Below are positions 1 to 53,733 of a stretch of DNA of 53,733 bases, in pieces (within the stretch, counting starts at the first letter, position 1; every line of letters starts with the position of its first letter). The translations under genes and the position numbers were made by a program. The notes beneath the pieces were generated by a model. That model made no database searches, was not told the DNA's origin, and worked only from the letters and a program-made list of their open reading frames with translations. This DNA comes from Tepidisphaerales bacterium (GTDB taxonomy: Bacteria > Planctomycetota > Phycisphaerae > Tepidisphaerales > Tepidisphaeraceae). Location of the stretch: the NCBI GenBank assembly GCA_038223165.1, contig JBBRHE010000001.1:1-53733 (forward strand). Reading direction: 5' to 3'.

Positions 1-653
1 GCAACAACCCCGGTGGGCTGCTGACCGAGGCCACGCGCGTCAGTGACCGCTTCTTGAAGGAAGGCGTCATCGTTTCCACCCGCGCCGACCGTGAGACCCC
101 CAACCCGCCCAGTGAGACCAAGGCCCGCAACACGCGCGACGAGTCGACGCTGCCACTGGTTGTGCTCGTCAACCAGTACAGCGCCAGCGCATCAGAGATC
201 GTCAGTGGCGCCCTGAAAGATCTGAAGCGCGCTACAGTGGTTGGCGAGCGCACGTTCGGTAAGGGCAGCGTGCAGATGCTCTTCCCGTTGGAAGGGCGCG
301 AAGCGCTGCTGAAGCTGACGACGAGCCACTACTACCTCCCCAGTGGCCGTTGCCTGCACCGTGAGGAGAACAGCACGACGTGGGGCGTAGACCCGGACAT
401 CAAGGTCGAACTGACCCCCGAACAGATGCGTGCCGCCAACCAGGCGCGCCAGGATCTGGACATCCTGCGCGACATCAACGCCGCCCCGGCCGAGCCCGAA
501 AGTGCAAAGCTTGCCGACAAAGCCGCCGCCGTCGCCGAGGACGCCCCGATCGCGGACTTGAAGAAGCCTAAGAAAGACCTGCTGGCTGCAGACCCCCAAC
601 TGTCGGCGGCGCTGTTGTTGCTGCGGTTGCAGTTGAATGGTGCGCAGCTGTAA
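1..653 (+). CDS. C-terminal processing peptidase, S41 family (5'-truncated by window edge)
   Basis: The reading frame is open from position 3 (NNPGGLL...). It has S41 hallmarks: LVVLVNQYSASASEIVSGALKD and ATVVGERTFGKGSVQ. Stop at 651-653. Confidence 0.85.
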   Translation, partial: NNPGGLLTEATRVSDRFLKEGVIVSTRADRETPNPPSETKARNTRDESTLPLVVLVNQYSASASEIVSGALKDLKRATVVGERTFGKGSVQMLFPLEGREALLKLTTSHYYLPSGRCLHREENSTTWGVDPDIKVELTPEQMRAANQARQDLDILRDINAAPAEPESAKLADKAAAVAEDAPIADLKKPKKDLLAADPQLSAALLLLRLQLNGAQL

Positions 654-694
654 CGGGTTTTCCCTTCGTCGGGCATTCAGAAGTACGACGCGTA

Positions 695-783
695 GGCGCG
701 AAGAGCGCGAAGCGCGCGAAGACCAGACGCGAAGGAAATGCGGTTGATCCGTCTTCCTTCGCGTTTTCTTCGCGGCTTCGCGG
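695..783. repeat. GCGCGAAG / CTTCGCG short repeat cluster (REP-like)
   Basis: Three tandem 9-nt units NGCGCGAAG lie at 695-721, a fourth copy at 727-735, and inverted copies CTTCGCG at 756-783. Confidence 0.6.
727..770 (+). terminator. Rho-independent-type terminator after the S41 peptidase gene
   Basis: An 11-bp perfect stem (acgcgaaggaa 727-737 / ttccttcgcgt 754-764) is followed by TTTTCTT. Confidence 0.5.
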
Positions 784-832
784 CTGTGACGTATTCCTGG
801 AAATGGCGGCGCTTCGCTTCATGGCGGCTTAG

Positions 833-1013
833 GCGCTGTCCGACGGATCACGCCCAGACCCAAGATGTCATCCCGCACAGAGCGGTAGCGACGTGAGGGA
901 TCGGCAATGCAAGAAGCGCCCCAGAGGATCGATCTCTCGGGTCGCGAACACTCCCCCTCGTGATGACCTGAGGTGAGCGCTGAACCGTTGTTAAGTGATC
1001 CATCGGACAGCGC
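833..1013. repeat. 19-bp inverted repeat pair enclosing ~143 nt
   Basis: gcgctgtccgacggatcac (833-851) is complementary to gtgatccatcggacagcgc (995-1013) with one mismatch. Confidence 0.55.
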
Positions 1014-1016
1014 GTT

Positions 1017-1982
1017 TTACCGCGAGCGTATCAGCATTGCATCCGCGATGCCCAGTTCTTTTCGTTTGGCGTCGATGTCCTGCAGGAAGCGTGAGCCGTC
1101 ACCGTAATAGCCGGCGGTGGGTTTGACGTCAGGCAGATGCGTGCGCCAATAGGCGTTAAAGCGACCCATGAGGGCTTCCCGCAGGTACTTGCTGAGCATC
1201 GACGCGATCGCAACGGGCATGCACTGGGCTTCGGCCTTTTCGCAGAAGATGATGCGCACGACCTGCTCGCGGCGCAGCAGGCGGTACTCGCTGTGACCGT
1301 CCTGCTCGCGGAGGATTTCGAGTGACCAGTCTTCAAACATCTGCATGAGCAGTGGGCCGTAACGTTCGCGACCCCCCTGGCGGTCGCAGAAGATGACGAG
1401 GCCTTGGTCGCTGAAGTTGCGGATGAGCGCGTCGAGGTGGATCGCGGCCGTCGAGAACAGGACACTGCTCTTGTTGCGCGTCATGTCGGCCAGGTGGTTG
1501 AACTGACTTTCGCAGACCACACGGGCGGCCAGGTGGACGCATTCGACCCCGCTGCGCGTCATCTCGGTCTTGAGTGCGTTGGCGAAGAGCTGGATGGGCA
1601 GACCGTCCTGTTCGAGCGGGAAGCTTTCGGACTGACCGTACCACGGATAGCCCGCGAGGTCCGCGATCGCGTGGCCAGCGACTTTGGCGACGAACGCGTC
1701 GAGCCCGGTGGGCCAACCGTCCTTCGTCGCAGCGATCGCCAGCAGGCTGCGCTCCAGTTCCTTCAAACCGGTGGAAGGGGAATAGACCTGTTTGCTGTCA
1801 TTAACATGAATCTTGCGCCCGGTCCGCGACCGGGTCTTGCTGACGAGTTTGCGTAGGCGTTCCCACAGGCACGGCAGGTCACCCGCCGGGTCGACGCCTT
1901 CCACGCGAAAGGCAGCACACCCGACGACCAACGGCCCCAGGAGCGGCCCATACCCAGCCTCGTCCACACCAGCGAGAATCAT
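1017..1982 (-). CDS. RNase HII-like ribonuclease with extended C-terminal region
   Basis: The N-terminus MILAGVDEAGYGPLLGPLVVGCAAF matches the RNase HII GxDEAGRGPxxGPxV motif, and a downstream NDSKQV matches the DSK motif. At 321 aa it is longer than typical RnhB. Confidence 0.7.
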   Translation of the reverse strand: MILAGVDEAGYGPLLGPLVVGCAAFRVEGVDPAGDLPCLWERLRKLVSKTRSRTGRKIHVNDSKQVYSPSTGLKELERSLLAIAATKDGWPTGLDAFVAKVAGHAIADLAGYPWYGQSESFPLEQDGLPIQLFANALKTEMTRSGVECVHLAARVVCESQFNHLADMTRNKSSVLFSTAAIHLDALIRNFSDQGLVIFCDRQGGRERYGPLLMQMFEDWSLEILREQDGHSEYRLLRREQVVRIIFCEKAEAQCMPVAIASMLSKYLREALMGRFNAYWRTHLPDVKPTAGYYGDGSRFLQDIDAKRKELGIADAMLIRSR

Positions 1983-2116
1983 GCGGCTAGAGTATAGTTC
2001 CCTGCCCCAAATTCACCCAAAAAACCCCGAAGTTCGCGAGCCCTTCACTGGGTTGGCGAATTCAGTTGGCATGTCTTTCAGAACATCCCCAGAACCCCTC
2101 ATTTACACCGCTGGTC

Positions 2117-2144
2117 TTGACATGGGACACCAGAGGCATAAATT
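2117..2144 (+). promoter_or_regulatory. Sigma70-like promoter for tRNA-Asp
   Basis: TTGACA (2117-2122), 16-nt spacer, TAAATT (2139-2144), ending 17 nt before the mature tRNA 5' end. Confidence 0.4.
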
Positions 2145-2161
2145 ACCCGACCCGGAAAAAC

Positions 2162-2235
2162 GGGGACGTAGCTCAATTGGTTAGAGCACCGGACTGTCGA
2201 TCCGGATGTTGCGGGTTCGAACCCCGTCGTCCTCG
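2162..2235 (+). tRNA. tRNA-Asp: tRNA-Asp (anticodon GTC)
   Basis: I folded the cloverleaf by hand. Acceptor GGGGACG/CGTCCTC; anticodon stem CCGGA/TCCGG with loop CTGTCGA (GTC); T-arm GCGGG-TTCGAAC-CCCGT; discriminator G. CCA is not encoded. Confidence 0.93.
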
Positions 2236-2261
2236 CTGGTGACATTTTGTGTCAATCGCTG

Positions 2262-2295
2262 ATAAGCCCTGACTTTGTCGGGGCTTATTGCGTTG
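2262..2295 (+). terminator. Hairpin after tRNA-Asp
   Basis: ataagccc (2262-2269) pairs with gggcttat (2281-2288), followed by a T/G-rich tract. Confidence 0.35.
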
Positions 2296-2505
2296 TGGTT
2301 TGACTGGAATCGTTGCCGTCGGGTTAGTGGACATTCCCAGTTTCACTCTTTGTGCAATATATGGCGGGCGCCTCGAGGCCATCCGTTGCACAACGCTTGT
2401 TCGAGTCAACCCCGTTCCCCACTCGATAAAATCACTTCTCGCAACAGCATCGGAATTTTGAGGTATGTTATCGATATAGTTACCCGTGTTTGGAGGCAGC
2501 AATTC

Positions 2506-5500
2506 ATGATTCCCGTCGACATTCGAACCCTTTTGTGGGTTTTATCGTTGTTTTCCGTGTTTTCGTCTGTTTCGGTTTGTCATGCCCAGCTCGTGATTCG
2601 CAACGCCGGTTTTGAGGAACAGGGACTGGACGGGTGGACGGGCCGGGGGAATGTGACGGTAACCCGTGAAGGGGCCTTCGAGGGTGCGCACGCCTTGCTG
2701 CTGGCCAGGACCGGGGAAAATCTGGTCGAGACCAGCGCGACCAGTGAGCCGTTCGCGGTTACGGCCGGCGCGTATGATGTGGCGTGTGCGGTGCGGACCG
2801 ATCTGTACACGCAGGACATGTCGTTCAACGCCGCCGTCAGCGTCGACTTTCAGGACGCGCAGGGCAAGTCGCTCGAACGGCTGACGATTATCGACGCCCA
2901 GGGAAAGACTGCATGGCGACCCGTTCGGAAGGTCGTCACGGCGCCAGAGCACACGGCGCGCGGCCAGGTCGTCATTCAGTTCAACAAAACACACGGCCAA
3001 GTCTGGCTCGACGCGGTCACGATCAAACCTGCCCGCAGTGCAGTCAACGAAACGGCACGCCGTGTCACGTTCGCGACCAAGTACATGGGGAACATGCTCT
3101 ACCCCGACGACGACGTCATCGTCGAAATGAAGTTCCAAACCCCTACACGGCTCGCAGAGGCCGATCACCAAGTGACGTGGGACGTGCGCGACTACTGGAG
3201 CGCGCCGGTTTCCGATCGACGGACGACGGCGCTCGTCGAAATTGGGCAGACGCGCGAAAAAACCTGGGAATATGTCGCCAAGCTGGATGCGCGCGACATC
3301 CCACTGAAAGTCGGCCCGTACTACGAGGTTCACACGAGTGTGAAAGTGGGCGACGCGCCAGCGGTGGAGGATGAGACGTCACTGGCGATCTTGCCGCAAT
3401 CGTCGGCTTTTGGGAACGATCCCGGGCAGTTGCCGTTTGGCACGCATAACTGGGACGATCGTCCCGAACCGTACTTCGCACTCTCGGCCCGATTGGGCCT
3501 GCGGCGATGCGCTGTTTTCTGGCACTGGCCCGCAGAGGCACCGTACACACCGCACTATGAGGGATGGGATTACGATGCGCGCATCGGCTATCCCAAGAAG
3601 TACGGTCTGGTTCCGTACGCGCTCGTTTACCCGGCCCATGACCTCGAACGCGGCGAGAGCAAGCACACCGACGAGTCGCTGCGCGAAGGGCTAAGGCAGA
3701 CGATCGAACTCCACAAGAAGGATGGGATGTGGGGCTTCCAGATTGGCAACGAGCCACCTCACTGGAACGCCAAGATGGTGGATCGAGACGTCGAGATCTA
3801 CAAAGTGCAGTACGAAGCGATCAAGAAGGCTGACCCCAGCATGGTCGTGATCGGCTCGGCAATCGGGCCAAACGAAGAGTTCTTTAAGCGCGGCTTTCAG
3901 CACTACTGCGACACCATGAATATCCATGGTTACGGCGATCTGGGTGAACAACGCCGCAGCATGCGCAAGTACCAGGAGCTTTTTGCCAAATATGGGGGGA
4001 ACAAGCCGATCTGGACGACGGAGATCGGCTCGATGAGCCAGGGATTGACTCGCCACGAGATCGCCTGCGACATCGTTCGCAAAGCGACCGCGTTCTTTGC
4101 TGATGGGGGTGAGTTCTTCACGTGGTTTGCCATCACCTACCCGGACACGAAGGGCACCCGCCGCGGGTCGTACGGCGATTCGATGGACCTGTTCTCGGGC
4201 TTTCTGGAACAGTACAACCCACGACACGACGCGGTCGGTTACTTCCACTATGTCGACCAGATCGGCACGAAGAAGTTCGTGGAAGAAGTGACGTACAACA
4301 ACGGTTCGTCCGGTTTCCTGTTCCGCGATTCACAGGGCAACTGTGTGCAGGTGCTGTGGAACCTCACCGGTGATGCCACCGACGTCCTGGTCCCGCTGGC
4401 CGGGGTTCAGGATGTTCGACTGACACAGATCGACGGTAGTGGAGCCCGAATGAACGCCGGTGGTAAAGGCGTAACTGTCCGTGTGGCGCCTGAACCGATT
4501 CTGCTGGCGTATCGCCAGGCCGATGGTGCGCTGGCGAAACAGTTGGAGACCCCCGCGATCCGTTTGGACGGCGCCTTGCCCGAACTGGTTCAAGGCAGTG
4601 CAGGCACGTTTGCTTTGAATATCGCAAAAGGCGCGGGAAAACCGGTGCTGTCGGCGCCGGCGACTATGAAGATTGAGCAGGTATCCGATGACGAACAAGC
4701 CGATGGCAACCGGCGTGTGGGGTATCGCATCACCGTGCCGAGCGGTTCACCTGCGCGGGCGGCACGGTTGACGGTGGGGCTTGTGGATGAGGATCGGTCC
4801 CAGCGGGGGCAGTTGCTGTTCACGGTTCCGGTCAAGAGCCGCATCAACTCGGAAATTCGGCCCCTTGCGTCGCCGGAGCCCGGGAAAGCCGGAGTTGAAC
4901 TGATCGTCCGTAATAACGGCAATGAGGGTCAGCGCATCGCGTGGTCGGTCGAGCTGGCGGGTGAATCACCGATGGTCAAGGGTGAGTTTGATCACGGAAA
5001 TATGCGGCCTGCAGAGGCCTATTTTACGGACGTCAATCAAGGGGATATCGAGCTTCAGGCTGGCGAGGAAAAGCGCGTTAGTCTGGGTTTGGCGCAAGTC
5101 GAACGATTGACGGTTTACAAGGTGCGTGCCCAGATCGTTGACGCCGGTGGCAAGGCCGTGATCAACGAGCGCCTGATGGCGGGTTTTGCCGGGGTGCATC
5201 GCGCCGGTGGCACGATCGCGATCGATGGCAACCTTGACGAGGCCGGCTGGTCGAAAGCGCCCGTCCTCAAGATCGACGAGGCGCGTCAGTTCTTCAGCTA
5301 TTCCAAGGAGGGTAAATGGAACGGCCCGCAAGACCTCAGTGGTCAGCTGCGCTTCCTCTGGGACGATCAAAACCTCTACCTGAGCATGGTCGTCACCGAC
5401 GACAAGTTCGTGAACTCCAAGGAAGACAACGAGCTATGGGCGATGGACGGCCTGCAGATGATGTTCGACCCGTATCGCGATCGCGAAGAGAAGCTTGGCC

Positions 5501-5829
5501 GGTACGATTACTTTGGTGGAATTGGTAAAAAAGGCCCACAGTTCTGGTGCGGTCTGACAGCCGACGGGCGCGCGCCGACGGGGGAAGTGAAAGATATCAC
5601 GCTCGCAGGCAAGCGCACGGACACAACTACGGGTGCGATCAACTATGAAATGGCGATTCCCTGGTCGCGCATTTTACCGTTTGCGCCCGCGGTCGGTCGA
5701 AATCTGGGTTTGGGGATTCTGATCAACGAGGACGACGGACTTGGTCGGGAAACTTTCCTGGGATGGTTTAGTGGCGCCCATTCCAAGACCGTTAACCAGG
5801 TTGGCGACCTCATCCTGCTGGCAAACTGA
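2506..5829 (+). CDS. Secreted clan GH-A-like glycoside hydrolase with N-terminal CBM4/9-like and C-terminal CBM9-like modules
   Basis: ATG at 2506 has a GGAGG 10 nt upstream and starts a signal peptide (MIPVDIRTLLWVLSLFSVFSSVSVCHA). FQIGNEPPHW (acid/base NEP) and IWTTEIG (nucleophile) fit a (beta/alpha)8 GH. The C-terminal DGNLDEAGW...LWDDQNLYL is CBM9-like. The 2275-2505 ORF extension runs into the tRNA terminator and is excluded. Confidence 0.8.
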   Translation: MIPVDIRTLLWVLSLFSVFSSVSVCHAQLVIRNAGFEEQGLDGWTGRGNVTVTREGAFEGAHALLLARTGENLVETSATSEPFAVTAGAYDVACAVRTDLYTQDMSFNAAVSVDFQDAQGKSLERLTIIDAQGKTAWRPVRKVVTAPEHTARGQVVIQFNKTHGQVWLDAVTIKPARSAVNETARRVTFATKYMGNMLYPDDDVIVEMKFQTPTRLAEADHQVTWDVRDYWSAPVSDRRTTALVEIGQTREKTWEYVAKLDARDIPLKVGPYYEVHTSVKVGDAPAVEDETSLAILPQSSAFGNDPGQLPFGTHNWDDRPEPYFALSARLGLRRCAVFWHWPAEAPYTPHYEGWDYDARIGYPKKYGLVPYALVYPAHDLERGESKHTDESLREGLRQTIELHKKDGMWGFQIGNEPPHWNAKMVDRDVEIYKVQYEAIKKADPSMVVIGSAIGPNEEFFKRGFQHYCDTMNIHGYGDLGEQRRSMRKYQELFAKYGGNKPIWTTEIGSMSQGLTRHEIACDIVRKATAFFADGGEFFTWFAITYPDTKGTRRGSYGDSMDLFSGFLEQYNPRHDAVGYFHYVDQIGTKKFVEEVTYNNGSSGFLFRDSQGNCVQVLWNLTGDATDVLVPLAGVQDVRLTQIDGSGARMNAGGKGVTVRVAPEPILLAYRQADGALAKQLETPAIRLDGALPELVQGSAGTFALNIAKGAGKPVLSAPATMKIEQVSDDEQADGNRRVGYRITVPSGSPARAARLTVGLVDEDRSQRGQLLFTVPVKSRINSEIRPLASPEPGKAGVELIVRNNGNEGQRIAWSVELAGESPMVKGEFDHGNMRPAEAYFTDVNQGDIELQAGEEKRVSLGLAQVERLTVYKVRAQIVDAGGKAVINERLMAGFAGVHRAGGTIAIDGNLDEAGWSKAPVLKIDEARQFFSYSKEGKWNGPQDLSGQLRFLWDDQNLYLSMVVTDDKFVNSKEDNELWAMDGLQMMFDPYRDREEKLGRYDYFGGIGKKGPQFWCGLTADGRAPTGEVKDITLAGKRTDTTTGAINYEMAIPWSRILPFAPAVGRNLGLGILINEDDGLGRETFLGWFSGAHSKTVNQVGDLILLAN

Positions 5830-5930
5830 CGCGCCTTGCCCAAAGGGTGAATGTATCCGAACTGATCGCGGTCGCACCCACCAGCAACAGGATCGCCGAC
5901 ACATTACGTGCTCACATAGGAACACACTCG

Positions 5931-8900
5931 ATGACAAGTTTAGCAAAGAAATGCCGCATACTTGTGATTCTCCTCGCGACATTGATCGGTGGCTCAGTCG
6001 CGACGGCCGCCGATAGCGCTGCGATGCCGTTAGCGACGTTTGAATCGGGAAATGATGGCTTTGCCGAAGGTCTGACGCGCGACGAAAAAGTCGCGCATTC
6101 CGGGGCCGCTTCCGGGCGAATCGACGGTGATTTTTCGCAGCCCAACGGGACGCCGTGGACCATCGCCGGGCGTGATCTGTCGACCAAAGGCGAACTGGCC
6201 AGTGTTTCGTTCTGGGTTCGGTCCAAGGAAGCGACCGGACTCACGTTTCGTCTGGAGGATGCCAGTGGTCAGGTTCACCAGCAGCGGCCAGTGTTCGAGC
6301 CGAATGGGCAGTGGCAGCAGATCACCCTCAGCAGTTTCGATCGAGGTCGTGGCTACCAGACCTGGGGTGGCGCCAGCGATAAGAAGTTCCACTGGCCGGC
6401 CAGGCAATTGTCCTTCCTGCTTGAAAAGAACAATCTCGGTGGTCAACTCACAGGCAGCGCCTGGATTGACGACATTGAGGTCACGACCGTCCCCGGCACC
6501 GACATCCTCCCACTGGCTGTCGAGCAAGCGCAGTTGGGCAACGTGTTTAGCCGTGGTGAGCCGGTTCGCATTCCAGTCGAAACCCAGGGAACGCGCGTGA
6601 CATGGTCCGTGCGAGATTTCTGGGACAATGAGGTCTCCAGCGGTGAGTCACCGGTCACCACCAACAAAGCAACAATCGACCCGCGCGTCGAACGCCTCGG
6701 CTACTTCGAGATGCAGATCGAGGCTTTCAAAGGTGACACATCGATCGCCAAAGCGATGACCTCCTTTGCCCACATCGCGCCGGTGGATATCCGCACGATG
6801 AACGACTCATCGTTCGGTGTGATGACGCATTTTGCGCAAGGGTGGGACATCGACATTATGCCGCTGGTAGCCAAGGCTGGCATCCGCCTTATTCGCGACG
6901 AACACTACTGGCAGCAGACCGAACCGCAGACGAAAGGCAAGTACGTCTTCATCGACCGGTTCTCCAACTACCTTTCGCGCGCAGCGGAACTGGGGATCGA
7001 TCCCATTCTCGTCATGTCGTTTTCCAATCAACTCTATGACAACGATTTGACGCCCCATACGCCCGAAGGGCTGAACGGGTTCGCCGACTATGGCGTCGCG
7101 CTGCTGAACCGGTACGGCAAGCAGATCAAGTGGCTGGAAGTGTGGAACGAGTACAACGGCACCTGGTGTTCCGGACCAGCCAAGGAAGACCGTGGCCGAT
7201 ACCACGCGTTGATGTGCAAGTACGTCTACGACAAAGTGAAAGCCGTTCGCCCGGACGTGGAAGTGCTTGGTGGCGCTGCGGTGCTACTGCCACCTCCGTA
7301 CTTCGAGAGCATCTTCAAAAATGGTGGACTCGCGTCGATGGACGGCGTGGTGATTCACCCCTATCGCGGTCGACCGGAAGGGATCGAGACCGAAATCGAT
7401 GAACTGCGCGAGCTGATGCGAAAATACGACGCTGGCAAGGAAAAGCCGCTTTGGGTCACTGAGACCGGCAGTATCGACACCTCGGTGGGTGGCCGAGCGA
7501 AGATAGCGCGCTATCTCACGAAGCAATACACGCTTCTGTTGACGCAGAACGCCAAGGCGATCTGTTGGTATTTGTTGCGCGACTACAATGAGTTTAAGTC
7601 GATGGGGCTGCTGCGCGACAAGGGCGACGCGTTCGGCCGATATGCCCCTGCGCCGGCGTACGTGGCGTATGCGAACTTGATTCAACAGTTGTATGGCGCG
7701 ACATTCGTCGCGCGCGAACCGGTCGACCAGCACACCTATGTCGAGCTTTTTAAGAAGACCGACGGTCTCGTGCGTGTCTGTTGGGCCAACGCGCCGTCAC
7801 ACATCGCCCTGGCCACGACGCATCCTGTGACCGTGGTCGACCTGATGGGTGGCGAACAGACGTTGACTCCTGTCGCGGGGCAGGTTTTCGTCACCCTTAC
7901 CGAGGACCCGATCTACATCAACTCCGCCGCCGACGCGACGTTACTGCCCGCGGGACGGTTTACGTTGTCTCCCGATCAGCGGACTGACCTGCTGGAACCG
8001 GTGACCCTGAGCTTCGCATACGACAACACCGGCTCAAACAAGCCGCTTGATGCGGAGTTTCAAGTGCTTGGAAAGCGCTACCCCTTCACCGTGCCAGCCA
8101 ATGGTAAGCAGGACGGACAAGTGGTGCTGACCGATGAGGACACACGCGCCGTGTCCGACCGCATTTATCGATACGGTCTGCTGATCGATTCCAAACCCGC
8201 TTCAGTCGGTGGCATCTCCTTCAAGACGACCGATAGTCTGAGGCTAGCCCAGCCCATGCGCATGGTCGATGGGGAAACGATGGAACTGGCGATCGCCAAC
8301 GCCAGTGCGCGCACGCCTTACACCGTCAAGCGAATCGGTTGGACCATCGGGAGTGCAGACAAAGGTTCGCACCCTGCGGATATCAAGATTCCCCCGGGCA
8401 AGACTGTTGTGATGCGGGTTCGCGTCGCTGAGGTGCCCGCTTACACGGAGTTACCGGTCGCGCTCAAGCTGGAGTTCGACGAGCGGGCTGCGTTGGAATT
8501 GAATGGGTCGCTGTCGAGCAATCCGATTGGGAAAGACAACGCGCTGTCGGAGATGACGCTCGTCAGCATCGACGGCAAACGAAAAGCCGCCGCCCGCGCG
8601 ACCTGGAACGATGAGGCGCTGTTGCTGAGCGTCAAACTGACTGGCGAACCGATTAAAATCGGAATCGCACCAGTCGATACCGACGCGCTGGACCTGCGTC
8701 GCGGCTGGTACGAGTTTCAGATTGACCCAACGGCGCAGACGGCGACGGTCACACTGTCACCTGACGACCCGTCGGCAACGGGTCGGATTCAAGTTGTTGC
8801 GAAAGACCAAGGCTGGATTGAGGTGTCGATTCCATGGGCGAGTGTGCCGGGGATCGATCCCAAATCAGGCTGGATTCGCCTGGCGTTGGCAGCATCGCGC

Positions 8901-9611
8901 TCACGGTTGCAGTTTGGCGGTGGCATTCTTACGGGCCGTACACCGCTGGAATACCGCGCTTGCCGACTGTTGACGGGTAATGAATCAACCGACTCCGCTC
9001 AGGACCACGCAGCGCCGATCAGCGTGGTCTCGACAAGCGGTATCGCCGGCGCGTCCACCAGCGACGGCGATAAGCTCATCGCGAACTACGACGTCGATTA
9101 TTCGAACGTGCAAGGTCGCGCCGGTTGGTCCTATGGCTATTTCGACGGCAGTGGTGATTCAGCTTACACCGACGCAAACTTCAAGCCGTTGGATTTCGTG
9201 CAGACGATGTGGGGCTACGAGTGGTCCACCCCTGCCGTGCAGCATGCGAAACTGACACGCACAAACGCCCACCCGGGTGTCACCGACGGTCGTCCGGTCT
9301 GGACAGTACAGCGATGGACAAGCAACGTGGAAGGGATGGTCCGCGTGACCGGCAAGGCCGAGTTAAACACCACGACCGACCCCAGCGACGGTGTCGGGCT
9401 TAAGCTTCTGGTTGACGGCGTCGTCTACAAGTCCTTGCTCGTGGGGGGGGCCGGTCGGCCCAGGGCGTCTACCTATGACCTGGTCGTTCCGACAAAGGTT
9501 GGCACAAAGGTCGACATCGGCATTACGCCCGGTCCGGGACTGAATTCAGGGTGGGACGTTACGTCAGTGACATCGCAAATTTATCTCACCGACCTGCCGA
9601 CTACGAAGTGA
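5931..9611 (+). CDS. Secreted clan GH-A-like glycoside hydrolase, large multidomain paralogue-like neighbour
   Basis: ATG at 5931 starts a signal peptide (MTSLAKKCRILVILLATLIGGSVATA). The N-terminal beta-sandwich region is CBM-like. WLEVWNEYNG (acid/base) and LWVTETG (nucleophile) are present, followed by a long C-terminal beta-rich region. Confidence 0.8.
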   Translation: MTSLAKKCRILVILLATLIGGSVATAADSAAMPLATFESGNDGFAEGLTRDEKVAHSGAASGRIDGDFSQPNGTPWTIAGRDLSTKGELASVSFWVRSKEATGLTFRLEDASGQVHQQRPVFEPNGQWQQITLSSFDRGRGYQTWGGASDKKFHWPARQLSFLLEKNNLGGQLTGSAWIDDIEVTTVPGTDILPLAVEQAQLGNVFSRGEPVRIPVETQGTRVTWSVRDFWDNEVSSGESPVTTNKATIDPRVERLGYFEMQIEAFKGDTSIAKAMTSFAHIAPVDIRTMNDSSFGVMTHFAQGWDIDIMPLVAKAGIRLIRDEHYWQQTEPQTKGKYVFIDRFSNYLSRAAELGIDPILVMSFSNQLYDNDLTPHTPEGLNGFADYGVALLNRYGKQIKWLEVWNEYNGTWCSGPAKEDRGRYHALMCKYVYDKVKAVRPDVEVLGGAAVLLPPPYFESIFKNGGLASMDGVVIHPYRGRPEGIETEIDELRELMRKYDAGKEKPLWVTETGSIDTSVGGRAKIARYLTKQYTLLLTQNAKAICWYLLRDYNEFKSMGLLRDKGDAFGRYAPAPAYVAYANLIQQLYGATFVAREPVDQHTYVELFKKTDGLVRVCWANAPSHIALATTHPVTVVDLMGGEQTLTPVAGQVFVTLTEDPIYINSAADATLLPAGRFTLSPDQRTDLLEPVTLSFAYDNTGSNKPLDAEFQVLGKRYPFTVPANGKQDGQVVLTDEDTRAVSDRIYRYGLLIDSKPASVGGISFKTTDSLRLAQPMRMVDGETMELAIANASARTPYTVKRIGWTIGSADKGSHPADIKIPPGKTVVMRVRVAEVPAYTELPVALKLEFDERAALELNGSLSSNPIGKDNALSEMTLVSIDGKRKAAARATWNDEALLLSVKLTGEPIKIGIAPVDTDALDLRRGWYEFQIDPTAQTATVTLSPDDPSATGRIQVVAKDQGWIEVSIPWASVPGIDPKSGWIRLALAASRSRLQFGGGILTGRTPLEYRACRLLTGNESTDSAQDHAAPISVVSTSGIAGASTSDGDKLIANYDVDYSNVQGRAGWSYGYFDGSGDSAYTDANFKPLDFVQTMWGYEWSTPAVQHAKLTRTNAHPGVTDGRPVWTVQRWTSNVEGMVRVTGKAELNTTTDPSDGVGLKLLVDGVVYKSLLVGGAGRPRASTYDLVVPTKVGTKVDIGITPGPGLNSGWDVTSVTSQIYLTDLPTTK

Positions 9612-9705
9612 TGGATAACGAGGTTACGGGCGGTTCAAACCAGCCTGTGCGGGAACAGAAGATTGCCCATTGCCAGAAAGCGGTAGAGCTTGATAGGGTG
9701 ATGTT

Positions 9706-9906
9706 ATGAAAGCTCTCAATCTCAGTATCGCGTCCCTGTTCGTCGCCGGTCTTTTGGCGGCGGGTTGTGCCAAAGAGGTGTCTCACACCGAGTCCAGCAA
9801 GCCGAACATCCTCGATGACGGCCGCACGACCAAGAGTGAGACCGTCGTCAAGAATGCCGACGGCACCACGAGCACCCAGTCGAAGAAGACTCGCTCGAGC
9901 GACTAG
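9706..9906 (+). CDS. Small lipoprotein (hypothetical)
   Basis: Signal peptide with lipobox (LLAAGC), then a hydrophilic Ser/Thr/Lys-rich tail. A strong terminator follows the gene. Confidence 0.55.
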   Translation: MKALNLSIASLFVAGLLAAGCAKEVSHTESSKPNILDDGRTTKSETVVKNADGTTSTQSKKTRSSD

Positions 9907-9941
9907 TCTTCACTGCGGGCCAGCAATCACACGATGTAAAC

Positions 9942-9973
9942 GAAGCGAGCGACCCTTGGGGGTCGCTCGCTTC
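9942..9973. terminator. Bidirectional hairpin terminator between convergent genes
   Basis: Perfect 14-bp stem gaagcgagcgaccc / gggtcgctcgcttc with loop ttgg. Confidence 0.6.
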
Positions 9974-9999
9974 GCTTGTCGATATTCGGTTAGTTGTGT

Positions 10000-11040
10000 C
10001 TAGCCTTGGATGCCGGTGGGCGCGGTGATCCAGTACGTTTGACCGGCGACGACGTGATCGGGGTCGGCCTCCAGCGATTTGTTGTTATTGATGATCGCGG
10101 CGCGGTTTTCCTTCGTGTCACTTCCCAGCAAAGCGACCGCGAGCGTCGAGACGGTGTCACCCGGGCGAGCGGTGTATCGCAGCTCGCGGGCAGACCCTGC
10201 TTCAACGACGTCGTCGGCATCGGGCTGACCACTGGGACGGGGACCGACGACCATCTCGCTCATCGGTGCCGCAGACAACGGTTGGCTCTCGCGCACCGGG
10301 ATGCGGTAGGTTCTTCCATCCACCATCATGTCGGGGTCGTTTTGCAACGACGGGTTGGCCGCGACAATTGCGTCACGATTCTCGTTCGTACCACTACCGA
10401 GCAGCGCGGCCGCGAGGGTGGTAACGGTGTCACCCGCACGGGCGACGTACTTCAACTGGTGAACCGCGTCGTCAGAGCTGGTCGGGGGCGCCGTCGCAGC
10501 CGGTGCGGTGACAGGGACGAGCCTCTCACTTGCCGCAACCGGTGTCACTGCGACGACCGGCGCCGGTTGAGCCGCGACGGGAACGGTGATCGCGGGTGCA
10601 CTGGCATTGGCAGGGATGTCGTAGGTCGTGCCGGCGAGCAGGCGATCGGGATTACTCTGCAGGGACGCGTTTGCGTTAATTACCGCGTCACGGTTTGCCT
10701 TGCGATCCCCACCGGGCATCTCGGCAGCGAGGTTGGAGACGGTGTCGCCCCATTGTGCGGTGTACTTGGATTTGTCCTCCATCGCGACGGGTGCTGCCAC
10801 GGGTGTGGTGACCGGGGCGGGGACCTCGGTTGCCGCAAGGGGAATCGCGGGAACGGCGATGGGTGCAACGGCGATCGGTGCGACCGCAACTTCCGGTGGC
10901 AATGCCTGGACCACGGTTGCGCCCTCCACGGCTGCAAGGGGTGGGCCGACCATAACCCGACGATCATGCACGATCACCAGCATGAGCGACCCGAGCACCA
11001 CCAGAAACGCTACGACGACAATGTTCAATCGGGTCCGCAT
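10000..11040 (-). CDS. Membrane-anchored protein with three LysM peptidoglycan-binding repeats
   Basis: N-terminal TM helix (LNIVVVAFLVVLGSLMLVIV). Three LysM-like repeats (YxAxxGDTVxxLA...NxxLQxxPDxxxxGxTYxIP). The ATG at 11040 is preferred over the GTG at 11049. Confidence 0.8.
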   Translation of the reverse strand: MRTRLNIVVVAFLVVLGSLMLVIVHDRRVMVGPPLAAVEGATVVQALPPEVAVAPIAVAPIAVPAIPLAATEVPAPVTTPVAAPVAMEDKSKYTAQWGDTVSNLAAEMPGGDRKANRDAVINANASLQSNPDRLLAGTTYDIPANASAPAITVPVAAQPAPVVAVTPVAASERLVPVTAPAATAPPTSSDDAVHQLKYVARAGDTVTTLAAALLGSGTNENRDAIVAANPSLQNDPDMMVDGRTYRIPVRESQPLSAAPMSEMVVGPRPSGQPDADDVVEAGSARELRYTARPGDTVSTLAVALLGSDTKENRAAIINNNKSLEADPDHVVAGQTYWITAPTGIQG

Positions 11041-11302
11041 GCAACTCACTCACTTTTCCGTACCAGGGCGACTGACAATTATCCTGACGCCTTCCACCGA
11101 CAGGTGGATCGTCCGGTAACCATCGCCGTCCTTATGCCATCGGCGGTGCCCGGTCTCGGCCTCTAGCAATTAAAGTTCGGTGTTGGCGGAGCGTCGCTAG
11201 TGCGAATAAACTTGCGGTCGGTGACCCCCATGCACAATAGCAAAGGCCGTTTCTCATGATGGGGTTGACCACAGGTTTCGTGCGCGCAAAATCATCTTTA
11301 GA

Positions 11303-12364
11303 ATGATCGATTCACCGGAACAGCGGTTACCGCGCAGACGTAGTATTGCTACTTTACACGCCGTGACTTGTGGGGACGTTCCAACTCACTCTCAGATTAC
11401 GAAGGACAATTTGCCCGAAACCCATCAACCGACCACAGCGGTTCATCCTGCGCATGCACCTGAACGGATGCACCGCATCTCTTTCATTATCCGCACGGTG
11501 AACCTGGTTGCTGTGGTCGTCCCGCTTTTAGGCTTTCTTGCGACGGCTGTTCTCCTGTGGGGCCATGGGTTTGACGCAGTTCAGTTGGGCATTTTCCTTG
11601 TCATGTATTTTGCGACGGGGCTGGGTATCACCGTCGGCTACCACCGGTTGTTTACGCACCGGGCCTTCGAAGCGAACCGCGCCGTGACCGCGACACTGGG
11701 CGTGCTGGGGTCGATGGCCGTCGAAGGCCCCCTGTTGAGGTGGGTCGCCGCCCATCGTCGGCATCATCAACACGCCGACGACGAACTGGACCCGCATTCA
11801 CCTCATCACCATGGCTCGGGGTTTTGGGGCGCGCTAAGGGGTCTGTGGCATGCGCATGTTGGCTGGCTGTTTTACCCCGACGCGCCCGGTCAAAGCCGCT
11901 ATGTGGGTGATTTGCGTCGTGATCCGATGCTTCGAAAAATCAGCTCACTGTTCCCGCTCTGGGTGCTGCTGGGACTGGTCTTGCCCTCTGTGGCAGGTGG
12001 ACTGCTGACGATGACGTGGAGCGGCGCACTGCTCGGGTTTCTCTGGGGTGGTTTGGCTCGCGTGTTCCTCGTCCATCATGTGACATGGAGCATCAATTCG
12101 GTGTGCCATCTGTGGGGTAGCCAGCCGTTCAAGGAGGGTGACGAAAGTCGCAACAATCTTATCTTTGGCGTCCTGGGCATGGGTGAAGGGTGGCACAACA
12201 ACCACCATGCGTTCCCGACGTCTGCCCGCCACGGTTTACGCTGGTGGGAACTGGACATGAGCTACTGGGTCATTCGCGCTTTAAGTGCTTTGGGTCTTGC
12301 CTGGAAAGTGCGAACCCCCGACCCCGCCTCCATCGCTGGCAAACGCAAACGCTCGGCGGCGTAG
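11303..12364 (+). CDS. Acyl-CoA/acyl-lipid delta-9-type fatty acid desaturase
   Basis: Three histidine boxes HRLFTH, HRRHHQH and HNNHHAF with TM segments between them. The true start may be an internal Met (MHRISF). Confidence 0.85.
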   Translation: MIDSPEQRLPRRRSIATLHAVTCGDVPTHSQITKDNLPETHQPTTAVHPAHAPERMHRISFIIRTVNLVAVVVPLLGFLATAVLLWGHGFDAVQLGIFLVMYFATGLGITVGYHRLFTHRAFEANRAVTATLGVLGSMAVEGPLLRWVAAHRRHHQHADDELDPHSPHHHGSGFWGALRGLWHAHVGWLFYPDAPGQSRYVGDLRRDPMLRKISSLFPLWVLLGLVLPSVAGGLLTMTWSGALLGFLWGGLARVFLVHHVTWSINSVCHLWGSQPFKEGDESRNNLIFGVLGMGEGWHNNHHAFPTSARHGLRWWELDMSYWVIRALSALGLAWKVRTPDPASIAGKRKRSAA

Positions 12365-12462
12365 CACTAAATAATAGACGAACCGTAAAGATCGCCATTG
12401 AGGGTCAGGCCGTGTTGATCGACATTGGTGAGGTAAAGGACATCCACCCGCGCAGAAAAACC

Positions 12463-13785
12463 ATGCGACTGGCCACCCTGCTCGATCCCTCCTTCACGCG
12501 CGGTCGGCTCATCACCGCGGGAATGAGCGCGGACGAGGCCGCTGCCAAGGGCGAGCGCTTTACCGCCGCAGCGAAAGCGCTCGTCGACATGGGCCGCGCG
12601 CCCGATGAGACCGCCGTGGCAGTCTTCGTTCCCGGTCGCATTGAGGTCTTCGGCAAGCACACCGACTATTGTGGCGGGCGCTCACTGCTCTGTACGGTCG
12701 AGCGGGGGATGTGCTTTGTCGCCGTGCCTCGCACGGATGCGACGATCCGCTTCAACGCGTTAGACCTCAGCGACATCACAACGATGTCGCTCGACCCATC
12801 GCTCGAACCGACCAAGCGGCACTGGTCCAACTATCCGATGACGGTCGCACGGCGGGTCGCGCGGAACTTCGCGACGGCCCGCGCCGGCGCCGACATCGCG
12901 ATGACCAGTGATCTGCCGGCGGCTTCGGGCATGTCCAGTTCAAGCGCGATGGTCGTTGGCTGCTTCATGCTGTTGTCCGAAATCAACGGTTTGGATGCGA
13001 CGCCTGAATACCAGCAAAACATCCATTCAAAAGAGGAGCTCGCGGCCTACCTCGGTTGTATCGAGAACGGTCAAACCTTCGGCGGTCTCACCGGTGATCG
13101 TGGTGTGGGTACGTTTGGTGGCAGCCAGGACCACACGGCCAACGTCTGCTGCAAGCCGGGGCAACTCAGCGAGTACTCGTTCTGCCCCGTGAAACACGAG
13201 CGCGATATCACATTGCCGAGCGATATGCGATTTATCATCGCCGACAGTGGGGTGGTCGCCGAAAAGACACGCGATGCGCTGGAAAAGTACAACGCCGTCT
13301 CAGACCGGGCGCGGCAGATCGTTACGCGGTGGAATGAAGAATCAGGCGAGCGGGTGACTTGCCTGCGCGATGTTATCGGTTCGCCACCGGATGAAGGGCG
13401 TCTAAACGCCGCGCAACAGATGTTCGCGAACGACGACTCGTTACTATCGCGACTTGATCAGTTCTTGACCGAGTCGGAGAAGCTAATTCCTGCCGCCGTC
13501 AAAACAATTCAGTTCGGGGATTGTGCGTTGCTTCGTCAGATTGCAAACGAGAGCCAAGACCGCGCCGAACGGCAATTGCTCAACCAAGTGCCGCAGACGA
13601 TCGCGTTGCAGCGGAAGTTGCTCGACGCCGGTGCGTGGGCCGCCAGCGCGTTTGGCGCGGGGTTTGGCGGCAGCGTGTGGGGACTGTTTGACGAGCGATC
13701 ATTACCGGGCGCTCGTGAAGCGCTGTCGGGAATGGATCTGATCGTCAGCCGCCTCGGTTGCCCCGCGACCGTCCTTACTGACTGA
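12463..13785 (+). CDS. Galactokinase-like GHMP sugar kinase
   Basis: PGRIEVFGKHTDYCGG matches the galactokinase signature, and LPAASGMSSSSAMVV matches the GHMP ATP motif. The ATG at 12463 is chosen because the longer ORF overlaps the desaturase gene. Confidence 0.75.
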   Translation: MRLATLLDPSFTRGRLITAGMSADEAAAKGERFTAAAKALVDMGRAPDETAVAVFVPGRIEVFGKHTDYCGGRSLLCTVERGMCFVAVPRTDATIRFNALDLSDITTMSLDPSLEPTKRHWSNYPMTVARRVARNFATARAGADIAMTSDLPAASGMSSSSAMVVGCFMLLSEINGLDATPEYQQNIHSKEELAAYLGCIENGQTFGGLTGDRGVGTFGGSQDHTANVCCKPGQLSEYSFCPVKHERDITLPSDMRFIIADSGVVAEKTRDALEKYNAVSDRARQIVTRWNEESGERVTCLRDVIGSPPDEGRLNAAQQMFANDDSLLSRLDQFLTESEKLIPAAVKTIQFGDCALLRQIANESQDRAERQLLNQVPQTIALQRKLLDAGAWAASAFGAGFGGSVWGLFDERSLPGAREALSGMDLIVSRLGCPATVLTD

Positions 13786-15187
13786 TGACCTTCCTCGCGA
13801 TCGCGGCGCTTGTCGCGGCGCACTTTTTGATTGAGACGGGGTGATACTCGACGATCAGCGAGTTGAGCGTGTCGTTGAGCCTAGCCGTCCAGTGCGCGGG
13901 CGCGCGTTTGCCACCACAGATCGCGCCCACGATCGAGCCGACGGTGGCACCGTTGCAGTCGGTATCCCATCCGCCCATGACCGCCAGTGTGATGCCGCGA
14001 TGGAAGTCACCAGCACTGAGCAACAGCGCCATCACACAGACGGCGGCGTTGTTGTTTGTGTGAACGGGGTCATAGTGGTTCAACAGGTCGTAGAGCTCCT
14101 TGAGCACCTTCTCGAAATTATCGAATAGGTTGCCGTGTCTGGCACAAATGTCGATCGTCTGTCGCATCTCAGCGTACAGTCGAGATGTCGTGGGGATTTG
14201 GGCCAATCCGGCTTCGATGATCTCCGTCACGTCATCCGTCGCGAACGCCGCTGCAATCATGGCGGCGCAGAACATCGCGCCGTAGATGCCGTTCTTCACG
14301 TGGCTGATGCGTGCGTCGCGCCACGCGAACTCGGCGGCCAGCTCCGGGTCGCCCGGGGCGGCATAACCATAACTGTCGACCCGGATCTGCGCGCCGATCC
14401 ACTCGCGGTACGGATTCAGGTGATGGACGATCCAATGCCAATCCGCGTTGGCGTCGTACTCGCGCGCCTCGTCGATCGTGAAATCACGCCGGAATCGGTC
14501 GGCTGCTATGACGATATTTCGATACGCCTGCGTCTCGGCGGTGCAGACCTGGCGATACCCGAGTTTGTCCAGCCAGATGCTCGCAACGTGCGATGAGCCG
14601 AAGTCGCGCCCGTGGTGCTTCATGATGATTTGGCCAAGCACCGTGTAGCGGATGTCATCGTCGCTTTCCATGAACGCGATCTGCTCGCGCGTCGATGGCA
14701 GGCACCATGTTTTGCCCGTCTCGGTCTCGGCGGGTGAGTGCTGGGGCACGTAATCGCGCAACGGCCACTCACTCGGTGAGATCGCGGTCAGGAAGCGCTT
14801 CTGCCGCTCCCACGAGAGCATGCCGTTGTGCTCATACAGGAAGCTTTCGATTGGCTTGCCCAGCGCACAACCAGCGCACCGTCCGAGCCACGCGCCGTGC
14901 ATCTTGTCGAGCAGGACGTCGTCCGACATGGAAAATGGGAGTCGCTTTCCTTTGCCGTTGCGCTTCGCGCGAATGCCAGCAAGGTCGCTCGGCTCGTCAA
15001 ACGCGAAATCAGATCGCCGGGGCAGGTTGGCAAAGACGGCCCAGACGTCCGCCTCGTTCGTACCGGCTTCGAGGCGCTTGGTCGCCTCCCGCGCCGCACC
15101 CTCGGCTGCCTCTGGAACAACGCCTTCTTCCACGAGTTGTTTCTTTTCTTCGTTAATCAGCACCGGAATCGGCGTCCAACCTGCCAT
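13775..15187 (-). CDS. ADP-ribosylglycohydrolase family protein (with ~95-aa N-terminal extension)
   Basis: ARH-family motifs (GAWLGRCAGCALGKPIE; GGWDTDCNGATVGSIVGA). AGGAG lies upstream of the ATG at 15187. The 3' end overlaps the convergent kinase gene by 11 nt. Confidence 0.85.
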   Translation of the reverse strand: MAGWTPIPVLINEEKKQLVEEGVVPEAAEGAAREATKRLEAGTNEADVWAVFANLPRRSDFAFDEPSDLAGIRAKRNGKGKRLPFSMSDDVLLDKMHGAWLGRCAGCALGKPIESFLYEHNGMLSWERQKRFLTAISPSEWPLRDYVPQHSPAETETGKTWCLPSTREQIAFMESDDDIRYTVLGQIIMKHHGRDFGSSHVASIWLDKLGYRQVCTAETQAYRNIVIAADRFRRDFTIDEAREYDANADWHWIVHHLNPYREWIGAQIRVDSYGYAAPGDPELAAEFAWRDARISHVKNGIYGAMFCAAMIAAAFATDDVTEIIEAGLAQIPTTSRLYAEMRQTIDICARHGNLFDNFEKVLKELYDLLNHYDPVHTNNNAAVCVMALLLSAGDFHRGITLAVMGGWDTDCNGATVGSIVGAICGGKRAPAHWTARLNDTLNSLIVEYHPVSIKKCAATSAAIARKVISQ

Positions 15188-15261
15188 GCCTCGCTCCTGT
15201 TTGAATGAGGCACAGCATATGCTCTAATCCCGTCAGTTCTCGGCATTTTTGGGCATAGACT

Positions 15262-16128
15262 ATGCAGAAACGATCATCCGCCGTCCGAATCGAGTATGCA
15301 CCGATCCCACTGAAGCCTTCCCTCCCGATCGATGGAGGCAAATTGCATGTGCAGATGGACAAGCCCATCACGTTCCTGCATGTCCACGATTGCCTTGAGT
15401 TGGGTTATTGCTATAGCGGTAGTGGCATCTTCGTCGTCGGTGATAAAGTGTTGCCTTTCGCAGCGGGGAGTGTGTCGTTCATTAACCATACCGAAGTGCA
15501 CCTTGCGCAAAGCGTCCCGGGGACGCAGAGTGAATGGACGTGGGTCTACTTGGATCCACTGCGCCTCGTGCGGCATCCCGATGCCGATGTCCGCCAGCTC
15601 GATCCGACGGGACTGGCCGGGCGGGGGTTTGCGAACATCCTGTCTGGCGAGCGATATCCAGAGGTTGCGCGCATCGTGCTGCGCATGGTGGACGAACTGC
15701 GCAGCAGGGCGGTGGGTCAAGACGGCGCGTTGCGTGCGCTGGCGTGGGAACTGATGACGTTGATGCACCGGTTGGGTTCGACGACACCTGCCCCTTCCAA
15801 GGGATTTCGCCCCCAGTACGACCGCCTTGTGCCGGCGCTGCATTACCTGACCCAGCGATACACCGAGCCGGTCGATGTGGGCCGGCTCGCCGAGCGGTGC
15901 GGCCTGAGTGAACCCCATTTTCGACGGCTGTTCGTCGCAACGCTCGGCCGATCACCGCGCGAGTATTGGCTGGACCTTAGACTGCGCATGGCGGCATCAC
16001 TGCTGAGAAGTTCGTCGCGGTCGGTGTTGCGGATCAGCCAGGATGTCGGGTTCGTCACGCTCTCGAGTTTTAACCGCCAGTTTGCAGCAAAGTTCAGTAC
16101 CACGCCCCGCGAATGGCGCCGGGGATAA
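15262..16128 (+). CDS. AraC family transcriptional regulator (cupin sensor + AraC HTH)
   Basis: The C-terminal region LAERCGLSEPHFRRLFVATLGRSPREYWLDLRLRMAASLL...FVTLSSFNRQFAAKF is a typical AraC double HTH. The gene diverges from the ARH gene across 74 bp. Confidence 0.85.
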   Translation: MQKRSSAVRIEYAPIPLKPSLPIDGGKLHVQMDKPITFLHVHDCLELGYCYSGSGIFVVGDKVLPFAAGSVSFINHTEVHLAQSVPGTQSEWTWVYLDPLRLVRHPDADVRQLDPTGLAGRGFANILSGERYPEVARIVLRMVDELRSRAVGQDGALRALAWELMTLMHRLGSTTPAPSKGFRPQYDRLVPALHYLTQRYTEPVDVGRLAERCGLSEPHFRRLFVATLGRSPREYWLDLRLRMAASLLRSSSRSVLRISQDVGFVTLSSFNRQFAAKFSTTPREWRRG

Positions 16129-16333
16129 GAGCGCCCGCCATCCGGCCTTTCTAGCAGAGTTCAAGCACCGAGAGAGTGACAGGAAGTGCATCGCCCGACG
16201 AATTGGGCGCTGCCGTGGGCATCGCTTTTGCGTAGCATGTTGTGCGGGTGATAGCTGGTTCGTTTCTAAAGTGAACATCGCATCTGCCCGGGGAACCAAA
16301 CTCTACGACTCGCGATCAGGTTGAAGGAAATAC

Positions 16334-18550
16334 ATGCGTATCTGGCCAGGCCGACCGTATCCATTGGGAGCGACATTTGATGGGGCGGGTGTCAATTTCG
16401 CCCTGTTTTCCGAGCATGCGACGAAGGTCGAGCTATGTTTATTCAGTGATGACGGCACGAAGGAACAGCGCATTCAGTTGCGCGAACACACCGATATGGT
16501 CTGGCACGGATTTTTGCCGGATGTCGACACGGACCAACTGTATGGCTATCGGGTCTATGGTCCTTACGAACCGGAGAAGGGGCACCGTTTTAACCCGAAC
16601 AAGGTCGTGCTCGACCCTTACGCCAAGGCCATCGGCCGGAATCTGACGTGGAACGATTCACTGTTCGCTTACAAGGTCGGCACCGACGATCTGACGTTCG
16701 ATGAGACGGACAACTCGAAATTCTGTCCACTGGCTTCCGTGATTGATACGGCGTTTACGTGGGGTGACGACCGCGCGCCGCGCGTGCCGTGGCACAAAAC
16801 GTTGATCTACGAGGCGCACGTGAAGGGGATGACGATGCGCCATCCCGGCATTCCGGAAGAGCGCCGTGGCACGTACGCAGCGTTCGCGACCGACGCGATT
16901 ATCAATCACTTGAAATCGTTGAACGTGACCGCGTTGGAATTGCTGCCCGTGCACGCACACCTCGACGACCGCAATTTGATTGAAAAGGGGCTGACGAACT
17001 ACTGGGGCTACAACACGCTCAACTATTTCGCGCCACACACCGAGTTCGCGTCGAAACAGACGCCGCACAAAGCGGTGACCGAGTTCAAGTCAATGGTGCG
17101 CACTCTGCACACTGCGGGCATCGAGGTCATTCTCGACGTGGTCTACAACCATACCTGCGAGGGCAACGAACTGGGTCCCACACTGTCGTGGCGCGGTATC
17201 GACAACCTCAACTACTACCGGTTGATGGACAGAGACAAACGTCACTACATGGACTACACCGGCACGGGCAACACACTGAACATGGTCAGCCCGCGCGTGC
17301 TGCAACTGGTCATGGACAGCCTGCGCTATTGGGTGACGGAAATGCACGTCGACGGGTTCCGCTTCGACCTGGCCAGCACATTGGCCCGCGAGCTGCACGA
17401 GGTGAACCGACTCGGCGCGTTCTTCGATATCGTCCACCAAGATCCAATCTTGTCGCAGGTGAAGCTGATCGCCGAACCGTGGGACGTGGGTGAAGGTGGT
17501 TACCAGGTGGGCAATTTTCCGGTGCTGTGGACCGAGTGGAACGGCAAGTATCGAGACAGCATCCGTCAGTTTTGGAAAGGGGATGGTGGCCTGGCCAGCG
17601 AAGTGGCGACGCGGCTGTCGGGTAGCAGTGATTTGTATGAGGACGACGGCCGCAAGCCGTACGCGAGCATCAATTTCATCACTGCCCATGACGGCTTCAC
17701 GCTTGCCGACCTTGTCACCTACGACGACAAGCACAACGAGGCCAACGGTGAGGACAACAGGGACGGCGCCAACGACAACAACGGTTGGAACTGCGGTGTG
17801 GAAGGCCCGACCGACGACCCAGCCATTCTCGATGTGCGGCAACGGCAGATGCGCAACCTGATCGCGACGCTGCTCTTTTCCGAAGGCGTCCCCATGATTC
17901 GCGGTGGCGACGAGATGAGCCAGAGCAAGCTGGGAAACAACAACACCTATTGTCAGGACAACGACCTGACGTGGATGAGTTGGGACCTTGACGACCGAGC
18001 CAAAGGGTTCCTGGCGTTTGTGCGCCAATGCACGCAGATCTGGTCCGAGCAACCCGTGCTGCAACGTCGCAAGTTCTTCGTCGGCCGACCGATCCGTGGC
18101 AACGACATCAAGGACATCTCGTTCTTCACACCTGCCGGTGCTGAGATGGACGACAAGGCGTGGAACGACGACCACACCAAGTGCATGGGCGTGCGGCTGG
18201 CGGGTGACGCCTTGGACGAAGTCGACGAGCGCGGCGAGACGATCAAAGGTGACACACTGCTGCTGTTGCTCAACGCACACTGGGAAGAGGTGCCGTTTAC
18301 GCTCCCCGAAACGGCCGACGGTGACGTGTGGCAGACGCTCGTCGACTCTGGTGAGGTCCAGCGACATCTTCCGGTGCGCGTGCGCCCGCAGAAGGAATAT
18401 TTCCCGCTGTACGGTCGTTCATTAGCGCTGCTGCGCACTGTGAGACCGGAAGAGGCAGGGCAGGCAGTGTCATCGACGCAAATGAAAGGCATTCGCAAAG
18501 TAGTGGCACAGGTCAAAGCCACCGGTCAGCCTCCGCTGCCGCCGATTTAA
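16334..18550 (+). CDS. glgX: Glycogen debranching enzyme GlgX/TreX (isoamylase-type, GH13)
   Basis: MRIWPGRPYPLGATFDGAGVNFALFSEHATKVELCLF plus GH13 catalytic regions (GFRFDLAS, EPWD). Confidence 0.92.
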   Translation: MRIWPGRPYPLGATFDGAGVNFALFSEHATKVELCLFSDDGTKEQRIQLREHTDMVWHGFLPDVDTDQLYGYRVYGPYEPEKGHRFNPNKVVLDPYAKAIGRNLTWNDSLFAYKVGTDDLTFDETDNSKFCPLASVIDTAFTWGDDRAPRVPWHKTLIYEAHVKGMTMRHPGIPEERRGTYAAFATDAIINHLKSLNVTALELLPVHAHLDDRNLIEKGLTNYWGYNTLNYFAPHTEFASKQTPHKAVTEFKSMVRTLHTAGIEVILDVVYNHTCEGNELGPTLSWRGIDNLNYYRLMDRDKRHYMDYTGTGNTLNMVSPRVLQLVMDSLRYWVTEMHVDGFRFDLASTLARELHEVNRLGAFFDIVHQDPILSQVKLIAEPWDVGEGGYQVGNFPVLWTEWNGKYRDSIRQFWKGDGGLASEVATRLSGSSDLYEDDGRKPYASINFITAHDGFTLADLVTYDDKHNEANGEDNRDGANDNNGWNCGVEGPTDDPAILDVRQRQMRNLIATLLFSEGVPMIRGGDEMSQSKLGNNNTYCQDNDLTWMSWDLDDRAKGFLAFVRQCTQIWSEQPVLQRRKFFVGRPIRGNDIKDISFFTPAGAEMDDKAWNDDHTKCMGVRLAGDALDEVDERGETIKGDTLLLLLNAHWEEVPFTLPETADGDVWQTLVDSGEVQRHLPVRVRPQKEYFPLYGRSLALLRTVRPEEAGQAVSSTQMKGIRKVVAQVKATGQPPLPPI

Positions 18551-18582
18551 TCAAGGCGGTCCGTCAGGGGCCCGTAGGTGGA

Positions 18583-20607
18583 ATGAGTGTGATGAAAGTC
18601 GCCGACGTACAAGCTGAGCCGTGTCAAGAGATGGTCGATGCGAACCGAACATTGCCGGTGGGCGCTGAAGTATTGCCCGACGGGCGAGGGGTCAGCTTCC
18701 GCGTCTGGGCACCGAAGCGGCGAACGGTCGAGGTGGTGTTTGACGATTCAGATCTCCCTCCGCTCTCCCTTACGCGCGAGGATGATGGCCACTTCTCCGG
18801 CATTGCACCGGGCGCGGTGGTCGGGCAGATGTATTCCTATCGACTCGACGCCGAGGATCAAATCTATCCCGATCCGGTCTCGCGCTATTCACCACGCGGG
18901 GTGCATGGTCCGTCGCAGGTCATTGATGCGAACGCATTCCATTGGACCGACGCAAACTGGCCCGGCGTGCCCGCTGAGGGGCAGGTGCTTTACGAGATGC
19001 ACATCGGCACGTTCACCAAAGCCGGCACGTGGGACGCCGCTGCGGAGCATCTGCAGGATTTGAAGGATCTCGGCATCACATGCCTGGAAATCATGCCCGT
19101 CAACGAGTTCGCTGGTCGGTGGGGCTGGGGCTATGACGGCGTGCAACTGTTCGCGCCGTTCCACCATTACGGTTCACCCGACGACATGCGGCGGTTCATC
19201 GACACCGCACACGCCATCGGCATCGGTGTTATCCTCGATCTCGTCTACAACCACCTCGGGCCCGACGGCAACTACACCGGCGCGTTCAGCGACCAGTACG
19301 TCAGCACCTCCCATTCAACCGACTGGGGTGACGCGCTCAACTTTGACGGCGAGGGCAGTCACGGTGTGCGCGAGTTCTTTCTGGCGAACATCCGATTCTG
19401 GATTGAGGAATACCACCTCGACGGGTTCCGATTTGATGCGACGCAAGCCATCCTCGACAACTCGCCGAAACACATCCTCGCCGAGATCACCGAGACGGCC
19501 TGGCGATCGGCGCGCGGGCGCAAGGTTTACCTGATCAACGAAAACGAGCCACAGAACACGCAGCTCGTGCGCCCGATCGATCGCGGTGGGTTTGGCATGA
19601 ACGCGTTGTGGAATGACGATTTTCATCATGCCGCGCGGGTTACGCTCTCTGGCCGCAACGAGGCATTTTATTGCGACTACAACGGCTCACCGCAGGAGTT
19701 CATCTCGTCGGCCAAGTGGGGTTATCTGTATCAGGGTCAACGCTACAAATGGCAAAAGAAGCGCCGCGGTACACCCGCGCTCGACCTGCCACCAACCGCG
19801 TTCGTTCACTTCCTGCAGAACCACGATCAGATCGCCAATAGCGCCCGGGGGTATCGTGCGCACCAGCTCACCAGCCCGGGCGAACTCAAGGCAATGACCG
19901 CGCTCATGCTGCTTATGCCCCAGACGCCCATGCTCTTCCAGGGGCAGGAGTTCGCTGCCAGCAGTACGTTCCACTATTTCTCGGACCACAACGAGGAACT
20001 GTCGAAACTGATCGTCCAGGGCCGCGCCAAGGAAATCGCGCAGTTCCCCAGCGCCGCGACGGACGCCATGCAGGAGCGGCTGGTTGACCCGTCCACCGAA
20101 GCGACCTTCCTGCGGTCGAAGATCGACCTGTCAGAACGATCGGCGCCCATGCATGCCGAGATGTATCGGTTGCACAAAGACCTCCTCACCCTTCGCCGCG
20201 AGGAGCCCATGTTTGGGCGTGTCCAACGGCGTGGCGACCTTGACGGGGCGGTGCTCGGACCATCGTCGTTCGTGCTGCGGTACTTCGGTCGACCCGACAG
20301 TGGTGGTGCAACCGGCGGTGGTGGCGCGGACCGTTTGATTATCGTCAACTTTGGCCTGGACATCACGCTCGACCCCGCGCCCGAGCCCCTGCTCGCCGCG
20401 CCACCGGGCCATCGCTGGCAGATGATCTTTACGACCGAGGACCCGGCATACGGTGGTTCGGGCACGGTGCCAGTGGAAACCGAACAGGAGGGCTGGCACA
20501 TTCCCGGCCGCACGACCGTAGTCCTGCGCCCCGTTACCGATGCCAATACCACCGCCCAGACCCGCTTTAGGGTCGCGGGCTCGGCGCAGGAAGCGAAGAA
20601 GCGATAG
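18583..20607 (+). CDS. treZ: Malto-oligosyltrehalose trehalohydrolase TreZ (GH13)
   Basis: N-terminal GVSFRVWAP... domain; GH13 regions DLVYNHLG, GFRFDA and NHD. It sits between glgX and treY. Confidence 0.9.
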   Translation: MSVMKVADVQAEPCQEMVDANRTLPVGAEVLPDGRGVSFRVWAPKRRTVEVVFDDSDLPPLSLTREDDGHFSGIAPGAVVGQMYSYRLDAEDQIYPDPVSRYSPRGVHGPSQVIDANAFHWTDANWPGVPAEGQVLYEMHIGTFTKAGTWDAAAEHLQDLKDLGITCLEIMPVNEFAGRWGWGYDGVQLFAPFHHYGSPDDMRRFIDTAHAIGIGVILDLVYNHLGPDGNYTGAFSDQYVSTSHSTDWGDALNFDGEGSHGVREFFLANIRFWIEEYHLDGFRFDATQAILDNSPKHILAEITETAWRSARGRKVYLINENEPQNTQLVRPIDRGGFGMNALWNDDFHHAARVTLSGRNEAFYCDYNGSPQEFISSAKWGYLYQGQRYKWQKKRRGTPALDLPPTAFVHFLQNHDQIANSARGYRAHQLTSPGELKAMTALMLLMPQTPMLFQGQEFAASSTFHYFSDHNEELSKLIVQGRAKEIAQFPSAATDAMQERLVDPSTEATFLRSKIDLSERSAPMHAEMYRLHKDLLTLRREEPMFGRVQRRGDLDGAVLGPSSFVLRYFGRPDSGGATGGGGADRLIIVNFGLDITLDPAPEPLLAAPPGHRWQMIFTTEDPAYGGSGTVPVETEQEGWHIPGRTTVVLRPVTDANTTAQTRFRVAGSAQEAKKR

Positions 20608-20659
20608 TAGCTCTCCGACTCGTCTCTCGAAGTGCCAGCATTAGGCCACGAAAATCACC

Positions 20660-23263
20660 ATGCAGAATTTCCCTCAATCCACTTATCGCATCCAGTTCCA
20701 CGCCGGCTTTACCTTCACCGACGCCAAAGCCATTGTCCCTTACCTCGCACAGCTTGGTGTCACGCACCTGTATGCCTCGCCATACCTGAAAGCGAGGGCT
20801 GGCAGCACGCATGGGTATGACGTCATCGACCCTTGCAGCCTCAACCCCGAGCTCGGAACGCAAGCCGACTATGATGCACTCATGGCGGCGCTGGCGAAGC
20901 ATGGCATGAGCCATATTCTCGATGTTGTCCCTAATCATGTCGGCATCGCGACCAACGACAACAAGTGGTGGAACGAAACACTCGCCAACGGGCCAGAATC
21001 CGAATACGGGAAATTTTTCGACATCGCCTGGGACGCTTCACCCCGCCCGGAATTGCACGGCAAAGTGTTGTTGCCACTGCTCGGCAGCCCGTACGGCGAG
21101 GTGCTGGACAAGGGTGAACTGAAGCTGACGCACGATGAAGGTGGTTTTTGGATCAACTATCACGACCGTCGATTCCCGATCAATCGTCAGACTTTGTTCC
21201 TGAAGGCTGGCGACGAGCCCAAGCCTGTTCTCATCAAATTGAACGGCGAGCCCGCCAACCCGCGCAGTTTCGATGCGCTCCACGAACTGCTGGAAAAACA
21301 GCACTATCGGCTCGCCTACTGGAAGAACGCGTCAGAAGAGATCAATTATCGCCGGTTCTTTGACGTCAACGACCTGGCGGCGCTGGCGATGGAGCGGGAA
21401 GACGTGTTTGAAGCGTCGCACGCGCTGATCTTCCGTCTGATCGAAGAGGGGAAAATTACCGGTTTGCGCCTCGACCATCCCGATGGCCTGTACGACCCCG
21501 CGACGTACTTCAAGCGGTTGCAGGAAAAGTATCGGGACGTCACTGGAGCTAAAACGCCGCTCTACTTGCTCGCTGAGAAGATCCTGGCGGTTGGTGAACC
21601 ATTGCCGAAAGAGTGGGCGATTTCTGGCACGAGCGGTTACGACTTTCTGAATCAGGTGAACGGGCTCTTTGTTGACGGCCAAAATGCCGATGCGTTTACG
21701 CAGATTTATCAAAACTGGCTGGGTAGCGAATCGACCGCAGTGGATTTTGACGAACTGGTCTACGAAAAGAAAAAGCTCATTCTCACGATCGCGCTGGCGA
21801 GTGAACTGCACATGCTGGCGCATCGACTCGATCGCCTTGCCCAGCGACACCGCGGTTGGCGGGACTTTACGCTGGCGATCCTCATGCACGCGTTGCGCGA
21901 AACGATCGCGTGTTTCGACGTGTATCGCACGTACATTGACGGGCCAACCGTGTCCGAACGCGATCGGCGGCATGTCGAGCGGGCGATCGATCTTGCCATC
22001 GAGCGCAACCCGAAGGTCGATGCCTCGGTCTTCCATTTCATCCGTGATGCATTGCTTCAGCGGTATCCCGACACATTCAGCGCCGACGACCGCGCGGTCC
22101 AGCTCGCGTTCACCGGGAAGTACCAACAACTGACATCCCCGACGACCGCCAAGGGCATCGAGGACACCAGTTTTTACATCTACAATCGATTCGTCTCACT
22201 GAACGAAGTGGGGGGTGAACCGACGCATTTTGGGGTGTCGGTCGATCAGTTGCATGCCTACTTCACCGAGCGCCAACGCGACTGGCCGTACGCGATGTCG
22301 ACCCTGTCGACACACGATACGAAGCGCAGTGAAGACGTGCGGGCGCGGTTAAACGTGTTGTCAGAATTGCCCGACGACTGGCGCGACGCAGTGCATCGCT
22401 GGCGAGACATCAACGCGCGGCACAAGACGACCGTCGACGGCCAACCCGCGCCGGATGCGAACGATGAATACCTGATCTACCAGACGCTGCTCGGCGCCTG
22501 GCCTCTCGAACCGTGGGCGGCCGAGGAGTATGACGCGTTCGGTGAGCGCGTCCGGGCGTACATGCTCAAGGCTCTGCGCGAAGCGAAGGTTCACACGATC
22601 TGGACGAGCCCCAATAAGCCGTACGAAGAGGCGACGACGCGCTTTGTCACCCGGTTGCTCGACCGCACCAGTGGTGGAGAATTCCTCGACGACTTCGCGC
22701 GCCTGCGCCAGCGCGTCAGCCGGCTGGGCCTCGTCAACGGTCTTGCGCAATCACTGATCAAGCTGACGGCCCCGGGCATGCCCGACACGTATCAGGGTAC
22801 CGAAATGTGGGACTTCAGCCTTGTCGACCCCGACAACCGCCGACCTGTCGATTACGGCATACGCCATGAACGAATCGAACAGCTCTCCCGGCCGTCCGAA
22901 CTCAGCGAATCGCTCGACGATGGCCGAGCGAAGTTGCAAATCCATCGCGTGGCGCTCAACGCCCGGCGAGCACACCCCGGACTGTTCACTGTTGGCGACT
23001 ACGTTCCGCTAAAAGCGACCGGTCAGCGCGCGGACAACGTCTTCGCGTTTCTTCGCCGGCACGAAGGTCGGACCGCGATCGTCATCGTCCCGCGGTTGAT
23101 CGCGCGCATCGACGGGCAGTGGGGCGACACCACTATCTCACTCCCCACCGGCGTCAACGGCGCGTGGCACAACGCCTTTACGGAAGAGACCCTCACCGAG
23201 CCGACACTTCGCGTTGGCGAGCTGTTTGCGAGCTTTCCGGTCGTGCTCCTCATGTCGCAATGA
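20660..23263 (+). CDS. treY: Malto-oligosyltrehalose synthase TreY (GH13)
   Basis: TYRIQFHAGFTFTDAKAIVPYLAQLGVTHLYASPYLKARAGSTHGYDVIDP is the characteristic TreY N-terminus. Length is 867 aa. Confidence 0.9.
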   Translation: MQNFPQSTYRIQFHAGFTFTDAKAIVPYLAQLGVTHLYASPYLKARAGSTHGYDVIDPCSLNPELGTQADYDALMAALAKHGMSHILDVVPNHVGIATNDNKWWNETLANGPESEYGKFFDIAWDASPRPELHGKVLLPLLGSPYGEVLDKGELKLTHDEGGFWINYHDRRFPINRQTLFLKAGDEPKPVLIKLNGEPANPRSFDALHELLEKQHYRLAYWKNASEEINYRRFFDVNDLAALAMEREDVFEASHALIFRLIEEGKITGLRLDHPDGLYDPATYFKRLQEKYRDVTGAKTPLYLLAEKILAVGEPLPKEWAISGTSGYDFLNQVNGLFVDGQNADAFTQIYQNWLGSESTAVDFDELVYEKKKLILTIALASELHMLAHRLDRLAQRHRGWRDFTLAILMHALRETIACFDVYRTYIDGPTVSERDRRHVERAIDLAIERNPKVDASVFHFIRDALLQRYPDTFSADDRAVQLAFTGKYQQLTSPTTAKGIEDTSFYIYNRFVSLNEVGGEPTHFGVSVDQLHAYFTERQRDWPYAMSTLSTHDTKRSEDVRARLNVLSELPDDWRDAVHRWRDINARHKTTVDGQPAPDANDEYLIYQTLLGAWPLEPWAAEEYDAFGERVRAYMLKALREAKVHTIWTSPNKPYEEATTRFVTRLLDRTSGGEFLDDFARLRQRVSRLGLVNGLAQSLIKLTAPGMPDTYQGTEMWDFSLVDPDNRRPVDYGIRHERIEQLSRPSELSESLDDGRAKLQIHRVALNARRAHPGLFTVGDYVPLKATGQRADNVFAFLRRHEGRTAIVIVPRLIARIDGQWGDTTISLPTGVNGAWHNAFTEETLTEPTLRVGELFASFPVVLLMSQ

Positions 23264-23496
23264 CGAAACGCATCGAGAAACGGTCGATAACTGTGCCGTG
23301 AAATTGAATAAGAATGTCGCAATGGAGCATCGACACGATCGGCGCGACTGATACGCTTTCCCTAAAGTGCCGTCCATATGACGGGATAAGCCGCTCGGTG
23401 TGGGCATCGTATGCTTCGCCGGGCCGGTCTCGATCGGGTATTATCCCGGTTGCCGTCCACGATTCACGCATCGGAACATTCAGGGAGCCTCTTCAC

Positions 23497-24681
23497 ATGA
23501 GCGACGTTCGCATTGGCATTATCGGCTTTGGCAATATGGGTCAGGCGCACGCGGGGTACTTCAAGGAATTGAAGGGTGCCGTCCTCGGCGCGGTCTGCGA
23601 TTCTGACCCGGCCAAGGCCAAGATCGGCAAGGACCAGTACAACGTCCCGACGTTCAGCGATTACCGGGAACTGCTCGCCTCAGGCACGTGTGATGCCGTC
23701 ATCGTCGCGGTTCCTCACTACGACCACGTGCCGGTCGCGCTGGCGGCGTTCGAAAAGGGCCTGCACGTCATGATCGAAAAGCCCGCTGCGGTCTCGGTCA
23801 AAGCGGCACGCGAACTGAACGACGCGTACACCAAGAAGTACACGAAGCTCAAGTTCGGCATCATGTTCAATCAGCGGTCCAATCCACTGTACCGCAAGAT
23901 GCGCGAGCTGATCGCCGACGGCGAGCTCGGTGAAATCACCCGAGTTACCTGGATCGTTACCAACTGGTTCCGCACGTGGTCCTACTACGCCTCGGGCGGG
24001 TGGCGCGCGACGTGGAAGGGTGAAGGGGGTGGCGTGTTGATCAACCAGTGCCCGCACAACCTGGACCTGATCCAATGGGTGACCAACGGCCTGATGCCCG
24101 AGCGCGTGACGGCCGTCGGCTTTGTCGGCAAGACGCACCCGATCGAGGTCGAGGACGAGATGTCGGCGATCCTGGAGTACCCCAACGGCGCGATCGGGCA
24201 CTTCATTACGAGCACCGGTGAGGCCCCTGGCACCAATCGTCTGGAGATCTGCGGCGACCGTGGCAAGCTGATCGCCGAGCACGGCAAACTGAAGTTCACC
24301 CGCACGCGCAAGAGCGTCAGCCACGAGAACAAGAACTCCCCGAACGGCTTTACGCACCTCGAGACGTGGGACATCGACGTCCCGATCGGTCAGTGGCCGT
24401 CGATGGAGCACAAGGTCGTCACCGAGCGGTTCATCGAGGTCGTCGCGAACAACCGGCCCAACAAGGACCTCTACGCCGAGGGCACCGAAGGTGTGCGGGG
24501 GCTGGAGATCGGCAACGCGATCATGATGGCCGGCCTGACCCGCCAAGCGGTCGACCTGCCCCTCGACGGCGACGCCTATGACCGCTTCATCGACGAAATG
24601 GCCAAGAAATACGCCGGCCGCAAGTCACTGGAGACCAAAAAGGCCGAAACCGCCGACATGGCGTCGAGCTTCGGGCGATAA
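23497..24681 (+). CDS. Gfo/Idh/MocA family NAD(P)-dependent oxidoreductase
   Basis: MSDVRIGIIGFGNMGQAHA is a Rossmann N-terminus, and GGAG lies upstream of the ATG at 23497. The longer upstream ORF extension lacks coding character. Confidence 0.85.
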   Translation: MSDVRIGIIGFGNMGQAHAGYFKELKGAVLGAVCDSDPAKAKIGKDQYNVPTFSDYRELLASGTCDAVIVAVPHYDHVPVALAAFEKGLHVMIEKPAAVSVKAARELNDAYTKKYTKLKFGIMFNQRSNPLYRKMRELIADGELGEITRVTWIVTNWFRTWSYYASGGWRATWKGEGGGVLINQCPHNLDLIQWVTNGLMPERVTAVGFVGKTHPIEVEDEMSAILEYPNGAIGHFITSTGEAPGTNRLEICGDRGKLIAEHGKLKFTRTRKSVSHENKNSPNGFTHLETWDIDVPIGQWPSMEHKVVTERFIEVVANNRPNKDLYAEGTEGVRGLEIGNAIMMAGLTRQAVDLPLDGDAYDRFIDEMAKKYAGRKSLETKKAETADMASSFGR

Positions 24682-24692
24682 GGCAGGGATTA

Positions 24693-24813
24693 GGACAGTT
24701 GTCAGTGGACAGTTGTCAGGGGGCAGTTGTCAGTGGGCAGTGGACAGTGGGCAATTGAAAGCCTCCAGATCGGCAGTTCTTGACTGTCCACTGTCTCCCG
24801 AAAACTGCCCACT
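24693..24813. repeat. 14-nt tandem repeat (x5, GGRCAGTTGTCAGK-like) plus downstream inverted copies
   Basis: Units lie at 24693, 24707, 24721, 24735 and 24749. Complementary segments actgtccactg (24783-24793) and aactgcccact (24803-24813) can pair back onto the array. Confidence 0.65.
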
Positions 24814-24886
24814 TCTTCCCCTCCCTAGCGTTTCGGCCGCCATTGCTTACAATGGATCGTTCGTCCGATACTCTGGAGAATATTGC

Positions 24887-25369
24887 ATGCGACCGCCGCT
24901 GAAGTTGAACTCGATCGATCAGGAGCACCTGCAGGAACTCTACAACGCCGCCGGTGTGGCTCGGGACGAGCTGCCCTACACGGATAAGTTCGACGAGATC
25001 TGGACCGGTTTCCAGGACCGCACGTTCAAGAACGCCGAGAAGGAACAGCTCTACGGTGCCATGCTGAAGTACACTCGCTCCAGTGGTAACGCCGCTGCGG
25101 AACTGCCGACGAGTGTGTTAAATGAAGACCAGTTGAAGCAGGTCAAAGCCGCCATCTCCCGTCATATCAGAGGTGGAAAGATCCTTCCCTACAGTGACGA
25201 GTTTGAATCGGCGTTGAAGGAATTTAACCGCGCCAGCGCCACGACCACCGGCGACAAGGACTTCTGGCACGGCATCCTGCGCGCCCAGGGCAGCCGCCGC
25301 AAGCCACCGGTGCGGAAGAAGGCCGTCGCGAAGGTTGAGGATGACGGTAGTGACGAGGACGGCGAGTAA
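24887..25369 (+). CDS. Hypothetical protein (160 aa) with internal duplicated LPYxDxF motif and basic/acidic tail
   Basis: ATG at 24887 with GGAGAA upstream, followed by a clear terminator. No family recognised. Confidence 0.6.
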   Translation: MRPPLKLNSIDQEHLQELYNAAGVARDELPYTDKFDEIWTGFQDRTFKNAEKEQLYGAMLKYTRSSGNAAAELPTSVLNEDQLKQVKAAISRHIRGGKILPYSDEFESALKEFNRASATTTGDKDFWHGILRAQGSRRKPPVRKKAVAKVEDDGSDEDGE

Positions 25370-25403
25370 GCGAAAGTCTGAATTCTAAAGTTTGAAAAAA
25401 ATT

Positions 25404-25447
25404 ACGCCCCGCGTGAGTGACCCTCATGCGGGGCGTTTGGTTTTATT
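25404..25447 (+). terminator. Rho-independent terminator
   Basis: Stem acgccccgc (25404-25412) / gcggggcgt (25428-25436) followed by TTGGTTTTATTT. Confidence 0.65.
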
Positions 25448-25530
25448 TGCCCTTATCCCGTTACTCCGAGAGACGCGATCTTGAGGGTAAATTCGATCTG
25501 CGAAAAAGCGGGGGAGAGGGAGTGCCTCGC

Positions 25531-25569
25531 AAAACAAAACCGCCCCGCGCCTTCCCCGGCGCGGGGCGG
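25531..25569 (-). terminator. Rho-independent terminator for the OmpA-like gene
   Basis: 12-bp GC stem ccgccccgcgcc / ggcgcggggcgg. On the minus strand it is followed by TTTTGTTTT. Confidence 0.6.
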
Positions 25570-25615
25570 TCAAACTAAATTACCTCGATCAGCCGGTCGT
25601 CCCGACCCATGAACC

Positions 25616-26530
25616 TTACTTGTTCGCGGCCGGGGTGGTGTCGAAGATCGTGGCGGTGTCCTTGTTCGGGACCGACTTCGGTGCCACAGCCTTGGGGGTG
25701 GCGCTGGGGGTCTGGGCGACCGTGTTGCCGCGGACCGTTGTGGGGAGGATCAGCACCTCAACGCGGCGGTTCTTGCTACGACCGGCATCAGAGCCGTTGT
25801 CGGCGGCGGGGCGTTGGTCGGCGTAACCGATCACACCGATGCGCTGGGGGCTGGTGTTGTGGCCCATCAGCTCCTTGCCGACGCTGATCGCGCGGTGGGC
25901 CGACAGGTACCAGTTGTCCTTGTGACCGGCCGAGATCGTCGCGGGGTTGTTCACGCGGACGTTGTCCGTATGACCGGCGACAAGCAGTTCGTAGTTGGCG
26001 GCGCTGGGGCCGTTGAGGATCTGCGCAAAACGCGCGATGGCCGACTTGGCCTCGGGCTTCACGTCGGCGCTACCGAGCGCGAACGTCAGGTCGCTTTTGA
26101 ACTTCACGATGCCCCGTGCCGAGTCGAACTCGACGAGGTCGGGGTTCGCTTGTGCGAACGCCGTCAGGTCGTTGGTGAGCGGGATCGGCAGCGCGGTGCC
26201 GAGCTTGCCCATGTTGTTCATGGCGTCGCCGTACTTGCGATTGAGCTCGTCGAGCGTCGTCTGCATCGACGCATTCTGCGAGGTCAGGTTGGCGATGAGG
26301 CCATCCTTGTTGTCACCACTGTTCTTGATCGCGTCGAGTGAACGCTTGTAGAGGTCGGCTTCAGCGCGGGCGCTGGAGCCTTCCTTTTCGGCGTTGGCCA
26401 ACTGGGCCGTAAGCCGATCGCGCTCGAGCTTGAGGGCGCTGTATTGTTCCTGGGAAACGCAACCGGTGAGGGTGGCGGCAATCGCGAACGTCATCGCCGC
26501 GGTACCGATCCATTGAGGCATCCGTGCCAT
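25616..26530 (-). CDS. OmpA/MotB-family peptidoglycan-associated lipoprotein with coiled-coil linker
   Basis: Start MARMPQWIGTAAMTFAIAATLTGC (lipobox) with AGGAG upstream. The C-terminal OmpA-like domain contains GHTDNV...NWYLSAHRA...NRRVEVLI. Confidence 0.8.
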   Translation of the reverse strand: MARMPQWIGTAAMTFAIAATLTGCVSQEQYSALKLERDRLTAQLANAEKEGSSARAEADLYKRSLDAIKNSGDNKDGLIANLTSQNASMQTTLDELNRKYGDAMNNMGKLGTALPIPLTNDLTAFAQANPDLVEFDSARGIVKFKSDLTFALGSADVKPEAKSAIARFAQILNGPSAANYELLVAGHTDNVRVNNPATISAGHKDNWYLSAHRAISVGKELMGHNTSPQRIGVIGYADQRPAADNGSDAGRSKNRRVEVLILPTTVRGNTVAQTPSATPKAVAPKSVPNKDTATIFDTTPAANK

Positions 26531-26867
26531 AGAAGGACTCCTGTGAGCTGAAATGTTCTGACCCGGGTCAGCAACTCGTGTGTTGTATCGAGCGCCAACC
26601 CCTTTGGTTTCCCCGGAAGAGAGCATCCCAACGCGGGACAGCCACGCACTCCGTTCAACCGATCCTCCGTGCCTGAACACGAAAGAGATACCTGAAATCA
26701 CAAAGCCTTTTTTGCAATGCCCGGACTTTGCGACACAGAGCAGTCTGACTTTCGTTACGGAAATTGCAAGTACAGAGTTCGGAAAAATCGCGCAGAAAAT
26801 GCCGGGAGGAATTTAACGCAGCGGCGCAGAGGGTGGAACGCGGAGGAAATCAGAAGGTGGATAGCGC

Positions 26868-26913
26868 GAACAAACGAAACACCCTCTTTCCCCATGATCT
26901 GAGGAAAGAGGGT
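26868..26913 (-). terminator. Hairpin downstream of the HTH-membrane protein gene
   Basis: Perfect 11-bp stem accctctttcc (26881-26891) / ggaaagagggt (26903-26913). The minus-strand tail is T-rich (GTGTTTCGTTTGTT). Confidence 0.4.
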
Positions 26914-26928
26914 GTGATAACGAGCGAT

Positions 26929-26969
26929 TCTCTGCGTCTCTCTGCGTTCTGCTCTCCGCGCCTCTGCGT
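26929..26969. repeat. CTCTGCGT short repeats
   Basis: Direct copies of tctctgcgt / ctctctgcgt / cctctgcgt lie at 26929-26969, and an inverted copy gcgcagaggg at 26824-26833. Confidence 0.5.
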
Positions 26970-26985
26970 TGCTCCGGATTCCGGC

Positions 26986-28029
26986 TTACCGGCTGCCATC
27001 CATGGCTTTGCCCAGGACCAGGCCGAAGACACCAAACAGCACGGCGACACCGAGCATGATGGCGGTCAGGATGCCGAAGGACTGTTCCTTCACTTTGGCG
27101 ACCGTTTCGGGATAGGCCCCGAGGCTGGCGGCAAAGACGGCGAAGATTGCGAAGAACGTGACACCGGCGGCACCCAAGGCGGCACCACCGAACAGGCCGG
27201 CCATGGCATCCTTGGCTTCAACTTCACGGACGACCGCGCCGCGCGCGCTGCTGCGCGGGGCAGGGCTGGTCTCGATCGCCGGTACGCCCGAACCAATCCC
27301 CGAACCCCCAGCGAGTGAACCGGCGGTGTCGGACAAGGGCGCCGCGCTACGGTTTCGGCTGCTAGCAGGGGCGATTTCGTCCAGCGTGTCGGCGCCGAGG
27401 CTGGTGTCGTCGCTTTCACGCGTCAGGTCGAGAAGGCCCGATCCACTGCCGACGGCTTCCAGGCTGATCTGGTCGCGCATGGCGGGGGAAACGTTCGTCT
27501 GGGCCATGGGGTCGGCGTGGTCCGAATCGTCACCGAAGACGTTGATGCCAACCCGGCTGCCACCCATCGAGCCCGACAGGCTGCCACCACTGGACCGCGC
27601 CGGTGATGGCATACCACCGACCGAGCCACTCAGCCCCAGATCGGCCGCCAGCGCGGTGTCGTCCTTCAGGGTGATGTTCCCCAGGCCCGAACCGCTCATT
27701 CCACCGATGCCCGACCCTGACCCTGCCCCCGCGCCCTGCAGGCCCGAACCGAGGCCCGAACCACTGACGCCCGGGTCGTCCATGTGAATCCCGGTCCCAC
27801 TGGCGCTGCGGCTGTCGGCCAGGCCGATCGGCGCGCCACTCTCACCACCAACGCCACCACCACCGGCCAACTCGTTCTTGATCGCTTCGATCTGGTCGCT
27901 CTTGAACATCAAACGAGGACCATCGCGGAACTCGCGCAAACGACCCTCGCGCGCGTACGCTTTGATCTCGTCCTCGCTCTTGCCGAGGGCGGCCTTGGCT
28001 TCGTCGAGCGTGTAAAACATCTTCGCCAT
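26986..28029 (-). CDS. Membrane-anchored protein: N-terminal excisionase/MerR-like HTH, long Gly/Ser-rich disordered region, C-terminal TM helices
   Basis: MAKMFYTLDEAKAALGKSEDEIKAYAREGRLREF is HTH-like. About 200 aa are G/S-rich. The C-terminus has two or three hydrophobic helices. AGGAG lies upstream of the ATG. Confidence 0.7.
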   Translation of the reverse strand: MAKMFYTLDEAKAALGKSEDEIKAYAREGRLREFRDGPRLMFKSDQIEAIKNELAGGGGVGGESGAPIGLADSRSASGTGIHMDDPGVSGSGLGSGLQGAGAGSGSGIGGMSGSGLGNITLKDDTALAADLGLSGSVGGMPSPARSSGGSLSGSMGGSRVGINVFGDDSDHADPMAQTNVSPAMRDQISLEAVGSGSGLLDLTRESDDTSLGADTLDEIAPASSRNRSAAPLSDTAGSLAGGSGIGSGVPAIETSPAPRSSARGAVVREVEAKDAMAGLFGGAALGAAGVTFFAIFAVFAASLGAYPETVAKVKEQSFGILTAIMLGVAVLFGVFGLVLGKAMDGSR

Positions 28030-28072
28030 GGTGCGGCTCCTGCTGATGGGTGAGGCGACACGAATGTCGCGA

Positions 28073-28489
28073 CTACGGTTTTCCTCGTACGGCCTCGTTC
28101 TGCTTGTCCAACAACGCTTTCACTTCCGGTGGTGACGGTGCGTCCGTATTGAACTCACCGAGCATCCGGTCATGGCGGAACGACCGAGCGGCGACCAGGC
28201 GAAGCTTCTTTTCGCCTGGAAACCACTGGTACGCCGCCAGCGTTTGCGCGTCGACATCCATGAGATAACAGCCAAACGTGTTTGACGCGAATTGCCCCGG
28301 CACAATGAACAGGCCCGCGCCACCCGCAAAGGCTGGCTGATTCTGCCCATAGGCAGCAGGCAACTCGGGCAACAGCTTTACATCCGACCGGTTCAATAAA
28401 ACGACGGCGATCAACGCCAGCACACCCGCATTCATGTAGAGCGCGACGACGATGCTGCGGTTGGTGCGTGAGGGAGAGGCTGGCTGCAT
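28073..28489 (-). CDS. Hypothetical membrane-anchored protein (138 aa)
   Basis: ATG at 28489 and one TM helix (IVVALYMNAGVLALIAVVLL). It is co-directional with, and 43 nt upstream of, the HTH-membrane gene. Confidence 0.5.
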   Translation of the reverse strand: MQPASPSRTNRSIVVALYMNAGVLALIAVVLLNRSDVKLLPELPAAYGQNQPAFAGGAGLFIVPGQFASNTFGCYLMDVDAQTLAAYQWFPGEKKLRLVAARSFRHDRMLGEFNTDAPSPPEVKALLDKQNEAVRGKP

Positions 28490-28620
28490 GAGGGACAATC
28501 CACACTGAGCCGCGATGGAGGTCGCGCGGTGACTAATCGTGCTGGCCGTCGTTTCCGCGTCGCGTATTATACGACCGCGCCCGGTTGTCGCAAATGTAAA
28601 TGCAGCGGTAGCAGTATGAA

Positions 28621-29448
28621 ATGAGCCAATCCGAGCAGCCGATAACCTCACCCGCCATCGTCCGGCGACTGGGCCCACCCGGGAAATGGTTCCAGTTCGG
28701 CTCGATCGACGGGTTCGAGTGGACCCACGTCACTCTCCCCGTTATCGACCTGCCAGATGGGCTGGTCGGCACCCGCATCGTCCACCTCACCGACCTCCAC
28801 GCCACTTCCAAGTGGCACACAGCGTACGACGTCATCCTCGAGAACATCCGCGCCGCCAAACCCGACCTGGTCCTCATCACCGGTGATTTTGTCGACGACA
28901 AGATCGACCACATCCCCGCTTTACCGACCATCGGCCGGTTCATTGATGGCCTATCCGCCAAACTGGGCATTTACGGCATCCTCGGCAACCACGACAGCGC
29001 CCATTTTGAGTCCCGACTGGTCGGGTCGACCGTCACGCTGCTCAACGGTCAGTCCACGACCGTCTCGCGCAACGGGTGCCCGATCGAACTGATCGGCATG
29101 CCCGGGGCCGAGCGATGGGATCTGACCGACGCCTGGATCGACGCCTTCCCACCCCCGGCGCCGTCCGTGCCAAGAATTGTGATGTCCCACTTCCCCGACC
29201 ACGTCCGCCATCTGAAGCGCCTCTCGCCCGACATGCTCCTTTGCGGTCACACGCATGGTGGGCAGATCTGCCTGCCGGGCCGCATCGTCGTCCGACATAA
29301 CGACAAACTGCCCCGTAAGTACAACAACGGCGTCCACCGCATCGACAACACCTGGCTCATCGCCAATCGCGGGCTGGGGTACACGACGATCCCGTTGCGA
29401 TTGTTCTGCCCAAGTGAAGTGATCGAGATCGAGTTGATCCGCGCGTGA
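28621..29448 (+). CDS. Calcineurin-like metallophosphoesterase (YaeI-like)
   Basis: Motifs HLTDLH, ITGDFVDD, GNHD and GHTHGGQI. Confidence 0.85.
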   Translation: MSQSEQPITSPAIVRRLGPPGKWFQFGSIDGFEWTHVTLPVIDLPDGLVGTRIVHLTDLHATSKWHTAYDVILENIRAAKPDLVLITGDFVDDKIDHIPALPTIGRFIDGLSAKLGIYGILGNHDSAHFESRLVGSTVTLLNGQSTTVSRNGCPIELIGMPGAERWDLTDAWIDAFPPPAPSVPRIVMSHFPDHVRHLKRLSPDMLLCGHTHGGQICLPGRIVVRHNDKLPRKYNNGVHRIDNTWLIANRGLGYTTIPLRLFCPSEVIEIELIRA

Positions 29449-29545
29449 TGACCCCCCAATTACACAGAGCGCTCGAGTTCGTCTGTCTCTATGTCATTCG
29501 TGGCTTGACGTGCCCGGCCATCCATCCGAACATCCAGATGAAGCG

Positions 29546-30499
29546 ATGAAAGAACCGACCGGGCAACCCGAGCGATTGCTGTTTCAGTTGGAGTGCATCA
29601 CCGATGACACCCGGCTGCGCCTGTTGCGGTTGCTCGAACGCCACGAACTGGGTGTCGCCGAGATATGCGACGTGCTGCAGATGCCGCAGTCGACTGTCAG
29701 CCGGCATTTGAAAGTGCTGACCGAGGGGAACTGGACGCGCGCCCGCAGGCAGGGGACGAACCACCTCTATCGCACGATTCTCGACGAGCTGGACCCGTCG
29801 GCCCGTAAGTTGTGGTTGCTGGCGCGCGAACAGACCGAAAACTGGGCGACGACGAAGCAGGACGAACTGCGCCTGGCGAGGCGCCTCAGTCAACGGCAAG
29901 GGGACGCGCAGGCGTTCTTCGCTGGCGCGGCAGGGCAGTGGGACAAACTGCGTGGCGAGTTGTATGGGGAATCGTTCACGACCGCAGCCATGCTCGCGCT
30001 GCTGAGTGACGACCTGGTCGTCGCCGACCTCGGTTGCGGTACCGGTCCGGTCACCGCGATGCTCGCGCCGTACGTGAAGCAGGTGATTTCGGTCGACAAC
30101 AGTGTCGCGATGCTCAAGGCCGCCAAAAAACGCGTCGGAGACCTGCCCAACGTCGACCTTCGCCGAGGTGACCTGACGAGTCTTCCCATCGACGACGCCA
30201 GCGCCGATGCATCGTTGCTGGTCCTGGCGCTGACCTACGTCAACGATCCTGCCACTGCGATCAATGAGGCCAGCCGTGTGTTGCGCAAGGGTGGCCGGTC
30301 GATCATCGTCGACCTGCTACCGCACGACCGCGACGACTTCCGCAGGCAGATGGGGCAGGTGTCATCGGGGTTTGAACCGAAGCTGATCGAACAGCACATG
30401 ACGGCAGCGGGTCTGTCGGATGTGAAAGTCCTGCCGTTGACACCGGAATCCGAAGTAAAGGGCCCGGCGCTCTTTCTGGCAACGGGTCGGCGAATGTAG
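29546..30499 (+). CDS. ArsR-type HTH fused to SAM-dependent methyltransferase-like domain (SahR-like regulator)
   Basis: ArsR wHTH (RLRLLRLLERHELGVAEICDVLQMPQSTVSRHLKVL) followed by a class I MTase fold (VADLGCGTGPV). The start could be ATG 29546 or GTG 29510. It lies immediately upstream of ahcY. Confidence 0.8.
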   Translation: MKEPTGQPERLLFQLECITDDTRLRLLRLLERHELGVAEICDVLQMPQSTVSRHLKVLTEGNWTRARRQGTNHLYRTILDELDPSARKLWLLAREQTENWATTKQDELRLARRLSQRQGDAQAFFAGAAGQWDKLRGELYGESFTTAAMLALLSDDLVVADLGCGTGPVTAMLAPYVKQVISVDNSVAMLKAAKKRVGDLPNVDLRRGDLTSLPIDDASADASLLVLALTYVNDPATAINEASRVLRKGGRSIIVDLLPHDRDDFRRQMGQVSSGFEPKLIEQHMTAAGLSDVKVLPLTPESEVKGPALFLATGRRM

Positions 30500-30552
30500 G
30501 TCGCTCACTATTGTCCGGGGGGAGCTGACGGCGAACAAACCGATTACGCGGG

Positions 30553-30580
30553 TTGACTTTACCTAACTTTGTGCTAACAT
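30553..30580 (+). promoter_or_regulatory. Distal sigma70-like promoter in the ahcY upstream region
   Basis: TTGACT (30553-30558), 16-nt spacer, extended -10 TGcTAACAT (30572-30580). Confidence 0.35.
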
Positions 30581-30730
30581 TAACTACGGTTAAGCTGCGC
30601 GTTACGGCGCGCGTTGCACGCTTAGCGCCCGGCACTCCCCAAGGAGTGCAAAGCAGAAAGGGAGAGGCCATGTCCCGTCAGTTTGATGAGAATCAGCAGG
30701 AGATCAACCGACGCACGATTGAATATTTCG

Positions 30731-30780
30731 TGTCGGTTTCGGTCGTTTCCATGTCGGTTGTATGTCGGTTTGTGTCGGTT
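30731..30780 (+). repeat. Helically phased TGTCGGTT octamer array
   Basis: Exact TGTCGGTT copies start at 30731, 30752, 30763 and 30773, with degenerate copies near 30741 and 30783. Spacing is 10-11 bp. Confidence 0.65.
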
Positions 30781-30891
30781 CTGTGCGGGCGTGATTGTCC
30801 GGAACTATCGGTCGGTAAGGAACTTACGAAATTCGCAGGGCCTGGAAGGTTCTCGAAGTTTTATTATGACGTTCTGTACGGGGGGATTCGC

Positions 30892-30930
30892 TTGACGGGG
30901 GGGCGTTCATTCAGCATTATATCCGGATAT
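30892..30930 (+). promoter_or_regulatory. Proximal sigma70-like promoter with overlapping 12-bp perfect palindrome (candidate operator)
   Basis: TTGACG (30892-30897), 17-nt spacer, CATTAT (30915-20). The palindrome ATATCCGGATAT (30919-30930) overlaps the -10 box, ~70 nt upstream of the ahcY ATG. Confidence 0.35.
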
Positions 30931-30998
30931 TCGGATGGAGTTGATGCTCCCCGATGCACGCGAATCGTAGAGACTGACATACATGCAGGAGTCCGATC

Positions 30999-32483
30999 AT
31001 GACGCAGACACTGAGCGCACCATCGTTGCGCAGCACGTTCAAGGCCGATCTCGAGTTCAAGGTTGCCGACCTGTCGTTGGCCGACTGGGGTCGCAAGGAG
31101 CTGATGCTCGCCGAGCAGGAGATGCCGGGGTTGATGGCGTGTCGTGCCGAGTACGGCGCGAGCAAGCCACTTAAGGGTCTGCGTATCGTTGGGTCGTTGC
31201 ACATGACGATCCAGACGGGCGTGCTGATCGAGACGCTGGTTGTGTTGGGTGCCGAGGTGCGTTGGTGTTCGTGCAACATCTTCAGCACCCAGGACCATGC
31301 CGCCGCCGCGATCGTCGTCGGGCCGGAAGGGACCGTCGAGGAGCCCAAGGGTGTTCCGGTCTTCGCGTGGAAGGGTGAGACGCTGCCCGAGTACTGGTGG
31401 TGCACCGACCGCGCGATGGACTTTGGTGACGGCAAGGGCCCACAGCAGATCGTCGACGACGGTGGAGACGTCACGCTGCTGATCCACAAGGGCGTCGAGT
31501 TCGAGGCCGCCAAGAAGGTGCCCGCGTTCAACGCCGAAAGTGACCCTGAAGAGTGGGGCGTCATCCTCGATTTGCTCCGTCAGACGGTGAGCGAGACCCC
31601 CAGCCGCTGGACGATTATCGCGCGGGATGTGCAGGGTGTTTCAGAAGAAACAACCACCGGTGTGCACCGCTTATACGAGATGCAGAAGGCCGGCAAACTG
31701 CTGTTCCCTGCGATCAACGTCAATGACAGTGTGACCAAGAGCAAGTTCGACAACCTGTACGGCTGCCGGCATTCGCTGGTGGACGGGTTGTTCCGCGCGA
31801 CGGACGTGATGATCAGCGGCAAGGTCGCGGTCGTGTGCGGCTACGGTGACGTCGGTAAGGGGTGCTGCCAGAGCCTTAAGGGTCAGGGCGCCCGTGTGAT
31901 CGTGACCGAAGTTGACCCGATCTGTGCATTGCAGGCTGCGATGGAGGGTTACCAGGTCCTGACGCTGGAAGACACGCTTAGCTACGCCGACATGTTCATC
32001 ACGACGACCGGCAACCTGAACATCATCACCGCCGACCACATGGCCAAGATGAAGGACAAAGCGATCGTCGGCAATATCGGTCACTTCGACAACGAGATCG
32101 ACATGGCCGGGTTGAAGAAGGTCAAGGGGATCACCAAGACCAACATCAAGCCGCAGTACGACATGTGGACATTTGCCGATGGTCACAGCATCCTGATCCT
32201 GGCTGAGGGTCGGTTGCTGAACCTCGGTTGCGCCACCGGCCACCCGAGCTTCGTGATGAGCGCGAGCTTCACAAACCAGACGATCGCCCAGATCGAATTG
32301 GCGACGAACAACGCGCAGTATGAGAAGAAGGTCTACGTGCTGCCCAAGAAGCTGGACGAGAAGGTCGCCCGGTTGCACCTGGACAAGCTCGGTGTGAAGC
32401 TGACGAAGCTGAACAAGACACAGGCCGACTACATCAGCGTCCCGCAGGATGGGCCGTACAAGTCGGATCATTATCGGTACTAA
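30999..32483 (+). CDS. ahcY: Adenosylhomocysteinase (S-adenosyl-L-homocysteine hydrolase)
   Basis: Full-length AhcY signature throughout ([25 protein letters not shown]; NAD-binding GYGDVGKG; GHFDNEID). AGGAG lies 7 nt upstream of the ATG. Confidence 0.95.
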
Positions 32484-32522
32484 GTTTGGCTGAGGGGAAA
32501 TGATCGAAGAACAAGCCATAGC

Positions 32523-32550
32523 GCGGACCAGCCTCTTTAGGCTGGTCCGC
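32523..32550 (+). terminator. Hairpin terminator after ahcY
   Basis: Perfect 11-bp stem gcggaccagcc / ggctggtccgc with a 6-nt loop. There is no strong T-tract. Confidence 0.5.
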
Positions 32551-32586
32551 TGCGTTGCATCATAGGAAAGTAAGATCGGGCACCTT

Positions 32587-32620
32587 ACAATCATAGGATA
32601 ACGGTTTATCCTATGATTGT
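32587..32620. repeat. Perfect 15-bp-arm AT-rich palindrome
   Basis: acaatcataggataa-cggt-ttatcctatgattgt. The AT-richness is conspicuous in a GC-rich background. Confidence 0.75.
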
Positions 32621-32700
32621 CGGTGGTGAGATCGTCGCGACCTTTGAACTGAAAAAGATCACTGTGCCGAGGGGATGTAAATGGCTTCCATTCATAAGTT

Positions 32701-33063
32701 TACGACTGGATCGCCTGGTCGATTGGTGCGCAACTTAGAGGGGCGCGCCTGCGGGTTGCCGCCATCGAGTCGATGCAGAAGTTGACCGAACTACTCGCGA
32801 TGCAGCGCGAGTACCACGCGCTGACCTGATCAGCGCGCAACTCGGCGTTGCTGCTAACGCTCGTCGACAACCTCTTCATCCGACCGGTCATCACCGTGCC
32901 GGAAGCGGCCGAACTGATGGGCGTCACGTGGGCGGCAGGCAACACCAGCGTCCAGAAGCTCGTCGAGGCTGGCATCCTGCGACCCCGTACAACTACCAAG
33001 CCGACACGATACGTCGCCGACGCCATCTTAAAGGCCGTCAACGCCGAACCGACCCGGCGATAG
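32701..33063 (+). pseudogene. Fic/DOC-family protein C-terminal remnant (no Fic motif, in-frame stop)
   Basis: Frame 1 reads YDWIAWSIGAQLRGARLRVAAIESMQKLTELLAMQREYHALT, then a stop, then SARNSALLLTLVDNLFIRPVITVPEAAELMGVTWAAGNTSVQKLVEAGILRP...YVADAILKAV. This resembles the C-terminal winged-helix part of Fic proteins. The catalytic N-terminal part is absent. Confidence 0.45.
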
Positions 33064-33119
33064 GCACCAATGCGCCCGGCGCGCGCGTTCGCGTGCGCCC
33101 TCCTATCATCGGCAAGCGT

Positions 33120-34052
33120 ATGCCCTCACTGCTCCGCTGCTACTCGTCCGACGCCTACTTCGCGCCACTGCCGCCGGGGCATGTCTTCCCGATGGACAAA
33201 TTCCCCCAGTCAGCAGCGGCGGTGCGGGATCGCGGTCTGGGGATCGTGATCGACCCGGGCCGCATCGGTGATTCCGACCTGATGCGCGTCCACACGCGAG
33301 CGTACGTAGCGTCGATCCGAACGGGTCAGTACAACGACGCGACCCAGCGAAGGCTCGGGTTGCCGTGGTCGCAGCGGTTAAGCGATCGCAGTCACGCCGC
33401 CACCGCCGGCACGCTCACCGCGACCCGCGCTGCGCTGGTGGACGGCATCGCTGCCAACCTCGCCGGTGGCACGCACCACGCATTCGTCGACCGTGGTGAA
33501 GGGTTCTGCGTCTTCAACGACGTCGCCGTCGCGATTTGCGCCCTAAGACAGGATGAACCGCTGCTGCACGCGATGGTCATCGACCTCGACGCCCACCAGG
33601 GCAACGGCACCAACGCCATCTTCGCGAACGACCCGTTCACGTTCACGTACAGCGTCCACGTTGCTCGCAACTACCCGAGCGACAAGGTGCCCGGCAGTCG
33701 CGACGTCGGCCTGTCGCGCTTTGCCGAGGCCGATGAGTACTTCACGAACCTGGAGGCGACCCTGCCCAGCGAGGTAGAACGGTTCGAGCCCGACCTCGTC
33801 TTCTACAACGCCGGTGTGGACGTCCACATCGACGACCGCTTCGGTCAGATGCGGTTGAGCACTGCAGACATGGCCCGGCGCGACCGCTACGTCATCAACT
33901 CGTGTCGCGACTGGGCGATCCCGACCGTCGTGGTTTACGGTGGTGGCTACAACAAGACGCCCGGCATGACGGCCGAACTGCATGTCCAAACCATCCGCAT
34001 CGCCAGCGAGCGATTTAACGCGGACCACGAAGCCCGCCGCGCGTCCGCCTGA
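33120..34052 (+). CDS. Histone deacetylase-like (HDAC/AcuC family) amidohydrolase
   Basis: The GGTHHA, DLDAHQGNGT and GGGY motifs are in the expected order. Start is the ATG at 33120. Confidence 0.85.
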   Translation: MPSLLRCYSSDAYFAPLPPGHVFPMDKFPQSAAAVRDRGLGIVIDPGRIGDSDLMRVHTRAYVASIRTGQYNDATQRRLGLPWSQRLSDRSHAATAGTLTATRAALVDGIAANLAGGTHHAFVDRGEGFCVFNDVAVAICALRQDEPLLHAMVIDLDAHQGNGTNAIFANDPFTFTYSVHVARNYPSDKVPGSRDVGLSRFAEADEYFTNLEATLPSEVERFEPDLVFYNAGVDVHIDDRFGQMRLSTADMARRDRYVINSCRDWAIPTVVVYGGGYNKTPGMTAELHVQTIRIASERFNADHEARRASA

Positions 34053-34283
34053 CGGGGTCCAAAAGTCTCATGAGGGGGTTCCGATGCAAATTCCGCGTAG
34101 GGCTGTGATCCGGAATCGGCCGCGTCGCCTTACGAAAACTGCGGAGGGTTGTGTCAGCTTTTCTAAACTCGATCCCAGAACGTGCAAAAGCGACGCGCCG
34201 GAAAGGACGATGATGCCGGTGGACTGGCCTGCGCGCGTTAGACCGCGCAGACCATTGCCTGCGGAACACGGAAGAGGTCCACC

Positions 34284-35486
34284 ATGCTCGCACGAGATCG
34301 ACTACGTCTGATAAACATGATCGCAATTGCTGCGTGCATCACGTTCGGTGGTGCCGTGTGGGGCGCCGCGCCGGTGGGGTATGGTCATGATGACGAAGAC
34401 ACGCACGCAGTGCCCAGTGCCAAAACTGCGCCCGTAATAGCGCCAGCGGTTGTGGTGCCTGCCGTGGATACCACAGCGACCAAGGGTGGCCACGATGCTG
34501 CGCCGTCCGTCTCGGCAGCGGATGCGATGAAGCGCCTCGCGGACGGAAACGATCGTTTTGTCGCCGGTGTTCCCCAACGCCCGAACCAGAACATTTCACG
34601 GTTGTGTGAGACCTTCACCGGTGGGCAGCATCCATACGCTGCTGTCCTGTCGTGTGCGGATAGTCGGGTGCCACCCGAACTCGTGTTCGATGCGGGCATC
34701 GGCGACCTGTTCGTGGTGCGCGTCGCGGGTAACGTGGCCGACGTCGACGAGGTCGGCACTCTGGAATATGGCGTCGAGCACCTGGGCATCAACGCGATCG
34801 TCGTCATCGGTCACACAAAGTGCGGCGCGGTGACGGCCGTCGTCGAGAACACGCACGTGACGCCCAACATCGCCAAGCTCGTCGACAACATCGTCCCGGC
34901 GGTCGAGGAATCGCGCAAAGCGTTTCCACAGGTGACAGGCGCTCGACTGGTGACCCGCGCCATTCGCACCAACGTCCGCTACGCTGCCACAGAGCTAACG
35001 GCCCGCAGTCCACTGCTCAAGAAGTATGTGGACAGTGGTCGGTTGAAGATCGTCGGTGGCGTGTACGACCTGCACACAGGGCAAGTCGATTGGATCGATA
35101 GTGGTGAAGGTTCGCCGGTAAAGCTGGGGCCTGTTACCAACGATCCGGCGAGCAACGCTCACGCGCCATCCCATGGTCCATCCAAGGCGGTTGCGGTCGA
35201 TCCGCATGATGCCCACGCCGCACCGGCTGCCGTGCATGGCGATCCACGTTCAAACGCTGAATCAAAACAAGGCGGGCACGATGAGCACTCTGCCGCGACG
35301 GATGTCCATGGTGATCCCATCGCTGCAGCGCCGACAACGAAACCTGCGGCCAAGCAGGAGAACTTCGTCGCGCTCGGAGGCTGCCTCGGCGCCGCGGGTG
35401 TTGCTTCCTGCGCCATCATGTTCTTTATGAAGGGCAAGCCCGCTCAAACCGAACAGCCCATCGCCGCGATTGCTCACCCGGCGTAA
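34284..35486 (+). CDS. Exported beta-class carbonic anhydrase with His-rich C-terminal extension and TM anchor
   Basis: Signal peptide; beta-CA motifs CADSRV and HTKCGAV; a C-terminal ~125 aa that is His/Ala/Pro-rich with two VHGDP repeats; terminal hydrophobic helix. Confidence 0.85.
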   Translation: MLARDRLRLINMIAIAACITFGGAVWGAAPVGYGHDDEDTHAVPSAKTAPVIAPAVVVPAVDTTATKGGHDAAPSVSAADAMKRLADGNDRFVAGVPQRPNQNISRLCETFTGGQHPYAAVLSCADSRVPPELVFDAGIGDLFVVRVAGNVADVDEVGTLEYGVEHLGINAIVVIGHTKCGAVTAVVENTHVTPNIAKLVDNIVPAVEESRKAFPQVTGARLVTRAIRTNVRYAATELTARSPLLKKYVDSGRLKIVGGVYDLHTGQVDWIDSGEGSPVKLGPVTNDPASNAHAPSHGPSKAVAVDPHDAHAAPAAVHGDPRSNAESKQGGHDEHSAATDVHGDPIAAAPTTKPAAKQENFVALGGCLGAAGVASCAIMFFMKGKPAQTEQPIAAIAHPA

Positions 35487-35531
35487 CGGGAGAATGCGGA
35501 CCAGGCGTATCGCGATTAAACGCGAATTGGC

Positions 35532-36386
35532 TTACCGCAATCGTCGGCCATCCGTCAGGGTCTTCTTTGCCATTTCATCCTTGTTCTCGGCTAAGAACTT
35601 CTCGACGGTCTTCATTCGCTCTTCAGGGTTCGGATGGGATGCCAGCATCGCCGGCTGGCGGGAGCCTTTGCTGGCGTCGATGAGGACCTTCATCACGCCG
35701 CGCATGCCTTCGGGGTTGTAACCGGCCTGCATCATGTAGCGCATGCCGATGTCGTCGCTCTGGCGCTCGTCGTCGCGGCCGTACTTCATCTGGATCATCT
35801 GGTTGGCCATTTGTGACGCGATCATGCCGCGCTGATCGTCACTGGCGACCCCGACCGCAGCGGCAATCATCTGGCCCAGCTGGCCCTTGGCCATCTGCTG
35901 GGCCGAATGCTCGGCGATCACGTGACCGATCTCGTGGCCGATGACGCCGGCCAGTTGCGCCTCGGTGTCGAGGCGATCGTACATTCCCATGGTGATGCTC
36001 ACCTGCCCACCGGGAAGTGCAAATGCGTTGATCGTGTTGCTGTCCTTGATCAGGAAGAAGTTGAAGTTGTCCGCAAACGGGCTCTTGGCGGCGTCACTAT
36101 TGGCGACGAGGCGGCGACCCACTTCACTCACCAGCGCAGCGGCGTCGTTCGATCGCGGGTCGACCTGACCACCCATCTGCGGAATCATCTCCTTGGCTGC
36201 CTGCAGGCCGAGCGCCTTCTGCTGGTCAACGCCCATGGCCCGGCGATAGGTCTCACCCGTCTCGGGGTTCGTCACCTTCTCCTTGTTGAAGTAACCGATG
36301 ACCGCCACGAGGATTAAGATGCCCGCGATGATGAACCGACCGCTTCCACCGCGACCTTGACCACGATTGCCGAATCCGAAAGGCAT
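35532..36386 (-). CDS. M48 family zinc metallopeptidase, membrane-anchored
   Basis: HEIGHVIAEH (HExxH) and an N-terminal TM helix. ATG at 36386 with AGGAG upstream. The longer ORF extension is Arg/Pro/Ser-rich and judged noncoding. Confidence 0.85.
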   Translation of the reverse strand: MPFGFGNRGQGRGGSGRFIIAGILILVAVIGYFNKEKVTNPETGETYRRAMGVDQQKALGLQAAKEMIPQMGGQVDPRSNDAAALVSEVGRRLVANSDAAKSPFADNFNFFLIKDSNTINAFALPGGQVSITMGMYDRLDTEAQLAGVIGHEIGHVIAEHSAQQMAKGQLGQMIAAAVGVASDDQRGMIASQMANQMIQMKYGRDDERQSDDIGMRYMMQAGYNPEGMRGVMKVLIDASKGSRQPAMLASHPNPEERMKTVEKFLAENKDEMAKKTLTDGRRLR

Positions 36387-36471
36387 GGAATGCTCCTGTC
36401 TGCTAAGAGGGTTTGTTGTAGCAGGTGTGATGGCGGCCGGGAGCGCACGAAGAGAATCATGTTCTCGCCGT

Positions 36472-37230
36472 TTAAAGGACCCGGTCGCGTCGGCGTTTGC
36501 GGTCGACGTCTCGGGCCGTGATCGCGAGGTTCTGGTGGGCGCGCTCGCAGGCCTCGTCGACGCGGGTGGTCTTGCGATATCCCTCGATCCTTCGGAGCAA
36601 GTCTCCTTCGACACTTGCAGCCGCCAAGTAGGGCGCGTGAAGCTGTTCCCACATCGCCATTGTGTCGGCGAACGTCGCGGTGGTGCCGACCCGGTCGCCG
36701 ACGGGCAAGGCACCGGCGTTCATCACGATGCTGTGCGGCGGGGCGAGCGTGAGCAATGCGTCGATCGAACGCTCGGTCGCATCCGGCAGGCGCGACTCGG
36801 GCAATGGCACGATGACCACCGCGCGTTCACCCCCTACGATCGGGAAGACGGCCGCGAGGAATGTCTCAACGTACAGCGATTGATGGGCTGCCAATTCACG
36901 AACCGCCAACGCAGGCGCGATCGAACCCCAGCCCGCTACGAGCAGTTGGCCATGTGGATAGGACGCTACGATCGCGGTCGCATCGATCGGAGGCTGGTCT
37001 TCAGTCGTCGCGATCAGGTCCAGGCGTACAACTCCTTCACCACACCGTTGGCGATGCTGCCTGCGAGCTTCCTGCAGGGGGAAGTACAGGCGCGACAGTG
37101 TGTCGAAGTCGTTGGCCACGATCGCGAGCCGCTCGGCCTCGACGAGCGTCGCAATGGCCGCGATATAGTCTGTCTCCATCAGCTGGGACTGTCCCCGTTC
37201 ACAAAGATCCTGAAGCGCAGCATCGGCCAT
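36472..37230 (-). CDS. Hypothetical protein (252 aa)
   Basis: Long ORF with ordinary amino-acid composition. The opposite-strand ORF 36367-37245 is Arg-rich and looks like a shadow. No family recognised. Confidence 0.5.
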   Translation of the reverse strand: MADAALQDLCERGQSQLMETDYIAAIATLVEAERLAIVANDFDTLSRLYFPLQEARRQHRQRCGEGVVRLDLIATTEDQPPIDATAIVASYPHGQLLVAGWGSIAPALAVRELAAHQSLYVETFLAAVFPIVGGERAVVIVPLPESRLPDATERSIDALLTLAPPHSIVMNAGALPVGDRVGTTATFADTMAMWEQLHAPYLAAASVEGDLLRRIEGYRKTTRVDEACERAHQNLAITARDVDRKRRRDRVL

Positions 37231-37335
37231 AGCTGCCGATTCTAGGGGTTTGCTCGTCGGTGTGAAGGGTAGCGACCGCGCGATGCGCGCGACACCTATT
37301 GAATGATGCCGAAAACCGGTTGGTCGCATACAATC

Positions 37336-38778
37336 ATGAAAGTGCCATTAGACCTCGCCAACCCGCGCCTGCTGATCGGTTCCGAGTGGACGGCAGCGAC
37401 CGATTCCTATGCGGTCGTCGACCCCTTCACAGGCGCTACCATCGCAACCGTCCCTCAGGGCAATACGGCGTTGCTTGATCGGGCCGTCGCCGTGGCGCAT
37501 GAAGCGTTTGAACGGACGCGCAAGCAGCCGCCATACGAGCGAGCCGCGGTTTTGCACAAGGCGGCGGCGATCCTGGAATCGCGCACGCAGCAACTCGTCG
37601 ACACGATCGTCGCCGAGGCGGGCAAGCCGATCGTGCTGGCCGAGGCGGAGGTCAGCCGGGCGATTATGACGATGACCGCGTCCGCAGAGGCCGCGCGGCA
37701 ACCGAACGGTCAGATACTCGACGTTGATGCTTTCAGCAGCGGGGCCAACCATTTCGGCCTTGCCCGACGGTTTCCGATCGGCGTCATCTATGCGATTACA
37801 CCGTTCAATTTTCCGCTGAACCTCGTTTGCCACAAGCTCGGGCCCGCGATCGCGACGGGGAACACGGTGGTCCTCAAGCCCGCGCCGCGCACACCACTTT
37901 CGTCGCTGTTGCTGGCGGACGTGCTGCTAGAAGCGGGGATGATTCCCGGACAGGTGAACGTCGTCACGTGTCCGAACGATCTGGCGGGTCGACTGGTCAA
38001 AGACGATCGTGTGAAGATGATTTCGTTCACCGGCAGTGTCAAAGTGGGCTGGGCGATCCGCGAGAATGCTGGTCAGAAAAAAAACGTCCTCGAGCTCGGG
38101 GGTAACGCGCCGGCGATCGTCGAGCCGGACGCCGACCTTGATGCCGCGATCCCCATCCTCGCCAGTGGTGGGTTCGCTTACGCGGGGCAATCGTGCATCC
38201 ACACGCAGCGCATCTACGTGCACGAGGCGATCTATGAGACGTTCCGCGACCGTTACGTCTCGCAAGTGAAGGCGAAGATCAAATTGGGCGACCCGCGCGA
38301 TCGTGATGTGCTGGTCGGCCCACTGATCGACAAAGCCGCAGTGGGACGCATTGACGAATGGGTCAAGGCAGCCGTCGAACACGGCGCGACCGTACTGACC
38401 GGTGGTGCCGCCGAGGGTGTGTCGTATCAACCGACGGTTCTGGAAAACGTCGACCCGACGGACGAGGTGTCGTGCAACGAGGTTTTTGGGCCGGTTGTCG
38501 TCCTGGCATCGTATAAAACGTTTGACGATGCAATTGCGATGGCTAACAACAGCCGGTTCGGCATTCATGCCAGCCTATTCACCCGCGACCTCACCAAGGC
38601 GATGGCCGCGTACGAACGACTTGAGTTTGGCAGTGTCTTGATTAACCAAGCCCCGACCTTCCGCGTCGAAACGTTGCCTTATGGTGGCGTCAAAGAGAGT
38701 GGCGTGGGCCGTGAAGGCGTTCGTTACGCGATGGACGACATGACGGAGATCAAAGCGCTGGTGATGAATCTGAAGTGA
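37336..38778 (+). CDS. NAD(P)-dependent aldehyde dehydrogenase
   Basis: ALDH motifs LELGGNAP (catalytic Glu) and GQSCIHTQR (catalytic Cys), plus FTGSVKVG. Confidence 0.9.
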   Translation: MKVPLDLANPRLLIGSEWTAATDSYAVVDPFTGATIATVPQGNTALLDRAVAVAHEAFERTRKQPPYERAAVLHKAAAILESRTQQLVDTIVAEAGKPIVLAEAEVSRAIMTMTASAEAARQPNGQILDVDAFSSGANHFGLARRFPIGVIYAITPFNFPLNLVCHKLGPAIATGNTVVLKPAPRTPLSSLLLADVLLEAGMIPGQVNVVTCPNDLAGRLVKDDRVKMISFTGSVKVGWAIRENAGQKKNVLELGGNAPAIVEPDADLDAAIPILASGGFAYAGQSCIHTQRIYVHEAIYETFRDRYVSQVKAKIKLGDPRDRDVLVGPLIDKAAVGRIDEWVKAAVEHGATVLTGGAAEGVSYQPTVLENVDPTDEVSCNEVFGPVVVLASYKTFDDAIAMANNSRFGIHASLFTRDLTKAMAAYERLEFGSVLINQAPTFRVETLPYGGVKESGVGREGVRYAMDDMTEIKALVMNLK

Positions 38779-38816
38779 CCTTTGGTCACGTACGTTGTTT
38801 CCTCGACAAGGTGATC

Positions 38817-39953
38817 ATGACCGACAACTCGCTGAACCCTCAATCACCGCCTTACACCAAGCCCGACGCCAGCGTGATGGTGGACGTCAAGGACGTCACC
38901 AAGCGGTGGGGTACGTTCACGGCGGTCGACAATGTCAGCCTGCAGATCAAGGCCGGCGAGTTTATCACGCTGCTCGGGCCCAGTGGCTGTGGCAAGACGA
39001 CGCTGCTGCGGATGATCAGCGGGTTTGAGACGCCGACGGTCGGCAGCATTCTGCTTGATGGACGGGACGTTACACACTCGCCACCTTACAAGCGGGACGT
39101 CAACCAGGTGTTTCAAAGCTATGCGTTGTTCCCGCACCTGACCGTCCGTGAGAACATCGAATTTGGCCTGCGGATGAAAAAGGTGCCGCGCGACGAGATG
39201 GTGGGGCGCGTCGACGAAGCGGTTCGGATGGTCTCTTTACAGGGAATGGAACTGCGCAAACCGTCGCAATTGTCTGGTGGTCAGCGGCAGCGCGTGGCGT
39301 TGGCGCGAGCGATCGTCAATCGGCCCAAGGTGCTGTTGCTCGACGAACCACTCAGCGCGCTCGATGCCAAGCTCCGACACGCGATGCAGATCGAACTGAA
39401 ACGACTGCAGCAGAAGCTCGGCATTACGTTCCTGTTTGTCACACACGACCAGGAAGAAGCGTTGACGATGAGCGACCGAATCGCGGTCGTGAACAAGGGG
39501 AAGATCGAACAGCTTGGGACGGTCAACGAGATTTACCATAAGCCAAAGACGACGTTTGTCGCTCACTTCATTGGTGAAGCGAACGTGATGGACGTGGGCG
39601 TGATCGCTGTCGACGGTGAACGGGCTCGCGTCGACCTCGGTGGGGGGATTGAACTGATCGTTGACGCGGTCAACCTGCCAGCCGGCGCCAAATCGGCGCG
39701 GATCTCGGTGCGTCCCGAAAAGCTGCACCTGACGAAACACGTCCCCGCTGCTAGTGAGAACCTGTTCATGGCAACCGTGGAGGAAGAACTGTTCAGGGGC
39801 GCGATCGACGAGTTGCTGCTCCGCACGCCCAGTGGCCGGGAACTGACCGCGGTCGTCGCGAACGAAAGCGGGTTGACCGAAGCCCTGCACGTGGGGGATG
39901 AGGTCTACATCCAGCTGCACCCGGACGACATTGTGGTAGTGCAGGAAGAGTAG
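38817..39953 (+). CDS. ABC transporter ATP-binding protein, PotA/CysA-like importer type with C-terminal TOBE-like domain
   Basis: Walker A GPSGCGKTT, signature LSGGQRQRVALARA, Walker B LLLDEPLSALD. No permease or binding-protein gene is adjacent. Confidence 0.88.
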   Translation: MTDNSLNPQSPPYTKPDASVMVDVKDVTKRWGTFTAVDNVSLQIKAGEFITLLGPSGCGKTTLLRMISGFETPTVGSILLDGRDVTHSPPYKRDVNQVFQSYALFPHLTVRENIEFGLRMKKVPRDEMVGRVDEAVRMVSLQGMELRKPSQLSGGQRQRVALARAIVNRPKVLLLDEPLSALDAKLRHAMQIELKRLQQKLGITFLFVTHDQEEALTMSDRIAVVNKGKIEQLGTVNEIYHKPKTTFVAHFIGEANVMDVGVIAVDGERARVDLGGGIELIVDAVNLPAGAKSARISVRPEKLHLTKHVPAASENLFMATVEEELFRGAIDELLLRTPSGRELTAVVANESGLTEALHVGDEVYIQLHPDDIVVVQEE

Positions 39954-39984
39954 CTCTGGTCCCGCTTCCACCGTCCGGTCTTAT

Positions 39985-40130
39985 GTAGGACAGGCATTCC
40001 TGCCTGTCTGTCCCCCCGTTCTCCCCCCGGGCTCTATATTGGTGCTATAGGCATTCTTGCCGGTACCTCTTCAGGCCTTTTCTGGGACAATTAAGTCCGG
40101 GGGAGAGACAGGCAGGAATGCCTGTCCTAC
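39985..40130. repeat. Inverted pair of 25-nt self-hairpin elements (GTAGGACAGGCATTCCTGCCTGTCT) flanking ~96 nt
   Basis: The 39985-40009 copy and its reverse complement at 40106-40130. Each copy holds an internal 8-bp hairpin GACAGGCA/TGCCTGTC. Adjacent CCCCCGG/CCGGGGG extensions and degenerate copies lie at ~40048 and ~40158. Confidence 0.75.
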
Positions 40131-40202
40131 GGCAGAGGGAAAATGCCGGCGGGTGATGCAGACAAGAATGTCCGTGCCAGCAAAAATGAGAACAAAGACC
40201 CG

Positions 40203-41009
40203 TTAGTGCCGTGGCAGACCATCGAGATACCGACCGCCTTTGCCCTGGTCGCGGCGGCGCATGAACTCGATGAGGGTTTTAACGTGTGGGTTCATGCCGT
40301 TCATGGTGTCGAACTCGGCGATGGCGGCGGCGAAGGGTTTCTCGCGGTAGTAGAAGAGTCGGCGGGCGGCGTCGTCGATCGCTTCGATGTCGGAATTTGA
40401 GAACCCCCCGCGACGCAGACCGACCACGTTCACGCCACGCACGATGTTCGGACCGTCGATCTTCATGAACGGTGGCGCGTCGTGTGTGATTCGGCTGTAT
40501 GCCGTGATGAAGCAGAACTCGCCGAGCGTCACGCGCTGGAAGATGCCGGCGCAACCACCGAGCGTCACGTTGTTCCCGAGGATGACGTGCCCACCAAGCA
40601 TGGCGTTGTTGATCAGCGTGCAGTTGTCGGCAACGTTCGCGTCGTGACCGACGTGCGCGTTGACCAGAAGCATGTTGTTGTTGCCCAGCCGGGTGATGCC
40701 ACCCCCGGCCTCCGTGCCGGCGTGGATCGTCACGCTTTCACGGAAGATGTTGTCGTTACCGATCTCGACGCGGATGTTCTCCCCACCCTTGAACTTCTTG
40801 TCTTGCGGCGGGCCACCGATGACCGCGTTCTGAAAAAACGTGTTGTTGCGCCCGATCGTCGTGTTGCCGGAGATCGTCACGCCATTGTACAGGACCGAAC
40901 CTGCCCCGATCGTAACGCCAGGACCAATGACGCAGAACGGACCGATCACCACATCGTCTGCAACGCGTGCAGCCGGGTCGACAAGAGCATGGGAGGAGAT
41001 ATTGGGCAT
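40203..41009 (-). CDS. lpxA: Acyl-ACP--UDP-N-acetylglucosamine O-acyltransferase
   Basis: Hexapeptide-repeat left-handed beta-helix with the typical LpxA N-terminus (HALVDPAARVADDVVIGPFCVIGPGVTIG) and C-terminal helical domain. Confidence 0.92.
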   Translation of the reverse strand: MPNISSHALVDPAARVADDVVIGPFCVIGPGVTIGAGSVLYNGVTISGNTTIGRNNTFFQNAVIGGPPQDKKFKGGENIRVEIGNDNIFRESVTIHAGTEAGGGITRLGNNNMLLVNAHVGHDANVADNCTLINNAMLGGHVILGNNVTLGGCAGIFQRVTLGEFCFITAYSRITHDAPPFMKIDGPNIVRGVNVVGLRRGGFSNSDIEAIDDAARRLFYYREKPFAAAIAEFDTMNGMNPHVKTLIEFMRRRDQGKGGRYLDGLPRH

Positions 41010-41077
41010 CTAACTGGTCAGGGTAAGGTCTAAAGGATGACGGATGCAAAAAGCCCTGCCGGGCTCAATCGATCCTG

Positions 41078-41112
41078 TTTCATCCTTTATCCTTCACCCT
41101 TCATCCTTATTC
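41078..41112. repeat. CATCCTT short direct repeats in the lpxC/fabZ-lpxA spacer
   Basis: tttcatcctttatccttcacccttcatccttattc, with a small hairpin agccc-tgcc-gggct just upstream (41051-41064). Confidence 0.45.
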
Positions 41113-42429
41113 CTAGACCGGTTCCGCATCGACCAACATGAACTTGATGTCCGCTTCGCAGGCCAGTTTGTCCAACACGAAAGCCTTGCAGCGGACGTGA
41201 CCGGTACGGCTCTTCACGCGAACGGTGACAGCCTCCAGCATCAGCTGGTCCCCGGGTACGACCGGATGCCGCATCTTCACCTTATCCATGCTCAACAGGA
41301 CCGCAAGCTTGCCGGTGTGTTCCAGCTTTCGGCTGAGCAACAGGCCACCGAGCTGCGCGAGCGCCTCGACAATCAGCACGCCGGGCATGATCGGGGTGCC
41401 CGGATAGTGACCCTGAAAGAAGATATCGTTGAACGTCACGTTCTTGATGCCGATCGCTTTCTCGTCACCCTCCATCGACAGGACGCGGTCGACGAGCAGC
41501 ATCGGATAACGGTGAGGCAGCAGCCGTTGAATCTTACGGATGTCCATCACCGCGTCGCGCTGGAACAGCGCCTGGCGGTCGGTGACGTCCTGCTGTTCCA
41601 TCAGTCGGCGGGCCAGCACGTGGTTGAGCGCATGTCCGCTTCGCGACGCGATGATGCGCCCGAAGATGGGTCGACCGACCAACCGCAGGTCTCCGATAAG
41701 ATCCAGGACCTTGTGGCGAGCACACTCGTCGGCGAAGCGGAAGGCGTTGTCGATCGGGCCGTTGGCTGAGATGACCAGCAGGTCGCGCGTGGTCAGGTGT
41801 TTACCAATGCCGCGTGCCTTGGCTTCCTCGGCCTCGCGTTCGAACAAGAATGTCCGGGCCGGGGCGATGAGGGTCGCGAAATCGTCCTCACCGAGCGTGA
41901 ACGCTACCGTCTGTCGACCGACCGGGGCGGGGGCCTCGAAGTCGTAGATGATCTCGAGCCGGTCGGTCGGCCCCGGAAGGGCGGCGATGGAGGCCGAGTC
42001 ACTGGTGACCTGGATGGGCTTTTTGATGATTAACGGTTCCAGCGCTGCGCCTTGATCGGTGAATCCGGCGCTGGTCAGCATGTCGACGAACGGCAGGCTG
42101 CTCCCGTCGGCCGAGGGAAGTTCACCCGCTAGCCCACCACTGACCCGCACGTTGGCGTTGGTGACCCCCATTCCCGCCAGCGCGGCCATGGCGTGTTCGA
42201 CGGTCTCGACCCAGAGCGTACCATTTTTCAGGCAGGTCCGGCGGGGGCGCTTTAGGACATTTGTCACTAATGCCGGAATCCGAGCAGACTTACCGTCCTG
42301 CTCGCGAACGAAGGTGATGCCGCTGTCAGCCTCGGCGGGCGCGAATGTCAACGTCGAGGGCTCACCTGAGAACAGGCCTGGCCCGGTAAATGAGACTTCC
42401 TTCAAAATGGTTCGCTGGCGGTCAGGCAC
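41113..42429 (-). CDS. lpxC/fabZ: Bifunctional UDP-3-O-acyl-GlcNAc deacetylase / 3-hydroxyacyl-ACP dehydratase
   Basis: The N-terminal LpxC fold (QRTILKEVSFTGPGLFSG...HKVLDLIGDL) is fused to a C-terminal FabZ hotdog (LPHRYPMLLVDRV...FFQGHYPGTPIMPGVL). GTG start at 42429. Confidence 0.92.
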   Translation of the reverse strand: MPDRQRTILKEVSFTGPGLFSGEPSTLTFAPAEADSGITFVREQDGKSARIPALVTNVLKRPRRTCLKNGTLWVETVEHAMAALAGMGVTNANVRVSGGLAGELPSADGSSLPFVDMLTSAGFTDQGAALEPLIIKKPIQVTSDSASIAALPGPTDRLEIIYDFEAPAPVGRQTVAFTLGEDDFATLIAPARTFLFEREAEEAKARGIGKHLTTRDLLVISANGPIDNAFRFADECARHKVLDLIGDLRLVGRPIFGRIIASRSGHALNHVLARRLMEQQDVTDRQALFQRDAVMDIRKIQRLLPHRYPMLLVDRVLSMEGDEKAIGIKNVTFNDIFFQGHYPGTPIMPGVLIVEALAQLGGLLLSRKLEHTGKLAVLLSMDKVKMRHPVVPGDQLMLEAVTVRVKSRTGHVRCKAFVLDKLACEADIKFMLVDAEPV

Positions 42430-42574
42430 GTTGGTAGACAGTTGATCTTAACAGATAAGCAGCCCTGAATCGAAGGGGAGGATCTGAGACGGTTGCGGGG
42501 AAGTCATCCAACGAATCGGCCTGACGGCAATATGCTGTCAGGCCGGGTGCTATCGTTCATCGTGATGGCGTCGT

Positions 42575-42838
42575 TCAGGCGCTGACGGTCGGGCCGTGGT
42601 CGACTGCGACTTGGCTGACCTGCGCGTGCATCGCTTTGAAGCCTTCGGTGTCGGCCAGGATCGAGAGGGCTTCTTCGAGGCTGTCCAACTCGCTCTTGGT
42701 GATGATGACGCACCGCTCGTCGCAGCCATTGCGGGTAATCTCGACACGCGAACGATGACGCACGATCTTCTCGTGCAACCTCGCCAGCCCACTGCCCACA
42801 TGGTTCACGTCCAGCGTCTCAAAACCATCAGCCGACAT
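42575..42838 (-). CDS. Phd/YefM-like type II antitoxin (orphan)
   Basis: 87 aa with a Phd/YefM pattern (RVEITRNGCDERCVIITKSELDSLEEALSILAD). No toxin-sized ORF lies on either side. Confidence 0.6.
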   Translation of the reverse strand: MSADGFETLDVNHVGSGLARLHEKIVRHRSRVEITRNGCDERCVIITKSELDSLEEALSILADTEGFKAMHAQVSQVAVDHGPTVSA

Positions 42839-43046
42839 AGGAATACTCCGTACAGATTTCGCCCCGTATTGAGCTGTCCCCTTCGACAGCCTTGCCGATA
42901 ATCCGTATGGTTTCTATCGACCAAAGGTTCGATCGCTCAACGGAATTTTCAACTTGGTCTGTCGCAATAACTCGAAATGGTCGGTCCGTCACGCAGTTCC
43001 TGCGCGAAATTAGGTTAACTGCTGAATCTGCAGGGGTTACCAATTA

Positions 43047-43382
43047 CTAAAGCGCTTTGCGAAACTGTACGGCCATTTCAAACTTGCCGTTGCTGAGGGG
43101 GCGAGAGCGGACGACCTCACACAAGTGTGACGCTGCCGGTGAACCGTTGGCTTTGACGTCCATCCGGCAGGTTTGTCCGACGGCCAGCGACTCCTTCAGC
43201 AGGAACGACACGCCGCTGAACGACAGGTCGCGCGTTTGGATGTCGTGGACGGAGTTGGCATTGGCTCCATCAAGGACAGTCAGTGTCGCCTTGTGCTGCA
43301 TCGGTTTTCGATTGTCGCGACGGCGTTCGTTGTGCGGGGTGGCGAGCGAAACGGTCTGGCGAACGGAAGAAAAGCTGTTCAT
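43047..43382 (-). CDS. PilZ domain protein (c-di-GMP receptor)
   Basis: RRRDNR (RRxxxR) and DLSFSG (DxSxxG) motifs at canonical spacing. 111 aa. Confidence 0.75.
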
Positions 43383-43792
43383 AGAATGTCACTGCCTTCA
43401 ATGACGTCTGACGTGATCAGTAGCGGGCCGGGGTAGATCTGCCAATCCATTGGCATTTGACCTGCGAAGGGTCGCGATGCGCGGATGCAACGGGGGCTGT
43501 AATCCCTTCTGCAAGACACTGCATCGCAAGATCTAAACTATGCCGGAACTGCCCCATTCGGCAGGGTAAGCGAGTCGTAGCATACCGTATGCCGTATGCG
43601 AGACTCTTTTATCACCGACCGATAGTTGTTGTCAATTTGGACGCAAACGCGAAAAAACGAGGCAATACTTTTCGGCGTCGAATATTTTTCAGCGTCGCGC
43701 CATTTGGCAAAAACGACAACAGGAGTTACAGATTTGATGTACAACAGGCACGGAACAGACCCATCGATGCCTGCACAAAGACGGAGGCAGTC

Positions 43793-46700
43793 CTGCTAGT
43801 CCCTATTCTATCGGCCCAATGTCCGCCGAAACTCCAATGCAACGGGCGGACGTATTGGCTGACTGCACTCTGTCTCGTCGCACTGTTTGCCAGCTTCGCG
43901 CTGCCGGGAGTGGTACGGGCTGAGATCAACGCTGAGACATACGAGGCAGATCTGCGAGCGATCGCGACACCGACGTCGCGCGTGATCGGCTCTGATGGCT
44001 ATGCCGCAACGGTTCGCTATGTTCAGGCGACTCTGGAAGCGCTTGGGGAGGGCGTCGAGGTTCGTCGACACGAATATCCGGTCGTCGTTCCGCAGACATC
44101 GTCGGCGACCCTCGCGATCGCCGGGGGTGCGACGCACGACGTCTACCCCTTTTGGCCGGCCGGGGTGCGACTAAATGGAACGCCCACCGAAGGGATCAGC
44201 GGTCGAGTGGTGTATGTGGGTGACGCGACGCCTGCCGAAATCAAGCCCGCCTCGATCCGTGGGCAAATCGCCGCCATTAACGCGACGGCGGGGCCGCGCT
44301 GGCAGCAGGTCGCGTATTTCGGCGCTAAGGCCATCATCGTTCTGGGGGACGACAAGACGACCAATTTCGACTTACGCTCGCATGACCTGCAACTGCCGGT
44401 CAACATGCCACGTTTCTACGTGCCCGCAGGGGCGTTAGCCGACGCGATCAAGGCCGGGCAGCTTGCTGGGAACGAAAATGCCGCGACGCTCAAATCGGTG
44501 CTGAACTGGCGGCAGGTGTCGGCGGTCAACCTGTACGCCTTTATCAAGCCTCGCATCGATAAGCCCCAAGGCTGGGACAAGCCGGCCAATCCCGCGGCCA
44601 TCACGTTCTCAGTGCCGCTCGAAGCCAGTGGCCTGGTGCCCGACCTCGCCAGTGGTGCCGGGCAAGCCGTGCAGACCGCTGCGGGCCTGGCACTGGCGCG
44701 CACGTTTGCGGCGCAACCGGCCGACCGACCCGTTCTCATTGTCTTCACGGGTGCCGATAGTATTCAACAACTCGGTTCGCGCAACCTGCTTATGGCGCTG
44801 GCCGAGCCACCGGGCAAATGGCAGAGCCTGCTGACGACGATGGAGGTCGACGAAAAGCTCACCGCCGACCACACCACCCGTGTGCAGACACTGATGACGG
44901 CACCCCAGTCAATCGACCCGACGGCCGATCGATTGCTCATCGACCGCCTGCGCAAGCTGATTGAAACCGATACGACAGCCAAGCAGGAGCAACTGTTTCG
45001 CTACCGACTGTTCACCGATGAAGAAAAGCGGGCCGCCGGTGTCGAGGGGACCGTTCGGCAACTGGAAGACGAGAGCATCCGCATCAGTGGTGTTCGCGCG
45101 GCGTTCGAGCACCGACCGGCGGACCTGGTCAAACCCGAGAATCGCCCCCTCGTCGACTACTACCTGCAGAAGCTGATGAATCGCCTGACCGGCGCTGATG
45201 GACAGCGTGGGTTGAAGCAGGACTACGCCGACCGCCGGGCCATTCTGGAACGTCGGATCGAGCTGTACCAATGGCTCGCCAGCCGGCTGAATCGCCCGTC
45301 GGACCCGAGCATTAAGGCCAACAACTCACGTCTGATCGAACTGCTCGTTGCAATTGATTTGTCCGACGCCGGTGTGCGCATGGGGCCGATGTTCTATGGC
45401 TATGCCCAGCGGTCTTCCAACATCAGTCAGATCCAGGAATTTCGCGACTGGTTTGCCCGTCAGCAGAAGTCGTCCGCCGATGGCAGGGGTGGCGATTGGG
45501 TCAGGCAGACCGCAGCCGTCGTCGACCTCGAACCGCTCAACAACTCGCGCTTGCCCCAAAGCTGGCACTCCACGCCAATGCTGATCGGTTCTGAGACCAG
45601 CATGGCCTGGGGGGTGCCCGGGTTGACGATGATGACGCTGGACGACCTGCGCCTGCGCCGCGACACTCCGGCAGATACCTTGGCGAACCTGTCAGTCGAC
45701 AAGGTTCGCAACGTCATCCTCCCTCAACTGGAAGCAATAGAAGCGATCTTCCGTCCCGCACTAGCGGATCCGAAGTTCGTCGGCCAAGTCGAATTGAAGT
45801 GGGACCTCGGTGAGATCCGTGGGCAAGTGGTGGGCCTGGCGTCCGGTCGGCCCGTGCCCGACCTGCCGCGCGAGGGGTTCTACACGACTTACTACTACGC
45901 GAATAATGGCAGCGGGAAGATCCCGTCGCTCAAGTCCCTGCCTTCGGTGCTCGGCATGCGACGAAGCGAACTGCTGAGATGCGACGCCGAGGGACGCTAT
46001 CTCATCGAGGGCATCCCGCGCAACGGTGATCAGAACGGCTTGGCGATCCACGTCTACAAACCCGAGCCCGGTACGGGGCGCATCATCGCGGCGAGCGACC
46101 TGGGCAAAGGTGCCGGTGACATCAAGTGGTTCGCCGACCTGCGGCAGGACAACACGAGAATGCGCAGCGTAGTCTTCGACTGCGCCGAGTTCTCGCTGTT
46201 CGGCCTGTACGACCCGCGCTTCCTGCAGTCGCTCGGTGAGGTCATCCCGCTCGACGCGCGGCGCAACGCTGAGCCCCAGAAGTTCAGCTTCCTGATCCGC
46301 GACCAGATGCTCGCCGGTTTCGTCGAACCGTCGTTGCGCGCGATGTTGCTGTTCCGATACGGGCGCGTTGGCAATCGCCTGATGTTGCTGAACATCGACC
46401 CCACCGCGATGGGCAGTGGCGTGGGTGAAGGGGCGTTGGGTTACACCGTGCCCGAGTTGAACGACCTCGGGCCACTGTCACTGGCGACGGTCGAGGATTT
46501 TGCAAAGCTCGATGCCAAGCGGTTGGCCGACTATCGCAAGGCGGGTGTCAGCAGTGACCTGGTCGACAGTCTGCACGCCGAGTCCGCCGAACGAATTAAG
46601 ACCGCCAAGTCTGCCGTAATCGCCGACGATGGCGCAGGTGTCACGGCCAACGCCAACGGCGCTTGGGCCGACGAGGCCCGCGTTTACCAGGCTGCCCAGG

Positions 46701-48868
46701 ACATGGCGAGCGACGTCGTCCGCGCGGCTATCTTCCTGCTGTTGCTCTGCGTGCCGTTCTCGTTCTGCATGGAACGGCTGGTGATCGCGTCACCCAACAT
46801 CTACAAGCAGATCGCAGGCACGTTCTTCATCTTTATGATCATGACTGCGGCGCTCTGGAGTTTTCACCCGGCGTTTAAGATCAGCTCAAGCCCGCTGGTG
46901 ATCATCCTTTCCTTTGCGATCATTCTCATGTCTGCCGTCGTTATGTGGGTGCTGTATGGGAAGTTTGACACGGAACTGAAGCGCATTCGCAGCGGGCGCG
47001 GGACCAGTGAGGGCGCAAGCTTCGCGCGGGCCAGCGTGCTCATGAGCGCCGTGGTGCTGGGCATCGCGAACATGCGCAAACGTAAGTTTCGCACGGTGCT
47101 GACGAGCATCACGGTCGTGCTGATTACGTTCGCTGTGTTGTGCTTCACCAGCGCCAGCCGGTTCGTCGGCACCAGTGCGTTGCCGGCGGGTGTCGATTCG
47201 TCTCATCCGGGCCTCATGTTGCGCCAGCGCGGCTTCCGGCCGATGCCCACCGTCGTCCTCGACAACCTCGCCGCCGTGCTGGGAAATCAACCGATCGCCC
47301 AGCGATGGTGGAACGTGAACGCGTTCGACCCGAACGAGCAGATCCACATCGTCGCCGGTGGCCTCGACGGCAAGCCACCGCGCGTGTTTGTCGCGCAGGC
47401 GCTGCTGGGAGTCACACCAGCCGAGACGAGCGTGTCGAAGATTGACGAGGTAATCGGCAAGGACAAGTTCGCTCGTCTGCAAAAGGAAAAAGACATCATC
47501 TTCCTCAGCGGTTCGATAGCGGAGCAACTGCTGGTGAAGGAGGGGGACACGGTCAAGATCGGCGGGCTGGACTTGAAGGTCGCTTCCATCTTCGACGCCG
47601 ATGACTTCGACCAGAAGGTCGTCACGCTTAGTGGTGAGTCGCTGGCGCCGTTGAAGTACAGCAGTGGCGCGCTCGACGCGGGTGGCCGAAAGTTGTCCGA
47701 CAGCGCGCTGGAAGACCTCGACGTCAGTGACGACGTCGCTGCGAGCGAGGCATCGGGTGGGGCGTACGAACACCTGTCGTCGACCCGGTTCGCGATCGTG
47801 TCGGCCGAAGTGGCGCAGCAACTGCCGCTAGCGTCACTGCGCAGCGTCGCGCTGCGAGCGAGCGATTTCAAAACGGTCGAGAAACTCAGCGACGAACTTA
47901 CACGGCGCTTCGCCGTTACGACATTCGCGGGGTACGAAGACGGTGTGAAGCTCGTGACCGCCAGCAACCTCGCCAGCGTGAGCGGGGCGGGGCAAGTTGC
48001 GGTGCCGCTGGCGATTGCGGGGCTGATCATCTTCAACACGATGATGGGCTCGATCGCCGAGCGCCGGCGAGAGATTCACGTTTACACCTCGCTTGGGTTG
48101 GCGCCGCTGCACGTTGGGGCGCTTTTCGTTGCAGAGGCGATGACGTATGGCCTGATCGGCACTGTCTTCGGTTACATCATCGGACAGGGGGTCGGCACAG
48201 CCCTGCTGAAGCTTGGTTGGCTCGGTGGTGTGACGCTCAACTACAGTGGCAGCAGCGCGATGCTGACGATGGGGTTGATCCTGCTGATCGTGCTGCTGAG
48301 CGCGCTGGTCCCTGCAAGGCTTGCCAGCAAGATCGCCGCGCCGAGCATCGAGCGAAGTTGGCGTGTGCCACTGCCTAAGGACGATGAAATTCGCGCCGTT
48401 CTCCCCTTCACGATCAACAAAACCGCCGCCGACGGCGCGCTGGCGTATTTAGCGGAGTTCTTCGAGGCGCACCAGGAAGGGAGCATCGGCAAGTTCAGCG
48501 CGGGAAAAGTCGAGACTTTCGTCTTCACCGACGAGCAAGGCCGCACCAGCCGCGGGCTCAAGACCGTCATCTGGCTGACACCGTTCGACCTCGGTGTACG
48601 ACAACATCTCATGCTGATGATCCACCCCGGTGAGTTTCCTGAGATCTACGAGGTCAACGTCTACCTTCAACGCCTCAGTGGCGACGACGGAAGCTGGTAC
48701 CGCATGAACCGCACGTTCCTGACCGAATTGCGCAAACAGTTCCTGTCCTGGCGGTCGCTGTCACCCCAGCGCATGCTGGATTTCGTCGAAGAAAGCAAAC
48801 GCCTGTTTGCCGATGTGCCCGATCGAGTCGTGACGACGTCGGCGGGTGAAGCGGTTAGGTTGGGATAA
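43793..48868 (+). CDS. Giant membrane protein: signal/TM, PA + degenerate M28 peptidase-like + helical domains, beta-rich region, TM bundle, FtsX/MacB-type permease module, cytoplasmic C-terminal domain
   Basis: The frame is open from 43457. The start is uncertain: CTG 43793 has GGAGG 5 nt upstream, and the first in-frame ATG is at 43589. PA-like segment GRVVYVGDATPAEIKPASIRGQIAAINATAG...GAKAIIVLGD. M28-like topology is present without the metal ligands. The FtsX core reads IIFNTMMGSIAERRREIHVYTSLGLAP...AEAMTYGLIGTVFGYIIG, preceded by the RKRKFRTVLTSITVVLITFAV TM helix and a ~230-aa loop. Confidence 0.85.
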   Translation: MLVPILSAQCPPKLQCNGRTYWLTALCLVALFASFALPGVVRAEINAETYEADLRAIATPTSRVIGSDGYAATVRYVQATLEALGEGVEVRRHEYPVVVPQTSSATLAIAGGATHDVYPFWPAGVRLNGTPTEGISGRVVYVGDATPAEIKPASIRGQIAAINATAGPRWQQVAYFGAKAIIVLGDDKTTNFDLRSHDLQLPVNMPRFYVPAGALADAIKAGQLAGNENAATLKSVLNWRQVSAVNLYAFIKPRIDKPQGWDKPANPAAITFSVPLEASGLVPDLASGAGQAVQTAAGLALARTFAAQPADRPVLIVFTGADSIQQLGSRNLLMALAEPPGKWQSLLTTMEVDEKLTADHTTRVQTLMTAPQSIDPTADRLLIDRLRKLIETDTTAKQEQLFRYRLFTDEEKRAAGVEGTVRQLEDESIRISGVRAAFEHRPADLVKPENRPLVDYYLQKLMNRLTGADGQRGLKQDYADRRAILERRIELYQWLASRLNRPSDPSIKANNSRLIELLVAIDLSDAGVRMGPMFYGYAQRSSNISQIQEFRDWFARQQKSSADGRGGDWVRQTAAVVDLEPLNNSRLPQSWHSTPMLIGSETSMAWGVPGLTMMTLDDLRLRRDTPADTLANLSVDKVRNVILPQLEAIEAIFRPALADPKFVGQVELKWDLGEIRGQVVGLASGRPVPDLPREGFYTTYYYANNGSGKIPSLKSLPSVLGMRRSELLRCDAEGRYLIEGIPRNGDQNGLAIHVYKPEPGTGRIIAASDLGKGAGDIKWFADLRQDNTRMRSVVFDCAEFSLFGLYDPRFLQSLGEVIPLDARRNAEPQKFSFLIRDQMLAGFVEPSLRAMLLFRYGRVGNRLMLLNIDPTAMGSGVGEGALGYTVPELNDLGPLSLATVEDFAKLDAKRLADYRKAGVSSDLVDSLHAESAERIKTAKSAVIADDGAGVTANANGAWADEARVYQAAQDMASDVVRAAIFLLLLCVPFSFCMERLVIASPNIYKQIAGTFFIFMIMTAALWSFHPAFKISSSPLVIILSFAIILMSAVVMWVLYGKFDTELKRIRSGRGTSEGASFARASVLMSAVVLGIANMRKRKFRTVLTSITVVLITFAVLCFTSASRFVGTSALPAGVDSSHPGLMLRQRGFRPMPTVVLDNLAAVLGNQPIAQRWWNVNAFDPNEQIHIVAGGLDGKPPRVFVAQALLGVTPAETSVSKIDEVIGKDKFARLQKEKDIIFLSGSIAEQLLVKEGDTVKIGGLDLKVASIFDADDFDQKVVTLSGESLAPLKYSSGALDAGGRKLSDSALEDLDVSDDVAASEASGGAYEHLSSTRFAIVSAEVAQQLPLASLRSVALRASDFKTVEKLSDELTRRFAVTTFAGYEDGVKLVTASNLASVSGAGQVAVPLAIAGLIIFNTMMGSIAERRREIHVYTSLGLAPLHVGALFVAEAMTYGLIGTVFGYIIGQGVGTALLKLGWLGGVTLNYSGSSAMLTMGLILLIVLLSALVPARLASKIAAPSIERSWRVPLPKDDEIRAVLPFTINKTAADGALAYLAEFFEAHQEGSIGKFSAGKVETFVFTDEQGRTSRGLKTVIWLTPFDLGVRQHLMLMIHPGEFPEIYEVNVYLQRLSGDDGSWYRMNRTFLTELRKQFLSWRSLSPQRMLDFVEESKRLFADVPDRVVTTSAGEAVRLG

Positions 48869-48909
48869 AGAATGATGCACCGCACCGACGCCGAGACGCC
48901 GAGAAGAAA

Positions 48910-49015
48910 AAAGTGTGCCTTCCGACAAATTGGCACGAAGGAAACACGAATGAATACGGATGGATTGGGCTTGCCACTTCTCATTTGTGTTCCATTCGTG
49001 CGGATTCGTGGGCAA
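48910..49015. repeat. Imperfect inverted repeats carrying CACGAAT / ATTCGTG motifs
   Basis: cacgaatgaatacggatgg (48945-48963) versus ccattcgtgcggattcgtg (48992-49010); gtgtgccttcc versus gaaggaaacac nearby. Confidence 0.35.
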
Positions 49016-49078
49016 GTTTCCTGACTTCACTTGGTGTACGCGTCTCTGCGGTGAACAACGCATTTTGAGCCTGATTGC

Positions 49079-51082
49079 ATGAAAGAAGATCTCGAACTCA
49101 AACAATTCCGCGAGCTGATGCCCGCCCCTGACCATTGGGAGGAGGGTTTTGGCTACAAGGCCATGATCGGCGCGCTGTTCGTCGGGCTCATCATGACGCC
49201 GGCGAGCATGTACATGTCGCTGGTCGTCGGGCAGGACGTCGGGTCTGCGGCACAGTGGGTGACGATTATCCTGTTTATCGAGGTCGCGCGCCGCTCGTTT
49301 ACGACGCTGCGCCGGCCGGAGATTTACGTCCTCTACTACATGGCCGGGGCGGCGGTCGTGAACGGGTCTGGGTTGTTGTGGAACCAGTTCCTCGTTCAGA
49401 GCGATGCGTTTCGATCGTTTGGAATCGCCGACAAAATCCCCAGTTGGGTTGCGCCGTCAAATCCGGATATTCTTGGTCAGCGGTCGTTCTTCCATTCTGC
49501 GTGGCTGGTACCGATTGGCTTGATGGCGCTCGGCCAGGTTCTACAGCGCGTCGATCACTTCGGGCTCGGGTACGTAATGTACCGGCTTACCAGCGACGTC
49601 GAGAAACTCCCTTTCCCAATGGCCCCCGTCGGCGCTCAAGGCATCACCGCGCTGGCGGATGCATCCGGTGGAAAGGAGACCTGGCGGTGGCGCGTCTTCT
49701 CGTTCGGCTCGATGCTAGGCATGGTCTTCGCCGCCGTCTACCTTGCGCTGCCGGCCGTTACCGGTGCGTTCCTGCCTGAGGGCATCAGCATCTTCCCGAT
49801 CCCGTTTAAGGATCTGACGACGAACACACAGTCGTTCCTGCCCGCCGTGCCGATGATGCTCAGCTTTAACTTGGGCCTTGTGCTTGCGGGCATGGTGTTG
49901 CCGTTCTGGGCGATGGTCGGCGGGTTGGCTGGCTTGATCTTCACGATGGCGATCAACCCCGTCCTCTACCAAACCGGCATCCTCAAGACCTGGGCACCCG
50001 GCACGCCCGCCATCGCGACGATCAACGCGAACTATCTCGATTTTTACCTCTCGTTCGGCCTCGGCTTGACCGGCGCCATCGCGGCGATCGGCTTCTGGCA
50101 CGTCTTCAGTGGCCTGCGTCGCAAAAAGCAGTCGATCGACGAAAGCGGCACTGCGACGATCGAATGGCGTAATCTCTTCAATCCACCGGCCGGGCGCGGG
50201 GACATCTCGCTCTGGATCGGCGTTCTGATTTACGTCGGCTCGATGTGCGTCACGATCGCGCTCGCGTGGTGGTTGCTGGACAAAGCACACCAGAACAACC
50301 CCGCCAACAGCCCCGTCTCGATGACGCTTTTGGCCGTGCTGGCGTTTTACGGTTTTGTCTACACGCCGATCATCAGCTATGTGTCGGCTCGCATGGAGGG
50401 CATCGTCGGCATGACCGTGCAGGTGCCGTTCGTCCGCGAAGCGACATTCATCCTCACTGGCTACCAAGGGGCCGCGATCTGGTTCGCGCCGTTCCCTGCG
50501 TACAACTATGGGGCGCAGACCGTCTACTTCCGCCAGACCGAACTCACCGGCACGAAGATCACCAGCATGATCAAGGCCGAGGCGTTCGTCATGCCGATCG
50601 TGATCGTCGCGACGCTCGTGTTCAGCCAGTTCATCTGGCAGATCGCGCCGGTGCCGAGCAGCGCGTTCCCCTACGCCCAGCAGTTCTGGGAAGTGAACGC
50701 CTACCGCCAGGCGATCATCATGAGCAGCACACTGCCCGGTGGGGAAAACGGTCCGTTCTACGAGGCGTTTAACGTCATTTACCTGGGCGCGGGGCTGCTT
50801 TTGGCGTTGGGAACGTACGCGAGCATGTCGTTCTTTGGCCTGCCGATCCTGTTGGTCTACGGCGTGATCCGCGGGTTGGACCAGAGCACGCCGGACGTCA
50901 TCGTGCCACAGTTCATCGGCGCGTTGCTCGGTCGCTACATCTTCGCCAAGAAGTTCGGCGACATGTGGCCGCAGTACCGCGTGGTGTTCTTTGCGGGCTA
51001 CGGGTGCGGTGTGGGGCTGGTGATGATGTTGAGCCTCGGCTTAGTCTTCATGAGCAAGAGTGTGTTCCAGGCAACCTATTAG
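49079..51082 (+). CDS. Polytopic membrane protein, OPT (oligopeptide transporter)-like
   Basis: 667 aa, almost entirely TM helices. The N-terminal segment SMYMSLVVGQDVGSAAQWVTIILFIEVARR resembles the OPT NxYxxLKxGxxxxASIPAA region, and the C-terminal helix pattern is also OPT-like. Confidence 0.8.
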   Translation: MKEDLELKQFRELMPAPDHWEEGFGYKAMIGALFVGLIMTPASMYMSLVVGQDVGSAAQWVTIILFIEVARRSFTTLRRPEIYVLYYMAGAAVVNGSGLLWNQFLVQSDAFRSFGIADKIPSWVAPSNPDILGQRSFFHSAWLVPIGLMALGQVLQRVDHFGLGYVMYRLTSDVEKLPFPMAPVGAQGITALADASGGKETWRWRVFSFGSMLGMVFAAVYLALPAVTGAFLPEGISIFPIPFKDLTTNTQSFLPAVPMMLSFNLGLVLAGMVLPFWAMVGGLAGLIFTMAINPVLYQTGILKTWAPGTPAIATINANYLDFYLSFGLGLTGAIAAIGFWHVFSGLRRKKQSIDESGTATIEWRNLFNPPAGRGDISLWIGVLIYVGSMCVTIALAWWLLDKAHQNNPANSPVSMTLLAVLAFYGFVYTPIISYVSARMEGIVGMTVQVPFVREATFILTGYQGAAIWFAPFPAYNYGAQTVYFRQTELTGTKITSMIKAEAFVMPIVIVATLVFSQFIWQIAPVPSSAFPYAQQFWEVNAYRQAIIMSSTLPGGENGPFYEAFNVIYLGAGLLLALGTYASMSFFGLPILLVYGVIRGLDQSTPDVIVPQFIGALLGRYIFAKKFGDMWPQYRVVFFAGYGCGVGLVMMLSLGLVFMSKSVFQATY

Positions 51083-51100
51083 GGAGGTTGCCGACATGCG

Positions 51101-53299
51101 ATGGTTGATCTGCGATTGGACGGCACTGTCCTTCGATCGCGAACTGACCCTCCCACGTCGGCAATCGAAAATCTTCGAATGTCCGATCGACCTGAAATCA
51201 TCCCCGCCCGTCGTGCTCTGAATGTGCGCAGCGTCCTGCTCGGACTGCTCGGCGTGCTCTTCATCTGCGGCCTGACGCCGTACAACGACTTTGTCCTGGC
51301 CAACACGTTTCTCGTGGGCAACTTCATGCCGGTCGGGCTGCTGTTGTTTTTCGGCGCTGTGGTGATGCTCGTGAACGCCCCGCTGTGGCGATGGCGTCCA
51401 CGCTGGGCGTTCGGTACCGGCGAGTTAGCGGTGGCGATGGGGATGACGCTCGTCAGCTGCACGTTGCCGAGCAGTGGGTTGATGCGGTACCTGCCGGCGC
51501 ACCTGGCCAACGTCCACTACCATGCAGACGCTAACGTCGATTACGCGCGCGTCGTTGCCGACCTGAATTTGCCCGAGTGGGCGTTCCCGACGTTCGAGGG
51601 GACGTCGACATCCGACATCGCCAAGGACGACGTCGTGAAGTACTACCGCAACCGTATTCCCCTTGGCGAGGAGGGGGCTTGGGGCCGCATCTTCCGCGCG
51701 TGGGTGCGGCCGGCCATCGGGTGGGGCGCGTTGCTCGCGTGCATCTACGGCGCGGTACTGTTCGCGTCGGTCATCGTGCGCAGGCAGTGGGTGGAGAACG
51801 AGCGGCTCGCATTCCCGCTAGCCAGCGTCTATCTATCCCTGATCGAGGCACCGGCACCAGGCCGGTCGTTCAACGCGCTGTTTCGCAACTGGGGGTTCTG
51901 GATCGCGGCAGCGTCGGTCTTTACATTCCACGCGTTTAACGGGCTGCACCGCTACGATGCGGAACACTGGCCAGAGTTGCCGATCAGCTTTGACCTGGGC
52001 AACCTGTTTACCAGCCCACCTTGGTCGTACATGACCTGGGGGTTCAAGTCGCAGACGCTCTACTTCTGTGTGATCGGGTTTGCGTTCTTCATCCAGTCGA
52101 ACGTCGCGTTCAGCCTGTGGTTTTTCTACGCGGTACTCTTGCAGTTGACGGTCGTGCAGTTCGCGGCGTTTGGAGGGGACTTCAACAGTTCGGCACGTCA
52201 AACCGACCTGTGGCTCGGCGCGTTGATCCCCTTCGCGATGACCGTCCTCTGGATTGGTCGCGGACAATGGGCCGTCGTGTGGCGACAGATGATCCGGCGC
52301 GGCCGCGCCGACGACCCGCGCGGGCGCTACCTGCCTTACGCGCTGGCTGGTTGGGGCCTGCTCGCGTGCCTGGCGGGCACGGTCGCGTGGCTGCTGGCGG
52401 TGGGCGTGACGTTTGCGGGCGCGGTCGTCATCGTCGCGATGCTAGGGCTGTTCTACCTCGTGCTGGCGCGCATCGTCGCCGAGACGGGCCTGATCTTCGT
52501 CCAGTTGAGCATCCCGCTCGACCGGCCCTGGGTCTACGCGCTGCAGGACCTGCCAGCTTCGATGGCGACCCGTCCGACCGGGCCGACCAGCTTCTGGAGC
52601 GGGATGATCGGGGGCACGCTCGCCCACGACGTGCGCGAGGCGCTGCCCCCATTCGCGATCCACGCGCTACGCGTGACCGACATGGCCGCGTTCGATGACG
52701 CCAAAGACGACGGTGGTGGACGTGGTGGAAAGACTAGCCGCGGTCACGGGTACGGCGTGTTCGCAACGCTCGTGCTGGCGCTGATCGTCGGGTTCCTCGT
52801 CGCCGGCGCCAGCACGCTCTGGGCCGAGTACTCGTACGGCTCCACGCTCGACCGTCAACCGCAGTCGCCGTTGAATGGTTACGGCGTCAACGCCACACCG
52901 AACAGCCAGATCCTCGGCCCGACGCTTAACTTTCAACCGCCTAACAACGGGCCCAAGGAATCGCACAGCCATCCGTTGTACCTCGCGATCGGCGCGGGGG
53001 TCAGTGGTGCGCTAAGCCTCCTGCGATTGCGTTACCTGAACTGGCCACTGCACCCGATCGGACTGCTGACCTGTTTCAGTTACCCAGCGCAAAGAATCTG
53101 GTTCAGCATCTTTCTCGGATGGCTTGCCAAGGTCATCATCGTGCGGTTCGGTGGCTCGGACATGTTCAAGCGCGCCCGCCCGCTGTTCATCGGCCTGATC
53201 CTGGGTGAAGCGGCGGCCGCGTCGTTCTGGCTTATCGTCAGCATCATCCGCAACTCGATGGGATACTCGTACGAGGCAATCAACCTGCTGCCGGGCTAG
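51101..53299 (+). CDS. Polytopic membrane protein of unknown function (distantly OPT-like C-terminus)
   Basis: 732 aa with many TM helices. GGGAGG overlaps the end of the upstream gene. The C-terminal LAKVIIVRFGGSDMFKRARPLFIGLILGEAAAASFWLIV resembles the last OPT helices. An alternative start is ATG 51179 (MSDRPEII). Confidence 0.8.
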   Translation: MVDLRLDGTVLRSRTDPPTSAIENLRMSDRPEIIPARRALNVRSVLLGLLGVLFICGLTPYNDFVLANTFLVGNFMPVGLLLFFGAVVMLVNAPLWRWRPRWAFGTGELAVAMGMTLVSCTLPSSGLMRYLPAHLANVHYHADANVDYARVVADLNLPEWAFPTFEGTSTSDIAKDDVVKYYRNRIPLGEEGAWGRIFRAWVRPAIGWGALLACIYGAVLFASVIVRRQWVENERLAFPLASVYLSLIEAPAPGRSFNALFRNWGFWIAAASVFTFHAFNGLHRYDAEHWPELPISFDLGNLFTSPPWSYMTWGFKSQTLYFCVIGFAFFIQSNVAFSLWFFYAVLLQLTVVQFAAFGGDFNSSARQTDLWLGALIPFAMTVLWIGRGQWAVVWRQMIRRGRADDPRGRYLPYALAGWGLLACLAGTVAWLLAVGVTFAGAVVIVAMLGLFYLVLARIVAETGLIFVQLSIPLDRPWVYALQDLPASMATRPTGPTSFWSGMIGGTLAHDVREALPPFAIHALRVTDMAAFDDAKDDGGGRGGKTSRGHGYGVFATLVLALIVGFLVAGASTLWAEYSYGSTLDRQPQSPLNGYGVNATPNSQILGPTLNFQPPNNGPKESHSHPLYLAIGAGVSGALSLLRLRYLNWPLHPIGLLTCFSYPAQRIWFSIFLGWLAKVIIVRFGGSDMFKRARPLFIGLILGEAAAASFWLIVSIIRNSMGYSYEAINLLPG

Positions 53300-53326
53300 C
53301 TTCGCGTCACGCGGCAAACGACCTTC

Positions 53327-53733
53327 ATGGCAACCACAATCGAACCAACTTCGCCTTCCACGCTCGGCACGCGACGCACGGCGTCGCCTCTGGTCTGGCA
53401 GGGTTTGCGCCTCGGCGTGCCGGGCGAATGGTCGCCCGTGAAGATCGAAGGCGACTTCGACAAGGGCTTTATCTCGCTGGCGGACCTGGACCGTGATCGC
53501 CTCGGTGTGCGATGGCAGACGGTGAGCACCAAGGCGGACCCCGTCGCGCTCGTCAGCACCGCGATGCGCAACGAGGTGGGGCAGTTGGCGTTCGACGAAT
53601 CGATCGAACGGCAGCCTGATGGCGATTGGTCGGTCGCCCGGCTGTACGTCGAGCCCGAACCGCCCGGCCGTGACGTGTGGATCGGATATTCCCACCGAAC
53701 GCGACGGATCGTGCAGGTCGTCTATCACGCCCA
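53327..53733 (+). CDS. Hypothetical soluble protein, 3'-truncated by window edge
   Basis: ATG at 53327, 27 nt after the upstream stop. The frame stays open to the window end (MATTIEPTSPSTLGTRRTASPLVWQGLRLGVPGEWSPVKIEGDFDKGF...) with ordinary composition. The antisense ORF 53012-53728 is Arg/Asp-rich. Confidence 0.5.
   Translation, partial: MATTIEPTSPSTLGTRRTASPLVWQGLRLGVPGEWSPVKIEGDFDKGFISLADLDRDRLGVRWQTVSTKADPVALVSTAMRNEVGQLAFDESIERQPDGDWSVARLYVEPEPPGRDVWIGYSHRTRRIVQVVYHA

Follow-up and report, generated by a model that had tools for sequence, protein, structure and literature searches.

What kind of system occupies the last 10 kb of the window, the whole 53,733-nt stretch of Tepidisphaerales DNA analyzed here? 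The preliminary description placed four same-strand genes there, and ORF analysis recovers all of them on the + strand (43457..48868, 49079..51082, 51101..53299, and 53327..>53733), with the measured gaps of 210, 18, and 27 nt identical to those first given. We conclude that these genes make up the 5′ two-thirds of a conserved operon of six to seven genes that encodes a single inner-membrane machine (Table 1). The first gene has a maximal ORF of 1803 aa; its realistic product is about 1650–1670 aa, and the JGI gene call, which starts at a GTG at 43910, is 1652 aa. The third protein probably begins at M27 (51179), yielding 706 aa identical to P0001 and a second gap of 96 nt instead of 18. The second and third products were described as consisting mostly of transmembrane (TM) helices, and both are polytopic helical membrane proteins by hydropathy and, for the third, by its AlphaFold2 (AF2) model. 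The hydropathy scan likewise agrees with a soluble fourth product, which has no hydrophobic segment.

Table 1. Features of the conserved gene cluster and its upstream region in the window.
Feature	Position	Strand	Basis
PilZ-domain protein, 111 aa	43047..43382	-	Pfam PilZ 5.2e-10
Conserved ~110-nt non-coding block	43534..43643	+	Alignment of window, L086, L001
Signal-peptide-like N-terminus of giant	43859..43930	+	Relatives' signal peptides
Ectodomain part 1, M28 fold with inserted PA	43931..45766	+	PDB profile, AF2, Foldseek
Ectodomain part 2, β-sandwiches and three-helix stalk	45806..46705	+	AF2 model secondary structure
Three extra transmembrane helices ahead of FtsX module	46715..46951	+	Hydropathy
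MacB/LolCE-type (type VII ABC) permease module	47012..48334	+	Pfam, PDB profile
Giant C-terminal cytoplasmic domain, ~175 aa	48341..48865	+	Conservation across loci
OPT-superfamily polytopic permease A, 667 aa	49079..51082	+	Family sequence searches
OPT-fold polytopic permease B (DUF6785 + DUF6784), 706 aa	51179..53299 (maximal ORF from 51101)	+	Pfam, AF2, Foldseek
Orphan 'unk300', N-terminal 135 aa, cut by window end	53327..53733	+	Homology to L086 protein

The giant protein was initially read as a peptidase-like domain fused to FtsX, and the family profile bears this out, matching M28/PA aminopeptidases (4e-20) and MacB/Lol permeases, with AF2 in agreement. Its parts follow the order signal peptide, M28/PA domain, β-sandwiches, helical stalk, three TM helices, FtsX permease, and orphan cytoplasmic domain. 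Relatives begin with a classic signal peptide; the corresponding segment in the window is LTALCLVALFASFALPGVVRA, then EI. No canonical in-frame start lies just upstream of it (the ATG at 43837 is off-frame), and the start codon is uncertain. Against the PDB, the ectodomain profile matches 2ek8 (4.4e-20) as well as YwaD and nicastrin, and Foldseek with the AF2 model (pLDDT 93, pTM 0.92) also returns 2ek8 (8e-17), together with BSAP, PaAP, TfR1, and GCPII. A Pfam M28 search of the window giant gave no match. The PA domain is inserted into the M28 fold, which also has a long insertion of helices. Although the peptidase-like fold thus stands, peptidase activity does not, as the zinc and catalytic motifs are replaced in all 23 aligned members: HxD by P/Y-L/F-E/D, GAxDDxSG by GAGQAVQ, EE by DS, and YHTxxDT by RRDTPxDT. 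Because every tested motif is lost, the ectodomain is predicted to be a catalytically dead pseudopeptidase, and an active aminopeptidase is ruled out on the same grounds. In the AF2 model, β-sandwich domains (model residues 626–820) are followed by a three-helix stalk (840–925) that runs into the membrane; Pfam and PDB sequence searches with this second part of the ectodomain gave no match. Altogether, the giant is modeled to project about 920 periplasmic residues, comprising the dead M28/PA fold, the β-sandwiches, and the stalk.

Three hydropathy peaks (giant residues 953–971, 985–1003, and 1013–1031) precede the FtsX module, in a strongly conserved region covered by positions 75–357 of the PADLOC profile PDLC01991. 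The permease module itself consists of an elbow helix, TM1, a probable periplasmic core domain, and TM2–4. FtsX (PF02687) is matched at 7e-14 in the window giant (52 bits versus a cut-off of 25.5) and in 23/23 family members, and MacB_PCD at 0.0026 (18.5 bits, under its cut-off of 27) and in 16/23 members at E ≤ 0.01. The permease profile retrieves MacB (1e-12), YtrF, LolF, and LolE/LolC from the PDB, aligning to LolE residues 108–168 and to MacB. The giant is accordingly assigned to one half of a heterodimeric type VII (MacB/LolCDE/FtsEX-class) ABC system. Fourteen residues of the C-terminal domain are invariant across 20 loci from several phyla; the domain alone gave no match in Pfam, the PDB, or PADLOC. 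It may be the region behind the PADLOC name 'CARF_m8', a putative Rossmann-like, ligand-sensing CARF domain, and its sequence pattern appears unlike that of an alternating β–α Rossmann fold. Relatives of the membrane module have been catalogued before, in that the 3TM and FtsX regions match the PADLOC models 'CARF_m8--CARF_LolE_TM' and 'CARF_m8--CARF_Beta-galactosidase_LolE_TM' (1.9e-57 and 1.3e-23). However, the M28/PA ectodomain does not match these models, and the neighborhood of the giant has no CRISPR or defense genes. An anti-phage defense system was rejected, since the PADLOC matches stem solely from the generic membrane module and the ATPase. The β-galactosidase-like ectodomain carried by the same membrane module in related PADLOC profiles suggests that the ectodomain serves ligand recognition and can be exchanged as a unit.

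Where, then, is the ATPase? The observation that none is encoded is correct inside the window, but not beyond its edge: in the homologous clusters L086 and L001, the order from the homologue of the truncated gene onwards is orphan-300, PqqD, FtsX, and ABC ATPase. The missing ATPase is therefore a window-edge artefact, and an ATPase-less FtsX orphan is ruled out by the ATPase directly downstream in both syntenic loci. PqqD, small FtsX, and ATPase genes are predicted for the present genome from these relatives. The relatives' ATPase matches LolD (2e-69), MacB (3e-65), and FtsE (4e-60), LolD being the best NCBIfam match; there is one LolD/MacB-type copy, or two in Lentisphaerota and Verrucomicrobiota. 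The small FtsX measures about 230 aa, and in most phyla its periplasmic domain is minimal or absent. The PqqD-like protein of the relatives (126 aa; PF05402, 5e-12) also matches, by profile, lasso B1 9x90 (2e-9), PqqD 3g2b, and TbiB1. The 135 residues of orphan unk300 in the window are 64% identical to a 301-aa L086 protein; the family gave no match in Pfam or the PDB and has no conserved Cys or His. Searches in and near the clusters found no conserved small ORF or precursor peptide (all recurrent ones shadow known genes), and no modifying enzyme was recognized in the clusters, which rules out a RiPP cluster. Nor is a membrane-fusion protein or outer-membrane factor present in the gene tables of L001, L005, L007, and L086 or among recurrent flanking families; the early remark that no adaptor or outer-membrane partner is encoded consequently extends to the relatives' full clusters, and a tripartite efflux pump is ruled out.

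The two membrane proteins were proposed to be OPT-like, and both are, the DUF6785 protein by structure and the 667-aa protein by sequence. Permease A has relatives of 70–91% identity and 944 representative clusters. One of its 23 family members matches Pfam OPT (1.3e-6), and its distant relatives P0425 and P0444 exceed the OPT gathering score (64 and 42 bits versus 25.8). Permease B scores above the Pfam cut-offs for DUF6785 (5.6e-83, 279.6 bits) and DUF6784 (1.9e-30, 105.5 bits), and the only significant Foldseek matches to its AF2 model (pLDDT 94.6) are the barley Yellow Stripe 1 structures 7wst/7wsr (E 4e-9, probability 1.00, TM 0.55–0.67), with the next matches at E > 7e-3. To our knowledge, the only solved OPT/YSL structures are those of HvYS1. 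Neither window permease reaches the Pfam threshold for PF03169, and PDB sequence searches with the OPT-like families gave no match. Recent paralogy of the two permeases was discarded, as BLASTP finds nothing and the hhalign link is weak (28% probability), with a common motif E(K/R)LPFP(M/L)A. The resemblance to OPT/YSL (PF03169; Yellow Stripe 1) therefore comprises a fold match for the DUF6785 protein, a sequence bridge for the 667-aa family, and a common LPFPxA-type motif. In contrast, a genetic tie to an ABC system, as seen for the OPT-like proteins of the window, has no known precedent among OPT proteins.

At least 588 species genomes of the PVC superphylum, Armatimonadota, and Sumerlaeota encode relatives of the giant; the phyla are Planctomycetota, Verrucomicrobiota, Lentisphaerota, Kiritimatiellota, Armatimonadota, and Sumerlaeota, and the system is single-copy. 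Over the 43 loci with enough flank for neighbor counts, the gene neighborhood is clearly conserved: the OPT-like permease A adjoins the giant in 39, the orphan and PqqD genes are each present in 35, the small FtsX in 34, and the ATPase in at least 29. Order and strand stay the same from Planctomycetota through Armatimonadota and Sumerlaeota, whereas the surrounding genes differ. The arrangement recurs across phyla far beyond chance, and the genes co-inherited with the giant encode an orphan protein of ~300 aa, a cytoplasmic peptide-binding protein of the PqqD/RRE type, and either one or two permeases of OPT/YSL fold. DUF6785 and PilZ are the variable members; the DUF6785 permease is an accessory component, encoded in 21/43 loci, where its gene takes either of two positions, and missing from the closest relative, L086. 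Unbiased clustering of flanking ORFs revealed no further recurrent family. Overall, the composition and architecture of the machine are well supported, and we consider them highly probable.

The building blocks (type VII ABC, M28/PA, OPT permeases, and RRE) are known folds, and their combination is new among the papers and curated families searched, in keeping with the initial view that no characterized operon has this composition; literature searches on DUF6785, nicastrin-like ABC systems, OPT with FtsX, FtsX with M28 and PqqD, and CARF_m8 found nothing relevant. LolCDE likewise pairs two different FtsX-type permeases with a LolD-type ATPase and has the FtsX module, and probably the MacB_PCD module, in common with the machine, whose scores nevertheless fall far under the Lol equivalog cut-offs. 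Relative to LolCDE, the giant adds a 920-residue pseudo-peptidase ectodomain, three TM helices, and a C-terminal domain, the periplasmic domain of the other permease is reduced, and nothing in LolCDE corresponds to the OPT-like, PqqD, and orphan partners. MacAB-TolC shares the MacB-type permease fold, probably the periplasmic core domain, and the mechanotransmission class, but here the NBD is unfused and the conserved gene set has neither membrane-fusion protein nor outer-membrane factor. In FtsEX-EnvC, FtsEX-PcsB, and FtsEX-CwlO, a type VII ABC system is also coupled via helical elements to a metallopeptidase-fold domain, which in EnvC has lost catalysis and serves for binding, under regulation. 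Here, however, the permease itself carries the dead domain, which is of the M28/PA and not the LytM/M23 type, no gene for a hydrolase partner lies nearby, and OPT-fold permeases and an RRE-like protein belong to the set. An M28 and PA ectodomain on a membrane protein is also found in nicastrin (γ-secretase), transferrin receptor 1, and the GCPII family; in common with nicastrin and TfR1, the giant is devoid of zinc ligands, and its role would be that of a receptor or gatekeeper. It differs from these proteins in being bacterial, in sitting on an ABC permease, and in its long helical insertion and extra β-sandwiches, at 10–17% identity. Finally, the 126-aa protein is a PqqD-family domain, as are RiPP recognition elements (PqqD, lasso-peptide B1, TbiB1), although all scores are under the equivalog cut-offs and the cluster has no precursor peptide or modifying enzyme.

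How these parts might work together is a matter of more tentative interpretation. As with the dead peptidase folds of nicastrin, the transferrin receptor, and dLytM-EnvC, that of the giant would be a receptor for a peptide-like ligand. We cautiously favor a model of peptide handling in which a heterodimeric type VII ABC mechanotransducer brings this receptor to the OPT-fold permeases. By analogy with other type VII ABC systems, cytoplasmic ATP hydrolysis would move the ectodomain through mechanotransmission, which would load the ligand onto an OPT-fold permease or release it from the permease. The permease would then take the ligand across the membrane, and the RRE-like protein and the orphan partner would bind the peptide in the cytoplasm. 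Uptake would be the most likely direction because characterized OPT/YSL proteins are importers, but peptide capture followed by uptake is a possibility that we hold with some reservation: we know of no type VII ABC system with a role in uptake, RRE/PqqD domains usually handle ribosomal precursor peptides ahead of their export, which speaks for the outward direction, the conserved, Arg-rich RRDTPxDT pocket could accept a non-peptide anion as ligand, and it is gene adjacency only that would suggest a physical tie between the ABC part and the OPT-like proteins. A specific hybrid of primary and secondary transport, in which the ABC system, with the dead aminopeptidase as its built-in receptor, mechanically loads peptides or another free-terminus ligand into the OPT-fold permease and the RRE-like protein receives the cargo, appears unlikely; if true, it would amount to a novel way of importing nutrients or signal peptides, confined to the PVC superphylum and a small number of further phyla.

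The opposite direction would involve recognition of a cytoplasmic ribosomal peptide or protein, encoded elsewhere, by the PqqD/RRE-like protein and the orphan, with the OPT-fold permease as conduit. The type VII ABC would extract or expel the cargo periplasmically, as in LolCDE and MacB, and the pseudo-peptidase would be a fused adaptor or holding chaperone replacing the membrane-fusion protein. Such export or surface delivery is consistent with the RRE-type domain confirmed in the relatives' downstream gene, with the outward or periplasmic action of all characterized type VII ABC systems, and with a stalked ectodomain of about 920 residues where a separate adaptor and outer-membrane factor are absent. 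It is nevertheless doubtful given the import function of characterized OPT/YSL proteins, the lack of any precursor or recognized modifying enzyme in the clusters, and the apparent absence of PqqD and orphan genes near the giants of Armatimonadota L072, L076, and L078. An FtsEX-EnvC-like regulator, whose motor switches the dead-peptidase ectodomain to activate or sequester a separate periplasmic hydrolase (e.g. a cell-wall enzyme) while the OPT-fold permeases recycle released peptides, seems rather improbable. The design does parallel FtsEX-EnvC (EnvC literature: PMC7668044) in its type VII ABC, helical or coiled-coil elements, and dead metallopeptidase fold, and the system, present as a single copy, is conserved broadly among lineages whose division machinery is unusual. 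However, no hydrolase gene is among the conserved neighbors, the dead domain is M28/PA and not LytM, the small FtsX of most phyla has a minimal periplasmic domain or none, and the RRE-like protein is left unexplained.

Least probable of all is that the genes are mere neighbors from two or three separate systems, with the ABC permease and the OPT transporters working apart and the PqqD gene unrelated to either. DUF6785 does occur alone in an unrelated context at L004, the partners are not nearby for 4/43 giants, and the giant gene is followed by a 210-nt gap, at which point L086 has an inserted PDDEXK gene; against this, gene set, order, and strand persist across phyla amid different surroundings, with inter-gene spacings that are short or overlapping. 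The phyla that carry the machine are environmentally dominant and poorly studied. Its study would place DUF6785/DUF6784, a large unannotated bacterial OPT-like family, and two orphan domains in a functional context for the first time. It would also provide a dead-peptidase receptor of the nicastrin or TfR style from bacteria and possibly the first instance of a MacB-class motor teamed with a secondary transporter.

Upstream of the giant, the divergent PilZ gene is present as described, and its product keeps the RxxxR and DxSxxG motifs (RRDNR and DLSFSG). The further proposal of c-di-GMP regulation through PilZ fares less well: the gene is upstream in 8/43 loci, all Tepidisphaerales-type, so that such control would be at most a lineage-specific add-on. 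Two closest relatives, at 82–91% and 64–86% identity, both have the LpxC/FabZ-PilZ upstream context. An Rfam search of the long leader, the 210-nt gap, and a ~110-nt block between PilZ and the giant gave no riboswitch or known RNA; sigma-70 promoter and terminator scans gave signals at background level only, and no intrinsic terminators were predicted in the + strand gaps. The block contains GGAAC...CCCATTCGGCNGGGTAAGCG...TTGTCAATTT, and a 20-mer taken from it has 0 chance matches. Its nhmmer matches are restricted to the window, L086, and L001 loci, where it is almost invariant while the proteins are just 64–91% identical, and it may be a promoter or leader element.

We are highly confident of the composition and architecture of the module at the end of the window, where the ORF coordinates bear out the preliminary description of four same-strand genes (Table) separated by gaps of 210, 18 and 27 nt. 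These encode the giant (an ectodomain fused to an FtsX permease), two membrane proteins, OPT-like A and the DUF6785 protein, and the truncated ORF4; the divergent PilZ gene reported upstream is likewise present. The genes past the window end were read from the two closest relatives, the loci L086 (giant 82% and OPT-like A 91% identical to those of the window) and L001, from a Tepidisphaeraceae MAG (73% and 86%). In both, the OPT-like gene or genes are followed by those for a 301-309-aa orphan protein, a 126-aa PqqD-family protein, a 334-340-aa FtsX permease (small FtsX) and a 261-265-aa ABC ATPase, and ORF4 shares 64% identity with the L086 orphan protein. Because the ATPase lies past the orphan gene in these syntenic loci, its supposed absence from the module was an artefact of the window edge. 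The relatives' ATPase is closest to LolD (2e-69), then to MacB and FtsE, and we read the module as a LolCDE-like heterodimeric type VII ABC system with accessory parts. PF05402 recognizes the PqqD-like protein (5e-12), whose own profile matches lasso-peptide B1 chaperones, PqqD and TbiB1; the orphan protein lacks conserved Cys/His residues and gave no match in Pfam, NCBIfam or PDB. The window itself encodes a single ABC ATPase (38775-39953), an importer-type protein bearing a TOBE domain; its gene comes after one for an aldehyde dehydrogenase and is unrelated to the module.

Table. Coordinates of the module genes, the upstream region and the parts of the giant ectodomain
Feature	Position	Strand	Description
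Giant	43457..48868	+	maximal ORF, 1803 aa
OPT-like A	49079..51082	+	667 aa
DUF6785 protein	51101..53299	+	maximal ORF, 732 aa
ORF4	from 53327, runs past window end	+	
PilZ gene	43047..43382	divergent from module	111 aa
Non-coding block	43534-43643		~110 nt, between PilZ and giant
87-aa ORF	42575-42838	-	between LpxC-FabZ and PilZ
LpxC-FabZ	41113-42429	-	bifunctional fusion; NCBIfam PRK13188, 9.6e-116
LpxA	40203-41009	-	adjoins LpxC-FabZ fusion
Ectodomain part 1	model residues ~1-612		M28/PA fold with long helical insertion (AF2 model)
Ectodomain part 2	model residues 626-820		beta-sandwich domains (AF2 model)
Ectodomain part 3	model residues 840-925		three-helix stalk (AF2 model)

Pfam recognized FtsX (7e-14) and, weakly, MacB_PCD in the window giant, and nothing else. 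A family profile of 23 members related the first ~320 positions to M28/PA aminopeptidases (2ek8, 4.4e-20; B. subtilis YwaD; nicastrin, 6e-6), and four distant members match Pfam Peptidase_M28. The AF2 model of residues 25-950 (56 input sequences; pLDDT 93, pTM 0.92) was matched by Foldseek to M28/PA aminopeptidases (2ek8, 8e-17; BSAP; PaAP), transferrin receptor 1 and GCPII, so that the earlier label "peptidase-like" was apt as to fold. The hallmark motifs are changed in all 23 aligned members: HxD to P/Y-L/F-E/D, GAxDDxSG to GAGQAVQ, the catalytic/ligand EE to DS, and YHTxxDT to RRDTPxDT; the members matching the Pfam M28 model are altered too. On these changes we rejected an active M28 peptidase; the domain is a predicted pseudopeptidase in which no catalysis would be expected, akin to the pseudopeptidase domains of nicastrin and the transferrin receptor.

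The ectodomain is followed by three TM helices, an amphipathic elbow helix, a four-TM FtsX module with a periplasmic core domain, and a conserved C-terminal cytoplasmic domain of ~175 aa. The C-terminal third of the family profile matched MacB, YtrF, LolF and LolC/E; a search for relatives of the ~175-aa domain detected none, and alone it matched nothing, PADLOC models included. The membrane module (window 46709-48500, giant aa ~950-1546) was strongly matched by the PADLOC models CARF_m8--CARF_LolE_TM (1.9e-57) and CARF_m8--CARF_Beta-galactosidase_LolE_TM (1.3e-23), so that its relatives have been catalogued before. The models apparently derive from Makarova et al. 2020, who classified CARF domains, and the matches hint at a larger family in which ectodomains have been swapped and for which a CARF-like domain is claimed. 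The beta-galactosidase-like ectodomain borne by a homologous module in this profile family suggests that the ectodomain may be an exchangeable recognition unit.

Both permeases are supported as probable members of the OPT superfamily, the DUF6785 protein by modelled fold and OPT-like A by remote sequence similarity, in agreement with their initial description as OPT-like, and neither window protein reaches the PF03169 threshold. The DUF6785 protein matches DUF6785 (5.6e-83) and DUF6784 (1.9e-30) in Pfam, and the only significant PDB hits of its AF2 model (pLDDT 94.6, pTM 0.94) are two entries for barley Yellow Stripe 1 (E 4e-9, probability 1.0, TM 0.55-0.67), the solved OPT/YSL transporter. 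Pfam assigned no family to OPT-like A itself, which is part of a large, highly conserved family: its close relatives are 70-91% identical, and it has 944 representative clusters at E<=1e-3. One of 23 family members matches Pfam OPT (1.3e-6), as do, above the gathering score, two distant relatives of full length with 29% identity. The two permeases did not match each other in BLASTP and were linked weakly by hhalign, with a common E(K/R)LPFP(M/L)A motif; recent paralogy was rejected. In locus L004, a DUF6785/DUF6784 protein (10001-12121; 51% identical to that of the window) stands alone beside NADH-dehydrogenase-like and PadR genes, and the family is therefore not confined to the module operon.

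The module is widespread: scanning one genome per species recovered giant relatives in at least 588 genomes, the best 80 of which, all MAGs, belong to Tepidisphaerales and Phycisphaerae, Brocadiia, Pirellulales, Verrucomicrobiota, Lentisphaerota/Victivallales, Kiritimatiellota, Sumerlaeota and Armatimonadota. Among 43 loci with enough flank, searched with one HMM per component, the proposed conserved neighbourhood held for OPT-like A (39 loci) and the orphan protein (35), and less often for DUF6785 (21), which is absent from L086 and, where present, either precedes the giant or sits between the genes for OPT-like A and the orphan. The PqqD-like protein occurs in 35 loci, small FtsX in 34, the ATPase in at least 29, and PilZ in 8, all Tepidisphaerales-type. 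A second ATPase paralogue lies in tandem downstream of small FtsX in Lentisphaerota, Verrucomicrobiota and some Planctomycetota versions (L040, L043, L050, L059, L060, L063-L066, L069, L071, L082), which implies a putative heterodimeric NBD pair matching the heterodimeric permeases. Unbiased clustering of all flanking ORFs yielded no further recurrent family, two seeming extra clusters being antisense shadows of cluster genes, and a search of module loci for a conserved small ORF found none. At four loci (L012, L013, L033, L079), three with PilZ upstream, the giant has no nearby partners and is followed by unrelated genes (PSCyt/PSD1 protein, two-component system, DegT aminotransferase, glycosyltransferase); their partner genes must lie elsewhere in the genome or be missing. 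In L086, an inserted 138-aa PDDEXK_3 nuclease-family gene (7861-8277) separates the giant from the OPT-like gene, at the site of the window's 210-nt gap.

A literature search found no paper describing the operon, which is wholly uncharacterised and open to experiment. We rate it as a type VII ABC mechanotransducer that bears a putative fused pseudo-peptidase receptor and has predicted OPT-fold partners. Comparison with known systems placed the module in the type VII ABC class and the giant in the M28/PA fold, and led us to reject a tripartite MacAB-TolC pump and a RiPP cluster. Type VII ABC systems turn cytoplasmic ATP hydrolysis into periplasmic movement, as is established for MacB, LolCDE and FtsEX. 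In nicastrin, TfR1 and EnvC, a dead peptidase fold acts as a binding module; those OPT/YSL proteins that have been characterised are importers of oligopeptides or metal chelates; and linear peptides are the ligands of RRE/PqqD domains. On the simplest combined reading, the ectodomain would capture a peptide-like ligand, the ABC motor would gate it or load it onto the OPT-fold permease, and the RRE-like protein and orphan would handle it in the cytoplasm.

This capture and uptake reading, which the beta-galactosidase-like ectodomain of the homologous module fits, is tentative, and we put it at somewhat under an even chance. An export or surface-delivery machine would agree with the RRE and with the polarity known for type VII ABCs, but the characterised relatives of the OPT-fold partners are importers. 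The module could instead resemble FtsEX-EnvC in regulating a periplasmic hydrolase, or be a mere neighbourhood of independent systems, a reading to be set beside both the frequency of OPT-like A next to the giant and the loci where the giant or a DUF6785 protein stands alone.

Two gene starts merit revision. The DUF6785 protein most likely begins at M27 (51179), giving 706 aa identical to P0001, a protein carried on a JGI contig; an ORF of the 732 aa first described is present, but the shorter product is likelier. No canonical in-frame start codon precedes the signal-peptide-like segment of the giant (window 43800-43930), where the sole nearby ATG (43837) is in a different frame; the public gene call starts at GTG 43910 (1652 aa) and thereby loses the signal peptide. 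Relatives have an ordinary N-terminal signal peptide. Either an assembly error of 1 nt or the use of a non-canonical start codon would account for these features. The genes behind PilZ, LpxC-FabZ and LpxA, are lipid A genes. The arrangement of LpxC/FabZ, an 87-88-aa ORF and divergent PilZ is common to the window, L086 and L001, and lipid A gene linkage is kept in these two relatives but not in other phyla. The 87-aa ORF agrees almost residue for residue with its L086 counterpart, and L001 has a gene of similar size in its place. The non-coding block, almost invariant in these three loci and absent from all others, contains GGAAC, a short GC hairpin and TTGTCAATTT, and could be an ECF-type promoter or a leader element; it has no Rfam match, nor has the module region, and a terminator scan gave no excess over background. 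Near the window start, two very large + strand ORFs of 1184 and 1254 aa occupy 2275-9611.
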